A stretch of DNA of 64,000 nucleotides from an uncultured Actinomycetota bacterium. Its GTDB lineage: Bacteria > Actinomycetota > Acidimicrobiia > Spongiisociales > UBA4744. The stretch is from NCBI GenBank assembly GCA_963715305.1, contig CAVQSB010000007.1:123693-187692 (forward strand), read 5' to 3'. The translations under genes and the position numbers were made by a program. Below, one piece after another: positions 1 to 64,000 of the stretch (position 1 is its first letter; every line of letters starts with the position of its first letter). The notes under the pieces were generated by a model. That model saw only the letters and a program-made list of their open reading frames with translations. It had not been told where the DNA came from and searched no databases.

Positions 1-1720
1 AAAGAACGTACCCTCGTGCGGGGGAAGCAGTCCGACCGACTCGGCTCGCTCGTGGATGAGATCCAGATCGCTGTGATCGCCGGGTCCGTGGAGGCCCATG
101 TCGAACACGCCGAACGAAACCTGGCGCAAGGTGTTCAAGGCCACGTTGAGATGGCGCGCCCGCACGAGATCGTCTACCAGTTCCTTCGGAATGGACTCGC
201 CGGTTCGATAGTGCCGGGCGAATTGCTGCAACACCTCCGGCTGCCAGCACCATTCCTCCATGATCTGGCTGGGTGCCTCAACGAAGTCCCACTCGGTGTT
301 GGCACCGGAGAAGCGTGAGAACCGGGCTCGCGTGAGAGACATGTGGAGAATGTGCCCGAATTCGTGGAAAAGGGTTTCGACCTCGGTGTGCTGCAGCAGA
401 GCCGGCTTGTCCGCGGTTGGCTTGGTCAGGTTGGCCACGATGGCCGAAACCGGGCGGTGATACGTCCCATCCGGGTCCCTGGTGTCCCGGGTACAGCGGA
501 AAGGCGGCTGCGTGGCTGAACTTGCCCTCGCGGGGGAACAGGTCGGCATAGAAATACGCGAGATGCCGACCGCTGTCGGCATCGAGAATCTGATACAACA
601 GCACCTCTTCATGCCATGCTCGGGCTTCGACCACCGGTTGGTAGGTGAGACCAAAAACCTCAGCGGTGAGATCAAACATCCCGGCGATGACGTCTTCGAG
701 CATGAAATACTCGGCCACCTGATTGGGGTCTAACCCGAATTCCCTTTTTCGAATTTGCGTGTCGTAGTAGCGCCAGTCCCACGATTGGATTCTTTTCGAT
801 CCCGTGTCGCGGGCGAGCATGTCGGCCATCACTGCGATTTCGGCCATTCCTGCTTTGGAAAGCGGTGGGATCAATTCCGCATAGAACCGCTCAACGGCCT
901 CCGGGTACTTCGCCATCTTCTCTTCCATCTGATAGTGGGCCCAGGAGTCGAGCCCGAAGAGTTGAGCGATGCGCTCTCGTGCTTCGACCGCTTCTTCGAG
1001 AATCGGCCGGTTGGCGTCCACGGCACGACTGCTGAACTTGAAGGAAAGCGCCTCTCGAAGGTCGCGCCGTTCGGCCTGCTCCATGAACGGGACAACATGG
1101 GGGTAGGCCATGGTTACGCGCAAGGCGCCGTCGGTGCCCGGATCCAAACGCTCGAGGTAATCGTCGGGTAGGCCGGACAAGTCCTCTCGTTGGACCTCCA
1201 GGTAATCCTCGTACTCGGCAATGTTGCGTTGGAAGGCCACTTCGAGTTCAACGAGTCGCTCGCGCAGGAGCTGGACTTCGGCACGATCCTCCGGGGAGAG
1301 TTCATGCCCGGCCCGGCGGAAGTCTCGGAGCAGGAAGGCAACCAGACGTTCTGGTTCGCCTTCGAGTTGCTTCGCCTCGTCCGTCTCTGAGTATTCCTTG
1401 ACGGCGGCGAACAAGTCGGGTCGGAAGCTGAGCTCGACCTGCCATTTCTCGAGCCGCTCTTCGGCTGCGCGGGCCGCTTCCCGCACTTCTTCATCCGGGT
1501 GCACGTTGCCCAGGAAAGGCCCTTGTCCATATGCGTCCTGGAGGGCAACGGAGATATCCTCGAGAGGCTGGATCGTGTTCTTGAATGAGCGCGGCTCACC
1601 GGCGGCAATCAGGGAGCTGATGACTCGCTCGGCTTCGTTGATGGCATCGGCAACGATTTCGGTAGCGGTTGCGGCGGTGATCAGTGAGTAATCGACGAGC
1701 ATGAATGAAGAACCATACAC
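1..1720 (-). CDS. M3-family zinc metallopeptidase (oligopeptidase/Dcp-like); start codon at 1720, C-terminus runs off the window start; split by one frameshift near 465-480
   Basis: ORF 278..1720 has an M3-like N-terminal and middle region. The HEFGH zinc motif is encoded at 352-366 (revcomp ttccacgaattcgggcac) in a different frame. It is followed by M3 C-terminal sequence (EAPSQIMEEWCWQPEVL...) down to position 1. Confidence 0.8.
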
Positions 1721-2070
1721 CGGGCGGTCGCCCCGTCAGTAGTCGCCGGCATGGGGAACCCCGCCTCAAGTTGCTCCGATCCCGGACCGATTCCATTGCA
1801 GGTGTGGCTGTTGTCAATCCTCGGGATCGGCGCACTGGTTGGCTTGGCACGTGCGATGGTCTGGGGTGGACATCAGATCTGGCGCAGCACCGCCGCCGTT
1901 CGCCTCGAACGCCGGCTGAATCAGGTCGACGTGCTGGAGCTGGATCGCGCCTTTGCCCGAATCCAGCGCGATGTCCTTTTCGGGGACTGATTTCGCCTGG
2001 AGCCACAAGGTCGGTCCTGGGCCTCCTCGACTGCTCGGGCGGCGGGGTCCTTTGCACTAGGTTCCTCTGC

Positions 2071-2841
2071 ATGGAAACAGATCTTTCGGGCAAGGGTGTT
2101 GTGGTCACGGGTGGCGCAGGCGGCATCGGTCAGGCCATCGTCAGGGCATTCGCACGCGAAGGGGCACGGGTTGGCGTTCACTACCGCACGTCCCGTCCGG
2201 CCGCAGAAAGCCTGGCGGAGGAAGTCGGTGGGGTGGCTCTCGGTGCCGACTTGCGCGTCGAAGCCGAAGCAGACGAGCTCATTCCGCGGGCGCTGGCGGC
2301 CCTCGGCCGGGTCGACGTGGTCGTCGCGAATGCCGGCGTTTGGCCGACGGCCGACGCACCGATCTGGGAGCTCTCGCTGGAGCGCTGGAGGGAAACCCTC
2401 GACGCCAATCTGACGGCGACGTTCTTGACCGCCAGGGGTTTCCTTCGCCACGCCGCCACGACCCGGCAGGGAAATCTCGTAATGATCGCGTCGACGGCGG
2501 GCGTATTCGGCGAGGCCGGACACGCCGATTACGCCGCAGCTAAAGGCGCCATCCTGTCGGGTCTCTTGTTGAGTGCCAAGAACGAGGCGACCCGACTCGA
2601 AGGGTCGGTGCGGGTCAATGTGGTGGCGCCGGGGTGGACCGTGACTCCGATGACTACCGAGGCCCGCCGGGATCCGGATCTGGAGGCCAGGGTGACGTCG
2701 ACGATGGCCCTGAAGAAGCTCGGCGCCCCTGAAGATGTAGCTGCGCAGGTGGTTGCCCTGGCTTCTGATCGTGTGTCCGGACACGTAACCGGTCAGATCG
2801 TGGTGGTGGCCGGTGGCATGGAAGGCCGGTTGGTTCCTTGA
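2071..2841 (+). CDS. SDR-family short-chain dehydrogenase/reductase (FabG-like)
   Basis: ATG 2071 (METDLSGKGVVVTGGAGGIGQAIV...). It has the TGxxxGxG Rossmann motif and a YAAAK catalytic motif. The N-terminal extension in the 1705 ORF is non-coding-like. Confidence 0.85.
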   Translation: METDLSGKGVVVTGGAGGIGQAIVRAFAREGARVGVHYRTSRPAAESLAEEVGGVALGADLRVEAEADELIPRALAALGRVDVVVANAGVWPTADAPIWELSLERWRETLDANLTATFLTARGFLRHAATTRQGNLVMIASTAGVFGEAGHADYAAAKGAILSGLLLSAKNEATRLEGSVRVNVVAPGWTVTPMTTEARRDPDLEARVTSTMALKKLGAPEDVAAQVVALASDRVSGHVTGQIVVVAGGMEGRLVP

Positions 2842-2862
2842 TGTGTGAACCTTCGGGGCATC

Positions 2863-2915
2863 CTGTTCTGGCGTGAGAAAGCGGCGCATACTGCTCGAAA
2901 CTCACGCCAGAACGG
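2863..2915 (+). terminator. Long hairpin (13-bp perfect stem gttctggcgtgag / ctcacgccagaac, 23-nt loop) directly after the SDR stop; copy 1 of a repeated hairpin element
   Basis: Stem arms at 2865-2877 and 2901-2913 are exact reverse complements. The outer sequence is homologous to the hairpin at 3216-3274. Confidence 0.5.
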
Positions 2916-2933
2916 ACCGGGACCGGGACCGGG
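2914..2933. repeat. (GGACCG)3 hexamer tandem repeat
   Basis: ggaccgggaccgggaccggg is read directly from the sequence. Confidence 0.8.
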
Positions 2934-2985
2934 CGTCGGTTGGGCAGGCTATTCTCCTGGATCTGGCTCTGGAGAGGTGCAGCCC

Positions 2986-3216
2986 GATGAAGATCCGGCT
3001 CGAGTACTGCGCGGCTTGAAACTACACAGATCGTGCGGTCCGCATGACTGAACAATTATTGGAAGAATTCGAAGATACGATCACTGAGTTCACGTTGATC
3101 CCATCCCGCGGCGGGGTGTTCGAGGTTGATGTCGACGGGGACCGGATCTACAGCAAGAAGGCAACCGGTCGTCATGCCGAGTACGAAGACATCGCCGGCC
3201 CGATTCGCCGGCGATA
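2986..3216 (+). CDS. SelW/Rdx-family selenoprotein (76 aa) with in-frame UGA (selenocysteine) at 3016-3018; CxxU motif C-A-A-U
   Basis: SD GGAGAGG at 2970-2976. Translation is MKIRLEYCAAU NYTDRAVRMTEQLLEEFEDTITEFTLIPSRGGVFEVDVDGDRIYSKKATGRHAEYEDIAGPIRRR*. This matches the Rdx/SelW pattern (IEYCxxC/UxW ... LIPxxGGxFEVxVDGxxIxSKxxxGRFPE). The ORF track misses it because of the TGA. Confidence 0.6.
3030..3046 (+). promoter_or_regulatory. SECIS-like stem-loop 12 nt downstream of the UGA (UCGUGCG-GUC-CGCAUGA, one G.U pair), apical GGUC-like loop
   Basis: A 7-bp hairpin was found by inspection. Its spacing and loop resemble the bacterial fdhF-type SECIS apical stem. Confidence 0.35.
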
Positions 3217-3274
3217 ATCCTGTTCTTGTGTGAGAAACCTGCGGATACCGCAGGAAAATCACGCAAGAACAGGA
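3216..3274. terminator. Long hairpin (17-bp stem with one G.U, inner palindrome cctgcgg-ata-ccgcagg) filling the whole space between convergent stops (selW-like 3216, amidohydrolase 3275); copy 2 of the hairpin element
   Basis: Arms 3216-3233 and 3257-3274. The outer arms are homologous to copy 1 (tcctgttctKgYgtgagaaa ... aaaMtcacgcMagaacagg). Confidence 0.5.
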
Positions 3275-4856
3275 TTAACCCTTCCAGGTGACCGGATTGT
3301 CCGGGACGGGCACCGGCTGGCCGTCGATCCAGGTCGCCAGAACCCGGGTGTCCCGGAGTTCGTCCGGGGTGGCTTCGACCGGGTCCCGGTCCAAAACGAC
3401 GAAATCGGCGGCGCTACCGGCGGCCAGTGGTTCCGGTTCGCCCATGGCCCGGGCGGCACCGTCGGTGAAGAGGGCGAATGCACCCGTCCCGGTCAGGGCT
3501 TGTTCCGGAACCATCCCACCCCGGTCGCGGGCGGCCGCCATCCCCCACAAGGGATGGGGAGCCTCGACCGGACAATCTGAGCCTCCGGCCAACGGCACCC
3601 CGGCAGCCTGCAGCGAGGCCAGCGGGTAGGCGTTGCCGAGACGTTCCGGTCCGAGTCGCTTCTCCAGCCAAGCGGCCTCCGAGGCCATGAACGCCGGCTG
3701 TACTGAAGCTGTGACGCCGGAGGCGGCGAACCGGTCGATCAACCCGGCGTCGAGGATGGAGGCATGTTCGACCCGCAGATCGGCCGGGTCGGCACCTTCC
3801 GCCAGAAGCTCATCGAACAGATCGAGCACCCTGGCATTGGCCACGTCGCCGATGGCATGGATCGCGACCTTGCCGCCGAGTCGGAGGGCCGTCCTGGCGC
3901 GGGCACCGACTCGCGGTGCGGTCGAAACGCAGCGTGCCGTACTGGTCGGGCTGATCCGCGTAGGGGTACTGCAGGGCGGCCGTATGACCGCCCAGGCTCC
4001 CGTCGGCGAATTCCTTGACTCCGAGGAATTGCAGGCGGGGACCCGCGGCACGGATGTCGGCAGCTGCCTGTTCGAGCTCGGCCGGGTCTCCTGCAATGAC
4101 CAGCACCGGCATCTTGAGCGGGAGACGGTCGGCGATGGCCAACATGGCGCGGAGTTCGTTGCCGGTGTCACACCAGGGTCCCGTCCCGACCGCCAGGATG
4201 GCTCCAAGCGAAGTGACTCCCAGGCCGACCAGTCCGTGCATGGCTGCCAGGATCGCCTCCGGATCAGGATCGCTCGCCGGCCCGCTCAAAGCGGTAGCCA
4301 CTCGCTCGATGGCCGTCTCACGGAGGATTCCGTTGGGAACTCCGAATTCGTCTCGATCTAGGGTGCCACCGATCGGGTCAGTGGCCACCGAGCCGACACC
4401 GGCGTTGGCCAACGCCATGGTGTTGGCTACGGCGATATGGCCGCAGTACCGGTACACCAGGACGGGGCGGTCATCGACGGCCAGGTCGAGCTCCCGACGG
4501 GTCGGCAACCGTCGCTCCTGAAGTCCTTCATCATTCAACCGGATGGCGATGAGCGGGACTCCGGCTGGAAGCAGCGCGGCCGCCTCGCGAATTCGGGTGA
4601 GCACCTCCTCCAAATCGGCTGCCTCTTTCAACGTAGGTCGGGTGAGCGACAAGGCATAGGGAACGGGATGCATGTGGGCGTCGCGCAAACCCGGCGTGAT
4701 GACACTGCCTGGGAAGTCGTCCTCGGGGATTTCCGGCCTGCGCAAATCAGCGGCCTGCCCCACGGCGACTACCCGACCGTCGCTGATCAGGAGAGCGTCA
4801 CCGGGGAGATTCGATCCGATGCGGATCCGGTCGGCGACAACCAGTCGTTGTGTCAT
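3275..4856 (-). CDS. Amidohydrolase-family 3 metal-dependent hydrolase; frameshift near 3900-3950 splits it into ORFs 3810..4856 and 3275..4207
   Basis: N-terminal part has ...VITPGLRDAHMHP... The C-terminal part has GGKVAIHAIGD ... GSDCPVE, typical of amidohydrolase_3. The two ORFs overlap in different frames. Confidence 0.8.
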
Positions 4857-5449
4857 CGTGGCGATCCGAACTGCCCGTAGTGGACCAGGTCGGCCATCGG
4901 CTTGCGTCCCTGCGGGAGGGTTGCGCGGATGCCCTTGCGAATCTGACGCTCACCTTCCAGGTCCGGGTACCCGAACGCAACTGCATACCGACAACCGTGG
5001 TCGTCGGGGACGCCGAGTCGTTCACGGGCGCACGGCTCGCGGTGCAACGTGACCGGGCACGATCCGATTCCGAGGGCCGCGGCGGCCTCCATCATGTTCT
5101 GGGCGGCCCGGCCCATGTCGAAATCTCCACCAGCGGGCAACCGGACGATGACCACCGCAAGCGGCGCGCCCAACAGCGGAGTGGTGAAGCTCCCGCACTC
5201 GGCCAGCTGCTGGCGGCCCTCGGGTTCGGTGATCACCACAAAGGCCCATGGTTGGGTGTTCTTCGAGCTCCCGGTCCATCGACCGGCTTCCAGGATCATG
5301 TCGATGTGTGCGTCGTCTATCAGGTCCGGTCGGTACATGCGAACGACCCGGAGTCCGGCGATGCGCCGGTAGGTTTCGAGGGACGGTTCGAAGGACTGCA
5401 TCAGCACCTCTGCGGTTGTCTCAGCCGGGAGCTTACCGGCGAGCCGCAA
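4853..5449 (-). CDS. Nitroreductase-family protein
   Basis: 198 aa. Nitroreductase fold motifs are present (…RRSxR-like N-terminus, GIGSC, conserved C-terminus). It overlaps the downstream amidohydrolase start by 4 nt, so they form an operon. Confidence 0.75.
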   Translation of the reverse strand: MRLAGKLPAETTAEVLMQSFEPSLETYRRIAGLRVVRMYRPDLIDDAHIDMILEAGRWTGSSKNTQPWAFVVITEPEGRQQLAECGSFTTPLLGAPLAVVIVRLPAGGDFDMGRAAQNMMEAAAALGIGSCPVTLHREPCARERLGVPDDHGCRYAVAFGYPDLEGERQIRKGIRATLPQGRKPMADLVHYGQFGSPR

Positions 5450-5453
5450 CCGC

Positions 5454-6260
5454 TCATCCGAGCAATCCGGAGGGGATCGCCCCAGCCAGTGTGGTACGGA
5501 AGATCTCTTCCAGTGCTGCGTTGGACGCGAGCACCGCCGGATCTCCCGGCCGGGCGGGCGCGCCGGTCGGATCGGTGGTCCGTCCTCCTGCTTCGCGAAC
5601 GAGCAGGATCCCGGCCGCCACGTCCCAGGGGGCGAGTTTCAACTCCCAGAAGGCGTCGTAACGACCGCAAGCCACCCAGGCGAAGTCCAGCGACGCCGTG
5701 CCCATGCGTCTGATGCCCTGTATGTGTGTGAGCATTTCGGAAACGATGGCCGTGTAGGGGGCGGCATTCGTGCGCCGGTCGTAGGGGAAGCCGGTCGCGA
5801 CGAGGGCCGCCCCGAGGTCGCCCTGGGTGGATACGGATATTGGCTCACCGTTGCGGAAGGCGCCGCCGCCGGCCGTTGCGGTGAAGATCTCGTCCCGGAA
5901 GACGTCGATCACGACCCCCACCCTCGGCAACCCATGGTCGTAGAGTGCCACGGACACCCCCACGTGAGGAACCAGGTGCAGGAAATTCACGGTTCCGTCG
6001 AGAGGGTCGATGATCCACAGGCGAGCAAGTTCGAGTGGATCCCCCCCACTTTCCTCCGCGAGGATGTCATCGTCGGGCAAGGCCGCCCTGATGGTGGCGA
6101 TGATGGCGGACTCCGATGCGCGGTCTGCTTCCGTAACCGGGTTGACGTCTCCTTTGAAGTCGACACCGTGGAGGGCGCCCAGCCGTGGTCGGATCGCTTC
6201 ACTACCTCTCCGAGCGGCTGATATGGCGATCTCGAGATCCTGAGTGAGAGATGGTTCCAC
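5454..6260 (-). CDS. Inositol monophosphatase family protein (SuhB/ImpA/HisN-like)
   Basis: IMPase motifs are present: DPLDGT, WDxAAG and GGxxTD-like. Confidence 0.8.
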   Translation of the reverse strand: MEPSLTQDLEIAISAARRGSEAIRPRLGALHGVDFKGDVNPVTEADRASESAIIATIRAALPDDDILAEESGGDPLELARLWIIDPLDGTVNFLHLVPHVGVSVALYDHGLPRVGVVIDVFRDEIFTATAGGGAFRNGEPISVSTQGDLGAALVATGFPYDRRTNAAPYTAIVSEMLTHIQGIRRMGTASLDFAWVACGRYDAFWELKLAPWDVAAGILLVREAGGRTTDPTGAPARPGDPAVLASNAALEEIFRTTLAGAIPSGLLG

Positions 6261-6361
6261 GACGTCAGGATGTTAGGACTGGCGGCAAGGTTGGCGGCGG
6301 TTCGGGTGGTGAACCACTCCTGGGGCCCTATCACCGGGGCAGGTCATAGAATCCCCCCGTC

Positions 6362-7831
6362 ATGATTTCCGTACTCCTCGGCGCGCTTGGTGGGTTGTTG
6401 GTGTGGGTGGCCTTTCCTCCACTCGGCCTGGGGGCCGTCGTCTTCGTTGCGCCGGTGCCTCTCCTTCTCGGTGTGCGGAGGGCCTCGACCGGCCGTCAGG
6501 CCCTCCTCGTTGGGCTGGCTTTCGGGATTGGTTTCTTCGGACCGCTGCTGGAGTGGATCACCGAGATGGGTGTGATTGCCTGGGCGCCGTTGGTTGTGCT
6601 CGAAGCCTTGTTTCCGGCCGCGTTTGCGTGGATGGTCTTCCGGGTGCGCCATCGACCCGATTGGCAGTGGATGGGTGTTGTCGTCGGCGGTTGGGCCTTG
6701 ACCGAGCTTGCGCGATCGTATCTTCCGGTCGGAGGCTTCACGTGGGGATGGCTCGGGTACGCCGTCAGCGGCTTTGCCGGAGCCAGAGGGGCTGCGCAAT
6801 GGATCGGCGTGTCCGGGTGGACGGTGCTTACCATGCTGGTGGCGGGTGGTCTGGCCCTTTGGGTGGAGACCCGTCGTGGCGGAATCTGGGCGGCGGTTGG
6901 GGCGACCGGAGTGCTGGTGCTGGTGGTCGCGGGTGGAGTTTGGCCGGCCGTAGGCGACGGGCAGACCTTGCAGGTAGCCATCGTGCAAGGCAATAGTCCC
7001 TGCCCGGCGCAGCGGTGTGCCGACGAACGGAAGCTGATCACCCAAAGCCATCTCGATCTCACCCGGACGCTGCCGGCCGGCGAACTGGATCTGGTCGTGT
7101 GGCCGGAGAGTTCGACCGGGTATGCAACGGACCCCATCGATAACCCTGAGATCGCCGGCCAGATCGCAGACGAAGCAATCCGGCTGCAGAGCTACCTGCT
7201 GGTTGGGGGTGACCGCCCCGTCGACGATGAGCATTTTGCCAATGTCAATCTGCTCTTCGACCCCGAGGGACGCATCGTTGGCGAGTACCTCAAGACCCAT
7301 CCGGTGCCGTTCGGCGAGTACATCCCATGGCGTGCAGTGTTTGGATGGACGGAACAGTTCCGGGCTGCACCCAGGGACATGCTGCGCGGGGAAGGGCCCG
7401 TGGTTTTCTCAACCGAATGGGGTTCGCTCGGCTCAGTGATCTCCTTCGAAGGTGCGTTCGCCCGCATCATGCGGGGTCCCGTCCGAGACGGAGCGCAGCT
7501 GCTCGTCGTGGCGACGAATAACTCGAGTTACGGATTGGGACCGGCATCCGATCAGTTCATTGGCATGACCCGCATGCACGCCTCGGCATTGGGCGTCGAT
7601 GTGATCCACGCGGCTCTGACCGGGAGGTCAACGATCATTTCGGACAACGGCACGGTGGGTTCGGTTTCCGGTCTCTTTACGGCGGAGATCCTCACTGGGG
7701 AGGTCAGGGTTCGGGCGTCCGGCATGACCCTGTACACCACGCTCGGGGATTGGCCGTATCTTCTCGCCATCGTCTGGTTCTCCGGCGTTGTGGTTATGGC
7801 AGCGCGGGAGCGGGAGAAGACCCGGGTCTAG
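6362..7831 (+). CDS. lnt: Apolipoprotein N-acyltransferase
   Basis: 489 aa. It has an N-terminal multi-TM region and a CN-hydrolase domain (VVWPES...). The length is typical of Lnt. Confidence 0.85.
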   Translation: MISVLLGALGGLLVWVAFPPLGLGAVVFVAPVPLLLGVRRASTGRQALLVGLAFGIGFFGPLLEWITEMGVIAWAPLVVLEALFPAAFAWMVFRVRHRPDWQWMGVVVGGWALTELARSYLPVGGFTWGWLGYAVSGFAGARGAAQWIGVSGWTVLTMLVAGGLALWVETRRGGIWAAVGATGVLVLVVAGGVWPAVGDGQTLQVAIVQGNSPCPAQRCADERKLITQSHLDLTRTLPAGELDLVVWPESSTGYATDPIDNPEIAGQIADEAIRLQSYLLVGGDRPVDDEHFANVNLLFDPEGRIVGEYLKTHPVPFGEYIPWRAVFGWTEQFRAAPRDMLRGEGPVVFSTEWGSLGSVISFEGAFARIMRGPVRDGAQLLVVATNNSSYGLGPASDQFIGMTRMHASALGVDVIHAALTGRSTIISDNGTVGSVSGLFTAEILTGEVRVRASGMTLYTTLGDWPYLLAIVWFSGVVVMAAREREKTRV

Positions 7832-7850
7832 ACACCGAAAGGCCGCCATA

Positions 7851-7869
7851 CGGGCGGCCCTTCAGCGTC
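7851..7869 (+). terminator. GC hairpin ggccgcc-atacg-ggcggcc after lnt stop
   Basis: A 7-bp perfect stem lies 20 nt after the stop at 7831. Confidence 0.45.
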
Positions 7870-7898
7870 CGGTTCGAGGACTCGTGGCCCTCGCCAGG

Positions 7899-7920
7899 GA
7901 CATACCGGCACCGGTATGTC
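7899..7920. promoter_or_regulatory. Perfect 10-bp inverted repeat GACATACCGG-ca-CCGGTATGTC (candidate operator) ~300 bp upstream of the cytochrome gene
   Basis: The inverted repeat is read directly from the sequence. Confidence 0.3.
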
Positions 7921-8216
7921 TAGCAACCCTGGGTGCTGGGCGCGGGCGAGGTTGGAACGCCTGGTGGTCGCCGTTCCCTCAATGGTCGAAACGATCTGAC
8001 CGATACACCCGTTTGCGGGATTTAGCTCCCGCTTAACCGTGCCTTGGCAGACGGTTAGGTGCCGGTGCGGGAAGCTGAGCCGGGTCGGGGGATCTGCGTT
8101 GCCGGGAAGCGCCGCAATGAGCGTGAGGATGATCATGGCGCGATGGCCCAACCAATGTGGTGAGATAGCCGGAGGCTCTTCCAGCTCGCGCGCGACGCGA
8201 CGCGGCCGGGCCGGCG

Positions 8217-10013
8217 GTGTCGCTGACGCTGCTGCTCGTCCTGGGATCGGCGTTTGTTCTCCTGGCGCCCGGTGCGGAGGCCAAACAGAAGTTCATGTCG
8301 GGTTTCGCGCAGGCCTATCCCGCGGCTGCCGGCACTCCGCTCGACTCCTGCCTTCTCTGTCACACCAACCCGGTCAATCCCGGGGAAAACAACCTCAACA
8401 ACTACGGCAAGGACTGGGAAGACGGCGATTTCGGCGACAAGAACTACCTGGAGCCGGCGCTGGTCAATCGTGATTCCGATCGCGATGGAATACCGAACGG
8501 CCAGGAGATTCAGCAACTATCGCTCCCCGGTGATCCGTCGAGCATCGCACCGCCCACCACGACCACCACGGTGCCCGGTGCGCCTCCCAACGGGCAGGCT
8601 CTCTACGCCGCCCGGTGTTCTGTTTGTCATGGTCCCGGCGGCGGTGACCTGAGCGGAACGACCCGGGCGCGGTCGACCTTCATCACCATCACCCTCAACG
8701 GGCAGGGAGGGATGCCTCCGCAGTCGGGCCTTTCAACCGGAGAGGCTGGTGCCATCTGGGACTACGTGACCGGCACGGTCCCCGCCACGACGACGACTAC
8801 CCGGCCGGGAGCGACAACGGCGCCTGCCGGTGGCGCCACCGTGTGGGCACAACAGTGTGCTGCTTGCCACGGGGCCAACGGTGGGGATGTGGTTCCGACC
8901 AGCCGCAGCAATGCACAACTCGTTTCGATCGTCACCAACGGCGTTCCCGGGATGCGGGGCTTTCCCGAATTGGGAACCGCCCAGATCAGCAATGTGGCCG
9001 GCTACCTTCTCAGCCTGAGCGTCCCGCCGACCACCCAGCCCGGTGCCACGACCACAACAACTTCCCCACGGAGCGGTGCCGCCGTCTATGCAGCCAGTTG
9101 TGCTCTGTGCCACGGAGCGGACGGCGGCAATCTACGCGGCCACACGCTGAACCTGTCCCGGATCGTCTCGGCAACAAGCAACGGCGTTGGGACGATGAGC
9201 GGATACGCGAGCCGCCTCAGCGCCGCCGAGATCAATAATGTTGCTGTCTACGTCGCTTCGGTCGGCGCGAGCGCCGGTGTAACGACCACTACCGCGCCAC
9301 CGGGCAGTCCCCTCTCAGGGTCGATGCTGTATCAGCAGAATTGCTCCGCTTGTCACGGTCTCCACGGTGAAGGCGGCCCGGGGGGAGCGGTCGCCGGTAC
9401 GGCCCTGAGCCGTTCCCAAACGATTGGCGTCATCACCGGAGGAGCGAGCGGTATGCCCGGCTACGCCTCGCAACTATCTGCTGGGCAGATCGCCGCCGTG
9501 GCCGATCACGTCCTGGGAATCGCCGGCAGAGACATCGCGGCCGCCGACAGCGCTCCCGATAGAAGCGTGATACCAACGGAGCTCGTCGAAGGACATGCGC
9601 TGTTTGGTCGGTTCTGTGCGGCCTGTCACGGGGTCAACGGTGAAGGCGGATTGGGCGGTCCGGTTGCAGGTATCAACATCGCCGCCGACGAACTTGGCGA
9701 GATCATTCGAGCCGGGGTGGGCTCGATGCCCGGTTTTGCAGATCGGATGAGTGCTGCCGAGGTCGAAGCCCTGGTGGCGTATTCGCAAGCACTCGCCTCC
9801 GGACGGGAATTCGAGGTGGCCGACACCACCACGACGAGCGGGCAGGCGCCCACCCCACGAGACTCTGGTCCACAAGCCCTGGGGGTTTCCGAGCCCGACC
9901 CGTCGACCAGCCATTCAGCCTGGCCGGTCGTTGTGATTTCCCTGGTAGCCGGGCTCATCGCAACCGGCGCTGCTGTGCTCTGGGCGCGTTTGGGCCGCGA
10001 TCTCATCAACTGA
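8217..10013 (+). CDS. Six-heme c-type cytochrome: signal peptide, N-terminal CxxCH + DxDxDG Ca-binding-like segment, five tandem class-I cytochrome c domains separated by Thr/Pro linkers, C-terminal TM anchor
   Basis: GTG start. CxxCH motifs are CLLCH, CSVCH, CAACH, CALCH, CSACH and CAACH. Each repeat has a downstream GMP(G) Met-ligand region. Linkers are TTTTT/PP-rich. The C-terminus is hydrophobic (WPVVVISLVAGLIATGAAVLW). Confidence 0.8.
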   Translation: MSLTLLLVLGSAFVLLAPGAEAKQKFMSGFAQAYPAAAGTPLDSCLLCHTNPVNPGENNLNNYGKDWEDGDFGDKNYLEPALVNRDSDRDGIPNGQEIQQLSLPGDPSSIAPPTTTTTVPGAPPNGQALYAARCSVCHGPGGGDLSGTTRARSTFITITLNGQGGMPPQSGLSTGEAGAIWDYVTGTVPATTTTTRPGATTAPAGGATVWAQQCAACHGANGGDVVPTSRSNAQLVSIVTNGVPGMRGFPELGTAQISNVAGYLLSLSVPPTTQPGATTTTTSPRSGAAVYAASCALCHGADGGNLRGHTLNLSRIVSATSNGVGTMSGYASRLSAAEINNVAVYVASVGASAGVTTTTAPPGSPLSGSMLYQQNCSACHGLHGEGGPGGAVAGTALSRSQTIGVITGGASGMPGYASQLSAGQIAAVADHVLGIAGRDIAAADSAPDRSVIPTELVEGHALFGRFCAACHGVNGEGGLGGPVAGINIAADELGEIIRAGVGSMPGFADRMSAAEVEALVAYSQALASGREFEVADTTTTSGQAPTPRDSGPQALGVSEPDPSTSHSAWPVVVISLVAGLIATGAAVLWARLGRDLIN

Positions 10014-10065
10014 TCGGCGCACCTCCCGGCCGGGTCAACCTATCAACGCCTCGAGGTGTTGGGGA

Positions 10066-10750
10066 CTACTCCGTCTCGCACTCGGTGAGCGCCGCATCCA
10101 TAATGTCGATAGCCCGACCCAGTTCCTCCATCGTCGTGATCAAGGGGGGAATGAACCGGATCTCGTTGTCATCGGGTCCGCAGCCGATCACGAAAATTTC
10201 GGTTTCGAATGAGTACCGGGCTACGAAGCGTATCGCCTCTGCGTCCAGCTCGCGCGACTCGCGATCCTTGACCAGTTCGATCCCGATCATCAGACCAAGT
10301 CCCCGAACCTCACCATCGGTGCTGTGCGCGACCTGCATTTTGTTGAGCCGCTCAAAGGCGTGCGCCGACAGTAGCGAGCGTGAGGAAGGAGTCCCCCCAT
10401 GGTGTCGATGACGGCACCAACAGCGGCACAGGAGACCGGGTTGCCCCCGAAGGTATTCCGTGGGAGCCGACCAGCCATCGGTCCATGACCTCGGCGGACC
10501 CGCCGAGGATATTCGCTGTGAAGTTCAGAACTGCCGGCTCACTGTCCTTGACTGCGGCGGTGAGGTCATACCCGTGGAGATGCACTGAATCGGGGGGGGG
10601 GGGGGGGGGGGAATCGGATCGGACGCGGACTTCGATGGTGTCGCCTTGTGATACTTCCGCTCGTCGGACACCGCCCTCGACTGCACCACCCCGGACTCGA
10701 TAGCGACGTCGGTTCTGGTGTGATGCCTGTGCGGCAACCTCGACCGACAC
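10066..10750 (-). pseudogene. Remnant of a class-III (PLP) aminotransferase C-terminal ~230 aa, at least two frameshifts, N-terminal ~200 aa missing; contains poly-G tract
   Basis: Fragments in three frames: ...ILGGSAEVMD, ...TFGGNPVSCAAVGAVIDTMGG and ...FERLNKMQVAHSTDGEVRGLGLMIGIEL. Frame changes sit at C6 (10393-10398) and C5 (10444-10448) runs. Sequence 10612-10795 has no aminotransferase similarity. Confidence 0.6.
10592..10611. repeat. 20-nt poly-G homopolymer flanked by direct repeat gaatcgg
   Basis: The sequence is ctgaatc-G20-aatcggatcgg. On the minus strand it would encode PPPPPP. Confidence 0.9.
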
Positions 10751-10795
10751 TGAGGCAGCTACGGGTTGGTCGCCGAACCCATATGAGGTTCGGGC

Positions 10796-11812
10796 CTAGA
10801 CGAAACGAACACCATGATCCCGATCTGCCGTGACTTCTCCAATGACCCAGCTGCGGTGCCCATGGTTGGTGAATACGGCCTGAACGTCTGCGGCTCGCGC
10901 GGAAATCGCAATCACCGCGAAACCGATCCCCATGTTGAAGGTGCGAAACATCTCTTCTTCGGAAACCGAACCGAGGTCCTGGAGGTAACGGAAGATGGGA
11001 GGGACCGTCCAGGCCGTCCGGTCGACGATCGCGCCGCACCCGGCCGGCAAGATGCGGGGCAGATTTCCGGGGAGGGCTCCGCCGGTGATGTGGGCGAGTC
11101 CACGTACCGCTCCGGTTGCCACTGCGTCCAGGACGGCGGGGGCGTAGATCACGGACGGTTCGAGGAGAACCTCACCCACCGGGTTGCTACCACTGCACGG
11201 GCTTTCCAGGTCGACATCTTTGAGCACAGCCCGAACCAGCGAGAAACCGTTCGATCGCAGGTTGGGACTCTCGACTCCGATGATGGAATCGTTCGCTCCG
11301 ATCGATGTGCCCGTGATCTCCTCGCCTTCTTCGACGATCCCCAGGGCGGCACCGGCCAGGTCGAAGGCATCGGTCGCCATGACCCCAGGGTGAACGGCGG
11401 TCTCTCCCCCCAGCAGCGCGCAACCTGCCATTGAGCAACCCGCCGCCACCGACTCGATGAGGGTTTGATCCCGATCTGGCTGCAATGCTCCGACCGCGAG
11501 ATAGTCGACGAACGCGAGCGGGCGAGCCCCAACGGCCGCGAGGTCGTCGACGCACATCGCGACGAGATCGAATCCGAGGCCTGAGAAGCGATTGGTCGCG
11601 CGGGCCAGCTCGATCTTGGTCCCGACCCCGTCCGTGCTCATCATGAGCACCGGGTTCCGGTAACCGGCAGGAATCCGAATCCCGGCGGCGAACCCACCGA
11701 AACTGCCGACAACCTGGTCGCTCCAAGTCTGCTGCACGGCGGGGCCGATCCGCGCTACCAACTCGTCGGCTGCATCGAGATCGACGCCGGCTTCCCGATA
11801 GGTGGCCATCAC
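10796..11812 (-). CDS. purM: Phosphoribosylformylglycinamidine cyclo-ligase (AIR synthetase)
   Basis: 338 aa. PurM motifs are present (AGVDID-like N-terminus, GVGTK). Confidence 0.9.
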   Translation of the reverse strand: MMATYREAGVDLDAADELVARIGPAVQQTWSDQVVGSFGGFAAGIRIPAGYRNPVLMMSTDGVGTKIELARATNRFSGLGFDLVAMCVDDLAAVGARPLAFVDYLAVGALQPDRDQTLIESVAAGCSMAGCALLGGETAVHPGVMATDAFDLAGAALGIVEEGEEITGTSIGANDSIIGVESPNLRSNGFSLVRAVLKDVDLESPCSGSNPVGEVLLEPSVIYAPAVLDAVATGAVRGLAHITGGALPGNLPRILPAGCGAIVDRTAWTVPPIFRYLQDLGSVSEEEMFRTFNMGIGFAVIAISARAADVQAVFTNHGHRSWVIGEVTADRDHGVRFV

Positions 11813-13377
11813 CGGTCGCTTTCGAGGGCAAGCTTGTGCCCATTGGTCGGGAGGCTGGTGGGGTAGTCACCACTCAGGCAGGCAGTACAGAAGCCATGCC
11901 GGGCCGCTCCGGTGGCCGTGAGCAAACCTTCGAGCGACAGATAGGCGAGTGAGTCGCAGGCGAGGTACGCGCCGATCTCCTCCACTGTTTGGTGGGCGGC
12001 TAGGAGTTTGGACGGGTCGGAGGTATCCATGCCGTAGAAACAAGGCCATCGATACGGAGGCGAGGAGATGCGCAAGTGGATCTCTCGTGCGCCGGCTTCG
12101 CGCACCATCGCCACCAGCTGCCGGGTTGTTGTTCCGCGGACGATCGAGTCGTCGACCAGAATCACGCGTCTGCCTTCGAGCGTGGCCGGAATCGGATTGA
12201 GCTTCAGCCTGATCCCTCGATCGCGCAGCATCTGGCTCGGCTCGATGAACGTACGCCCCACATATCGATTCTTGACCAGACCGTCGGCGTAAGGGATGCC
12301 GCTCGCTGCCGAGAACCCCTGCGCCGCCGGTATCCCGGACTCCGGAACGGGGACGACCACGTCACCATCGACCGGCGATTCAGTGGCCAGGACACGTCCC
12401 ATGGTCTGACGGGCCGCGTGGATGTTCTGTCCGTTGAGGAGGCTGTCCGGTCGGGCAAAATAGACAAACTCAAAGACACACAGCCGGGGTTCGGCAGGAG
12501 CGAAGGGCCGGAAGCTGCGCAGGCCGGAAGCGTCAACCACCACCATCTCTCCCGGTTCGACGTCCCGGACAAAGGTCGCTCCGACCAGGTCGAGTGCCGC
12601 AGTTTCCGACGCGAATACCCAGCCGCCCGCTGCCAGCCGGCCGATGGACAGTGGCCGGAAGCCGTGAGGATCGCGCACGCCGATGACATGTCCCTGGTCC
12701 ATGGCAACCAGCGAGAAGGCACCTGCGAAGGCGGGGAGAGCCTGCACCATGGCCCGTTCCAGTTGGCGCCCATCCGCCCGTTCGTCCTGGACTTCGAGAG
12801 CGATTGCCTCCAACATCAATTCCGAATCGCTCGACCCGGCCTGGGGGCCGATCCGCCCGCTGAGTTCGAGAGCGTTGGTGAGGTTGCCGTTGTGGCCCAG
12901 GGCCAGCCCCGTGGAACCCACCTGTCGAAAGGCGGGCTGAGCGTTGTCCCAGGTCGTTGAACCGGTGGTCGAGTAGCGAGTGTGGCCGATCCCGAGGTGG
13001 CCCGGCAGCCCGGCCAACGATTTCTCGTCGAAGACCTGGCTGACCAGGCCCATGTCCTTGGAGACGGTCACTGTTTCGCCGTCTGAGACACCGATTCCGG
13101 CGCTCTCCTGGCCCCGATGCTGGAGGGCGAGGAGCCCGAACGAGATGAGGTGAGCGGCGTCGGTTTCGGGTGCGTAGACGCCAAACACCCCGCAGGCCTC
13201 ACCGGGCCTGGAGGATTCGGCGAAGTTGGAAGTGGTCAGCGCTGGCTCCAAGAGCGCGGATTGTAGGCAGGTCGGAACGCGTTCGAGATGGCCTCGCTCT
13301 CCGTCGAGCGAGGGAAACGCCCGCCGCAGACCGAGATGGCGGCAACCGCTGCCGGGAACCGACTTAACTTGTCTCAT
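11809..13377 (-). CDS. purF: Amidophosphoribosyltransferase; true start probably downstream of 13377 (propeptide before catalytic Cys at 13192-13194)
   Basis: It has the ...EACGVFGVY... Ntn Cys and a PRTase motif (VILVDDSIVRGTT). It overlaps the purM start by 4 nt. Confidence 0.85.
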   Translation of the reverse strand: MRQVKSVPGSGCRHLGLRRAFPSLDGERGHLERVPTCLQSALLEPALTTSNFAESSRPGEACGVFGVYAPETDAAHLISFGLLALQHRGQESAGIGVSDGETVTVSKDMGLVSQVFDEKSLAGLPGHLGIGHTRYSTTGSTTWDNAQPAFRQVGSTGLALGHNGNLTNALELSGRIGPQAGSSDSELMLEAIALEVQDERADGRQLERAMVQALPAFAGAFSLVAMDQGHVIGVRDPHGFRPLSIGRLAAGGWVFASETAALDLVGATFVRDVEPGEMVVVDASGLRSFRPFAPAEPRLCVFEFVYFARPDSLLNGQNIHAARQTMGRVLATESPVDGDVVVPVPESGIPAAQGFSAASGIPYADGLVKNRYVGRTFIEPSQMLRDRGIRLKLNPIPATLEGRRVILVDDSIVRGTTTRQLVAMVREAGAREIHLRISSPPYRWPCFYGMDTSDPSKLLAAHQTVEEIGAYLACDSLAYLSLEGLLTATGAARHGFCTACLSGDYPTSLPTNGHKLALESDR

Positions 13378-13621
13378 GGCCGGCTATTGCTTCCGATGTG
13401 ATGCACCCGCCGACGGCGACGTGTGTTCCCGCTGCGGGTCTTCGCTCTACCGCGGGGAAAAGCAGGCGCCAGAGAAGAGTCCCCGCCGCCTGACGGTCGG
13501 CGAGGTTCCCCCAGACCGACCGATCGGCGTCGGCCGTTGGGCCGTGATGGCCTTCCTGGCCGTCGCCGTGCTCCTGCTGGTCATTGCGATCCTGGCCGGC
13601 GCCTTCGCCGGAGTGACGTGA
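13376..13621 (+). CDS. Small zinc-ribbon membrane protein (MAGYCFRCDAP...CSRCG ... one TM helix)
   Basis: 81 aa from ATG 13376. It has CxxC...CxxC then a hydrophobic stretch (WAVMAFLAVAVLLLVIAILAGAFAG). Its N-terminus resembles the 21624 gene N-terminus. Confidence 0.4.
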   Translation: MAGYCFRCDAPADGDVCSRCGSSLYRGEKQAPEKSPRRLTVGEVPPDRPIGVGRWAVMAFLAVAVLLLVIAILAGAFAGVT

Positions 13622-13639
13622 AACCGTTGGCCCGACGGC

Positions 13640-15816
13640 TCACCCCATGCGGCGGGGGAGGGCGGTTCGCCACACGGAAGTCGCCTCTTTCAGGCTGACG
13701 AACGCTTCGCCCAACCGGATCTGATCTCCACCGAAGGTCCCAATGCGATGGATGGGCACTCCCGCTTTCATTGCCAAAGCCGCCACGGAGTCGGCGTGTT
13801 CCGGATCAACCGCAGCAATGAGTCGGTGGGGATCTTCAGCGAACCAGTTACCGGTCCATTCGGTGGTGACCCCGACACCGGACATCATGGCTACCTTGGC
13901 GACGGCCATTCCCAGGCCGCCTGTGGAGAGGTCGTGCAAGACAGGGGTCATGTCGGTGGTGGCCAGTTGGGTGGCCAGGCTCGTGAGGCGAATGGCCATG
14001 ACCGGGTCGGGCTCTGACGGACGGCCGCCGATCGTTTCCTCCACCACCTTCTGAAAGACGGTCCCGGCCACGTCGGTGGAGGTGGTGGGTCCGAGCAGCC
14101 ACAAGTCCATGCCGGAAGCTGCCCGGTCCAGACGCGGCGGATGTTCCGGGTACGGATCGGCCAGGCCGATCAGCCCGACGATCGGCGTTGGATAGATATC
14201 GACCCCATCCGTCTCGTTGTAGAAGGAGACGTTGCCGCCAACGACCGGTATCGCGAGGTGCTCACAAGCCTCCGAGATACCGTCGATCGTTTCGGAGAAC
14301 TGCCACATGACCTCGGGTTTCTCCGGATTCCCGAAGTTGAGGTTGTCGACGACGGCCATAGGCCGAGCCCCGGTCACAGCTACGTTGAGTGCAGCCTCGT
14401 AGACGAGGCGGGCACCGCCGCGCCGTGGATCCAGGTAGCAGCGACGACCATTACCGTCTGTCGTCCCGGCCAGCGCCTTCGTCGTTCCCTTGATACGCAG
14501 CAACGTGCCGTCGTGTCCCGGACCGATCACGGTGTTGAGGAACAACATGTGGTCGTACTGCTCGTAGACCCAGGCCGGGTCGGCCAGCGACGGGTCATCC
14601 AGAAGTGTCAACAATCCGGCTGCCACATCCGGTTGATCAACCGGCCGATTTCGCGCCCACACTTCATCGAGCCAATCCGGCCGCCGGAGAGGTCGGTGGT
14701 AGACCGGGGCATCCTCCGACAGCGACGCGGCCGGGACTTCTGCGACCAGCTCACCTCGTTCGAAGACCCGGAGCAGGCCGCCGGAGGAGACCGTCCCGAC
14801 GCGCTGACGCGTCGATTTCCCATTTGGCGGCGACGGCCAGGACTTCGTCGACGTCGGCGGGCGCAACGAACGCCATCATGCGTTCCTGCGATTCGGACAT
14901 CAGGAGTTCGGCCGGCGTCATGCCCGGCTCTCGCACATGAACTCGTCCCAGATCGACCTCCATGCCCATTCCCGATTTGGCGGCCGGTTCGGAGGTGGCG
15001 CAGGACAAGCCCGGCTGCTCCCAGGTCCTGAATGCCAACGACCAGGCCCCGCTCGTACAGTTCGAGGCACGCCTCGATCAGCTTCTTCTCCTCGAAGGGG
15101 TCGCCCACCTGGACGGACGGGCGTTTGGCCGTGCCGGCATCGTCGAAGCTCGCTGAGGCGAGGACGGAGGCGCCGCCGATACCGTCCCGTCCGGTGGCGG
15201 AACCAAGGAGAACAGCCTCGGTGCCTGCACCTCCCGATTCGGCAAGTACGAGTTGCTCGCGCCGGAGGATGCCGAGGGCCATCACGTTGACCAGCGGGTT
15301 GCCTGCGTAGCAATCCTCGAAGGCGATTTCACCGCCGACGGTCGGCACCCCTACCGCGTTTCCATATCCGGCGATTCCCGCGACGACGCCGGCCAGCAGG
15401 TAGCGGTTGTGAGCATCGTTGAGCGACCCGAAACGGATCTGATCCCATACGGCGATGGGCCTGGCTCCCATCGTGAACACATCGCGAAGAATGCCCCCCA
15501 CACCGGTGGCCGCACCCTGGTGAGGTTCGACGAACGACGGGTGATTGTGGGACTCGATCCGGAAGGCGGCCAGCCAGCCGTCGCCGAGATCGATGACACC
15601 GGCATTCTCGCCGGGACCGACCACCACCCACGGTGCCTCGGTGGGGAACCGCCCCAGGTGGGGACGGGAGGATTTGTACGAGCAATGCTCGGACCACATG
15701 ACCGAATACATGGCCAACTCGGCGTCCCGGGGAGGGCGGTCGAGGATGTCGCACACCGCCGCGTACTCGCCGTCGGTCATCCCGAGCGCCCGGTGGAGGG
15801 GTGTTTGGTCAGACAT
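13640..15816 (-). CDS. purL: Phosphoribosylformylglycinamidine synthase II (PurL); split by at least 2 frameshifts (~14795-14870 and ~14995-15040)
   Basis: ORFs 14608..15816, 14751..15038 and 13640..14866 together give a full-length PurL (…SEHCSYKSS…, …GLSCATSE…KWEID…, …VAEVPA…). Confidence 0.85.
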
Positions 15817-16508
15817 ACGCGGCGGTCATGCTCATGGCAAACGATTCCATCAGCACACGGCCGTCGGCCGACCCGAGCACCTGCTCGATGGCCCGCTCCG
15901 GATGCGGCATCAGACCGGCGACGTTGCCTGCGTCATTCGTGATGCCGGCTGTGTTGCCGAGCGATCCGTTCGGGTTGGCCTCGTCGGAGACCTCGCCCTG
16001 CCGGATCCGAATAGCGCAGCACGATTCGGCCGGAGCGGTCCATGCGGGCGAAGGTCGAAGGGTCGGTCGTATAGCTTCCCTCGTACGAATTGAGCGGCAG
16101 TTCGAGGACCTGTCCGATCCGGGCCGCCCGCGTCAAGATGGAGTCGGTCGAGGTGACCCGGAGATGAACCGGCCGGCAGATGAATCGGAGCCCGGCATTC
16201 TGCAGCAGAACTCCCGGTAGGAGACCGGCTTCGCAGAGGATTTGAAATCCGTTGCAGATACCGAGGACGGGGACACCCTTCGCGGCCAGACGTTCTACCT
16301 CTTTCATGACGGGTGAGAATCGGGCGATGGCACCGGTCCGGAGGTAGTCGCCGTGGGCGAAACCGCCCGGGAGAACGATCCCCGCGAAGGCACTCAGGTC
16401 GGTTTCGCGGTGCCAGACCAACTCGGCGTCAATGCCGACGGATGCCAGGGCATAGACGCTGTCGTGTTCGCAGTTGGTCCCCGGGAATACGACCACGGCC
16501 GCCTTCAC
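15809..16508 (-). CDS. purQ: Phosphoribosylformylglycinamidine synthase I, glutaminase subunit (PurQ); frameshift near 15990-16040
   Basis: GICNGFQ catalytic Cys. The C-terminal ...[30 protein letters not shown]... is in another frame. Its stop overlaps the purL ATG (ATGTCTGA). Confidence 0.85.
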
Positions 16509-16747
16509 TCCTGAACCACCACCTCGAAGTCTTCCATGACCGGATTGGCCAGCAGACGTTCACACATCGCTCGAACCTCAGCCTCAACGGCGTCGGGGTC
16601 GGTGCCCTGCACTTCCAGTTCGATGGTGCGATTGATCCGAACCTTCCCGACGTTCTCGTAGCCGAGGTCGCGTAGCGCTCGCGCCACGGTGGTTCCCTGT
16701 GGATCGGCAATGTCCGGGCGGCGGCGTATGTGAACCGTGACCTTCAT
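16505..16747 (-). CDS. purS: PurS subunit of FGAM synthase
   Basis: 80 aa (MKVTVHIRRRPDIADPQGTTVARALRDLGYENV...). Confidence 0.85.
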   Translation of the reverse strand: MKVTVHIRRRPDIADPQGTTVARALRDLGYENVGKVRINRTIELEVQGTDPDAVEAEVRAMCERLLANPVMEDFEVVVQE

Positions 16748-17627
16748 GCCGTGCCCGCCAGGTAGTCGTCGAATGGCCTGCCGACGATCCGCTCGTAGGC
16801 CTCCACGTAACGAGCCCGCGTACCGGCGATTACCTCGGCCGGGAGGCGAGGAGGCGGTGGGGAGTGGTCCCATCCGGTCGAGTCGAGCCAATCGCGCACG
16901 TACTGCTTGTCGAACGAAGGGACGGTCGGCCCGGCTCCCACTGGTCGACCGGCCAATAACGCGAGGAGTCGGCGAGTGAGTACCTCGTCGATCAGGACGA
17001 GGTCGCCCCCGACATGACCCGAATTCGAACTTGGTATCCGCCAGGATCACGCCCCGTCGGGCAGCGAACGTCGGAAGCTCGCAGGTAGATGTCGATCGAT
17101 CGGCGGCGCAACTCCTCGTACAGAGGCGTGCCGAGTTGCGTCCTCGCCTCGGCTTCCGTCAGGTTCTCGTCGTGGCCGGAGGCTGCTTTCGTGGCAGGTG
17201 TGAAGATCGGCGCCGGCAGTTGGTCGGCCATCTGGAGCCCGGCCGGGAGATGCTCGGTGGTCGGCCCGCCCCCGGCCCGGTACTCGCGCCAGGAAGATCC
17301 GTAGAGGTAGCCGCGCACGACGCATTCGACGGGAATGACGTCGGCTCTACGGACGATCATTGCCCGGCCCGCCAGCTCCGACCGCTGCTCATCGGTGATT
17401 CCGGAGAGGACGCTCAGGTCGCCGTCGATCATGTGATGCGGAACGTCCAGATAGTCGAACCAATGCAACGAGAGGCCGGTCAGCACACGGCCTTTGTCGG
17501 GGATCGGGTCGTCGAGGATGACGTCGTAGGCCGAGATGCGGTCGGTTGCGACGAAGAGCAGCCGGTCATCGTCGATCCGGTAGATCTCTCGGACTTTCCC
17601 CGATCCAACGTGGTCGAACGCCAGCAC
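16744..17627 (-). CDS. purC: SAICAR synthetase (PurC); at least 3 frameshifts (~16920-17060)
   Basis: Pieces: 16992..17627 (N-terminal two-thirds), ILADTKFEFG in ORF 16505..17050, and 16744..16956 (PSFDKQYVRDWL...EAYERI). Confidence 0.85.
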
Positions 17628-17675
17628 GGGCGGGATGGTAGCGGCTGGCCGGGGTCCCGCTGCCCGCCCGGAAGC

Positions 17676-19091
17676 CTAGCCTCCGAATCCCGGCGACCAC
17701 ACCAGTGTGTCGGGATGGAATTGGCTCCAGGCGAACCAGAACGCCTGGTGGCCGGGCAGCCCGATCCCGGTTGAATCGGTTCGCAACCCGCTTCCGTCGG
17801 CGACCATCCTCACCCCGGCCAGCGTTACTTCGTTCCCTGCATCGAGCTCTGCCTTTACCTGCTCAACAGGGAAGGCCAGAAACCGGCCTTGGGCCGTTTC
17901 TACGCCGAGTACCTGGGTCTGCACCGGGAGCCGCGGATCGACGGCTCCGATGGGGAAGATCGGTCCGCCGGCGTCCCGTCCGCCCAGCGGGTCGGCCGGG
18001 TAGGTTCGTCCTAGACCGCCGTCCTGGGCCAGGATGGTGGTCTCGGGATGGGCCGCCCGCCACGCTCCCCATGTCGAGGTCACCACCGATACTTGTTCGA
18101 GTTGCACCCCCGAATCGGCGAGGGACCCCGATACCGCCGTTCCCCGGAACGTATCGATGAGGGAGTAGGTATTGAGATCGAACATCATCTTGTTCGAGCG
18201 AATCAACAATCCGGATGTCCGCAGCAGGGGCAGCTCGATTCCGATCGGTACCGAATCAGTCAGATACGCCTGAGCTGATCCACAGAGCGTGCAGTACGGG
18301 ATTCCCAAACGCCGTCCCCCCAACGTGTCGTTCACCATCTCGTGGATCTCCATCATGTTCTTGGGGTAGGCGCGCGCCTGGCCGTTGAGGACGATTCCGA
18401 AAACGATCGAGTCATCGGGATACCAGGAGCCGGCGGCGGCCGGTGTGGTCTCAGGATCATCGAGGGCAGGGATGCAACCGCGCGGGCAGAGCGACTCGTC
18501 GCCTGCAGGGCGATCATCGATGAATACCCCTCCCCAGCTGACGTAGCGCCAGTCAACGGCGGCTGAATCATCGAAGAACGGCTCCCAACGTGGTTCGACC
18601 ATCGTGAACATGCGGCGCTTGTAGTCCAGGTAGCCCGGTGGGGCGGGCACGTCCCACGTGATGAGCAGGTTGGACGCTTCCACCCAGCCGGACCCCGGCG
18701 GGTCCGAGGTGAGGCTGGTCCCGGTCAAGTCCTCGAAAGCGGCCTCGGCGACGTCCGCACTTGGTCCAACCTGAACAAAACGGAGTAGGTCGGCCAGTAC
18801 CCAGGCAACCCGGATGTCGCCCGATGTGCCGATGCGGATGATGGCGTCCTGATCGATGGTCGTGGCGAGGGTGGTGACGAGGGTTTCGAGATCGTCGCGC
18901 AGGTCCGCGCCCAGAGGGCCAACCGGAGCATCTGGGGCGAGGGGAACGCCCGGCATCGGCGAGATTGGCACGGTGGAGGTTGCGGGCGGCTTCGCTGCCG
19001 GGATGGTGCTCGAGTCTGCGGGTTCGAGTTCCGAGCAGGCTCCGACGAGAAGGAGAAGCCCAATCGTGAGAAAACACCTGTTACGCATCAA
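17676..19091 (-). CDS. Secreted lipoprotein, probably DUF3179-family
   Basis: Lipobox LLLLVGAC. It has Pro-rich linkers. The conserved core (...VLNGQARAYP...EMVND...YCTLCGS...) resembles DUF3179. Confidence 0.55.
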   Translation of the reverse strand: MMRNRCFLTIGLLLLVGACSELEPADSSTIPAAKPPATSTVPISPMPGVPLAPDAPVGPLGADLRDDLETLVTTLATTIDQDAIIRIGTSGDIRVAWVLADLLRFVQVGPSADVAEAAFEDLTGTSLTSDPPGSGWVEASNLLITWDVPAPPGYLDYKRRMFTMVEPRWEPFFDDSAAVDWRYVSWGGVFIDDRPAGDESLCPRGCIPALDDPETTPAAAGSWYPDDSIVFGIVLNGQARAYPKNMMEIHEMVNDTLGGRRLGIPYCTLCGSAQAYLTDSVPIGIELPLLRTSGLLIRSNKMMFDLNTYSLIDTFRGTAVSGSLADSGVQLEQVSVVTSTWGAWRAAHPETTILAQDGGLGRTYPADPLGGRDAGGPIFPIGAVDPRLPVQTQVLGVETAQGRFLAFPVEQVKAELDAGNEVTLAGVRMVADGSGLRTDSTGIGLPGHQAFWFAWSQFHPDTLVWSPGFGG

Positions 19092-19152
19092 GAAAACGTA
19101 CTTGCCGTCGAGGCAGACCGCTTCGAGGAGAGGATTACGAACCGCGAAACAA

Positions 19153-19942
19153 TCATCGGCTCGCAGCGGTATGGAAGCTGTGCGGAGCTAGGACGTCGCC
19201 CGCAACCCATGCAACATCGTCCGGCACTCTATCCGAGATGAGCACACTGCCCCGACCCACGGTAGACAGGGCGGAGTATCCGGAGTTGCCATCGATCAAG
19301 AGCCAGTTGCCGTCCGGTGAGAAACCAAGCGGGCTCCCCGAGATCTCGGCGACAACACACGCACCTCCGGCCAGCGCGCCACACACCGATTCCAGGGCAA
19401 GCGGAGAGGCCAGGACAACCGTGATCGGACCGTTGGGACGGTCGAGCTGAGCCGCCAGAAGTTCGCCGCCCGGCCCGGCATCGGGGTCTGCGAGGATCCG
19501 GCCGCCGGTGATCGGTTCGGTGGACGTGTACACCGACCACTTGTACCAGGTGATGGAGGGGGCGACGGGGAAGAAGGGCGTAGTGAGGAGCGGGCTGTCG
19601 CCCGGCACCTGCCAGATCTGTGCCGAACCGACGTCGTCTGTTGCAAGAACGAAAAGGGTTCGCCGTACCACCCCGACCGCCAGGATGCGCTCGGCATCCA
19701 GGTCGGCGGCGGTGAGCACGGTGTTGATCCCCGCTTCCGGTAGGGAGGGTCTGAATCGCCGAGCCGTCCGGCGTTACATGAAAGACTGTTGCCCCAAGGG
19801 TGCTCAAGGAGCTTCCCTGGGCGACGGTTGCGAAGAGGCCGGCGTCCGGCCCGAAGAGAATGGAGCCGCGGTCGGTTTCGAGGTACCAGCGCGTTGCCTC
19901 CAGCTCACTGGTGGTGAGGGCTTCCCCGTCGCCGGGGCTCAA
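19153..19942 (-). CDS. PD40/TolB-like beta-propeller repeat segments (frameshifted ORFs 19229..19942 and 19153..19719); probably C-terminal continuation of the 21624 gene
   Basis: Repeats of the VTPDGS / FSPDGNWL type. The overlapping ORFs are in different frames. Confidence 0.4.
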
Positions 19943-20091
19943 TGCGACGGCCGGCTATCCAGGCGGCCCCCCGCTCGCAACTGAAGCGTTGTGAGGTTTC
20001 CGAGGAACCTCGCGGCGCATGGAGGTTGAGTGGATTCGCCAGATACGACCGGTCGAGCGGGCTCACCGGCCGCCACGGCAAGAAACGACCG

Positions 20092-21624
20092 TCAATGTCG
20101 GCCGGGGCAATCGTTGCCTGCCGTTTCCGGCGAAGAAGGCTCTCGGATCCGTTCATCGGTTCTGCGGGTCATTGCGCCGTTGCGCAGTTCGACCAAACTC
20201 GGATGTGACGCAGGGCAGGGTGAGCGATCGGCGAGATGGCCGGATCGTACGACGCGTAGCCGACCGAGGATTTCATCACTTCCTCCCAGCATCGTTGCCG
20301 AAGCACGTTCCGGGTCGCCGGACCAGACCTGCAGCCCGCTGGAGTCCATCCAGTACAGACCGCTTCCGTCTCCCGACCAGGTGAAGCCCTGGGCCGGTTC
20401 GGTGGTGAGCAGCTGGCGAGTTGTACCGATCATGGACAGCACGGTCAAACCGTCGTTCCCATCCGGTCCCACCTGCCCCCGCACCGCCAGGTACCGCTTG
20501 AGGGGATCAAAAGCCCCCTCCAGTTGGAGAACCGAACCAGACCCGGACAGATCATTCGCGAAAGGGTCGAGAAGGTCGTCCCACCGGCGCACCACCCGTC
20601 CGGCCAGGTCGCGTAGCTCGAGACCTGCGCTGCCCCAGGCAGCTACCCGGGTATTCGAAACGGCGATCGCTCGTCCCGGCATCGACGTCCGGCTCACGCT
20701 GTTGGTGGCGAGATCCCAGAGGTAATAGCCACCCTGAAAGGCGTTGAGGGCCAGGAGAGACGAGTCGGGTGACCAGGCGAGGGACGCGATGGCTTCCACC
20801 GCGGTCGCCGCCGAGTCCCGGGGTGAGGTGAGTTCGAAGGACGGCGACCCCGCGGAATCGAGATTGGCGCCGATGGTCCAGACGAAGGGAACGCCCGTCG
20901 CATCGATCATGGCCAACCGGGTGCCGTCGGGCGACAGCAAAGGGGGCATGCTCTCCGACCCGGGCCAGAGCAGCAAGGCTGTTTCCTCGGCCCCCGGTCC
21001 GGATCCGATGAGGACCACCCGTTGCCCGGCCCGATCGACGCCGACCAGTCGTCCGTCGGGCAGGGCATCGACGATCACTGTGTCCGGCCCGATGTTGAGC
21101 AAGCCGGGCGTCAGTGATGGTCCGAAGAGCGGCTCCGGTCGGCTGGATGAGAACGAGAACCCGCCCACCCAGGTGCCCGAGGGAGGCCGCCACACATCCC
21201 GGGAGCTACCGGGTGCAGGCACGGTTGTCGTCGTTTGGGCAGTGATGGGAGGGGTCGTCGGGGTCTCGGCTTCGGGTTCCAGGCCTGAAGGTCCGGTGAG
21301 AACGGAGAGGTAGATGATGCCGCCGACCACGATTGCGGCGATGGGGGCCCACCGACCCGGTGCAAGTGGACGCTGGCGACCTCCCGGTTTCTCAACGTGT
21401 CCGGGCAGATCCGCGCCGGACGGTGGCGCCACGACCGGAACCGGTTGGGGAGGCGGGGGCCGTTGGTCGGGTTCGGTGGGCGGGTCGGTCGCGATCTCGT
21501 TGGCCCGGTCCTCGTGGAGTGGTGCAGCCTGGCGGTCGGACGGACGCCAGGTTTCGTTCGTGCAGGTTGGGCAGAGTGGAGATTCCACCGGGGTGTCGCA
21601 TACAAAGCAATAGCGATCTGCCAT
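20092..21624 (-). CDS. Zinc-ribbon (MADRYCFVCDTP...CPTC) - TM helix - Thr/Pro linker - PD40-like beta-propeller protein (N-terminal part; frameshift(s) near 20100-20250)
   Basis: ATG at 21624. There is a TM helix (WAPIAAIVVGGIIYLSVL). WSPDSS/WSGDGS repeats follow. The annotated ORF's first 50 aa upstream of MADRY look non-coding. Confidence 0.6.
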   Translation of the reverse strand: MADRYCFVCDTPVESPLCPTCTNETWRPSDRQAAPLHEDRANEIATDPPTEPDQRPPPPQPVPVVAPPSGADLPGHVEKPGGRQRPLAPGRWAPIAAIVVGGIIYLSVLTGPSGLEPEAETPTTPPITAQTTTTVPAPGSSRDVWRPPSGTWVGGFSFSSSRPEPLFGPSLTPGLLNIGPDTVIVDALPDGRLVGVDRAGQRVVLIGSGPGAEETALLLWPGSESMPPLLSPDGTRLAMIDATGVPFVWTIGANLDSAGSPSFELTSPRDSAATAVEAIASLAWSPDSSLLALNAFQGGYYLWDLATNSVSRTSMPGRAIAVSNTRVAAWGSAGLELRDLAGRVVRRWDDLLDPFANDLSGSGSVLQLEGAFDPLKRYLAVRGQVGPDGNDGLTVLSMIGTTRQLLTTEPAQGFTWSGDGSGLYWMDSSGLQVWSGDPERASATMLGGSDEILGRLRVVRSGHLADRSPCPASHPSLVELRNGAMTRRTDERIREPSSPETAGNDCPGRH

Positions 21625-21697
21625 GGGAAAAGGGTAGTGGGAGCGTCCGCCAAGCCCTGTGGGAGGTGCGAGCAGGGAGTGGAAGGTTTTTGGCGGG

Positions 21698-21732
21698 TGG
21701 TAACTGGTAACTGGTGACGGGAAACGGGAAAC
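21698..21732 (+). promoter_or_regulatory. Heptad tandem repeats (tggtaac)2-tggtgac-(gggaaac)2 occupying the 5'UTR directly before ATG 21742
   Basis: The repeats are read directly from the sequence. No SD-like purine run lies between the repeats and the start codon. Confidence 0.3.
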
Positions 21733-21741
21733 TAGGTCCCC

Positions 21742-22434
21742 ATGCTCCCCATCGCCATCCTGCAGAACGATCAAACTAACCCACCTGGTTTGTTGGGCAC
21801 CAGCCTGGCCGGCCGGAAACTTCCGTTTTCGCTGATCGAAGTGTTTCGCGGTGAGCCGATGCCCGATCTTGCCAAGGTGTCCGGTGTCGTGCTCCTCGGC
21901 GGTTCTATGGGCGCCTTTGAGGAGCAGGTGTACCCCTTCCTGGTCGAAGAAAAGGCCCTGGTGCGGGGAGCGGTTGACCAGGGGCTACCCGTGATGGGTA
22001 TCTGCCTTGGATGTCAGATCGTGGCAGACGCCCTGGGAGGACGGGCCTATCGTGTCGAGCCGCAAGAAGTCGGGCTCATCGATGTCCATGTGACGAGCGC
22101 AGGCGAGCGCGATGCGGTCCTGGCCGGCGTTGCAGGGGTTTTTGCATCCTGGCATCACGACAGCTTCGATCTCCCGTCCGGGGCTACCTTGCTCGCCGAG
22201 TCCCACCTCTACCCCCAGGCACTCCGTTTCGGCTCGGCCGTAGGAGTGCAGTTCCACCCGGAGGTGACGGCCGGGGTACTCGAAGACTGGATCGATTGCG
22301 GCGCGCCGGCTCTCCGCGAGGCGGGGGTCGACGGCGCCGGTCTGCTGCGTGCCTTCCACACCTCCCAGCCCGGCCTGCGCGATCGGGCAGACGCGTTATT
22401 CGGAGCCTGGATCGCTGAAGTGCTGCAAACCTGA
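21742..22434 (+). CDS. Class-I glutamine amidotransferase-like protein
   Basis: GATase1 triad context is present (GICLGCQ, HHD/HPE). Confidence 0.75.
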   Translation: MLPIAILQNDQTNPPGLLGTSLAGRKLPFSLIEVFRGEPMPDLAKVSGVVLLGGSMGAFEEQVYPFLVEEKALVRGAVDQGLPVMGICLGCQIVADALGGRAYRVEPQEVGLIDVHVTSAGERDAVLAGVAGVFASWHHDSFDLPSGATLLAESHLYPQALRFGSAVGVQFHPEVTAGVLEDWIDCGAPALREAGVDGAGLLRAFHTSQPGLRDRADALFGAWIAEVLQT

Positions 22435-23250
22435 TTGGCGGGGAACATCCGGTGCGCCCGACGGGTTCTCCCCTCCGTGGAATCTCCCGATCCATTTCGT
22501 GTTGCCTGGTCGATCTTTCGCGCCCGTCGAGTAGTGCCGCCGCGCACATTCGGAAGCGCTGGAGTCGATCACACCGGGCTGGAACCCGTCCTGGGGGCTC
22601 TCGCCGGTGGCGGCACGCCGGCCCTGGGCCGGGTTCGGCACGATCTCGATCGTTATCTGGCCGGGCTGAGTGTCTTGGATCCAACCACGCTCAGCCGCGC
22701 GGAAGCGCTGGCCTACTGGTTGAATCTCTACAACGCCGGAGCGTTGAAACTGGTTGCACGGGCCTTTGATGAAGGATCTGAGTCGGTCCTGGCTGTGCCC
22801 GGCGGGTTCGACGCGAACGTGGCTGAGATTGCCGGGGAGCGTTTGTCCCTCGATGGCATCGAACACGGCAAGATCAGGCGTTTTTGTGACCCGCGGATTC
22901 ACGCCGCCCTCGTTTGCGGGTCGGTGTCTTGTCCGACGCTGAGGTATGAGCCCTATCGCGGCGACGACATCGAGTCCCAACTCGACGATCAAGTCCGGCG
23001 CTTTCTATCAGCGGGCGGGGCCCGAATCGATGCGGATTCTCGAACCGTCCATCTCTCACGCGTCTTCCTCTGGTACGGGGGTGACTTTGTTCGGCCGGAA
23101 CGTATGCCCACCTGGCTCCCTGCCCGGCGAGGGGCGCTCGTCCGCTCTCTGCTTCCCTGGCTCGACGAACCCGCAGGGTGGCTGGCCTCCGGGTCGGCCT
23201 CGGTTGCATTCCAACCCTACGACTGGGGGTTGCGCTGTTCCGTCGGTTGA
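22435..23250 (+). CDS. DUF547 domain protein (TTG start called by ORF track; true start uncertain)
   Basis: It has ...AYWLNLYNA...HAALVCGSVSCPTL..., characteristic of DUF547. Its 3' end overlaps the convergent 23217 gene by 34 nt, so the end is uncertain. Confidence 0.55.
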   Translation: MAGNIRCARRVLPSVESPDPFRVAWSIFRARRVVPPRTFGSAGVDHTGLEPVLGALAGGGTPALGRVRHDLDRYLAGLSVLDPTTLSRAEALAYWLNLYNAGALKLVARAFDEGSESVLAVPGGFDANVAEIAGERLSLDGIEHGKIRRFCDPRIHAALVCGSVSCPTLRYEPYRGDDIESQLDDQVRRFLSAGGARIDADSRTVHLSRVFLWYGGDFVRPERMPTWLPARRGALVRSLLPWLDEPAGWLASGSASVAFQPYDWGLRCSVG

Positions 23251-23891
23251 GTCAGGCGGAGGCCTAGTACGAGCGCTCCGATCGCCATAATCGCGGCGGT
23301 TATGTCAAAGGGCAGAACGTATCTCCACAAGTCCTGACCGGATAGCAGCCAGCCGCCGTCCGCGGTGAAACCGACAACGTCGAGGTACCGCCAGATCGAC
23401 CAGATGCAGGCCACTGCGAGCATCAAACCGCCCAGCAGGGCCACGCGATCGCCCCTCATCAACCGGACCCCGAACATCAATCCGGCGGTTGCCCAGGCAA
23501 TATCGAGCGCCGACAAAAGCTGGAGAAACTGCAAGGAAGGTTGGTATCCGAGCGCCGCAGACGAGGCAAGAGTCACGAGTGCTACGACCCCGGTCGTCAG
23601 CGCAATGGTCGAAGCCGTCGCTCCGAACCGTCGCCAGAACTCGCTCCTGCCCATTCCGACGAACCACGGCCCGTCGGTGAAACGCGCGAGATCGAGGGCT
23701 AATCCCAAACCGAATGCGACGATCGCTCCAAGATGGAAGGTGACCACCACCAGGAGGCGGTCCGGCTCAGCCTGCGGGAGGGCAACCAGCACGAGAGAAA
23801 CCAGGAGGCCGGCAGCCAGCCAGGGGAGTGATCGGGCGAGAGCTCTCTCAACAGGCGACATGTAGAGAGCGTAGCTTCGAGTTCCGGGCAC
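23217..23891 (-). CDS. Integral membrane protein of unknown function (≥5 TM)
   Basis: It shows a hydrophobic helix pattern and has no recognised motifs. Confidence 0.45.
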   Translation of the reverse strand: MPGTRSYALYMSPVERALARSLPWLAAGLLVSLVLVALPQAEPDRLLVVVTFHLGAIVAFGLGLALDLARFTDGPWFVGMGRSEFWRRFGATASTIALTTGVVALVTLASSAALGYQPSLQFLQLLSALDIAWATAGLMFGVRLMRGDRVALLGGLMLAVACIWSIWRYLDVVGFTADGGWLLSGQDLWRYVLPFDITAAIMAIGALVLGLRLTQPTEQRNPQS

Positions 23892-23936
23892 CAGCCGGCC
23901 GCCCCGACCGAAGCACGGGTTTGCTGGTTGTCGTCG

Positions 23937-24779
23937 TCAGTCTCCCGGGGTTGCCCCACCGTGATCGGCATGTCCGGTGCGGTCGAAGTGCCGGTGCCGG
24001 CCACCCATCGCCTCGTGGTAGGGGTCGTCGAGAACGACGGTTCCATCCTCTGTTGTAATGAGATTGATTCCGTAGGCCTTGGTTAAACACGTGGCCGTGA
24101 GCACTTCTGCCGGGGGACCCGAAGCGACCACCCTGCCCGATAGGAGCACCACGTGATCGGCGCTGGCGGCCTCGCTGAGATCGTGGGTCGTCAAGACCAC
24201 GGTCACGCCACGAGAGCGCTCGACCGCAACGGCTTCCAGGATGCGGTCACGAGACACGATGTCGAGGCCAGTGACCGGTTCATCGAGCAGCAACAGGTCG
24301 GCTTCCTGAGCCAGGCCCTGGGCAACGAAGACGCGTTGGCGCTGGCCACCGGACAGCTCATCGAGGTGGCGGTCGGCAAGATCCAGCACGTCGAGGCGCT
24401 CCATGGCGGCTTTGCAGACGGCGCGGTCTTCGCTCTGGAATCGGCCGAACATCCCGAGGTGGCCGTACCGGGCCATCGACACCACTTCGCTCACCGTGAT
24501 GGGCATCTCCTCGTGAACCTTGGTGGATTGGAGAACGTAGGCAGTACCCCGGTGTTTCGGGTAGCTGACCAACACCCCCAGTTCACCACCGACCGGCTCG
24601 AGCAGACCGCCAATCGCGTGGAGCAGGGTGGACTTCCCGGATCCGTTTGGCCCGATAATGGCCGTCACGGTTCCGGCCGGTATGTCGAGATCGGAGGCGG
24701 CGAGAGCGATGCGGTCGCCGTGAGCGAGTTGCAGTCCGCGAGCGGTGATGGCGATGTCTTTCACCGACATTGGCTGCAC
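23937..24779 (-). CDS. znuC: Metal (Zn/Mn) ABC transporter ATP-binding protein
   Basis: Walker A GPNGSGKST, LSGGQRQR and Walker B are present. It sits in a zur operon next to the divergent znuA-znuB. Confidence 0.7.
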   Translation of the reverse strand: MQPMSVKDIAITARGLQLAHGDRIALAASDLDIPAGTVTAIIGPNGSGKSTLLHAIGGLLEPVGGELGVLVSYPKHRGTAYVLQSTKVHEEMPITVSEVVSMARYGHLGMFGRFQSEDRAVCKAAMERLDVLDLADRHLDELSGGQRQRVFVAQGLAQEADLLLLDEPVTGLDIVSRDRILEAVAVERSRGVTVVLTTHDLSEAASADHVVLLSGRVVASGPPAEVLTATCLTKAYGINLITTEDGTVVLDDPYHEAMGGRHRHFDRTGHADHGGATPGD

Positions 24780-25204
24780 ACTCCTTGCAGGTCCAGCCGG
24801 TGACCCCTGACCGCAAAGTCGAAGCGCTTGCCAACCTCAGCGACGATGTCGGCCACCGCAGCTTCGAGATCAACCGGTACGGCGGCATCGCTGGTCGTCC
24901 CGCACTCGATGCATGTCATGTGATGATGATGTCCGGTCAACCACTCAGCTAGTTCGTAACGGGCGACCCCGGCTTGATCGGGGAAGCGTTCGATTACCTT
25001 GGTTTCCTCGAGAACCGCAAGGGTCCTGTAGAGCGAAGAAAGCGGGATGGCTCCCTCAATGGTTGCGGCGAGATCGGCAGCCGATTGGGGCCCGGGTGAT
25101 CCGCTGAGTGTTTCGACGACCAACCGCCGTGCGGGTGTGAACCGTGCCTGCTTTGACTCGAGGCGGTCCCGAGCGGCCGTGAGCGTTTCGTTTCGTTGAC
25201 GCAT
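24761..25204 (-). CDS. zur: Fur-family zinc uptake regulator
   Basis: Fur fold with HHHHMTCIECG and C-terminal CxxC. It is upstream of znuC and divergent from znuA. Confidence 0.8.
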   Translation of the reverse strand: MRQRNETLTAARDRLESKQARFTPARRLVVETLSGSPGPQSAADLAATIEGAIPLSSLYRTLAVLEETKVIERFPDQAGVARYELAEWLTGHHHHMTCIECGTTSDAAVPVDLEAAVADIVAEVGKRFDFAVRGHRLDLQGVCSQCR

Positions 25205-25232
25205 GGTGCACCCAATGCTACCTTGTATTGCG

Positions 25233-25251
25233 AATGAGAACCATTCTCATT
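25233..25251. promoter_or_regulatory. Zur-box-like palindrome AATGAGAA-cca-TTCTCATT in zur/znuA divergent promoter
   Basis: It is a perfect 8-3-8 inverted repeat. It resembles the actinobacterial Zur box (ATGAnAAnnnTTnTCAT) and lies 2-17 nt upstream of the znuA ORF. Confidence 0.5.
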
Positions 25252-25267
25252 TATGAAGAGAGGGACC

Positions 25268-26209
25268 ATGAAACGGTTCGTAGCGTTGGCAGTGGTTCTT
25301 GCGGCGATTGGATCCGCTTGTGGTTCTGCCGACAGCGGCACCGACGAGCGGCCGCTGGTGATCGCCACCACCACGATCCTCGGCGACCTGGTCGCCAATA
25401 CGGCCGGAGATGCCGTGCAAGTTGAGGTGTTGATGCCGGTTGGTGCCGATCCACACGACTTCGCTCTGTCGGCCCGCCAGGCCGCGCATCTTCGGGATGC
25501 AACCCTGGTGGTGGCCAATGGAGTCGGACTTGAGGAGGCGCTGCTGGATGTGTTGGCTGCGGCCGAGCAGGACGGAGTCGAGGTGATGAGAGTCGGTGAG
25601 CTCCTCAATCCCCAACCGTTTGTGGCAGGACCGACATCCGGCTCGTACGGAGATGTGGAAGGTTCCGGGTCGGATGGAAACGAGCAGGGCCTTGATGCCC
25701 ATGTGTGGATGGATCCGATCAGAATGGTCGATGCCGTCGACCTGATTGCCCAACGTATCAATGCGAGCACCGGTGTCGATATCGCGGCTTCCGCTGCCGC
25801 TTACCAATCCCGGATACTGGAACTCCACGAAGAGATCGTTCTGATGATCGATGGGGTGTCGCCGGAGCGTCGGAAGATGGTGACCAACCACTTCTCCTTT
25901 GGGTATTACGCAACCCGCTATGGGATCACCTTGCTCGGCACGGTGATCCCCACAGCCACAACGGGTGCGGAGACCAGCGCAGCCGACTTCGCAGCCCTGG
26001 TTTCACTCCTCAAGCGCGAAGGAGTATCCGTTGTTTTCGCCTCGGTCACAGAACCTACGACGCTCGCTGATGCTCTCGCCGAAGAGGTCGGCTACGAAGT
26101 GAAGGTGGTCAAGCTCTACACAGGCTCCGTGGGCGAGGCAGGATCGGGCGCCGAGACCTACATCGATATGATGCGCTCGAGTACCCGGCTCATTATCGAG
26201 AACCTGTAA
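25268..26209 (+). CDS. znuA: Metal ABC transporter substrate-binding lipoprotein (ZnuA/TroA family); ATG 25268 preferred over 25253
   Basis: SD AGAGAGGG is at the right spacing before ATG 25268. Signal/lipobox is MKRFVALAVVLAAIGSAC. It has the cluster A-I SBP fold. Confidence 0.8.
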   Translation: MKRFVALAVVLAAIGSACGSADSGTDERPLVIATTTILGDLVANTAGDAVQVEVLMPVGADPHDFALSARQAAHLRDATLVVANGVGLEEALLDVLAAAEQDGVEVMRVGELLNPQPFVAGPTSGSYGDVEGSGSDGNEQGLDAHVWMDPIRMVDAVDLIAQRINASTGVDIAASAAAYQSRILELHEEIVLMIDGVSPERRKMVTNHFSFGYYATRYGITLLGTVIPTATTGAETSAADFAALVSLLKREGVSVVFASVTEPTTLADALAEEVGYEVKVVKLYTGSVGEAGSGAETYIDMMRSSTRLIIENL

Positions 26210-26226
26210 TTGCGGGAGGGATCTGT

Positions 26227-27060
26227 ATGGATTGGCTGATCGACCCGCTCTCCGAGCCGTTCATGCAGCGCGTCCTGGTGGGAAGCGCCCTGGCGGTGAT
26301 GACGGCTTCTCTGATCGGGACCTGGATCGTCTTGCGGGGACTCAGCTTCATGGGTGACGCTCTCGCCCACGGGGTGACACCCGGGATAGCTCTGGCCTTC
26401 GCGCTCGGTTTCAACCTGACCCTGGGTGCCATAGGCGCAGCCGTCGCCATGACGCTGGGGATCAACCTCGTGCATCGCAAGGCCGGTCTTCGTGAGGACA
26501 CCGGCATCGGATTGCTGTTCGTCGGCATGCTGGCGCTCGGCGTCATTATCATGTCCCGCCTGCCTTCGTTCTCCAGCAATCTGGCCACCATTCTGTTTGG
26601 GGACACCCTCGGGATCAGGCGAGAGGACATTGTCGTGCAGGCGGTCGCGGCCGCCGTGACCCTGGTTGTCATCCTGGTGTTCTATAGGGCCTTCCTCGTC
26701 CTCTCCTTCAACGAGGAAAAGGCCGAGATGTTGGGACTACGGCCCCGTCTGGCGCACCTCGTGATGTTGTCATTGCTGACGCTGGCCATCGTGACCTCGT
26801 TCCGGACCGTGGGGACCCTGCTGGTCTTTGCGCTGATCGTTGCGCCGCCGGCCACGGCTTCACTGGTGGTCCGGAGGGTCCCCTCCATGATGGCAACGGC
26901 GGTCGCGTTTGGTTTTCTGGCCGTGCTGAGCGGCCTCTTGATCAGCTGGCATGCCGACACTGCTGCCGGAGCAACCATGGCCGCAATGTCGGTAACGATT
27001 TTCTTCTCCGTGCTGGCCTTGCGAGAGCTCATGAGCAAGAGACGAGTACCGGGCATGTAG
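26227..27060 (+). CDS. znuB: Metal ABC transporter permease (ABC-3 family)
   Basis: 277 aa with 8-9 TM helices and a ZnuB/MntB-like sequence. Confidence 0.8.
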   Translation: MDWLIDPLSEPFMQRVLVGSALAVMTASLIGTWIVLRGLSFMGDALAHGVTPGIALAFALGFNLTLGAIGAAVAMTLGINLVHRKAGLREDTGIGLLFVGMLALGVIIMSRLPSFSSNLATILFGDTLGIRREDIVVQAVAAAVTLVVILVFYRAFLVLSFNEEKAEMLGLRPRLAHLVMLSLLTLAIVTSFRTVGTLLVFALIVAPPATASLVVRRVPSMMATAVAFGFLAVLSGLLISWHADTAAGATMAAMSVTIFFSVLALRELMSKRRVPGM

Positions 27061-27192
27061 GACTGCCGCCTGCCTGGTCAGCGAGAGTCGCATCGTTCTG
27101 AGCTTGAGTGGTGCCGACCTCGGTCGACTAGTTCGTGGTTGATGGCCGCCGACTGGTCACCATTTCTGTGAGGCATCTACCATGGACCCGCT

Positions 27193-28353
27193 ATGGGTAA
27201 ACATCGCTCCGCCGTCCGGGATCACAATGTGAATGCCAGGTTGCGTCGGCTCTCGATCCTCTTCGGGTCCGCCGGTGTGTTTCTGGTGGCCATCTCCGGC
27301 TGGCAAGCTTGGACGGCCTATCAGGACATCGAGAGGGTGACCTTCGGCGACGCTGTTGCAGCTGCCGAGAACCTGGCAACCATCCCGGCCATTGAGGTCG
27401 AGGAACTCCGAGCGGCAGAGGATGTCTCCGAGGAAGCTTCGCAAGGCGACGACACGCTGAACCTCGAAGCGGACGTGCTGGCCGATTTGCAGCGCCGTCG
27501 AGACGAGTTCGGAGTTGGGCCGGAAGTTGTCGAGTTTCCGTTCGTGTCGAGCCCCCGACTTCCTGATGAGATGTTCACGTCCTATTTGCTGACGGGCGTG
27601 GAAGGCGGGTTTCGCGCCGATGCCATCATCTTTGTGCTGTTTCCCCAGGGCGGCTCGAGCCCCCCGCTCATGGTGTCTCTCCCCCGCGACCTGTACCTTC
27701 CCAACCCGTGCACGCAGCGCTACACGCGTGTCAACGCCGGTTTGGTCGGATGCAAGGGCTACGCGAGTGGTGCGGAGTTGCTTTCTCTGATGGTTTCCGA
27801 CTTCACGGGCATCGAGGTTGATCATTTCGCTCGGATCGACTTCAGTGGATTCCAGAAGGTCATTGACGCTCTCGGCGGCGTTGAGATCTGTGTCGAGCAT
27901 GCTGTTCGCGACGCCAAGTCGTTTCTGAACTTGCCGGCCGGTTGCACGCAAGCCACAGGTGTTCAGGCGTTGTCGTGGGTCCGATCCCGCCGAACTCAGG
28001 AGTACGTGGACGGTGCCTGGCGGACCGTTGCCGGGGTCAGCGACTTCACGCGACAGCAAAAAGAACAGGACATGTTGTTCAAGATCGCCGGAAAGCTGAA
28101 CTCGTTTTCGTCCTTCTCATCGTTTTCGCAGGTTGCCCAGAGTCTGACCGATACCGTGGCACTGGACGAGGGGTTCTCGTTCGGAGATGCCCTGTCGCTT
28201 GCCTGGGAGATGAGAGGTCTGAAATCTACAGATGTGTTCCGGGTCAAGGTAACAACCCGGAACTATGTGACGACCGCCGGGGCCTACGTGCTGCTTCCAA
28301 CGGCGTCGTTCAACGAGCGGCTCGCCCTGTATTACCCCGAAGCCGCCCGCTAA
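27193..28353 (+). CDS. LytR-CpsA-Psr (LCP) family cell-envelope phosphotransferase
   Basis: An N-terminal TM anchor is followed by an LCP domain (LLTGVEGGFRADAIIFVLFP...SLPRDLY...). Confidence 0.8.
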   Translation: MGKHRSAVRDHNVNARLRRLSILFGSAGVFLVAISGWQAWTAYQDIERVTFGDAVAAAENLATIPAIEVEELRAAEDVSEEASQGDDTLNLEADVLADLQRRRDEFGVGPEVVEFPFVSSPRLPDEMFTSYLLTGVEGGFRADAIIFVLFPQGGSSPPLMVSLPRDLYLPNPCTQRYTRVNAGLVGCKGYASGAELLSLMVSDFTGIEVDHFARIDFSGFQKVIDALGGVEICVEHAVRDAKSFLNLPAGCTQATGVQALSWVRSRRTQEYVDGAWRTVAGVSDFTRQQKEQDMLFKIAGKLNSFSSFSSFSQVAQSLTDTVALDEGFSFGDALSLAWEMRGLKSTDVFRVKVTTRNYVTTAGAYVLLPTASFNERLALYYPEAAR

Positions 28354-28388
28354 ATCGCCGCGCGCGAGAAGTGGTTGTTGGTTCCCGG

Positions 28389-28784
28389 CTACCTCTCGAC
28401 CAATTCGAACGTAGTTTCGATGGGAACATTGCCCCGTATCACGGCCGCAACCGAGCACATCTCGGTGTGGCTGCGGTGGATGGCGTCTTCTACCTGGTCC
28501 GCCGTGAGGGCCTGTCCTGTCACCCGGTAGTGAAGCCGGAATCTTTGGAACTTCCAGGGAGGATCAGGCTCTTTCGTGAACGTGACCTCGATCGACAGGC
28601 CGGTCAGGTTCTCACCGAGTTGCGACACGAGGTCGACGCCGGAGCACGATGCCAGCGCCATCGGCAGAAGGTGAGATGGGCGGACCCCTAGTGCTTGACG
28701 CCCGTCGATATCAACGGGTATACCTTTTGAGTCGGTCCCGTCGAACCGCAGTTGACCTTCCCAGGTGACCGTTACTGCCGCCAT
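28389..28784 (-). CDS. OsmC/Ohr family peroxiredoxin-like protein
   Basis: 131 aa with conserved Cys residues (ALASCSG, EMCSV). Confidence 0.8.
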   Translation of the reverse strand: MAAVTVTWEGQLRFDGTDSKGIPVDIDGRQALGVRPSHLLPMALASCSGVDLVSQLGENLTGLSIEVTFTKEPDPPWKFQRFRLHYRVTGQALTADQVEDAIHRSHTEMCSVAAVIRGNVPIETTFELVER

Positions 28785-28955
28785 GTCCTATCGTCTTCCT
28801 TTCAGAACTCTGGCTAGACAAATCGGATCCGGTATTTCCTGTCAAATCGACCGCCGGCATGGGGGGCGAATGGAGGTTTCGGTAGTGCAAGGCGGCTCAT
28901 CCTTGGCTAAGTTGTCGGTGCACCCTTCAACGGGCGCGCGAAGGAGGAAAGGGTT

Positions 28956-30656
28956 ATGAAAAAACGACTACCAATCTTGGCAGTGCTGTTGGCGTTGACG
29001 CTGATCGCTGCTGCCTGTGCAGGGGACGCCGAGACAACGACAACGGCGGCGCCTGGAACGACCGAAGCCCCGGGTACGACCGAAGCTCCGGGTACGACCG
29101 AAGCCCCGATGGATTTTGAGGGTGCAGTCCTCGATGCCGGTGGGTGTGATTACGGTGGCCGGGTTGAGAAAATCTCGGCAATAGACCAGTACACCGTTGA
29201 GTTCGATCTGTGCGGTCCGCATCCGGCGTTCCTGGCGCAGATGGCTTTCATCGTCTTCGGGATCCAGCCTGAAGAGCATTTCGCCGCCACCGGTGGCGCA
29301 CCACTCGACAACCCGGTCGGAACGGGACCCTTCTCTTTGAAAGAGTGGGTCCGGGGCGACTCGGTGGTCTTTGAGCGGTTCGATGACTACTACGGGCAGG
29401 TTGCGCCGCAATCAACCCTGGTTCTCAAGTGGGCAACGGAGAGCGCCGGTCGTTTGCTGGAGCTCCAATCCGGTACGGTTGATGGAATCACCTTCCCCGG
29501 CACTGAGGACCTGGAAACGATCGAAGACGATCCCAACCTGGTTCTGCTCACCAAGCCGGAGCCGAATATCTTCTATGTGGGCTTCACCAACACCTTCGAG
29601 CCGTTCGACAATGTCGACGTCCGCAAGGCGATTGCCATGGGCATCGACCGTGAGCGGATCGTGGATACGTTCTACGCTCCGGGGTCAGAAGTTGCCTCAC
29701 ATTTCACGCCGTGCTCCGTGGAGAACGGTTGTGAGGGCGAATCGTGGTACGAGTTCGATGCCGCAGCCGCCAAGCAGATGCTGGCCGATGCCGGATTCCC
29801 GAACGGGTTCTCGACATCGATCTTCTATCGCGATGTGACCAGGGGCTATCTGCCGACACCTGGTGATGTGGCAGCCGATCTTCAGGCTCAGCTCAAGACG
29901 AACCTGAACATCGACGCCGAGGTGGTTGTTATGGAATCAGGGGAGTTCATCCAGGCCTGCTCGACGGCGGGCACCTGCGATGGCATCCACTTGTTGGGTT
30001 GGACGGGCGACTACCCGCACGTCACCAACTTCCTGGACTTCCACTTCGCTGAGAACAACGCCCAGTTCGGCAGTCCGCATCCGGAGATCTACGAACCTCT
30101 GGCAGCGGCTTCGCAACTGGCATCCGCTTCGGAAGCAGCTCCGCTCTACGCAGAAGCCAACAACGCCATCAAGGCACTGGTGCCCATGGTGCCGATCGCC
30201 CACGGCAATGCGTTCTACGCAGCCCAGGCCGCGGTACAGGGTTCCTTTGCTCCCCCGTGGGGAGATGTGGTGTTCAATCTGTGGGACAACGGCGGAGACA
30301 CGATGGTGTTCATGCAGGGCAACGAGCCGATCTCTCTGTATTGCGCAGACGAGACCGACGGCGAGTCCCTGCGTGCCTGCACCCAGGTCCTCGAGGGCTT
30401 GTACTCCTACACGACCGACGGATTGGTCCAGCCGCAGCTGGCCACCGAGTGTGTGCCGAACGAAGATCTGAGTCTGTGGACCTGCTCGCTCCGCGAGGGC
30501 GTGCTCTTCCACGACGGGTCGACGTTCGACGCCAACGACGTGGTGGCCACGTTCTCGGTTGGTCTGGATGCCGCCAACCCGCTACACGTTGGTAACAGTG
30601 GAGTGTTCGAGTACTACGACTACCTATTCAATGGCCTCATCAACGCAGAGTCGTAA
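28956..30656 (+). CDS. ABC transporter substrate-binding lipoprotein, family 5 (peptide/nickel, DppA/OppA-like)
   Basis: Lipobox AAACAG. The linker contains APGTTE x3. It has the SBP_bac_5 fold. Confidence 0.85.
   Translation: MKKRLPILAVLLALTLIAAACAGDAETTTTAAPGTTEAPGTTEAPGTTEAPMDFEGAVLDAGGCDYGGRVEKISAIDQYTVEFDLCGPHPAFLAQMAFIVFGIQPEEHFAATGGAPLDNPVGTGPFSLKEWVRGDSVVFERFDDYYGQVAPQSTLVLKWATESAGRLLELQSGTVDGITFPGTEDLETIEDDPNLVLLTKPEPNIFYVGFTNTFEPFDNVDVRKAIAMGIDRERIVDTFYAPGSEVASHFTPCSVENGCEGESWYEFDAAAAKQMLADAGFPNGFSTSIFYRDVTRGYLPTPGDVAADLQAQLKTNLNIDAEVVVMESGEFIQACSTAGTCDGIHLLGWTGDYPHVTNFLDFHFAENNAQFGSPHPEIYEPLAAASQLASASEAAPLYAEANNAIKALVPMVPIAHGNAFYAAQAAVQGSFAPPWGDVVFNLWDNGGDTMVFMQGNEPISLYCADETDGESLRACTQVLEGLYSYTTDGLVQPQLATECVPNEDLSLWTCSLREGVLFHDGSTFDANDVVATFSVGLDAANPLHVGNSGVFEYYDYLFNGLINAES
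29047..29100 (+). repeat. 3 x 18-nt coding tandem repeat (APGTTE)3 in SBP linker
   Basis: The unit gcnccgggtacgaccgaa occurs three times. Confidence 0.7.
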
Positions 30657-30678
30657 GACCTGCTGAGGTTGAGACACT

Positions 30679-30707
30679 GAGGGGGAGGCGCCGAGCGCCT
30701 CCCCCTC
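30679..30707 (+). terminator. Intra-operon GC hairpin (13-bp stem, loop cga) between SBP and permease genes - attenuator/partial terminator
   Basis: The hairpin is gagggggaggcgc-cga-gcgcctccccctc. Confidence 0.45.
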
Positions 30708-30728
30708 GTCTATGCTCCACGGCACTCG

Positions 30729-31808
30729 ATGGTTACTTACATAACACGCCGGATCTTGCTCGCCATCCCGGTCCTGATCGGGATTGTGGTGGTGGTGTTC
30801 CTCTTGATTCGCGCCATACCCGGCGATCCTTGCACCTCACTCCTCGGTGAACGGGCCACCGTGGAGGCTTGCGAGCGGTTCAACGAGGCAAACGGCCTGA
30901 ACGAGCCGGTGCTGGTCCAGCTGGGTATCTACATGAAGAACGTGGTGACCTTCAACCTGGGTGAGTCTGTTCGATTCTCTCGACCGGTGAGCCAGCTTCT
31001 CATCGAGCGTTTGCCGCTGACCACGGAACTGGCTCTTTCCGCTCTGGCGATCGCCGTCCTGGTTGGTGTGCCACTAGGTGTAGTCGCGGCCCGGCGCCAC
31101 AACAGCGTCATCGACACCGGCACCATGGCCCTGGCCAACGTCGGGGTTTCGATGCCGGTCTTCTGGCTGGGTCTCATGCTCGCCTATGTCTTTGCTCTGC
31201 TGCTACGAGATACTGCGTTCAGCCTGCCTCCGTCCGGACGGATCAGCGCCGGTGTGTTCTCGGTCCCCTACTTTGAGGTGTGGGGTTGGCAGCTGGAAGC
31301 GGGTTCGGGGGCGGCCCGAGTGCACGAATACATCGCCAACCACTACATCTTCAACAACCTCATCACCGGCAACTGGAAAGTCTTCTGGGATGCCGTCAAA
31401 CACATGATCTTGCCTGCGGTCGCTTTGGCCACGATTCCCCTCTCGATCATCGCTCGCATTACTCGTAGCTCATTGCTCGAGGTCATGGGGAGGGACTTCA
31501 TTCGGACCGCCCGGGCGAAAGGCGTCAAGGAGCGCTGGGTGGTGAGGCGGCATGCTTTCCGCAATGCCATTCTCCCGGTCGTCACCATCATCGGGTTGCA
31601 GCTCGGTGCACTCCTGGGCGGGGCGGTCCTCACCGAAACGGTGTTCAACCTCGCTGGAATCGGGCGGGCCCTGTTCGATGCCATCACCGGCCGTGACTAT
31701 GCGATCGTCCAAGGGTTTACGGTGATCGTTGCCGGCATCTATGTCATCGTCAACCTGCTCGTCGACCTTTCTTACGCATATCTCGATCCGAGGATCCGAC
31801 TCGAATGA
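30729..31808 (+). CDS. ABC transporter permease (DppB/OppB-like)
   Basis: 359 aa with a BPD_transp_1-type sequence. Confidence 0.85.
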   Translation: MVTYITRRILLAIPVLIGIVVVVFLLIRAIPGDPCTSLLGERATVEACERFNEANGLNEPVLVQLGIYMKNVVTFNLGESVRFSRPVSQLLIERLPLTTELALSALAIAVLVGVPLGVVAARRHNSVIDTGTMALANVGVSMPVFWLGLMLAYVFALLLRDTAFSLPPSGRISAGVFSVPYFEVWGWQLEAGSGAARVHEYIANHYIFNNLITGNWKVFWDAVKHMILPAVALATIPLSIIARITRSSLLEVMGRDFIRTARAKGVKERWVVRRHAFRNAILPVVTIIGLQLGALLGGAVLTETVFNLAGIGRALFDAITGRDYAIVQGFTVIVAGIYVIVNLLVDLSYAYLDPRIRLE

Positions 31809-32768
31809 CCTCGTTCAACCGCCGTGAAGCTATCGAGCAACTCGAGGCTGAAGCCGGAGATGTCGAACGGTTGTTGGAAAAGCCTTCGACCCAATGGCGT
31901 TTGGCGTTGCAACGGTTCCGGGGACGCAAGTCGGGAATGATCGGTCTCGGTATCATCGTCGCCCTGGTGCTCGTCGCCATCTTCGCGCCCTTGCTGGCGC
32001 CCTACGGGCCTACGGATATCCTCATCGGGATCGAAGATGTCAGGCGGTACGACCCACCCTGTATTCACCTGCTCGGCTGCGCCGCGGATCAGCCGCAGCA
32101 TCTCCTGGGCATCGACGGGAACGTGCGTGATGAGCTGTCCGCGAGTCATTTTCGGATCGCGGGTGAGTTTGACCCTGGGCTTCTTCACGGTGACCTTGGC
32201 CCTGATGGTTGGCTCGACGATCGGTGCTCTCGCCGGTTTTCGGGGCGGGTGGTTCGACAACATCATCATGCGGTTCATGGACGTGATCCTCGGGTTCCCA
32301 TCCCTTCTGCTGGCCATCGCCATCGTGGCTGTGTTGGGTCCCGGGCTTCAGAATGCGTTGATCGCCATCGCCATCGTCACGATGCCCGGGTACGCGCGCG
32401 TCATGCGGGCCCAGGTTCTGGCCATCAAGGAGAGCGACTTTGTGTCGGCCTCCCGTGCCCTCGGGGCGTCTTCGATGCAGATCCTCGTGCGGCGGGTTGT
32501 TCCCAATGCGCTCACTCCGCTTGTTGTCTTGGCGACGCTGGGCGTGGCAACTGCCATCCTGGAAGCCGCCGGACTCTCCTTCCTTGGCCTGGGAGCTCAA
32601 CCTCCGATGGCCGAGTGGGGCTCGATGCTTGCTTCTGAGCGAAACCAGGTCTTCAACGCCCCCCACCTGGTCTTCTTCCCCGGCTTCGCCATCATGCTCA
32701 CCGTGCTCGGATTCAACCTGATGGGCGACGGAATGCGCGACGCTCTCGATCCCACCCTCAACCGATGA
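31805..32768 (+). CDS. ABC transporter permease (DppC/OppC-like); frameshift near 32100-32150
   Basis: ORFs 31805..32638 and 32037..32768 overlap in different frames. ...PCIHLLGIDGNVRD / VMSCPRVIFGSRVSL joins into the canonical DppC motif. Confidence 0.8.
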
Positions 32769-33821
32769 GTGCTGCCATCCCCCTCCCCGAAGAATTCGTC
32801 GATGAGCCGCTGGCCGGTGCCGCCGAAAGCGAGCCGCTCCTCGAGGTGCGTGGATTGAAGACGCATTTCGATACTCGACAGGGTGTCGTGAAAGCGGTCG
32901 ACCAGGTGGACTTCCACGTCGATCGGGGCGAAGTGCTCGGCCTGGTCGGGGAGTCTGGATGCGGCAAGTCGGTGACCTCGTTTTCGATCATGGGGTTGAT
33001 TGCCCACCCGGGTGCGATCGTTGCCGGCGAGATTATCTTCCACGGTCAGGATCTGACCAAGCTCAAGAAGGACGAAATCCGCAAGCTGCGTGGCGAGCAC
33101 ATCTCGATGATCTTCCAGCAACCCGCCTCGGCGCTCAACCCCGTGTATCGGGCCGGTGCGCAGATCAAGGAAGTCTTTGAGTTGCATCGGGACTGGACTA
33201 AAGACGTCGAAGAGGAAAAGGTGATCGAGATGCTGACCCAGGTCGGTATTCCGGATCCCAAGAGAAGGGCGGCTGCCTATCCCCATGAGTTGTCCGGAGG
33301 GATGGCCCAGCGAATCATGATTGCCATGGCGCTGGCGTGTGAGCCGGAGTTGCTGATCGCCGACGAGCCGACGACGGCGCTGGATGTGACCATCCAGGCT
33401 CAGATCCTCGATCTGATGCGTGAGCTGCAGAAATCCACGAATACCGCCGTCATTCTCATCACCCACGACCTCGGTGTTGTTGCCGAAATGGCCGATCGGA
33501 TAGCCGTCATGTACGCCGGGGAGATCGTAGAAGAGGCCGACGTGCGGACCATCTTCAGAAATCCGCATGCACCCGTACACCCAGGGTCTGGTCGGGTCGA
33601 TCCCGGTCCTGGGCAAGCTCAAGTCGGTTCTGGACACCATCCCGGGCGTGGTTCCCTCGCTCATCGATCTTCCCGCTGCCTGCCGTTTTGCTTCGCGTTG
33701 TGTCGCCCGGATAGAACACGGCCTGGAGATCTGCACCCAACGAAAGCCCGATCTGCTGGAAACTGCGGAGGGGCACAAAGTACGTTGCTGGCTCTACCAG
33801 GATGAGGATTCCGATGGCTGA
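32765..33821 (+). CDS. ABC transporter ATP-binding protein (DppD/OppD-like); frameshift near 33570
   Basis: Walker A GESGCGKS is present. The C-terminal ...[15 protein letters not shown]... segment is in ORF 33567..33821. Confidence 0.8.
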
Positions 33822-34834
33822 GAATCTTGTTGAGATCCGAGACCTGGTGAAGCAATTTCCGGTGAAGGCCGGATTGCTGCAGCGGCAGGTGGCGACGGTC
33901 AACGCGGTAGCCGGAGTCGATCTGGATATTCACAAGGGTGAGACCATCGGATTGGTCGGCGAGTCCGGTTGCGGGAAGACGACTCTGGGACGGGTCCTGG
34001 TCCGGCTGCTCGAGCCGACCTCAGGCACCGTTCGGTTCGACGGCGAGGATATGACCCACCTGCAAGGGCAAGGCTCTCAAGCCGTTCCGTCGTCGGGTTC
34101 AGATCATCTTCCAGGATCCCTACGGATCGCTCGATCCACGCACCCAGGTCGGTGACGCCATCGCTGAGGGTCTGCGACTGCACGGTGTCGATGACCGGGA
34201 CGAACGGCGCCAGCGGGTGACCGAGATGCTCGAGCTGGTCGGTCTTGAGTCCCGTCATGCGGGTCGTTATCCGCATGAGTTCTCCGGTGGTCAACGGCAG
34301 CGGATTGGCATCGCCAGGGCATTGATCCTGAAGCCGGATCTCGTGGTGGCGGACGAGCCGGTCTCGGCGCTCGACGTTTCCGTGCAGGCGCAGGTGCTCA
34401 ACCTTCTGAAGGAGCTGCAATCGGAGCTCGATCTGACGTTGCTTTTCGTGGCTCACAACCTGGCGGTAGTCGAGCACATCTCTGATCGGGTGGCGGTGAT
34501 GTACCTGGGCAAGATCGTCGAGCTGACCGATCGAGACACCCTGTACCGCAATCCCTTGCATCCCTATACGGAAGCCCTGTTGTCGGCCATCCCGATCCCC
34601 GATCCCGACCGGCCCCGCAACCGGCAGATCTTGCAGGGTGATGTTCCGTCTCCCTTGAACCCGCCCCTCGGTTGCCACTTCCACCCTCGCTGTCCGATAG
34701 CCAGGATCGGGCTGTGCGATGTCGAGGAACCGCAACTGCTTCCACTCAACGACGAGGTCGACCATATGGCTTCATGTCACCTCCGCACCGGTGACCACCG
34801 CCGGTTCGACCCGCGCCGGCCCATCAAGCGGTGA
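33814..34834 (+). CDS. ABC transporter ATP-binding protein (DppF/OppF-like); ≥2 frameshifts 34060-34220
   Basis: The N-terminus is in ORF 33802..34155 and the C-terminus in 34217..34834. The oligopeptide ABC C-terminal zinc-ribbon-like motif CHFHPRCP is present. Confidence 0.8.
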
Positions 34835-35082
34835 AACCGGGCAGGTGAATCGGACGGCGGGCCGGCCGACGACCAATAACTGGTAGCGTCCGACCTATGG
34901 GCGCCTGGTTACGTCGGTTTGGCACGACCGCAGCTGCGGTTTTCCTGGGCGGATCGTTGTCTGATCGCGTTTGGAATCGCCGCCATGCAACTCCTCCTGG
35001 ACGGGCTCGATCCTGCCCGAATCGAAGAGGGAACCAGAGAGCGCGGCGGTGCAACTGGGCGTTCCCGCAGGCATTCGCAGAC

Positions 35083-35403
35083 ATGAGCGTGATGGCGACC
35101 ATCTCCGGCATCGTTGTCCTGCTGTTCGTACTCGTTTCGGTGATCGCCCTGCTCGGTGTGGCCCTGAGGCGGCAAGGATTTCGCGAAGCCGCACTCGGGG
35201 TCTTTGCTGCTTTCGCCATCGTCATGATTCCGCTCGGTATCAGTGGCCGGGTGGCCGACCCTCCCGCGGAGAACGCGATGGTCGGCATCATGGTCGGGTT
35301 GGTTTCCGGCCTGGTGGTCGTGCTCCTGGCGGTGCCGGCCACATCGTTGACGTTCGATCAGGCCGAGGTCGATCATCGGCGAAAGCAGGCTCGCCGGACC
35401 TAG
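35083..35403 (+). CDS. Small hypothetical membrane protein (3 TM)
   Basis: It starts MSVMATISGIVVLLFVLVSVIALLG... The upstream part of ORF 34897 looks non-coding. Confidence 0.35.
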   Translation: MSVMATISGIVVLLFVLVSVIALLGVALRRQGFREAALGVFAAFAIVMIPLGISGRVADPPAENAMVGIMVGLVSGLVVVLLAVPATSLTFDQAEVDHRRKQARRT

Positions 35404-35411
35404 AGGCCCAA

Positions 35412-36708
35412 TCAGATCTCGAGCGTTTCGAGTCTTTCGAACACGATCGCCGAGTTGGCGAGGGATCTTTCGATCGAGAAGCATGACCTGAGTCGTTCCG
35501 ATGTCAGATCGACCGCCGGATCTTTCTTCAAGAGATCGAGCAGATGCCCACCACCGTCCCACGACGCCAGGGCATTGCGCTGCACGATCCGGTAAGCATC
35601 ATCGCGGCTCGATCCGTCCTCAACGAGGGCCAGAAGCACGGCCTGACTGAAGACCAGGCCGCGGGTGCCTTCGAGATTGGCCAGCATGCGGTCGTGGTCG
35701 ACCTCGAGATGTTCGATCAACCCCGCGAACTTGACGAGCATGTAGTGCAGGACATGACAGGCGTCCGGGATGATCACTCGCTCGGCCGAGGAATGGCTGA
35801 TGTCGCGCTCGTGCCAAAGAGCAACGTTCTCGAGCCCCACCTGCCGCGTAGCCCCGGAGGAGTCGTGCCATCCCGGTCATTCGTTCCGAGAGGATCGGGT
35901 TGCGCTTGTGCGGCATGGCCGACGATCCCTTCTGCCCGGGCCTGAACGCTTCACGAGCTTCCCGCACCTCCGACCGCTGCAGGTGGCGGATCTCGGTGGC
36001 AAATCGCTCGATCGAAGCACCCGTCAACGCAACGGCCTGCAGGAACTCGGAGTGCCGATCGCGGTGGGTCACCTGTGAGGACACCGGTTCGATGCCCAAC
36101 CCGAGGTGCTCGCAGACGTAGCGTTCGAGGCGGGGTGGTGTGTGAGCATAGGTCCCCACCGCGCCACTGATCTTGCCAACGGCTACGGCCCGGCGGGCCC
36201 GGGTGAGCCGTTCGTGATCCCTGGCCAGCTCAAAGGCCCACGTAGCGAGCTTCAAGCCGAAGGTGGTCGGCTCCGCCCAGATGCCGTGGGTACGTCCCAG
36301 CATGGCCGTGGCGCGATGCTCCAGTGCTTTCCCCTTGACAACTTCGAAGAGTCTTTCGGTTCCGCCGAGCAGCAATCCGGCCGCTTCGTTGAGCAGCACG
36401 CCCTGCGCAGTATCGAGGACATCGGACGAGGTGAGCCCGTAATGGACCCATTCGCCGCCCGTGGCCGTGTTCTCGGCGAGCAGATCGACGAATGCCGCCA
36501 GATCATGGTTGGTTATCTCTTCGCGCGCTCTCCAGGCGACGGGATCGACCGGGTCGGCGCGCCGGACCGCGGCGGCCGCCTCCGGGGGAGCCACCCCGAG
36601 TTCGCTCCATCCCTCGACGACCAGAGCTTCGACTTCTTGCCAGACCGCCAGCTTGCGTTCTTCGGACCAGACGGCCGCCATGTCCGGAAGCGTGTAACGA
36701 GGGATCAT
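35412..36708 (-). CDS. purB: Adenylosuccinate lyase; frameshift near 35830-35880
   Basis: MIPRYTLPDMAAVWSEE... N-terminus (B. subtilis-type PurB). It has the SSxMPHKxN signature. The C-terminal 140 aa are in ORF 35412..35840. Confidence 0.85.
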
Positions 36709-36716
36709 GGGAAGAA

Positions 36717-36747
36717 GTTATCAGTTATCAGTCGTCAGTTGTCAGTT
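36717..36747 (-). promoter_or_regulatory. Heptad tandem repeats (minus-strand reading: tgacaac-tgacgac-tgataac-tgataac) in the purB 5'UTR, ending 9 nt before the start codon
   Basis: Plus strand reads gttatcagttatcagtcgtcagttgtcagtt. There is no SD between the repeat and ATG. GGAGAAAC lies upstream of the repeat, ~40 nt from ATG. Confidence 0.3.
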
Positions 36748-36821
36748 TCTCCTGGTCGCTGATACCTGAAAGGACGGTCGCAGGCCGACCGACTGATCAC
36801 TCGTGACGGCGAGGCGGTGGC

Positions 36822-37283
36822 TCAGCGCTGTGACTCCTCGGCCAGCTCGGCCCGATACTCGGCCAAGCGCTTCGCAAGGCCCTCGTCCTGCAGAGCCAGG
36901 ATGGCGATGGCCAGAAGGGCTGCGTTGGCCGATCCGTCGACGGCGACGGTCGCCACAGGGATGCCGGTGGGCATCTGGACCGTGGCCAGCAGAGCATCCA
37001 GGCCTTGGAGAGAGGCGCTGAGGGGCACGCCGATGACCGGAAGGAGTGATTTGGCGGCCATGACACCGGCGAGGTGGGCGGCTTTTCCTGCGCCGGCGAT
37101 GATGACCGAGAATCCCTGGTCGGCCGCTGTGGCTGCAAACACAAACGCGGCATCCGGCGTCTTGTGTGCCGAGAGCACCCGCACTTCGTGCCCGACGCCG
37201 AACCGGGCCAGGGTATCGCCGGCCGCCTGCATCTTGGGTTGATCCTTGGCGGATCCCATCACAATGGCGACCTTGCTCATCAC
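36822..37283 (-). CDS. purE: N5-carboxyaminoimidazole ribonucleotide mutase
   Basis: 153 aa. MSKVAIVMGSxSD ... AGKAAHLAG is present. Confidence 0.9.
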   Translation of the reverse strand: MMSKVAIVMGSAKDQPKMQAAGDTLARFGVGHEVRVLSAHKTPDAAFVFAATAADQGFSVIIAGAGKAAHLAGVMAAKSLLPVIGVPLSASLQGLDALLATVQMPTGIPVATVAVDGSANAALLAIAILALQDEGLAKRLAEYRAELAEESQR

Positions 37284-38551
37284 ATACCTTTCGTTAATCC
37301 GGCAATGTCAGATCGGTACTGCTTTCCGTCAAATCTGATGGCTTCTGCACCCGCATAGGCGATGCGGCGGGCTTCGGCGAGGGAACCGGCAGTTCCGACC
37401 ACGTTCATCACCCGGCCCCCGCTGGTTTTCAGGGTTCCGAACTGACGGGTGGTGCCGGCATGAAAGAGGGTGATACCCGCCATCGCCGCGGCCGTTGTGA
37501 CACCCCTGATCGGATCTCCCAGGCGCGGTTGTTCCGGGTAACCGTGCGCGGCCAGCACGACATCCACGGCTGCGTTATCCGACCAGGTGAGTTCCAGGCT
37601 GCCAGCATCACCATCGAGACAAGCCAGGATCGCCCCGAGCAGGTCGGTGTTGAGCAGCGGAAGTACCACCTGAGTTTCGGGGTCGCCCAGGCGGCAATTG
37701 AACTCGAGCACCCGGGGGCCCTGCTCGGTGAGGACGAGGCCCGCATACAGGAAGCCCCGGTACGGGTGTCCCTCTAATTCCATGTGCTGCAACACCGGTT
37801 TCATGACGTGATCGACCGTCCATTCGACCAGTCCGGCCGGGAGGTCATCGACCGGCGAGTAGCAACCCATGCCTCCCGTGTTGGGTCCCTGGTCGTTGTT
37901 GCCCAGGCGTTTGTAGTCACGCGCCGGTTGCAGCGGCACAGCTTCGGTGCCATCACACATCGCGAACACACTTACTTCCGGCCCGGCCAGGTAGTCCTCG
38001 ATCACGATCGTCTGCCCGGCCTCGCCGAAGGCACCTTCGAAACAGTGGTCCACCCAGCCCCGGGCTTCCTGAAGGTCGCTGGTGACGATCACCCCTTTGC
38101 CGGCCGCCAAACCGTCGGCCTTCACCACGAAAGGCCCCGGTTGTCTCTCCAGAAAGTCGAGGGCCGGGGTGCGATCAGTGAAGGTCTCGGCCCGGGCGGT
38201 TGGCACACCGGCCCCTTCCATGATCGATTTGGCGAAAGACTTCGAGGACTCCAGTCGGGCGGCAGCCCGTGACGGTCCAAAGGCTCTGACTCCCTGTGTG
38301 GTCAGAGCATCGACCACTCCCGCAGCCAGGGGTCCTTCGGGTCCAACCACCACCAGGTCGACGTCCTGCTGATGGGCGAAAGCCGCGACCGCGCCGACGT
38401 CGGTCGGCGATACTCCGTCGACGACCGCTCCAAGTTCCGCCAGACCCGGGTTGCCTGGCAGGGAGGTCAGGCTCGTGAGCAGTTCGCTTTGGGCAAGTTT
38501 CCACCCGATGGCGTGTTCGCGTCCCCCGCCACCAAGCAGGAGGACCTTCAT
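37280..38551 (-). CDS. purD: Phosphoribosylamine--glycine ligase
   Basis: MKVLLLGGGGREHAIGWKL... The ATP-grasp domain is present. Confidence 0.9.
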   Translation of the reverse strand: MKVLLLGGGGREHAIGWKLAQSELLTSLTSLPGNPGLAELGAVVDGVSPTDVGAVAAFAHQQDVDLVVVGPEGPLAAGVVDALTTQGVRAFGPSRAAARLESSKSFAKSIMEGAGVPTARAETFTDRTPALDFLERQPGPFVVKADGLAAGKGVIVTSDLQEARGWVDHCFEGAFGEAGQTIVIEDYLAGPEVSVFAMCDGTEAVPLQPARDYKRLGNNDQGPNTGGMGCYSPVDDLPAGLVEWTVDHVMKPVLQHMELEGHPYRGFLYAGLVLTEQGPRVLEFNCRLGDPETQVVLPLLNTDLLGAILACLDGDAGSLELTWSDNAAVDVVLAAHGYPEQPRLGDPIRGVTTAAAMAGITLFHAGTTRQFGTLKTSGGRVMNVVGTAGSLAEARRIAYAGAEAIRFDGKQYRSDIAGLTKGM

Positions 38552-39825
38552 GACGATCGGGTCAGGACTTGCGAGCGTTCCGGCCCGACCGACACCCAGT
38601 TGATGGGAACTCCGGTGCGTTTCTCGATGAATTCGATGTACTGCTGGGCTGTGCCGGGAAGGTCGGAGAATTTCCGCACCCCGGTTATGTCCGTCTTCCA
38701 GCCGGGGAGTTCCTCGTAGATGGGCGTGCAGTCGTAGAGAACTCGCTGCTGTCGGGGCAACTCGGTGTACGTCTCTCCGCGGGAGCTATACGCCACGGCA
38801 ACGTGCAACGTGTCGAATTCGGAGAGGATGTCGAGCTTGGTGAGGAAGATGTCGGTGAGGCTGTTGACCCGTGCTGCATAGCGCAGGGCGACGAGATCGA
38901 GCCACCCGCAGCGCCGCCGGCGCCCGGTGACCGTGCCGAACTCTCCTCCGACGGTGACCATGGTTTCGCCGATCTCGTCGGATAGCTCTGTCGGGAATGG
39001 TCCGGTGCCGACCCGGGAGATGTATGCCTTGGCGACCCCGACCACTCGATCGATCGCTTTTGGCCCAACTCCCGATCCGGTCAGTGCCCCACCGGCGGTC
39101 GGACTTGACGAGGTGACAAAAGGGTACGTCCCGTGGTCGATATCGAGCAGCGTTCCCTGGGCGCCTTCGAACAGGACCTCCTGGTTGGCCTCGATCGCCT
39201 CCCAGATCAGCAGCGACGAGTCCGTAACGAACGGGAGGAGCGTTTCTGCGTAGGTGAGATACTCGGTGGCAATCTGCTCAGCGTCCATAGGTAGCTGGTT
39301 GTAGACCCGCGTAAGCAGTTTGTTCTTGTCGGCCAGGGCTACCGCAAGCTTGTCGCGGAAGATCTTCGGGTCGAAGAGGTCCTGGATTCGGATCCCCTGC
39401 CGGGAGTATTTGTCGGTGTAGGCCGGGCCGATGCCTTTCTTCGTCGTACCGATCATCTGGCGTCCCAGATACCGTTCCATGACCGCGTCGAGCTTGCGGT
39501 GATAGGGCATGATGAGGTGGGCATTTGAGGAAATCCGCAGCCGGGACGGGTCGACGCCGCGCCCGGTCAGCATGGATATTTCGTCGAGCAGAACCTTCGG
39601 GTCTACGACGCAACCGGAGGCAATGACCGGCGTGCAGTTCGGATACATAACCCCGCTGGGGATCAACGATAGGGCGAAACGTTCCGTCCCGATGACGATG
39701 GTGTGGCCGGCGTTGTTGCCGCCCTGATAGCGCACGACCAGGTCGGCTCGTTCGGCGAAAACGTCGGTTACCTTGCCTTTTCCCTCATCGCCCCATTGGG
39801 CGCCGAGCACGATCGTGGCGGGCAT
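38548..39825 (-). CDS. purA: Adenylosuccinate synthetase
   Basis: QWGDEGKGK P-loop and GGNNAGHT are present. Confidence 0.9.
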   Translation of the reverse strand: MPATIVLGAQWGDEGKGKVTDVFAERADLVVRYQGGNNAGHTIVIGTERFALSLIPSGVMYPNCTPVIASGCVVDPKVLLDEISMLTGRGVDPSRLRISSNAHLIMPYHRKLDAVMERYLGRQMIGTTKKGIGPAYTDKYSRQGIRIQDLFDPKIFRDKLAVALADKNKLLTRVYNQLPMDAEQIATEYLTYAETLLPFVTDSSLLIWEAIEANQEVLFEGAQGTLLDIDHGTYPFVTSSSPTAGGALTGSGVGPKAIDRVVGVAKAYISRVGTGPFPTELSDEIGETMVTVGGEFGTVTGRRRRCGWLDLVALRYAARVNSLTDIFLTKLDILSEFDTLHVAVAYSSRGETYTELPRQQRVLYDCTPIYEELPGWKTDITGVRKFSDLPGTAQQYIEFIEKRTGVPINWVSVGPERSQVLTRSS

Positions 39826-39978
39826 GACTTGGCTCCTTGATGGCCGGGCCGGGTCATGGTAGTGGTGGGGGCCAGGGCTGCATCCTGCTGCTGAGGTGGC
39901 TTATCCGGGTCCCGCCTCTCAGCCATGTAGGGCTCATGGAATCACTATGCTCAGTCACCTTGAACTGGAGGGATCACC

Positions 39979-40590
39979 GTGCCGCGCATCCGCGCAGCAA
40001 ATATCGAAGAACATAAAGAACTGACCCGCGGGCAGATTCTGCAGGCCGCCCAAGAGCTCTTCCAGGCTGAGGGGTATACCGAGACGTCCCTGGGCGACGT
40101 TGCCAACCGCATCGGGATCGGCCGGACGACCTTCTACGAGTACTTCACCGATAAGGAAGATCTGTTGTGCTCACTGGTCGAGTCAACCTTGCCGGGGATC
40201 ATCAGCGACATCATCGCGAATGTGCCCAGGGATGTGGGCCCTTCAGAACAACTCTCCCACCTGGCCATCGGGATGGTCGAATTCGTTTCGACCGATGCCA
40301 TGCTGGGGCGGGTCCTCCATACCGACGCTTCGCGGCTCTCCCCGTCTGCGCAACTCCGCGTCCGGGCCACCCACCACGAATTCGCCAATGAGTTCATGCG
40401 TATCTACATGGAAGGGGTCGGCTCCGGGACGCTGCGACCCTATCCTCCCGATCTGGCCGGCCGGTTTCTGCAGGAATTGATGATGTCGGCGGCCCGCTCG
40501 TTGATTGCTCTCAAGGAACCGGCCGAGCGTTTACCCGAGGTGACCCGCAGCATGGTCGATTTCATGCTGCACGGCCTCAGCACCAGATGA
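39979..40590 (+). CDS. TetR-family transcriptional regulator
   Basis: GTG start with SD GGAGGG. It has an HTH (…TSLGDVANRIGIGRTTFYEYF…). Confidence 0.8.
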   Translation: MPRIRAANIEEHKELTRGQILQAAQELFQAEGYTETSLGDVANRIGIGRTTFYEYFTDKEDLLCSLVESTLPGIISDIIANVPRDVGPSEQLSHLAIGMVEFVSTDAMLGRVLHTDASRLSPSAQLRVRATHHEFANEFMRIYMEGVGSGTLRPYPPDLAGRFLQELMMSAARSLIALKEPAERLPEVTRSMVDFMLHGLSTR

Positions 40591-41789
40591 CCCGCCTCCT
40601 TTTCCGGGGAGGGACGGTCTTCGACGGGACCGGCGCGCCTGCGGCGCTCGCCGACGTGACTATCGAGCACGGACGGATCGTCGAGGTCGGCCCAGGACTC
40701 GACGGAGATCAGGCCATCGATTGCACCGGGTCCCACCTTCTGCCGGGCCTGTTTGATACCCACGTTCACGTCATGCTCAGCCATATCGACATGTGGCGGA
40801 TGGTTCAGACCCCCTTTTCCTATCGGTTCTTCGAGGCATCCAAGAACCTGGCGGCGACCCTTCAAGCCGGGATCACCACTGTGCGCGACGCGGGAGGAGC
40901 GGACCTTGGTGTAAAACAGGCTCTCGCCGATGGCCTTATCGCAGGTCCGCGGATGCAGATCTCGCTCATCATGCTGTCCCAGACCGGCGGACATGGTGAC
41001 GGATGGATGGCCTCCGGCGGCACCGTCGATCTCTTTCCTCCCTATCCCGGCATGCCCGAGTCGATTGTCGACGGTATCGACGACATGCGGCGCAAGGTGC
41101 GGGAGCTGGTTCGAGATGGTGCCGACGTGATCAAAGTGGCCACGTCTGGGGGGGTGCTTTCACCGCGCGATGAGCCTACCCATGCCCACTTCCGGTTAGC
41201 CGAACTGGAGGTCCTGGTCGAAGAAGCCACGGCGGCGGGCATCAGCGTGATGGCGCACGCCCAGGCGACGGTCGGTATCAAGAACGCCATTCAAGCGGGG
41301 ATCCGATCGATCGAACACGGGATCTACCTCGATGATGAAGCGATCGAGATGATGCTCGAGCGAGGCACGTTCCTGGTACCAACCCTGGTCGCTCCGACCG
41401 GGGTCCTGCGCGCCGCGGCGGCGGGCGCCCAGATCCCTGAGGCATCGCTGACAAAAGCTCGCGACGTGATCGAATCTCATCGCGATTCGTTCGGCCGGGC
41501 GGTGGCGGCCGGAGTCAAGATCGCCATGGGCACCGACACCGGGGTAACCCCCCACGGCGAGAACCTGGCGGAGTTAGCCCTCATGGTCGAAGGGGGCATG
41601 ACCCCACACGAGGCCCTGGTAGCAACCACCAGGACGGCCGCCGAGCTGATGGGACTCGACGACGAATTGGGAACCCTCGAGCCGGGCAAACGAGCCGACC
41701 TGGTGATGGTGGAGGGCGACCCCCTCGAATTCGGCGAACTCCCCGACCGCATAACCCAAGTCTGGAAAGACGGCGAGAGGGTCGTCTAG
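40587..41789 (+). CDS. Amidohydrolase-family metal-dependent hydrolase (co-operonic with TetR)
   Basis: HVHVM metal-binding motif and a TIM-barrel amidohydrolase layout. It overlaps the TetR stop by 4 nt. Confidence 0.8.
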   Translation: MTRLLFRGGTVFDGTGAPAALADVTIEHGRIVEVGPGLDGDQAIDCTGSHLLPGLFDTHVHVMLSHIDMWRMVQTPFSYRFFEASKNLAATLQAGITTVRDAGGADLGVKQALADGLIAGPRMQISLIMLSQTGGHGDGWMASGGTVDLFPPYPGMPESIVDGIDDMRRKVRELVRDGADVIKVATSGGVLSPRDEPTHAHFRLAELEVLVEEATAAGISVMAHAQATVGIKNAIQAGIRSIEHGIYLDDEAIEMMLERGTFLVPTLVAPTGVLRAAAAGAQIPEASLTKARDVIESHRDSFGRAVAAGVKIAMGTDTGVTPHGENLAELALMVEGGMTPHEALVATTRTAAELMGLDDELGTLEPGKRADLVMVEGDPLEFGELPDRITQVWKDGERVV

Positions 41790-41793
41790 AACA

Positions 41794-41850
41794 CGGTTTT
41801 GGCGTCGATCTAACACCAAGGGCGGTGGAGGATTGACGCCAAAACCCGTA
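41794..41850 (+). terminator. Long hairpin (14/15-bp stem acggttttggcgtc ... gacgccaaaacccgt, ~28-nt loop) right after amidohydrolase stop
   Basis: The arms are inverted repeats read from the sequence. Confidence 0.4.
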
Positions 41851-41963
41851 GTCGGGGCCCCGCTAGCTTTGGAGGAAGAACTATTGATGCATCTCACCGA
41901 ATCAACCGATAGTGGTGAGAGACCTATAGGGCCGGTTATCCCGGTGGTTGGTGCGGAGGTCGG

Positions 41964-43439
41964 ATGCTGGAACGTGAATTGAAGCTCAACGCGCCGCCGG
42001 ACTTCCGCTTGCCCGATCTCTCGATCGGTGGACTCGATGTGGTCAACGGATCATGGCGCTACCTCGATGCTGTCTACTACGACACGGCAGATCTGCGTCT
42101 GGCGCGCTGGGGCTGCAGTCTCAGGCACCGCACCGATGAGGGGTGGACGGTCAAGTTGCCCCCGTTGGAAGATCGGGACCTTCAGCAGCGTCCGGAAGTG
42201 AGTTTTGAGGGTCGGTGGGATCGGGTCCCGAGCGCAGCAGAAGCTCTGGTGCGCGTGTTTTCCCGTCGCTCCCCCCTTCAGCAGGTCGCCAGGCTGCGCA
42301 CCGTGCGGAAACCGGTGGTGCTGATCAACGGGTGGGGAAAAGCGGTGGCCGAGATCGTTGTTGACGATGTGTCGACGTATCGCGGTCGGGGTCCGGCCGG
42401 CCGCTTCCAGGAGATCGAGATCGAGCTGGCCGCAGGCGCCGATGAGGGTCTCCTGGGAGGGATTATTTCAGGTCTGCGCGCAGCCGGGGCCGGCTCGATA
42501 ACCCGCGTAAGCAAGCTGGGGCGGACTCTCGGGGCTGCTGCGCTCGAAGATCCCGATGTTGCGGTCAGAGAACCAGGGGTCAATCCAAGCGTCGGCGAAG
42601 TGGTCAAGTCGGCGATTGGGCGCTCGGTTCTGCGATTCATGGTTCACATGCCAGGCGTGCAATTGGGCGAAGATCCGGAGGGGCTCCACCAGGCACGGGT
42701 GGCGACCCGGCGTCTTCGCTCCGACCTTCGTACCTTTGGTCCCCTTCTCGACGAGCATTGGGTGGGGGAGCTCAGAGAAGAGCTGCGATGGATGGGTGGA
42801 GCATTGGGAACCGTACGGGACGTTGACGTGCTCACGCTGCGTCTCCAGGCGACGTCCGACAAGCTTTCCGAGGTTGACCGATACCCGATGCACGTGATGA
42901 TGACCATGCTTCATTCCGAACGTTTGAGGCGGCGCCAAGCACTGTTGGTAGTGACCAGCCAGGATCGGTATCTCGACCTCCTCGATCGTATGGTCGACGC
43001 GGCCGGTTCGCCCCGGCTCTTGCCAACCGTTGACGCGGGGCCACGAGAAGCTTTACTCGACCTCGTCAGGGCACCGTTTGAATGGCTCAAACAGACGATC
43101 ATGGAGTTGCCGGAGCAGCCTGCCGACCCGGATCTGCACCGTATCCGGATCCGGGCGAAACGGGTCCGCTACGCCGCTGAGGCGGTTGCTCCCATGGTGG
43201 GCAAGAAGGCCGTTCGGTTCGCAGGCGCGGCAGCCGCGCTCCAGGACACGCTCGGCAACCTGCAGGATGCCGCGGTCGCCCACTCCTGGCTGAGTCGAGC
43301 GGCGCAGCATCATCCCGCGGTCGCCTTCACTGCAGGTCAGCTGGCCGGACTCGAGCTGACTCGAGCAGATGTAGCCCGCACGAACTGGCAGGGGGAGTGG
43401 CAGAAACTCAATCGGGACAAGCTGCGGAGCTGGATGTGA
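41964..43439 (+). CDS. CYTH (triphosphate tunnel metalloenzyme) + CHAD domain protein
   Basis: N-terminal ERELKL... (ExExK CYTH motif). The C-terminus has CHAD helices with conserved basic Arg/His (HQARVATRRLRSDLR, HRIRIRAKRVRYAAE). Confidence 0.8.
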   Translation: MLERELKLNAPPDFRLPDLSIGGLDVVNGSWRYLDAVYYDTADLRLARWGCSLRHRTDEGWTVKLPPLEDRDLQQRPEVSFEGRWDRVPSAAEALVRVFSRRSPLQQVARLRTVRKPVVLINGWGKAVAEIVVDDVSTYRGRGPAGRFQEIEIELAAGADEGLLGGIISGLRAAGAGSITRVSKLGRTLGAAALEDPDVAVREPGVNPSVGEVVKSAIGRSVLRFMVHMPGVQLGEDPEGLHQARVATRRLRSDLRTFGPLLDEHWVGELREELRWMGGALGTVRDVDVLTLRLQATSDKLSEVDRYPMHVMMTMLHSERLRRRQALLVVTSQDRYLDLLDRMVDAAGSPRLLPTVDAGPREALLDLVRAPFEWLKQTIMELPEQPADPDLHRIRIRAKRVRYAAEAVAPMVGKKAVRFAGAAAALQDTLGNLQDAAVAHSWLSRAAQHHPAVAFTAGQLAGLELTRADVARTNWQGEWQKLNRDKLRSWM

Positions 43440-43855
43440 CCCTCGTTCGGGCAGCCGGTGGGCTGGTCAGCCGGATCGGCAAAGCAGGCGACCTCCAGGT
43501 TCTCCTGGTCCATCGTTCGCGCTACAACGACTGGAGCTTTCCCAAAGGGAAGTTGGATGACGGTGAATCTTTTGAAGACGCCGCGCGGCGAGAGGTCACT
43601 GAAGAGACCGGTCTGATCTGTCGCCTGGACGGAGAGCTGGCTCCCGTCCGTTACCTGGATTCCGCCGGCCGGCCCAAGTTCGTACGGTATTGGCACATGA
43701 TCCCGATCGAAGGGGATATCCGCGATTTTGAATACAACGCCGAGATCGATGACCTGCGGTGGGTCGGGGTGGGAGAGGCTGAGGCATTGCTGAGCTACCA
43801 GCACGACCGTGAGCTACTCAAACCTTGGCGGGATGGCCGCTTCGGGTCCGGTTAG
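43436..43855 (+). CDS. NUDIX hydrolase (GTG start overlapping CHAD stop)
   Basis: Nudix box GKLDDGESFEDAARREVTEETG is present. Confidence 0.75.
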   Translation: MTLVRAAGGLVSRIGKAGDLQVLLVHRSRYNDWSFPKGKLDDGESFEDAARREVTEETGLICRLDGELAPVRYLDSAGRPKFVRYWHMIPIEGDIRDFEYNAEIDDLRWVGVGEAEALLSYQHDRELLKPWRDGRFGSG

Positions 43856-46074
43856 TCCTTGAAGCCACCTGCCGGCGTGGCCACATCGGGCGGTTCAGGA
43901 TCGTAGGGGAGGGCAGCCGTGATCCCGTCCTCGTTGCGGGCAGAGAAGTTGCTCAGCATCCAGGCTTGAGAATCGACCAACTCCTCGTCCGGTCCCGGTT
44001 GCACCCGCGTATAGGTGCCGTCGGCATGGAGTTGTCTGGCCTGAACGTTGTCCATGAGGTGCACAAAGAGGACCGAGTCGCGAATCAGTTTCATCGGCTG
44101 GCCGCTGACCGGGAAGAACACTTCAACCCGACGATTCAGGTTACGGGGCATCAGGTCGGCACTTCCCAGCAGCATCTCCTCATCGCCCCCGTTTCGAAAG
44201 TAGAAGATCCGGGCGTGTTCGAGGAAACGTCCGACGACCGACGTGACCCGGATGGTTTCGCTCAAACCCGAAATTCCCGGTCGCAGTGCGCAGATCCCCC
44301 GCACCTGCAGGTCGATCTTCACTCCCGCTTGCGAAGCGCGGTAGAGGGCTTGAATCATCCTCTTGTCCACCAGGGCGTTCATCTTGAAGGCGAGGTATCC
44401 ATCGCCGTGGTCACGATGTCGTTGGATCTCGCGTTCGATGCGAGCGGCAAATTCCTCTCGCATGGTCGTCGGGGCGACGAGCAGCTTGCGGTAGGTCGTT
44501 TGATGGGCGTAGCCGGTCAGGACGTTGAACAACTCGGATACATCTGCGGCGATGTCCTCGTCGGAGGTGAAGAACCCGAAATCGGTGTAGATACGGGCCG
44601 TGACCGGGTTGTAGTTGCCGGTGGCCATGTGGACGTACCGACGTATGCCGGATGATTCCCGGCGCACGATCAGCAGCAATTTGCAGTGGGTCTTCAGGCC
44701 GACCAGACCGTAGACGACGTGCACCCCCGCTTTTTCGAGCTGGCGCGCCCACCCCAGGTTGTTCTCCTCGTCGAACCGGGCTTTCAGCTCGACCAGCACG
44801 GAAACCTGGCGGCCGTTCTCGCGGGCTTCCAGGAGCGCATCAACAATCGGGGAGTTGGGCCCCACCCGGTACAGGGTTTGTTTGATAGTCAGGACTTTTG
44901 GATCCCGGGCCGCCTGGCGAACCAGCTCCACGACCGGAGCGAAGCTGTCGTAGGGGTGGTACGTGAGCACATCTTGCTGGCGCATGACAGCGAACAGGTC
45001 TTTGGCTCCCCGGAACGCCGGCGGAGTCGCGGGCAGGAACGGCTCGAACTTGAGATCCGGTCGATCGACGTCCGTGAGTTCCATGAGGTCGGCGAGACCG
45101 AGCGGGCCTTCCACGGTGAAGACCTGGTAAGGCGCCAGGCGGAGGTTCTTGGCGAGAACGTTCCTCACCCACTCCGGCATGTCGTGGTCGATCTCGAGTC
45201 GGTCGGCCGATCCGAACCGCCGCATCCCTACTCCCTGCTCCACGGCAACGGATAGGTCGGCTGCTTCGTCTTCTTCGATCTCGACGTCGGCGTCCCGGGT
45301 CAAGCGAAACGGGTAGGCAGCCTGTACCTCGACCCCGGGGAACAACAAGTCGAGGTTGGCCGCGATGACCTCCTCGATCCAGACAAAAGTGTTGGAGGTT
45401 TCGACCAGGCCGAGGCTCTCGTAGGTATCGGCGCTTTCTTCGCTGGGGACTTTGAGCAATCTTGGGAAGGCCGGAGGTACCTTCAGCCGCGCAAAGCGTT
45501 CTCCCCGAACCGGGTCGTTGATCAGAACCGCCAGGTTCATGCTGAGGTTGCCGATATGGGGGAAGGGACGGCCAGGATCGAACGCCAGCGGAGTGAGGGC
45601 CGGGAAGATCTCGCGTTTGTAATGACGGCGCAACAGTTTCTTCTGTTTCCCTTTGAGCTCGTTGTAGGACAGCACGGACAGGTCGGCTTCCTGCAAGGCT
45701 TTGCTCAGGTCGCTCTGCCAGCAGTCCATCTGGGCGGCCAACTGGGGGACCAGTTCGCTGCGGAGGGCGGCGAGTTGCTCGGATGGCGTCATGCCATCGG
45801 GAGGCCCGGCCAGCACGCCCGATTCGAGCTGACGACGCAGGCCGGAAACCCGGATCATGAAGAACTCGTCCAGGTTGTTGGCGAAGATGGCCAGGAACTT
45901 CACCCGTTCCAGGACGGGATGGCGATGATCGAGAGCCTCTTCCAATACGCGACCGTTGAACTGCAACCAGCTGAGTTCACGATTGATGAACAGGGAGGCG
46001 TCCTCCAGGTCCGTCAACGGCTCGATATCGGGGTGGTTTTCAGTAACCATCATGAAAGGGTGGGAGGGCCTCAT
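43852..46074 (-). CDS. ppk: Polyphosphate kinase 1
   Basis: 740 aa. It has a PPK1 N-domain, head, and two PLD-like C domains, with a conserved His context. Confidence 0.9.
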   Translation of the reverse strand: MRPSHPFMMVTENHPDIEPLTDLEDASLFINRELSWLQFNGRVLEEALDHRHPVLERVKFLAIFANNLDEFFMIRVSGLRRQLESGVLAGPPDGMTPSEQLAALRSELVPQLAAQMDCWQSDLSKALQEADLSVLSYNELKGKQKKLLRRHYKREIFPALTPLAFDPGRPFPHIGNLSMNLAVLINDPVRGERFARLKVPPAFPRLLKVPSEESADTYESLGLVETSNTFVWIEEVIAANLDLLFPGVEVQAAYPFRLTRDADVEIEEDEAADLSVAVEQGVGMRRFGSADRLEIDHDMPEWVRNVLAKNLRLAPYQVFTVEGPLGLADLMELTDVDRPDLKFEPFLPATPPAFRGAKDLFAVMRQQDVLTYHPYDSFAPVVELVRQAARDPKVLTIKQTLYRVGPNSPIVDALLEARENGRQVSVLVELKARFDEENNLGWARQLEKAGVHVVYGLVGLKTHCKLLLIVRRESSGIRRYVHMATGNYNPVTARIYTDFGFFTSDEDIAADVSELFNVLTGYAHQTTYRKLLVAPTTMREEFAARIEREIQRHRDHGDGYLAFKMNALVDKRMIQALYRASQAGVKIDLQVRGICALRPGISGLSETIRVTSVVGRFLEHARIFYFRNGGDEEMLLGSADLMPRNLNRRVEVFFPVSGQPMKLIRDSVLFVHLMDNVQARQLHADGTYTRVQPGPDEELVDSQAWMLSNFSARNEDGITAALPYDPEPPDVATPAGGFKD

Positions 46075-46169
46075 CCCAGATATATCGGCAGGCCACTACG
46101 TTCAATATACCGTTTTCTCGGTTTGACCGACCGGTAGCATGACGGGCCGTACGTATCGGAAAGGTCTGC

Positions 46170-46673
46170 GTGAAGACGATCATCCTGTTCCGCCATGGGA
46201 AATCGGACTGGGACGCTCCCTCCGGCTCCGACCATGAACGGCCCCTGGCCGCCCGGGGCCGCACGGCGGCGGACGCCATGGGCAGGTTCCTGTCGGAAAA
46301 AGGGGAGGTCCCTGACCTGGCCATTGCCTCGAGTGCCGTGCGCGCCCGGGACACCCTCGACCGGGCGGTCCGCGCCGGGGAGTGGGCATGCGAGGTCGCA
46401 CAGCGCGATGACCTGTATCTCCCTTCTCCGTACATGCTTCTGGAGGTCCTCCAACAACAGCCCCATGCAGTCTCATCGGTGATGCTGGTCGGGCACCAAC
46501 CGGCATGGTCCGAAACCCTCTCGCTGCTGGTGGGCGGCGGCGATTTTCATTTCCCGACCGCAGCGATGGCCCGGGTCGATGTCGACTCCGAGCGATGGGC
46601 CGACGTGGATTTCGGTGTGGGTCGACTCCGCTGGATGGTGACCCCGAAGGAAGTGGCTAGCGAAGAGCGCTAG
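46170..46673 (+). CDS. Histidine phosphatase superfamily protein (SixA-like)
   Basis: RHG motif (LFRHGKSDW) and a catalytic His in LVGHQPA. Confidence 0.75.
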   Translation: MKTIILFRHGKSDWDAPSGSDHERPLAARGRTAADAMGRFLSEKGEVPDLAIASSAVRARDTLDRAVRAGEWACEVAQRDDLYLPSPYMLLEVLQQQPHAVSSVMLVGHQPAWSETLSLLVGGGDFHFPTAAMARVDVDSERWADVDFGVGRLRWMVTPKEVASEER

Positions 46674-46680
46674 CCACTTC
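46650..46680 (+). terminator. Perfect 13-bp hairpin gaagtggctagcg-aaga-cgctagccacttc overlapping the sixA-like stop codon, between convergent genes
   Basis: The stem is read directly. The stop TAG at 46671-46673 lies inside the 3' arm. Confidence 0.4.
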
Positions 46681-46739
46681 CCTGCTACCACGTGCTTGGT
46701 ATCTCGCCACGTTCTACGAAGACAAAGTACCCGGTTTCT

Positions 46740-48779
46740 CTAGTTGAATCCCACCCAGGCAACGTCGGTGAGGTCGTCAAGGCTGCTGGCCTTCAGGCCA
46801 CTTTCCGACATGGTGTACACCAGATCGCCGATCACCAGCGAGCGATGAATCTGCGCCCTACCGTCGTACCAGTACTCGCCTTCTGCTGTGCCCTTGTTCT
46901 GTCCGGAGTGCGTGACGGACCCGATATCCCTGATGCCCTCCCGATCGGCGACAACACCGATCGCTCCGGCGAACCAATCCTCGCGGCCGTCCTCCCACGA
47001 ACGGGCCTGGACCGGCAACACCGTCAGTCCCGTGGCCGGCCAGTAGAGGAAAGCCCGGTGGTCGTACTCGACCTCCGACCATCCGTCCTCAAAGGTCATC
47101 TTGTGGATTCGCTTCGGGTTGGCCGGGTCGCTCACGTCGAAGACCGCGACCTGCGTGCCCTTGGTCCGTCCCTGCTCGTCGGCATCCTGGCCGATCCCGA
47201 GGAGGAGACCATCGCCCATCGGGTGCAGGTAGGCCGAGTAGCCGAGGATCTTCAACTCGCCGAGCACTTCGGGTGCCTTCGGATTGGAAAGGTCGATGGT
47301 GTAGAGCGGGTCGGTCTGGCGGAAGGTCACGACGTAGGCGGTATCACCCAGGTAGCGGACGCTGTAGATCCGTTCGCCCTTCCCCAACTCGCCGACTTCA
47401 CCGATTTCCTCGAGGACGCCATCATCGGCGCGCAGCACCCTGACGAAACTCTCTGAAACTGTGTCGTCCCTCCATCCCCACCACTCCGGTTCGCTGGTCG
47501 TGGCCACCCGGAGATCGCCGTTGTGTTCTGACATGGCCCATTGATTCAGGAGGAATCCCTCGACCTCGCCTGAAGCCACGTACATCGCAGGCGAATCGCC
47601 GGAGATGTCGAACTGGTGAATCTCGGTGGTAACGCTCCTGAACTCCTGGGGTGCGAACGTGTCCTCGAGAACGCTCCAGTCGTGCCAGCGCTGGGTGGCT
47701 ACGTAGAGCGAATTCTGGGAGGCATAAACGGTCTCACCGTCGGCGAACAGGCCGACCGCGTCGACCGGTTCGAGACCCTCAGAAAGGTCGATGGTCAACA
47801 CGCTCAAGGTTCCCAGACCGGAGAACTCCTCGGGCGCAAAGGTTTGCTCACATTCCAAAAGGAGACCTTCTGTGGTGAAGGTACGGTTGCCGCGCTTCTC
47901 TTCGAGGACGAAGTAGGGCAGCCAGTTGTCGATCGCTGAGTCTTCGATCACCCGACGGTTGGCCCTTTCCGCTTCTCGTTCTGCTCGGAGTCCGGAGCCG
48001 GTCGGGTAGACAAACTCAAGTCCGGTCGGGTACGCATCCACCACGACGCGGGCCGTGTCGCCGACCATGCGGGCACTGAGATAGGACCCGTCGACAAACA
48101 GCGTCTTCACAACTTGCATGTCATCGGGATCGGAGATGTCGATCTCTGATAGAACGGAGATTCCGGAGCCGTAGTAGGGGAGGTCAGGGTTCCAGATTTC
48201 GGGCGCGAGGCGCACGGGAACGTCCCACTGATTGGTACGGGACATGACCAGGAGCTTGTCACCGGCCAGGAACATCTCCTGGGCCCAACCGTCCTCGAGA
48301 CGGAGCGAGCCCACTAACTCGGGCGTTCTTTCGCTCACGTCGACGTAGTAGAGAACGCCCTGGGCGATGGCCAGGATCCGGGTTCCGTCAGACTTGACGA
48401 TGTCGGGTTCGTCGACACCGGCTTCCTGGACGTTGGTGGTCGAGTAATCCACCCCGGGTTGCGAGGTCGAATTCCTTCCTTCGCCCGCCGGGACTGCTGT
48501 TGTGGCCGTATCTTCCATGGCCATCTCGATCCACGGCCCTCCACCCCAGTATCCGCCACCGAGCCCGTACGGGCCGACCATGTCGAGCGCATGTTCCTTC
48601 ACGTATTCGAGCAGCGGGTCGCAGGCATCGAAAGGCTGCAGGGCAAACGCCATGCTGACCGGCGGGCCAATTCTGTGGCTGGTTGTGGTGGTCGGGTCGA
48701 TGCCCGGATTGACCGCCCCGGTGGTGCAGGCTGCGATCAGCAGCGTCATGGTGATGAGTAGTCCGAAGATCTTTCGCAT
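46740..48779 (-). CDS. Secreted beta-propeller-domain lipoprotein (Beta_propel-like)
   Basis: Lipobox LLIAACTTG. The 679-aa protein has repeated blade-like segments. It has no frameshift. Confidence 0.6.
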   Translation of the reverse strand: MRKIFGLLITMTLLIAACTTGAVNPGIDPTTTTSHRIGPPVSMAFALQPFDACDPLLEYVKEHALDMVGPYGLGGGYWGGGPWIEMAMEDTATTAVPAGEGRNSTSQPGVDYSTTNVQEAGVDEPDIVKSDGTRILAIAQGVLYYVDVSERTPELVGSLRLEDGWAQEMFLAGDKLLVMSRTNQWDVPVRLAPEIWNPDLPYYGSGISVLSEIDISDPDDMQVVKTLFVDGSYLSARMVGDTARVVVDAYPTGLEFVYPTGSGLRAEREAERANRRVIEDSAIDNWLPYFVLEEKRGNRTFTTEGLLLECEQTFAPEEFSGLGTLSVLTIDLSEGLEPVDAVGLFADGETVYASQNSLYVATQRWHDWSVLEDTFAPQEFRSVTTEIHQFDISGDSPAMYVASGEVEGFLLNQWAMSEHNGDLRVATTSEPEWWGWRDDTVSESFVRVLRADDGVLEEIGEVGELGKGERIYSVRYLGDTAYVVTFRQTDPLYTIDLSNPKAPEVLGELKILGYSAYLHPMGDGLLLGIGQDADEQGRTKGTQVAVFDVSDPANPKRIHKMTFEDGWSEVEYDHRAFLYWPATGLTVLPVQARSWEDGREDWFAGAIGVVADREGIRDIGSVTHSGQNKGTAEGEYWYDGRAQIHRSLVIGDLVYTMSESGLKASSLDDLTDVAWVGFN

Positions 48780-48860
48780 GGGTGTCTCCCTCGCTGTTGA
48801 TCCTCGGACGCACAGAGTGGTGGCGAAGGTTCCCGGGTCGAGCCGATGACCGAATCAAAT

Positions 48861-48904
48861 GTTCACGTTCCGTTTACCCGGCGGTCGTGTTCGGGTCACC
48901 TTGA
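48861..48904 (+). promoter_or_regulatory. PHO-box-like array of four 11-nt direct repeat units (gttcacgttcc gtttacccggc ggtcgtgttcg ggtcaccttga) ~65-110 nt upstream of pstS
   Basis: GTTCAC / GGTCAC cores recur at 11-nt periodicity, like actinobacterial PhoP/RegX3 boxes. Confidence 0.45.
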
Positions 48905-48969
48905 GCTCATAGCTTGAAAACCGCTGGATTCAGTTCGGCACGATGTAGTCACCAACGAAGGGGCACCGA

Positions 48970-50007
48970 ATGATGAGACGCACCTATCGCCTGGCGGCGA
49001 TCCTCACCGTCTTTGTGCTGCTCGCCGCGGCTTGTGGCGGTGGCGCCGATGAAACAACCACGACCACCGCCGGCGGACAAGATGCAACTACGACCACCTC
49101 TGCGTCTCCTGGAGAAGGAATGCTTCCCGCCGTCGATCCGCTTGATATCACCGGTGACATTGTCACTGCCGGCAGCTCGACCGTCTTCCCGCTGTCGGAA
49201 GCGATGGCGGCCCGATTCGAGGATGAGGGCTACGGCGGGCGGATCACCATCGACAGCATCGGGTCGGGGGCTGGTTTCGAACGATTCTGCGATCAGGGTG
49301 AGACGGACATTGCCAATGCCAGCCGTCCGATCAAGGATTCCGAGATTGAGTCGTGCCGGGCGATCGGGCGCGAGCCGATCGAGTTCCGCGTCGGAACGGA
49401 TGCGTTGGCAGTCACCGTTAGCCCCACCAACACCTTCGCCACCGATATCACCTTTGCAGAATTGGCCGCCCTCTTCTCGACGGCCACAACGTGGCAAGAC
49501 GTCCGGCCGGACTGGCCTGCCAACCCGATTCAACGGTTCATCCCTGGAACCGACTCGGGGACCTTCGACTACTTCGTCGAAGAGGTCTTCGACGAGGACG
49601 AGGCTCCGATGCTGGCGGCCGGCAACACGCAGCTTTCCGAAGACGACAATGTGCTCGTTCAGGGCATCGAAGGTGACGGGTGTGATCCTTCGAACTCCTC
49701 CACGACCTGTGCGATCGGGTTCTTCGGTTTCGCCTACTACTCGGAGAACTCGGACCAGCTCAAGGTCTTGGCGGTGGAAGGAGTGGAACCGAACCAGGCG
49801 AACGTCGACGCCGGTACGTATCCGCTGGCGCGGCCGTTGTTCGTCTACAGCACGTCAGACATCATGAAGGACAAGCCGCAGGTAGCAGACTTCATCAACT
49901 TCTACCTGACCTACGTCAACGAAGAGGTCATCGACGTCGGGTACTTCCCGGCACCCCGTGATGCGCTCGAGGCCGCCGAGCAGGCATGGCTCGACGCCAT
50001 GAGCTGA
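48970..50007 (+). CDS. pstS: Phosphate ABC transporter substrate-binding lipoprotein
   Basis: Lipobox LAAACGG. PstS-family sequence (TGSSTVFPL, GSGAGFERF). Confidence 0.85.
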   Translation: MMRRTYRLAAILTVFVLLAAACGGGADETTTTTAGGQDATTTTSASPGEGMLPAVDPLDITGDIVTAGSSTVFPLSEAMAARFEDEGYGGRITIDSIGSGAGFERFCDQGETDIANASRPIKDSEIESCRAIGREPIEFRVGTDALAVTVSPTNTFATDITFAELAALFSTATTWQDVRPDWPANPIQRFIPGTDSGTFDYFVEEVFDEDEAPMLAAGNTQLSEDDNVLVQGIEGDGCDPSNSSTTCAIGFFGFAYYSENSDQLKVLAVEGVEPNQANVDAGTYPLARPLFVYSTSDIMKDKPQVADFINFYLTYVNEEVIDVGYFPAPRDALEAAEQAWLDAMS

Positions 50008-50078
50008 TCAACTCCATGCGGCGGGGCGGGTGGACCCAATGAGGTGTTCCCGCCCCGCGCGAGAACGCTAGGACCACC

Positions 50079-51050
50079 ATGGCCACCGAAGTACCAACCG
50101 CCGGAGACCTACGGGCGAACAGCCTGAAGAAGCGTCCGCGCCCGGTCGAGATGCTGATCCAAGGGTCGCTGTTCGTGGCAGCCGCCACTTCGGTCGTCAC
50201 CACCATCGGGATCGTTTACGAACTGGGCAAAGAGGCGTTGCTCTTCTTCCAGACCGATGATGTGACACTGGGTGAGTTCTTCTCCTCGACCACTTGGCAG
50301 CCGGCCATCCTCGATTTCGGAATCTGGCCCCTGGTCCTCGCCACCGTGATGGTCAGCGTGATCGCCATGGTGGTGGCGCTGCCGATCGGCCTGGCGACCG
50401 CTATCTACCTCAGCGAGTATGCCTCGGAGCGGTCCCGGGGGATCCTCAAACCCATCCTCGAGGTGCTGGCCGGTGTTCCGACCGTCGTGTACGGGTATTT
50501 TGCGCTGACCTTCATGACCCCGCTCCTCCGTTCGATTCTTGGTGACGGGGTGGTGGAAATCTTCAACGACGCCTCGGCCGGCATCGTGGTTGGGATTCTG
50601 ATCGTTCCTCTCGTCAGCTCGATGGCCGAAGATGCCTTGCACGCTGTGCCCATGTCGCTGCGGGAGGCGGCTCATGCATTGGGGGCAACCAAGCTGGAAA
50701 CGGCACTACGGATCGTGGTCCCGGCTGCTCTGTCGGGTATCGCCGCCGCTTTTGTAGTTGCCATCTCCCGGGCAATTGGGGAGACGATGGTGGTCGCGAT
50801 TGCGGCAGGTGCCGGGCCCAAGAACTTCACCTTCGGACAAGACGGCCTCTTCTCCTACATTCTCAACCCTTTTGTTGCAGGCGAGACCATGACCGGGCAC
50901 ATCGTGCGGATCAGCGGCGGTGACCTCAGCTACGACTCCATCGACTACAACAGCATCTTCGCCATCGGTCTGACGCTGTTCGTGATCACCCTGGTCCTGA
51001 ACATGCTGAGCCGGCGGTTCGTCGCCCGCTTCCGTGAGGTGTACGAATGA
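50079..51050 (+). CDS. pstC: Phosphate ABC transporter permease PstC
   Basis: 323 aa with 6 TM helices and the EAAxALGA motif region. Confidence 0.85.
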   Translation: MATEVPTAGDLRANSLKKRPRPVEMLIQGSLFVAAATSVVTTIGIVYELGKEALLFFQTDDVTLGEFFSSTTWQPAILDFGIWPLVLATVMVSVIAMVVALPIGLATAIYLSEYASERSRGILKPILEVLAGVPTVVYGYFALTFMTPLLRSILGDGVVEIFNDASAGIVVGILIVPLVSSMAEDALHAVPMSLREAAHALGATKLETALRIVVPAALSGIAAAFVVAISRAIGETMVVAIAAGAGPKNFTFGQDGLFSYILNPFVAGETMTGHIVRISGGDLSYDSIDYNSIFAIGLTLFVITLVLNMLSRRFVARFREVYE

Positions 51051-52402
51051 CCCGCCCGGTTCCCGACGCGTATCCTGAGGGGGCGGAACTGAGCCGGGCC
51101 ATCGCGAGGCGGCACCGCCGGGGCACTATCTTCAAATTCAGCTTTGTAGTGGCCCTGATGCTCGCCGTTATTGCGCTACTCACGTTGCTCCTCAAGGTCA
51201 TCGATTCGTCTTTCGGGTATGTTGCACTGCAGAACGAGGTGCAGCCGCGCGAACTGGTTGTCCGCCTCGGCTACGGGGAGGACGTCGACCTCGTTGACCT
51301 GTCGAAATCGGATCTGGTTGCTCTCCTGCAACAGACGGTCACCAACAACGTCGGTCGCCGATTGGAGCGCGATCAGCGGTTCTTCGACGATCGCTTGGTC
51401 TTCGAGTCCGAGGCGAAATACGCCGAGCTGTGCTCCGGCGCCGAGCCGGTCGCGGGCTGTTCGGCGCCCGCGCGGGATCAGGCGGGTGTGTATCAACTCG
51501 TGGTGGAACGAGTCGTGCAGCCGACTGTCCTGAAGACGTGGACCCTTTTCGAATCCGTGCTGTCCGGTCGCGAGGTTCAGGCCGATGCAGCGACAGAATT
51601 CCCTGAGGCTGAGCTGGTATTTCGGTCCTGGCTGAGCGGACGATTCCTGGTCAGCCCGCAAGCACCCGACCCGGCCGTGGCAGGCGTGCGCACGGCCGTG
51701 TTGGGCTCGCTCTGGATCGTCGCGATCACACTTGTCTTCTCGTTCCCGGTCGGGGTGGGGTCGGCCGTCTACCTGGAGGAGTACGCGTCGGACAACCGGA
51801 TGAACCGGCTGATACAGACCAACATCAACAACCTCGCCGGGGTGCCATCGATCATCTACGGAATGCTCGGTCTGGCGATCTTCGTTCGCGCCCTCGAGGG
51901 GTTTTCGAGCGGAGCCTGGTTCGGTGTCGGTGAAGGCACGACCGCCAACGGACGGACCATCGTTGCGGCCGGCCTAACGCTGGGTTTGCTCATTTTGCCC
52001 ATCATCATCATCAATGCTCAGGAGGCCATTCGGGCCGTCCCCCGGTCACTCCGTCAGGCCGGCCTGGCCCTGGGCGCCACCAAGTGGCAGACCACCCGCG
52101 CGCATGTGCTGCCCAATGCCCTGCCGGGGATTCTCACCGGCACGATCCTGGCCGTTGCCCGGGCCCTTGGCGAGACGGCACCGCTGGTGGTGGTGGGGGC
52201 GTCGACCTTCATCACAACCGATCCCAGCGGGCCGTTCTCGAAGTTCACGGCCCTTCCGATTCAGATCTTCCAGTGGACATCCCGCCCCCAGGACGAATTC
52301 CGGAACATTGCGGCGGCTGCCATCCTGGTGTTGCTGGTCATGCTGTTGACCCTCAATGCGACTGCCGTGATACTTCGCAACCGATACGCAAGGAGAATGT
52401 GA
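51047..52402 (+). CDS. pstA: Phosphate ABC transporter permease PstA (long form)
   Basis: 451 aa with the [13 protein letters not shown] motif. Confidence 0.85.
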
Positions 52403-52403
52403 A

Positions 52404-53239
<836 letters not shown>

Positions 53240-53243
<4 letters not shown>

Positions 53244-53914
53244 CAGCACCGAGACGCCATTTTCACGTTGAGCTCGCGTCGATCGAGCACGAGTTGGTGC
53301 TGATGGCCGGTTTGGCCGAGCAGGCGGTGGGAAGAGCGGTGAGCGCCCTGGTTCGAAACGACGGTTCCCTCGCCGGCGATGTTGTTGCCCGGGACGCAGA
53401 TATTGACGAGAAGTACCTCCTGATACATCAGAAGTGGCTGGAGACGATGGCCCTGCAAACTCCGGTCGCCGGAGACCTGCGTCTCATGTCTGCGGTTCTC
53501 CACCTCTTGGTGACGCTGGAACGAATGGGAGACCAGGCAGCCAATATCGCCAAGATCGTCAGCGCCATTGACGGACACGCCCGCGAGCCATCGATTCTCG
53601 AGCAGCTTCAGGAGATGGGCGATCTGGTGCAACCCATGGTGAGAACGGCTATGGAAGCCTTCGTCCAGAGAGATCTTTCCCTGGCGTTACAGGTCCCGGA
53701 GATGGACGAACCGGTGAACCGGCTGAATCGCAGTATGGCCCAGGAAGTTGCTCGATGCGCCCCGGACCAGGATGTTCTCGAGTGGGCGGTCCCGATGTTG
53801 ATGGTGTCGCGGGCGCTCGAACGGGTCGGGGACCAAGCCGTGGACATTGCCGAGCAGGTGGCGTTTCTGCTCACCGGCGAGTTTCAGGAGTTCACCCGAC
53901 CGGACACCGAGTGA
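53240..53914 (+). CDS. phoU: Phosphate signalling complex protein PhoU
   Basis: Two PhoU repeats are present. Confidence 0.85.
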
Positions 53915-53915
53915 C

Positions 53916-54623
53916 ATGACCGACCGTACCCGGCGGATCCTCATTGTCGAGGACGAAGCGAGCCTGGCAGATTCCATCCGGTATAACCTCGAACGCGAAG
54001 GCTACGAAGTGATGGTCGCCTCCGACGGGCGCAATGCCGTTCGGATGGCACGAGAGCAACCGCCCGACCTCGTATTGCTCGACCTGATGCTGCCGACGAT
54101 GTCGGGCCTCGATGTGTGCCGGTCCCTGCGGGCCGAGTCGAATGTACCGATCATCATTGTTACGGCCAAGGATGGCGAGGCGGACAAGGTGGCAGGCCTC
54201 GAGTTAGGAGCCGACGACTATGTCACCAAACCATTCGCGATGCGGGAACTGATTGCCCGCGTCGGAGCCAATCTGCGCCGGGTGACCATGATCGAACCTG
54301 CTCCCGGCCCGGATGAAGACGAGATACTCGAAGGCGGCCCGATTCGGCTGAATATCTCCCGTCACGAGGCGACCGTGCGAGGAAGAGAGGTCAGTTTTCG
54401 CCCGAAAGAGTTCGAACTGGTCTCAGCTTTCTTGAGCCGGATGGGCCGTCTCCTCAGCCGGGATTTCCTGATTGACGAGGTATGGGGCCCCGGACACTAC
54501 GGCGATATGAAGACTCTGGATGTCCATATCCGTCGTATCCGCAAGAAGATCGAGGAGGACCCGCATCGGCCTGTACATCTGGTGACGGTGCGGGGCCTCG
54601 GATACAAATACCTCGATGGCTGA
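53916..54623 (+). CDS. OmpR-family response regulator (RegX3/PhoP-type)
   Basis: ATG 53916. It has a receiver domain (ILIVEDE...DLVLLDLMLP) and a winged-helix C-terminus. Confidence 0.85.
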   Translation: MTDRTRRILIVEDEASLADSIRYNLEREGYEVMVASDGRNAVRMAREQPPDLVLLDLMLPTMSGLDVCRSLRAESNVPIIIVTAKDGEADKVAGLELGADDYVTKPFAMRELIARVGANLRRVTMIEPAPGPDEDEILEGGPIRLNISRHEATVRGREVSFRPKEFELVSAFLSRMGRLLSRDFLIDEVWGPGHYGDMKTLDVHIRRIRKKIEEDPHRPVHLVTVRGLGYKYLDG

Positions 54624-56345
54624 GCGACCCCGCAAGACCCTCGTCGGCCGTCTCTTGACGTGGTACGCGGTCACCGTCGTGATGCTGCTCGTCGTACTCG
54701 GTCTGCTCCTCAACAGCGTTCTCAAGGTCCAGTTGATCGACGATCTCACGCAGTCGCTGGAGTCTCAGGCATTGCTCTTGCGAGCGATCGTCGACTCCGA
54801 ACGCGACCTCGAAGGAGCGGTCTCCGACTGGGCCCGCGTCGAGAGCTTGCGGGTCACTGTGATCGACTCGAGCGGCACGGTCCTGGCCGACTCATCGCGC
54901 GACCCGCGAGGAATGGCGAACCATGCCGATCGGCCGGAAGTTCGCGCCGCACTTACTGGGGTGACGGGCGTCTCATCGAGGATCAGTGAAAGCGTCGGCG
55001 TGGAATACCGCTACGTTGCAGTTCCCCCCAACAATGACGGATGGATCGTCAGGGTGGCGGAACCGGTGAGCGTGATCGGCGAGCGTCTCCAACGGCTGCG
55101 ATTGGCGATAACGTGGGCCGGGATAGGGGCGGCCCTGCTTGGACTCGGCGCTGTGTGGCTGGGTGCCCGAAGGATCGTTCGGCCCATACGGCAGGTGACC
55201 GAATCGATTGTGAGGATGGCCTCCGGAGACGGTCCGGCAAAGATCGACGGAGCCGACTCGGCCGAATTGCACGCCATGGCCGGGGCCGTTGACCGGATGG
55301 CGGACGAACTGTACAAACGAGCCCGGCTGAGTGAAGAAGATCTCCGATCTCGGGAAGGGATCCTCGACGTACTCGATGAAGGCGTCATCCTGATTTCGAT
55401 CGACAACGAAGTTGCGTTTGCCAACAGCTGGGCGCACACAACGCTGGGAAGCCGCTCCGGGCTGGCCGAGCTGCCCGGACCGCTGCAGGAACTCGCCGGG
55501 TCGGCTCGATCCGCCTCCGATCCCGTTCACCGAGAATTCGTGTTCGGCGTTCCCGGCCGTCGTCTGGCCGCGACGGCCGTGTTGCCCGACGCGGAGGGAA
55601 GTGTGCTGCTTGTGCTGCAGGACGTGACAGAGGCCGCCCGGGTGGAGGCTATGAGGCGGGACTTCGTAGCCGACGCATCGCACGAATTGAAGACCCCGAT
55701 TGCCGCCATTCGAGCGGGCGCCGAGACCATCGTCCGGGCCATTGACGAGGACCCGGCCGCAGCCAGGACGTTTGCCGAACAGGTGGAAGCCGACTGCGAT
55801 TCGCTTGGGGCGGATCGTGGTAGATCTGCTCGATCTTTCGCGCCTCGAGACAGAGGAGCTGGTTTTCGAAGGGGTGCGGTTGGACCAAATCGTTGTTGAT
55901 GAAGTAGCGCGCCTCGATGATGCCGTCGACGAGGCGCGCGTGGAGTTCAGTCTGGATGTGGTATCGGTGACGGTTTCGGGAAGTGGACCCGATCTGCGTC
56001 TGGCCACTCGCAATCTCCTCGATAATGCGCGACGGTACGCGGCAGGCGGCCGGGTCGTGGTCGGAGTCCGGCAGGTGGGCGAGCGAGGCCGTCCTCGAAG
56101 TAGCCGACGATGGTGTGGGGATCCCGAGTCGCGAGCTGCCCGCGAATTTTTGAGCGTTTCTACCGCGTCGATGTTGCCCGATCGCGGCACACGGGTGGGA
56201 CCGGCCTCGGGCTGGCGATTGTCAAGCATGTGGCAGAACGCCACGGCGGCCGTGTGGAGGTCGAGAGTGAGCTGGGGGCAGGCTCGACGTTCCGTCTGGT
56301 ACTTCCGCTCACCGGAAAGATGTCGACGTCAGTTCCGAGGTCTGA
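54616..56345 (+). CDS. Sensor histidine kinase (SenX3/PhoR-type); ≥2 frameshifts (~55800, ~56090); 3' end approximate
   Basis: TM, HAMP, PAS-like region and H-box HELKTP in ORF 54616. The N/G boxes are in ORFs 55700 and 56110 ([19 protein letters not shown]). The long continuation of ORF 56110 is antisense shadow of the 56383 gene. Confidence 0.7.
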
Positions 56346-56382
56346 CTTCCGGTTCCGGTCGAGAGGGAGCCTGATGGGGCTC

Positions 56383-57057
56383 TTATTCGCGGTCCGCTTT
56401 GGCCTCGTCGTAGTAGTCGAGACGATCGATCGGCATGACCAGCGATGTGAGGATATTCATGAGATGAGCTGTGATCCGTTTCAAGTATCGATAGAGCAAC
56501 GCCCGCGGCACCGCCTCGCGACCCGGCTTGTCGGTCTGGAGTTGCTCATCGACGAGTTCATCGAATTCATCTTGCAGATCGTCGCCGCCCTTGAGGAGGG
56601 CGTGGGCCATTTCGAGATCTTTCTCGCCGAACACCCGGGCGGTCTCCCCGATGAGCTTGGAGATTCGATCCCGGTAGCGGGTCAACACACCAATGTCCTC
56701 GGCACCGGAGAGATCGATCCCACTGTTGGCGATATCCCAGATGTTCTTCGAGTAGTCGCCGATCCGTTCTGCATCCTTGACGACGCTCATCGACGCCAGT
56801 ACGAGGGGGATGTCGGCGGAGGTACCCCGCACGCTGACGTGGACGACCAACTCCCGCCGCACGGCCCGCTCTGCCTTGTTCACGCCCTTGTCGGTCTTGC
56901 GGATGTCCTTGCCGACCAACGACGGGTCGGTCCCGCCGATCAGGGCATTGATGGCGGTGTCGAAGGTGTGCCGGTCGTCGAGGATCATCTGGCGGATCTG
57001 CGCTTCGATCCGCTCGAGTTGCGCGTCTCCACCTCCCCGGAAGAAGTCAAGCACCAT
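56383..57057 (-). CDS. PhoU-like (DUF47 / PhoU_div) regulator of Pi transporter
   Basis: 224 aa with a TIGR00153-like sequence. It lies downstream of the Na/Pi symporter gene. Confidence 0.7.
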
Positions 57058-57071
57058 GGTTCACTCCAATC

Positions 57072-58214
57072 TCATTGCAGTATCAGTATCCCAATCACGG
57101 GGACCAAAACGAAGGCCCCGATCACATAGACGATGACGAGCGATTTCCTGACTTCCGCAACTGCGGCAAGCTTCTGAGCCAGGAACAGAGGAATTCTTCT
57201 GAGTTGCGGGATCGGATAGAACAGCAGGATGCCGCTGATGTTGAACAACGTGTGGACCAGGGCGATGACCAGACCTTCGGGCCGTTCGGTGGCGAGGGAG
57301 GCCAGGAGAGCCGTGACCGTGGTACCAACGTTGGCTCCGAGCGTGATCGGGTAGGCGTTGCTGAGCGTGAGAACCCCGGCTGCGATCATGGGGATCAGCA
57401 CCGACGTAGTGATGCTCGAGGACTGCACCGCCACCGTCATGATGAGACCGATGGCCATGGCGGTCACACCGCCGCCTTTGGCCAATACCGCGTTCATGGA
57501 CCGTTCGATGTTCCCGGCGACGACCAGTTTCATATTGCGGGTTATGTAGGCCAGTGCCAAAAAGATGAACCCAAGTCCCACGATGAGTAACAAAATGCCC
57601 ATCAGGGTGTCGCCGGCACCGAGGCTCTCGAAAGTGTTTTCGAGCAGCTTGACCGGTGCTTTGACGGCCGCCTTGATCGGGCTGTCCGGGGCCTCGAACC
57701 CTGCGGTGCTCGACCTACCCAACCATCCCGCCAATGCTTCTGCGGATTTCGACAGGAACTTGGTGGCGAGTTCCAGCGGGAGCAGCGCCGCTACCGCCAT
57801 GATATTGAAGAAGTCATGCATGGTGGCGCCTGCGAACGCCCGTCGGAACTCGGTGCTGCGGCGCAAGTATCCGAGTGAAGCGAGGGTGTTGGTGACCGTC
57901 GTTCCGATGTTGGCGCCCATGATCATCGGCACCGCCAGGGGAACGGTCAGCGTTCCGGCTCCGACCAGACCGACGATCGTGGCGGTCGAGACCGACGAGG
58001 ACTGCACGAGGACCGTCGCCAGGATGCCGACAAAGAGACCGGCCAGCGGATTGGAGACGCCTGCGAAGAGAGAGTCGGTGAAGTCCTCCCCGAGCCCCTG
58101 GATGCCGGTCTCGAGCGCTTTGACCCCGACGAGGAACAGGTAGAGGAGGAACAGCACCAGGATCACGCGGACCCGGACCGGGATGGTGCGCCTGGTTGTG
58201 GTCTCGTCCGTCAT
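57072..58214 (-). CDS. Na+/phosphate symporter (NptA / Na_Pi_cotrans family)
   Basis: Start is MTDETTT (ATG 58214). It has two Na_Pi_cotrans repeats (QSSSVSTA.. / VQSSSITTS..). The 110-aa upstream extension in the ORF track is non-coding-like. Confidence 0.8.
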
Positions 58215-58315
58215 GATCGTACCTGATCGGCTCTGCCGTCGCGGGCCTTGTTGTCGGCAACAGCATAGATGTCTCGTGTGCCGCGCGAACCGGCACGGAT
58301 GCGTACGCTTCAGGA

Positions 58316-59011
58316 GTGGAGAACGCTGTGCCCAGGGTGGCGGTGACCGCCAGTATCGAAGCCTCGGCCGGAATGGCCGCCGAGCTGGTGGCGGTCGGGC
58401 TTCGTCCGGTTGCACTTCCGTGTGTTCGCATTCAGCAGGCTGATGACGTCGATCTGGCGCGCGCCCGTGCCTCGGCCGAAGAGGCCGACCTTGTGGTTCT
58501 GACATCCTCGCGGGCGCTCGACGTCCTGTGGCCCGACGGTCCAATTCCGGCCACGCCGATTGCCGTGTTGACGCCCGCCGGAGCGGCCCGGGTCGAGGAG
58601 CGGGGCGGCCGGGTGGCCCATGTCGGAACCGGGAACCCTTCTGACTTCACGGCCTATCTCATCCGCAAAGCGGCAGGTCGGCGAGTTGCCTATCCGCATG
58701 ATGAAGGCATCGATCCACGGATCACGATCTCGCTTGCGGACGCAGCAGAAGAACTGGTAGCGGTTGCCGTGTACGGATGGGTCCCGGTGGCCCCTTCGCT
58801 CGATGAGGTAGAGGCGGTGGTCTTCGAGTCTTCGCTGGCGGTAGAGGGATGGGTGGAGGCGCGTGACCTGGCGGGGGTTGTCGCCGCAGCGATCGGTCCG
58901 GCGACTGCCGCGGCTCTGCGACGGTACGGCCGCGGTCCGGACATCCTGATTCGCCGCCCCCACTTCGAGATACTGGCCGAGACCCTCGCCAGCGCCTTGC
59001 TGGCCGGCTAG
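58316..59011 (+). CDS. Uroporphyrinogen-III synthase (HemD)-like protein
   Basis: HemD-family-like sequence (…VLTSSRALDVL…). The assignment is tentative. Confidence 0.45.
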   Translation: MENAVPRVAVTASIEASAGMAAELVAVGLRPVALPCVRIQQADDVDLARARASAEEADLVVLTSSRALDVLWPDGPIPATPIAVLTPAGAARVEERGGRVAHVGTGNPSDFTAYLIRKAAGRRVAYPHDEGIDPRITISLADAAEELVAVAVYGWVPVAPSLDEVEAVVFESSLAVEGWVEARDLAGVVAAAIGPATAAALRRYGRGPDILIRRPHFEILAETLASALLAG

Positions 59012-59124
59012 CTCCGCCCTCCCCCCTGACGAGCGAAGCGAGTCGGTTGGCGGGAGTACCCGAGCGCAGTGAGGGGGTGGGGGGCCGGGGGGTTGGATCC
59101 CACCAATATCAGTTTGGCAAGAGC

Positions 59125-59147
59125 CAGTTGCTCGCCACTAGCAACTG
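59125..59147. terminator. Hairpin cagttgc-tcgccacta-gcaactg between convergent genes
   Basis: A 7-bp perfect stem adjacent to the heptad repeat. Confidence 0.35.
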
Positions 59148-59188
59148 ATTGCTGCATTGCTGATTGCTGATTGCTGATTGCTGATCGC
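59146..59188. repeat. (TGATTGC)n heptanucleotide tandem repeat, ~6 units (tgattgc tgcattgc tgattgc tgattgc tgattgc tgatcgc), abutting the stop codon of the 59192 gene in a locally AT-richer segment
   Basis: The repeat is read directly from the sequence. Confidence 0.8.
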
Positions 59189-59191
59189 TGC

Positions 59192-59377
59192 CTAGCTGGC
59201 GTCCACGCGCTCGTTTCCGTTCATATACGGAGTGGGGATTTGTCCAGGCGTCCACCACACGGATTTGGTTTGTGGATCATGGCGGTAGCCCCGCCGGATT
59301 GATGAAGCGTATCCTCCGAGCCAACTTGCCCCTGCGAAGATTGCGGCACCCGCGATCCAGGTGATCACCGATCCCAT
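59192..59377 (-). CDS. Small hydrophobic protein (61 aa) with KSVWWTPG motif
   Basis: It has a TM-like N-terminus (VITWIAGAAIFAGASWLGGY). A paralog lies immediately upstream. Confidence 0.4.
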   Translation of the reverse strand: MGSVITWIAGAAIFAGASWLGGYASSIRRGYRHDPQTKSVWWTPGQIPTPYMNGNERVDAS

Positions 59378-59586
59378 AATGATTCCTCCTGATTGGTACG
59401 GCTGGTTGTTCCCGGCCGTGTTCTAATTGAGCAAACGTCAAAAAACGGGCCGTCTCTGACGGCCCTGCCTTCAGGAGTGAATACTACTCGATCCCCGGGC
59501 TCACGAACGAAAACGCCTCGCAATGCGCGCCACTATGTGTGGTGGTTTCCGGGCCGCATTCAGCTGGCCGCCGGGGGGCCAGCCAC

Positions 59587-59771
59587 TCACCTGATCTCGT
59601 CGTCTGGATCGCTATCGGCAATCAATGGTGGGACCTGTCCGCCCCCACCGTGGCCACCTCCGCCCGGTACCCACCAGACGGACTTTGAACCTTTGGCGTG
59701 CCCGTATTCGCCTCGCCATACCGACCGGGCGTACCGGATGAACCATCCGAGGATCCCAATCGCCCCCGCAG
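59587..59771 (-). CDS. Paralog of the 59192 small protein (..EWILAAGAIGILGWFIRYARSVWRGEYGHAKGSKSVWWVPGGGGHGGGG...); start unresolved (no in-frame ATG; possible indel)
   Basis: Minus-strand frame translation is alignable to the 59192 protein (SVWWTPG vs SVWWVPG). It is not reported in the ORF track because it lacks an in-frame start. Confidence 0.25.
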
Positions 59772-59804
59772 CCAGGATCCACTCGCACCATTCTATGGCT
59801 GTTC

Positions 59805-60552
59805 CTACTGCTGCAACACTGCTTCCAGGAATTTCTTGGTTCGCTCGTGCTGAGGGTTGAGCAGCACGTCGTCGGGGTGGCCATCCTCAACAACCACACC
59901 TTCGTCCATGAACACCACACGGTCGCCGACCTGTCGGGCAAAACCCATTTCGTGGGTGACCACCATCATGGTCATGCCTTCCTCGGCCAGTTTGCGCATG
60001 ACATCGAGAACTTCGCCCACCAGCTCAGGATCGAGGGCGCTGGTCGGCTCATCGAAGAGCATCATGTCCGGGTCCATCGAAAGTGATCGGGCGATGGCCA
60101 CTCGCTGCATCTGACCGCCTGAGAGGTTGATGGGGTACTCGTCGATCTTGTCGAGCATGCCAACTCTTTCCAACACAGCCCTGGCTTTCTCGTCGGCCTC
60201 ATGCTTCCGATCTATTCAGGACCTTCCGCTGGGCAATGGTCAGATTCTGCATGACCGTCAGGTGCGGGAAGAGGTTGAACTGTTGGAAGACCATGCCGAT
60301 GCGGGCGCGGACTGCGTCCACGTCGGTCTCGGGATCGGTGAGATCGATGCCCTCAACCAGCACCTTGCCGGAAGTAGGGACTTCCAGGAGGTTTACGCAT
60401 CGCAACAACGTCGACTTGCCCGACCCGGATGGTCCGATGACACACACCACCTCGCCGGCTTTGACCTGGAAATCGATGCCGCGCAGCACTTCGAGATCGC
60501 CGAAATACTTGTGGAGCTCCAGGATCTGAATGGGAGGAACGTTCTTATCCAT
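59805..60552 (-). CDS. Polar amino-acid ABC transporter ATP-binding protein (GlnQ-like); frameshift near 60185-60200
   Basis: The N-terminal half is ORF 60199..60552 (GPSGSGKST). The C-terminal half is ORF 59805..60176 ([25 protein letters not shown]). The junction ...[23 protein letters not shown] is in shifted frames. Confidence 0.8.
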
Positions 60553-60555
60553 GGT

Positions 60556-61362
60556 TCACCTCGCCCTCGCCGCACGCTTCTCGAGTTGCGCAACAAACCT
60601 CGTCATCGGGAGCGTGATGACCAAGTACATGAGCGCGATGACAATCAACGGGGTGCCGTTGAAGGTGTCGTTCATGAAGTCTCGGCCGAATTTGGTCAAT
60701 TCCTTGGTGGCAATTGTTGTTCCCAGAACGAACAGCAGGGAGGTGTCCTTGATGAGGATCACCAACTCGTTGGTGAGCGGCGGGATGATGATCCGGAACG
60801 CCTGCGGCAAGACAATCGACCTGGTGGCGGCTCCTTTGCTCATGCCAAGCGAGCGTGCGGCTTCCATTTGACCACGCGGGACAGCTTCGATGCCGGCCCG
60901 TATGGTTTCGGCCATGTAGGCAGCCACGACAATGCCCAAACCGACCGTTCCTTTGCCGAGCGTGCCCCCCGGAATTCGAACACCCATGGCGATCGGCAAG
61001 CCGAATCCCACCAGGATGATGGTGACCAAAGCGGGGAGGCCCCGAAATAGCTCGATGTAGGTGGTGGCGATCCACTTATAGGGTTTGATATCGGATCGCT
61101 TCATCAAGGCCAGAATCAGTGCCAGCGTCAAACCAAACGTGAACGCCAGAGCGGTGTAGATGATGGTGTTCTTGACTCCAACGGTGATGACCTCGGGGAA
61201 CATCTCCGCAGCGATTTCAGGATTGAAGAATGCCTTCTGGATCTTGGGCCAATCGGCTGCGATCACCACGATGACGAATATCAGGATGAGGGTGCCGTAG
61301 AGGATTCCCCGACGGGCTTTTGCTTTGGTCGACTTCTTCATGACGCCGTCCCCAGTCTCCAA
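60556..61362 (-). CDS. Polar amino-acid ABC transporter permease (His/Glu/Gln/Arg/opine family)
   Basis: 268 aa with EAARSLGMS in the EAA motif. Confidence 0.85.
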   Translation of the reverse strand: METGDGVMKKSTKAKARRGILYGTLILIFVIVVIAADWPKIQKAFFNPEIAAEMFPEVITVGVKNTIIYTALAFTFGLTLALILALMKRSDIKPYKWIATTYIELFRGLPALVTIILVGFGLPIAMGVRIPGGTLGKGTVGLGIVVAAYMAETIRAGIEAVPRGQMEAARSLGMSKGAATRSIVLPQAFRIIIPPLTNELVILIKDTSLLFVLGTTIATKELTKFGRDFMNDTFNGTPLIVIALMYLVITLPMTRFVAQLEKRAARAR

Positions 61363-61415
61363 CGATAAGGGGGACCCTAGTCGGGTCCCCCTTAGGCTGA
61401 CTTCTCAGATCGGGT

Positions 61416-62186
61416 TTACTTGAAGTACTTGTCGTAGAGGGTGTCGTAGGTGCCGCCGCTCTTGACGGTGGCCAGAGCGTCGTTGACAGCTGTGAGCAAG
61501 GCTTCCTTGCCCTCTTCCTTGACGGCGAAGCCGTATTCCTCTCCGGTCGGGTAGGTAGCAACCACGGTCAGGGTGTCGTCGCCCAGCATGCGCTCGGCAT
61601 TGACCGGCAAGTCCTGGAGGATGCCCTGGATATCGCCGGCTTCCATTGCCACGAACAAGTCGGCGCTCTCGCCGAAGCTGACAACGTCAACGCCGCCGGG
61701 GTTGTTGTCGTTGGCATAGGCCTCGCCGGTAGTACCCGCCTGCACGCCAACGCGCAATCCCACGAGATCGTCGTAGCTGGTGTAACCCGAGTCGACTTTG
61801 ACCATCAAGGACTGGTCGGCGTCGAAGTAGCCGTTCGAGAAGTCGATGTTCTCTTCCCGCTCTTCCGTGATGGTGATCGCCGAGGCGGCGATGTCGCACT
61901 CGTTGCCGACCATGGCCGTCCCGCTGGTAATGGAGTCGAAGCCGGAGTCGATGAACACGACCTCCAGGTCGAGTTCCGCGCCGATGGCCTCCATCAGCTC
62001 AACGTCGAAGCCGGAATACGCGCCGGCTTCTTCAAACTCGAACGGGGCGTAGGGAATGTCCGAGCACACCGTCAGGGTGTCGGCGGTAACCAGGTCGTAT
62101 TCGCCGCCCGCTCCGCCGCTACATGCTCCGGCAATCATTGCAAACGCCAGCAGCAGCACCAGCGCGGCAGTGTTTCTTCTTCTCAT
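61416..62186 (-). CDS. Amino-acid ABC transporter substrate-binding lipoprotein (SBP family 3)
   Basis: Lipobox MIAGAC and the SBP_bac_3 pattern. Confidence 0.8.
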   Translation of the reverse strand: MRRRNTAALVLLLAFAMIAGACSGGAGGEYDLVTADTLTVCSDIPYAPFEFEEAGAYSGFDVELMEAIGAELDLEVVFIDSGFDSITSGTAMVGNECDIAASAITITEEREENIDFSNGYFDADQSLMVKVDSGYTSYDDLVGLRVGVQAGTTGEAYANDNNPGGVDVVSFGESADLFVAMEAGDIQGILQDLPVNAERMLGDDTLTVVATYPTGEEYGFAVKEEGKEALLTAVNDALATVKSGGTYDTLYDKYFK

Positions 62187-62374
62187 GACCCTTCCTCCTC
62201 ATGTTTGGTCGAGGGTCGGCCCTCCGACCGTTTCCCCTCTTCGGGATGTTAGGCGGATCGAAAAGGGCTTCCCAATGGGTGCGGGGGTTGGTCTATTCGC
62301 TCCAATCACTAATCTGGTGTTCATTGGCGCGGTTGTCCCGGTCGGCGGGCCATCGCTCGACCTGGGGTTGACCT

Positions 62375-64000
62375 GTGACCACAACCGACAACTTGCTCGC
62401 TCGTGTGACCGGTCCCGCCGATTTGCGGGATCTTGGTCCCGACCAGTTGACACAATTGGCCGGCGAGATCCGATCGTTCATGGTGGACGCTATCTCACGG
62501 ACCGGCGGCCATCTCTCGCCCAACCTCGGTGTCGTCGAGTTGACGCTTGCGCTGCATCGGGTTTTCGACAGTCCCACCGATCGCATCCTCTGGGACGTTG
62601 GCCATCAGGCATATGTTCACAAGCTGGTCACCGGTCGCCAGGATGAATTCGAGACGCTCCGCCAGTACCGGGGGATGACCGGATACCCGAGTCGAATCGA
62701 AAGCGAGCATGACTTCGTCGAGAACAGCCATGCTTCTACATCGCTGAGCTACGCCCTTGGCATGGCACTTGCCAAACAACGAGTCGGGGATGACAGCTAC
62801 ACGGTGGCGGTCATCGGTGACGGCGCCTTGACCGGTGGTATGGCCTACGAAGCCCTCAACCATATTGCGGTACTGCAGCCGCCCAGGCTGATCATTGTGG
62901 TGAACGACAACGGTCGCTCGTACGCCCCGACCGTCGGTGGTATTGCGGCGCTCGCCCACCTTCGGTTCGATCCACGTTACGAGTGGACCAAGAAGACGAT
63001 CGGCAAGCTGCTGCGCAGTATCCCCGCCATCGGCGAAGGAGCAGACGAACTAGCTCATCGTCTCAAGGAGTCCGTAAAGCAGCTGATCGAGCCGGGAACG
63101 GTGTTCGATGCGCTGGGCCTGAAGTACTCGGGCATTATCGACGGTCACGATATTCACGCGATTGAGGAGAATCTTGTTCACGCCAGGTCGTTCGATGAGC
63201 CCTCGGTGGTGCACATCATTACGGAGAAGGGTCGCGGGTATGAACCCGCCCTGAACAACGACGAGGACAAATTGCACGGTGTCGGCGCATTCGACGTCGA
63301 ATCCGGCCGCCCGGCCAAGTCGGAATTGAAGCTCACCAGCGTTGCCGGTCAGGCTGTATTGCATGCGGCTCGGGAACGGGACGATCTGATCGCGATCAGC
63401 GCAGCCATGGTTTCACCGACCGGCCTTTCGGCGATGGCCGCGGAGTTTCCCGACCGGGTTATCGACACCGGCATTGCCGAACAACATGCCGTCACGCTGG
63501 CGGCCGGGCTGGCGATGACGGGGATGCGGCCCGTCGTTGCCATCTATTCGAGTTTCCTGCAGCGAGCATTCGACCAGATCGTGACCGACGTTGCCATGCA
63601 CGATCTGCCGGTGGTTTTCATGATCGATCGGGCGGGGATCACGGGGCCGGATGGTGCCTCCCACCACGGCGCGTTCGATCTCTCGTACCTGCGGATGATC
63701 CCCAACATGACCATCGGTGCTCCGGCCGACGCCGATGAGCTGTGCGGCATGCTGGCGACCGCTTGGGACACCGTCGGCCCCATGGCCATCAGGTTTCCGA
63801 AAGGCGCCGCCGGCTCATTGCCCGGCGCTACCCACCGAGCCTCTCGAGGTGGGCGTGGCAGAAATGGTCCAGCAGGGTGAGGACGTGTTGCTGCTGGCTG
63901 TCGGCAGCATGGTCGAGCCGGCAGTGAAGGCGGCGGGGATGCTGGCCCAACAGGGGATCTCCTGTGGGATCGTCAATGCCCGGTGGGTGAAACCTCTCGA
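62375..64000 (+). CDS. dxs: 1-deoxy-D-xylulose-5-phosphate synthase, 3' partial (runs off window); frameshift near 63820-63850
   Basis: GTG start. GHxSTSxSxxxG, the TPP-binding GDG...N motif and a transketolase-like pyrimidine domain are present. After ...AIRFPKG the frame changes and the C-terminal domain continues in another frame to 64000. Confidence 0.85.

Follow-up and report, generated by a model that had tools for sequence, protein, structure and literature searches.

We found that a 64,000-nt stretch of DNA from an uncultured Actinomycetota bacterium (hereafter the window) contains three tandem arrays of 7-nt units, and that these are intergenic heptanucleotide repeats of the TAACTGA type, which has been reported from other phyla. 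With moderate confidence we read the three arrays as heptanucleotide microsatellites that fill the intergenic DNA of this lineage, the one before purB (adenylosuccinate lyase) belonging to a leaderless-type start and the third lying at the 3' end of a gene. An earlier note on this DNA had proposed that heptads replace the Shine-Dalgarno (SD) region in two 5' leaders, those of a class-I glutamine amidotransferase (GATase) gene and of purB. Both arrays are present as described: array 1 at 21698-21732, directly before ATG 21742 and ending 9 nt upstream of it, and array 2 upstream of the purB ATG 36708 on the minus strand, at 36748-36714.

Heptad arrays are non-random, mostly intergenic and widespread in the lineage

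A scan for tandem periodicity in the window, which has a GC content of 62.7% and a G20 run at 10592-10611, returned three arrays at period 7, two at period 6 and none at periods 5, 8, 9, 10 or 11; with a score cut-off of 12, the three period-7 arrays and one of period 6 were left. No period-7 array of equal score arose in 100 third-order Markov simulations of the window, so the arrays are real and not due to chance. All three are intergenic, and their units have a common AACTG/CTGR core, in line with the shared unit that had been claimed for them. The further assertion that they are not just random microsatellite is borne out as far as randomness is concerned, but microsatellites they are, belonging to a lineage-wide population. 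Tandem 7-nt units beyond chance, an excess of period 7, a non-coding location and change between relatives together place them among heptad microsatellites.

We compared the window with syntenic contigs from relatives (L081/L082 and L164-L176; about 170 kb besides the 64-kb window). By purB, the closest species representatives are Actinomycetota/Acidimicrobiia MAGs of at most 73% identity. A protein search returned closer homologues for GATase (100%, P0001), purB (98%, 90% and 88%) and hemD (95%, 87% and 83%), and several of the relatives' proteins are annotated at source as coming from Acidimicrobiia bacterium MAGs. At a score of at least 9, nine lineage loci held 25 arrays of period 7, compared with three of period 5, ten of period 6, none of period 8, ten of period 9 and one of period 10; a further ten period-7 arrays were found in L175 and L176. 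Period 7 is thus dominant among those periods that 3 does not divide. Counted over the non-redundant lineage loci (about 230 kb), the arrays number roughly 32, which corresponds to a density of about one every 7 kb; of all the loci, the window has the fewest. Nearly all of these arrays are intergenic, and they occur at the 5' and the 3' ends of genes, some overlapping stop codons. The Logan contig L164 even terminates inside an array. An assembly artefact can be dismissed, since arrays are present in assemblies made independently (ENA, JGI, NCBI and Logan).

The units fall into the families NAACTGR (equivalent to GGNAACT or TGNNAAC), TAGCCRG, CAGCART and GAAACCN, with some singletons, and the same families recur at unrelated loci. 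Tandem copies of NAACTGR (at least two) were restricted to lineage loci in a search of 173 loci covering 2.35 Mb. Single NAACTGR units in relatives are only about twofold denser in spacers than in genes, and arrays supply most of the excess. In the window, TAACTGR occurs five times, with 3.3 copies expected by chance; four of the five are in the sense direction and have a start codon at most 30 nt downstream.

Relation to known heptanucleotide repeats

The closest described counterparts are the TAACTGA direct repeats (MacGregor 2015, PMC4679880), in which two to six units, split by related 7-mers, lie in forward orientation a few nucleotides before start codons. SD sequences are rare there, some sets overlap the ends of upstream ORFs, relatives are either array-free or differ in 7-nt steps, and S1, Csp and CsrA-like proteins have been proposed as binders (PMC4679880). 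These repeats were reported from Beggiatoaceae, Thiocystis, Cyanobacteria and five Bacteroidetes; Actinomycetota are not among them (PMC4679880). The window units AAACTGA, CAACTGA, TAACTGA and TAACTGG have the same core, and the arrays are likewise short, mostly intergenic and interspersed with related 7-mers, with orthologous spacers that are array-free or different. Arrays 1 and 2 also resemble them in being sense and ending 9 nt and 5-8 nt before the ATG, which array 3 does not. The window arrays differ, however, in being built on a degenerate NAACTGR, with the exact TAACTGA occurring once in the window and never exactly doubled, so that the strict definition of at least two exact direct copies finds no instance there. 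They also differ in their host, a 63% GC actinobacterium whose lineage has several additional unit families, and in that at purB the last unit coincides with a leaderless-type -10.

In many bacteria, no class of intergenic simple sequence repeats (SSRs) is more over-represented than heptamers, for which an origin by slippage has been proposed (Mrazek 2007, as reported in PMC4679880 and PMC4692102). In Xanthomonas, GGGAATC arrays occupy corresponding intergenic sites in relatives but vary extensively, and they form inverted pairs; further heptanucleotide long SSRs are the GGGGA(T/C)T arrays of Nostoc (for both, Rehm et al. 2015, PMC4692102) and the cyanobacterial STRR heptamers. The lineage shares with these a period-7 excess, an intergenic location, variable arrays between the same gene pairs and inverted pairs that can form hairpins. 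Unlike the Xanthomonas and Nostoc SSRs, its units are not G-rich and form no quadruplexes, its arrays have three to seven units, and they lie tight against stop and start codons. A G-quadruplex of the kind formed by the Xanthomonas and Nostoc heptads was considered and rejected, as array 1 has just two GGG runs.

The arrays resemble MIRU/REP-type repeats in occupying operon spacers, touching stop and start codons and being able to form hairpins. MIRU units are 40-100 bp long and contain coupling ORFs, and REP elements are dispersed copies of high identity. Unlike MIRU, the window spacer has stops in all three frames on inspection by eye, making a coupling ORF impossible, and unlike REP, the copies are not highly identical. 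We also rejected a MIRU-like coupling ORF ending at the purB ATGA (by eye, an in-frame TAA lies six codons upstream), and a mobile MITE/REP element seems unlikely, the array copies not being near-identical to one another. A three-frame stop cassette was likewise discarded: the window arrays do close the three forward frames, but GGNAACT and the units of several relatives are free of stops.

The purB array keeps its phase to the start codon

Array 2 (36714-36748, minus strand; 4.6 copies by TRF) reads AAACTGA CAACTGA CGACTGA TAACTGA TAACTTC and is followed by TTCCC and the purB ATG 36708. It sits in the 113-nt spacer between purE (36822-37283, minus strand; Pfam PF00731, E = 4.6e-56) and purB (35415-36708, minus strand; Pfam PF00206, Lyase_1), whose frame is split by a 1-nt insertion (an extra G) near 35841, the switch falling at residues 289-291 in a tblastn comparison with the 98%-identical P0121. 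The final two units build an extended -10-like element of the form TGnTAnnnT, TGATAACTT (36715-36723, minus strand), which is separated from the ATG by six nucleotides, CTTCCC.

Every syntenic relative that possesses a purE-purB spacer has heptads directly 5' of the purB ATG, namely L167 (purB 97-98% identical), L168-L170 (90%), L171-L173 (88%) and L081 (83%). The five distinct spacer versions agree in the phase of their heptads to the ATG, each terminates in TG(A/G/T)TA(A/C)CTT-N6-ATG, and in each a TANNNT hexamer is completed by the unit next to the ATG and by no other. The spacers are of two types. Type A (window, L171/L173) has about 60 unique nucleotides followed by AAACTGA CAACTGA (C/T)GAC(T/C)GA T(A/T)ACTGA TAACTTC; type B (L167, L168-L170, L081) has (TAGCCRG)2-4.7 starting from the purE stop codon, a loop and (GGNAACT)4-10. 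In the three closest species representatives by purB (L001-L003), purE abuts purB with no spacer. No array was found upstream of purB in other distant relatives, in which the upstream genes vary; more distant Acidimicrobiia purB genes retain GGCATCATC-N6/7-GTG. As a separate observation, one reading frame is kept through the type-A spacer between the window and L171, including two synonymous Arg-Arg changes, and this frame has no start codon in the window.

Leaderless-type starts and Shine-Dalgarno usage

Leaderless genes of actinobacteria such as Mycobacterium and Streptomyces have a -10 element TANNNT about 6-7 nt 5' of the start codon, and their transcription begins at the A or G of that codon; the extended -10 consensus is TGnTAnnnT. 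The purB start has this geometry (TAACTT-N6-ATG, without an SD). Among lineage genes with an upstream spacer of at least 30 nt, 12 of 50 had TANNNT 5-8 nt before the start and 19 of 50 had an SD core, and none had both (0/50); where the spacer was short, TANNNT was absent from this position (0/38). The profile of gaps between TANNNT and called starts peaked at 6-7 nt (12/58 genes) and was near zero elsewhere except for a cluster at 9 nt. A second leaderless-type start in the window (34877-34899, plus strand) consists of TAACTGG abutting TAGCGT, a gap of 7 nt and ATG 34897, and here a single TAACTGG heptad provides the TG of the extended -10. Three genes of the window share with actinobacterial leaderless genes a TANNNT at 6-7 nt from the start and the lack of an SD: purB, the one at 34897 and the one divergent from GATase. 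What sets purB apart from described leaderless promoters is that the putative -10 is embedded in a tandem heptad array and formed by it, for which we found no such description.

Start codons in the window were set by projection from the relatives' called genes. The 27 starts fixed by this orthology comprise 11 with an SD core of at least 4 nt, four with a leaderless-type TANNNT and 12 with neither. The statement that most other genes in the window have a clear SD is thus not supported, as this is the case for only 11/27 (~40%), and a start without an SD is therefore not unusual in this genome.

Judged from the position of the motif, purB is most likely also expressed as a leaderless mRNA, with the final heptad unit serving as its -10, and leaderless expression would explain why purB has no SD. 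The view that the repeats replace the SD in a 5' untranslated region is probably wrong for this gene, because a conserved TGnTAnCTT 6 nt before the ATG and a TANNNT that never co-occurs with an SD point to a leaderless mRNA.

We also considered that the arrays act in translation, in the manner suggested for the TAACTGA repeats. According to this model, a NAACUGR array within the mRNA (the purE-purB co-transcript or a short GATase leader) forms an unstructured, SD-free platform on which ribosomes start directly or via S1 or another RNA-binding protein, as proposed for Beggiatoaceae. The core, the forward orientation, an end no more than about 10 nt from the ATG and the missing SD all agree with the published system (PMC4679880), and the array is retained in all syntenic relatives that have the spacer. 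The region from -30 to +30 of purB is moreover the least structured of 29 start regions (MFE -6.3, median about -15.7), and this weak structure fits a translational role on a purE-purB transcript equally well as it does our favoured reading. Once wider context is included, however, the purB start is of no more than average accessibility (0.41), owing to base pairing between the array and sequence 5' of it. The start-proximal, sense position of four of the five TAACTGR copies in the window likewise favours a translational element and speaks against our reading. Arguing the other way, the same unit family occurs at 3' ends between convergent genes (L166, L167), the GATase array is missing or altered in relatives, the conserved block TGnTAnCTT-N6-ATG at purB has the geometry of a promoter, and in the original system, too, the translational role is a proposal. 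Taking both sides together, we regard a translational element as a tentative and rather doubtful alternative to microsatellites with a leaderless-type purB start.

Array 1 lies in a repeat-prone but variable leader

Array 1 (21698-21732, plus strand; 5.1 copies by TRF) consists of two TGGTAAC units, one TGGTGAC and two GGGAAAC, or TAACTGG twice and so on in the alternative register. The GATase gene (21742-22434, plus strand; Pfam PF00117, E = 1.8e-14), whose start is kept among relatives as M(L/R)PI..LQND, is separated from its divergent neighbour by 117 nt, and array 1 lies in this spacer. The 9 nt between the array and ATG 21742, TAGGTCCCC, include AGGT (21735-21738, plus strand), 3 nt past the array and 3 nt ahead of the ATG, at about -8 to -4 (ctAGGTccc-ATG). 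We adopted the 4-mer rule of PMC4679880 as our criterion for an SD core, and under this rule AGGT qualifies; an SD between repeat and start is absent at purB. The claim that no purine-rich SD intervenes between array and start codon is accordingly correct for purB but not for GATase.

No canonical TANNNT was seen on the plus strand of 21625-21741 by eye, and the GATase start thus lacks a TANNNT at leaderless distance, an observation that counts against our preferred reading. The nearest approximations in this spacer are two TGGTAACTG stretches within array 1, which are extended -10-like. On the other strand, the divergent gene has a leaderless-type start (21622-21636, minus strand) with TACCCT at 21636-21631, a gap of 6 nt and ATG 21624-21622, and TA(C/G)CCT, a gap of 6-7 nt and the start codon are preserved in L164, L165 and L166.

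Relatives of GATase at 59-68% identity have leaders that differ from that of the window. In L164, (GAGGAAC)2 lies immediately 5' of the ATG and duplicates an SD; L165 has (AAGAACG)3, 25 nt upstream; L081 and L166 are array-free, with TACGAT-N6-ATG and TACTCT-N7-GTG, respectively. Only a loose GRRRAAC form is common to the units across relatives. Because the leaders vary in this way, the site is repeat-prone, yet array 1 itself is not conserved. The leaders that the earlier note had grouped under one recurrent element therefore part company in relatives: conservation holds for purB, in five of five spacer versions and with the phase kept, but not for GATase, whose units differ or are absent. 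Array 1 may thus be a lineage-variable microsatellite within a divergent promoter region in which a weak SD core, AGGT, has been retained. The evidence that the GATase gene offers on the role of the arrays is thin.

Array 3 lies just past the stop codon of an opposite-strand gene

Array 3 (59145-59190, minus strand) has period 7, 6.4 copies (TRF) and one indel. Its minus-strand sequence is GCAGCGA (TCAGCAA)x4 TGCAGCAA TCAG and so on, which appears as a CTGATTG array on the other strand. It starts at 59190, two bases past the TAG (59194-59192) of a conserved gene for a 61-aa small membrane protein with a predicted hydrophobic helix (59192-59377, minus strand), and lies between convergent genes, with hemD (58316-59011; Pfam) as its neighbour. 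The small gene has AGGAGG (59390-59385) 7 nt upstream of its ATG, and its orthologs in L174-L176 have in common MGS.I..IAGAAIFAGASWLGRYA.SIRRGYRHDPQ.K.VWWTPGQ. Array 3 is therefore a stop-proximal array and not a 5' leader. The third array that had been listed at 59146-59188 as related to the two leaders thus exists as a period-7 array, but it sits 3' of the 61-aa gene and is no leader element.

Other heptad arrays are found at the 3' end of the 61-aa gene in relatives: (AATCAGC)5 in L175, and (TAGTTTC)3 with (GAAACCT)4 in L176. Array 3 also parallels the TAG-(CAGCAGT)4 that follows OsmC in L167. We suggest that array 3 forms part of the small gene's 3' end, and that the stop-proximal arrays of relatives pair with complementary arrays into long periodic hairpins that would resemble terminators or stabilisers.

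Some arrays are complementary to neighbouring arrays

A hairpin is predicted at 36722-36768 (minus strand), in which a 5' arm, CAGGTATCAGCG (36768-36757), pairs with CGACTGATAACTG (36734-36722) in units 3-5 of array 2. This local purB hairpin has an MFE of -14.3 kcal/mol and is modestly significant (z = -2.16; 6/200 shuffles equally stable), and L171 has an equivalent purB hairpin with the register shifted by one unit (z = -2.9). In the type-B spacers, stop-proximal CCAGU pairs with start-proximal ACUGG, with 2x2 internal loops between the helices; the resulting hairpin reaches -32.7 kcal/mol in L167 (z = -2.1). This (TAGCCAG)n/(GGNAACT)n module recurs in L166 (z = -1.95) and L168, where it follows the stop codon of OsmC. 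In L176, (UAGUUUC)3 pairs with (GAAACCU)4 (z = -3.65; 0/200 shuffles as stable), and in L174 a one-unit hairpin of 13 bp spans the stop codon. Units change between relatives with the arms still complementary, and this is the strongest hint of a hairpin-arm role for some arrays.

One could suppose that the arrays are mainly, as RNA or DNA, single arms of long hairpins with periodic interruptions, which would terminate or stabilise the transcript of the gene upstream (purE for the purB array, the small membrane-protein gene for array 3), with their adjacency to start codons being incidental. Complementary pairs with differing units in the L167 spacer, at the L166 OsmC 3' end and in L176, the single-unit form across the L174 stop codon, the local hairpins at purB in the window and L171, and the presence of inverted heptad arrays in other phyla too (L003, L064, L066) all fit this idea. 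However, when folded together with their whole surroundings the window arrays have no surplus of structure (z = -0.18 for the 131-nt purB spacer, and +0.72, +0.06 and -0.12). Array 1 has no complementary partner and no excess of RNA structure (z = +0.4 to +0.7), and the arrays of L164 are less structured than shuffled sequence (z = +2.5). None of the array-associated hairpins examined has a U-tail. We therefore judge it unlikely that hairpin arms account for the arrays in general.

A scan for intrinsic terminators (GC-rich hairpin plus U-tract) gave none at arrays 1 and 2, and the only strong site near array 3 (59465-59447, minus strand) lies upstream of the 61-aa gene. No E. coli-type promoter was predicted at the arrays by a model that says little about actinobacterial promoters. 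Across the whole window, Rfam returned nothing at the gathering threshold, and there was no tRNA or tmRNA.

Arrays turn over between related genomes

The window and L167 are 92.5% identical in DNA over 11.7 kb (34897-46652), yet they have different types of purE-purB spacer (A and B, respectively), and behind the histidine-phosphatase gene a plain hairpin in the window corresponds to a (CAGTYTC)4 array in L167. The copy number of TAGCCRG in purE-purB spacers ranges from 2 to 4.7. Among near-identical strains, copy number at the purB spacer did not differ in the manner of a phase-variable locus: spacers are identical within L168/L169/L170 and within L171/L172/L173, two genotypes of three samples each, every genotype having a single purB protein sequence. 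Spacer types that differ, and an array that is lost, at about 92% identity indicate quick turnover, and identity among samples of the same genotype speaks against phase variation. The pace of change is thus that at which species or strains diverge, and the arrays do not resemble fast phase-variable tracts.

This bears on the idea that the arrays are operators, for example sites for a purine regulator, or a contingency locus that switches by copy number. Both start-proximal arrays lie in the neighbourhood of purine genes, and TGATAAC resembles the half-site of Fur-family 7-1-7 boxes. A preprint on Nostoc describes a change in reporter output on deletion of a heptamer array, that is, an altered promoter read-out. 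However, no comparable array occurs at other pur promoters in the window, the same units lie behind OsmC, histidine-phosphatase and ABC-transporter genes and at 3' ends, and contiguous 7-bp sites would fall on different faces of the helix, which would be awkward for cooperative binding to duplex DNA. With copy number identical in three independent samples of each genotype as well, we consider an operator array or contingency locus very improbable.

Discussion

In our favoured reading, that of lineage-wide microsatellites, the arrays would arise and be remodelled by replication slippage or template switching, with no need for a dedicated binding factor. Since 7 is not divisible by 3, they would survive in intergenic DNA alone, and their spread would be halted at functional borders, for example stop codons, -10 elements or start codons. 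The purB array may accordingly represent the 3' part of a structure that follows purE, its last unit being held as TGATAACTT, 6 nt from the ATG, and an AT-rich, weakly structured array would be retained upstream of the purB promoter.

Two observations sit uneasily with a purely mutational origin: the few unit families NAACTGR, TAGCCRG, CAGCART and GAAACCN recur at unrelated loci, and the near-identical TAACTGA precedes start codons in three other phyla. It also speaks against our reading that the arrays are not visibly hypermutable. A more ambitious proposal would make NAACTGR/TAACTGA arrays a true cis element of four phyla (Beggiatoaceae, Cyanobacteria, Bacteroidetes and Acidimicrobiia), read by S1 or by RNA polymerase/sigma for SD-independent expression, with TAGCCAG-like stop-proximal arrays pairing to couple the end of one gene with the start of the next. 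We think this quite improbable.

On the practical side, the arrays break assemblies and may mislead gene callers on starts, stops and ribosome-binding sites in Acidimicrobiia MAGs. Reports of heptamer arrays ahead of start codons go back more than 10 years and cover several phyla. To these the lineage adds a high-GC actinobacterial case with nearly the same unit, in which an array stays in phase with the start codon across relatives of 83-98% identity and the final unit at the same time makes up a -10-like element. Complementary arrays that co-vary between relatives suggest that some of them are hairpin arms, and purB provides a concrete, testable promoter/leaderless alternative to the translational hypothesis.

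Heptad arrays and the purE-purB spacer

Unrelated phyla, Pyrinomonadaceae included, also carry heptad arrays, often as inverted pairs. Among the fetched comparison loci, these tandem 7-nt repeats were located at L003 255-303 and 730-762, L020 9938-9965, L064 10-92, and L066 2926-2991 and 9697-9780. Several of these arrays have purB directly downstream, and in L064 the inverted heptad pair upstream of this gene reaches to the ATG.

The type-A purE-purB spacer, which occurs in the window (36749-36821, minus strand) and in the syntenic relative L171 (9890-9974), contains one reading frame common to both. The conserved frame reads SDQSVGLRPSFQ.SA.RRN*, and comparison of the two sequences revealed Arg-Arg codons of AGG AGA against CGT CGA. 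Its start codon is ATG in L171, and ACG stands at that position in the window.

Gene starts and reading frames

A single extra G near 35841 splits the window purB (35415-36708, minus strand; ctacgcgGcaggtgg versus ctacgcgcaggtgg in the syntenic relative L167). When the 98%-identical homologue was used as query, its residues 1-291 and 289-431 matched the window in different frames. The split is due to a sequencing error, or else this purB has recently become a pseudogene.

At six loci encoding LytR-family genes (starts at window 27193, L081 15485, L164 15479, L166 16136, L167 19838 and L171 12904), the called ATG is in all cases preceded by CATCTACCATG(C/A/G)G. TACCAT thus lies 8-9 nt before the called ATG, and an ATG overlaps this motif. 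Either the start has been miscalled or the leader is very short; both are possibilities.

The 5' ends of the longest ORFs of hemD (plus strand) and the Na/Pi cotransporter (minus strand) have an overlap of about 230 nt (58316-58544). Since the cotransporter start is called further in among relatives (345-380 aa), the start of the long ORF in the window is probably placed too far upstream. We also observed a conserved 61-aa small membrane-protein gene (59192-59377, minus strand), which has a perfect AGGAGG as its SD and no Pfam family; its orthologs in the relatives L174-L176 comprise 48-66 aa and adjoin hemD.

Other repeats and mosaic relatedness

A run of 20 G (10592-10611), flanked on either side by 'gaatcgg', could be a genuine homopolymer tract, or two-colour sequencing chemistry could have introduced it as an artefact of assembly. 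An in-frame repeat of an 18-nt unit (29058-29108, 2.8 copies) near the N-terminus of a solute-binding protein gene (28956-30656) is probably a low-complexity linker.

The comparison with L167 took in window positions 34897-46652 and 25649-29056. DNA identity was 92.5% over the 11.7 kb of 34897-46652, and the peptide ABC-transporter operon, only 70-77% identical, lies between stretches of 92.5% and 93.8%. This mosaic pattern of sequence identity suggests recombination between lineages.
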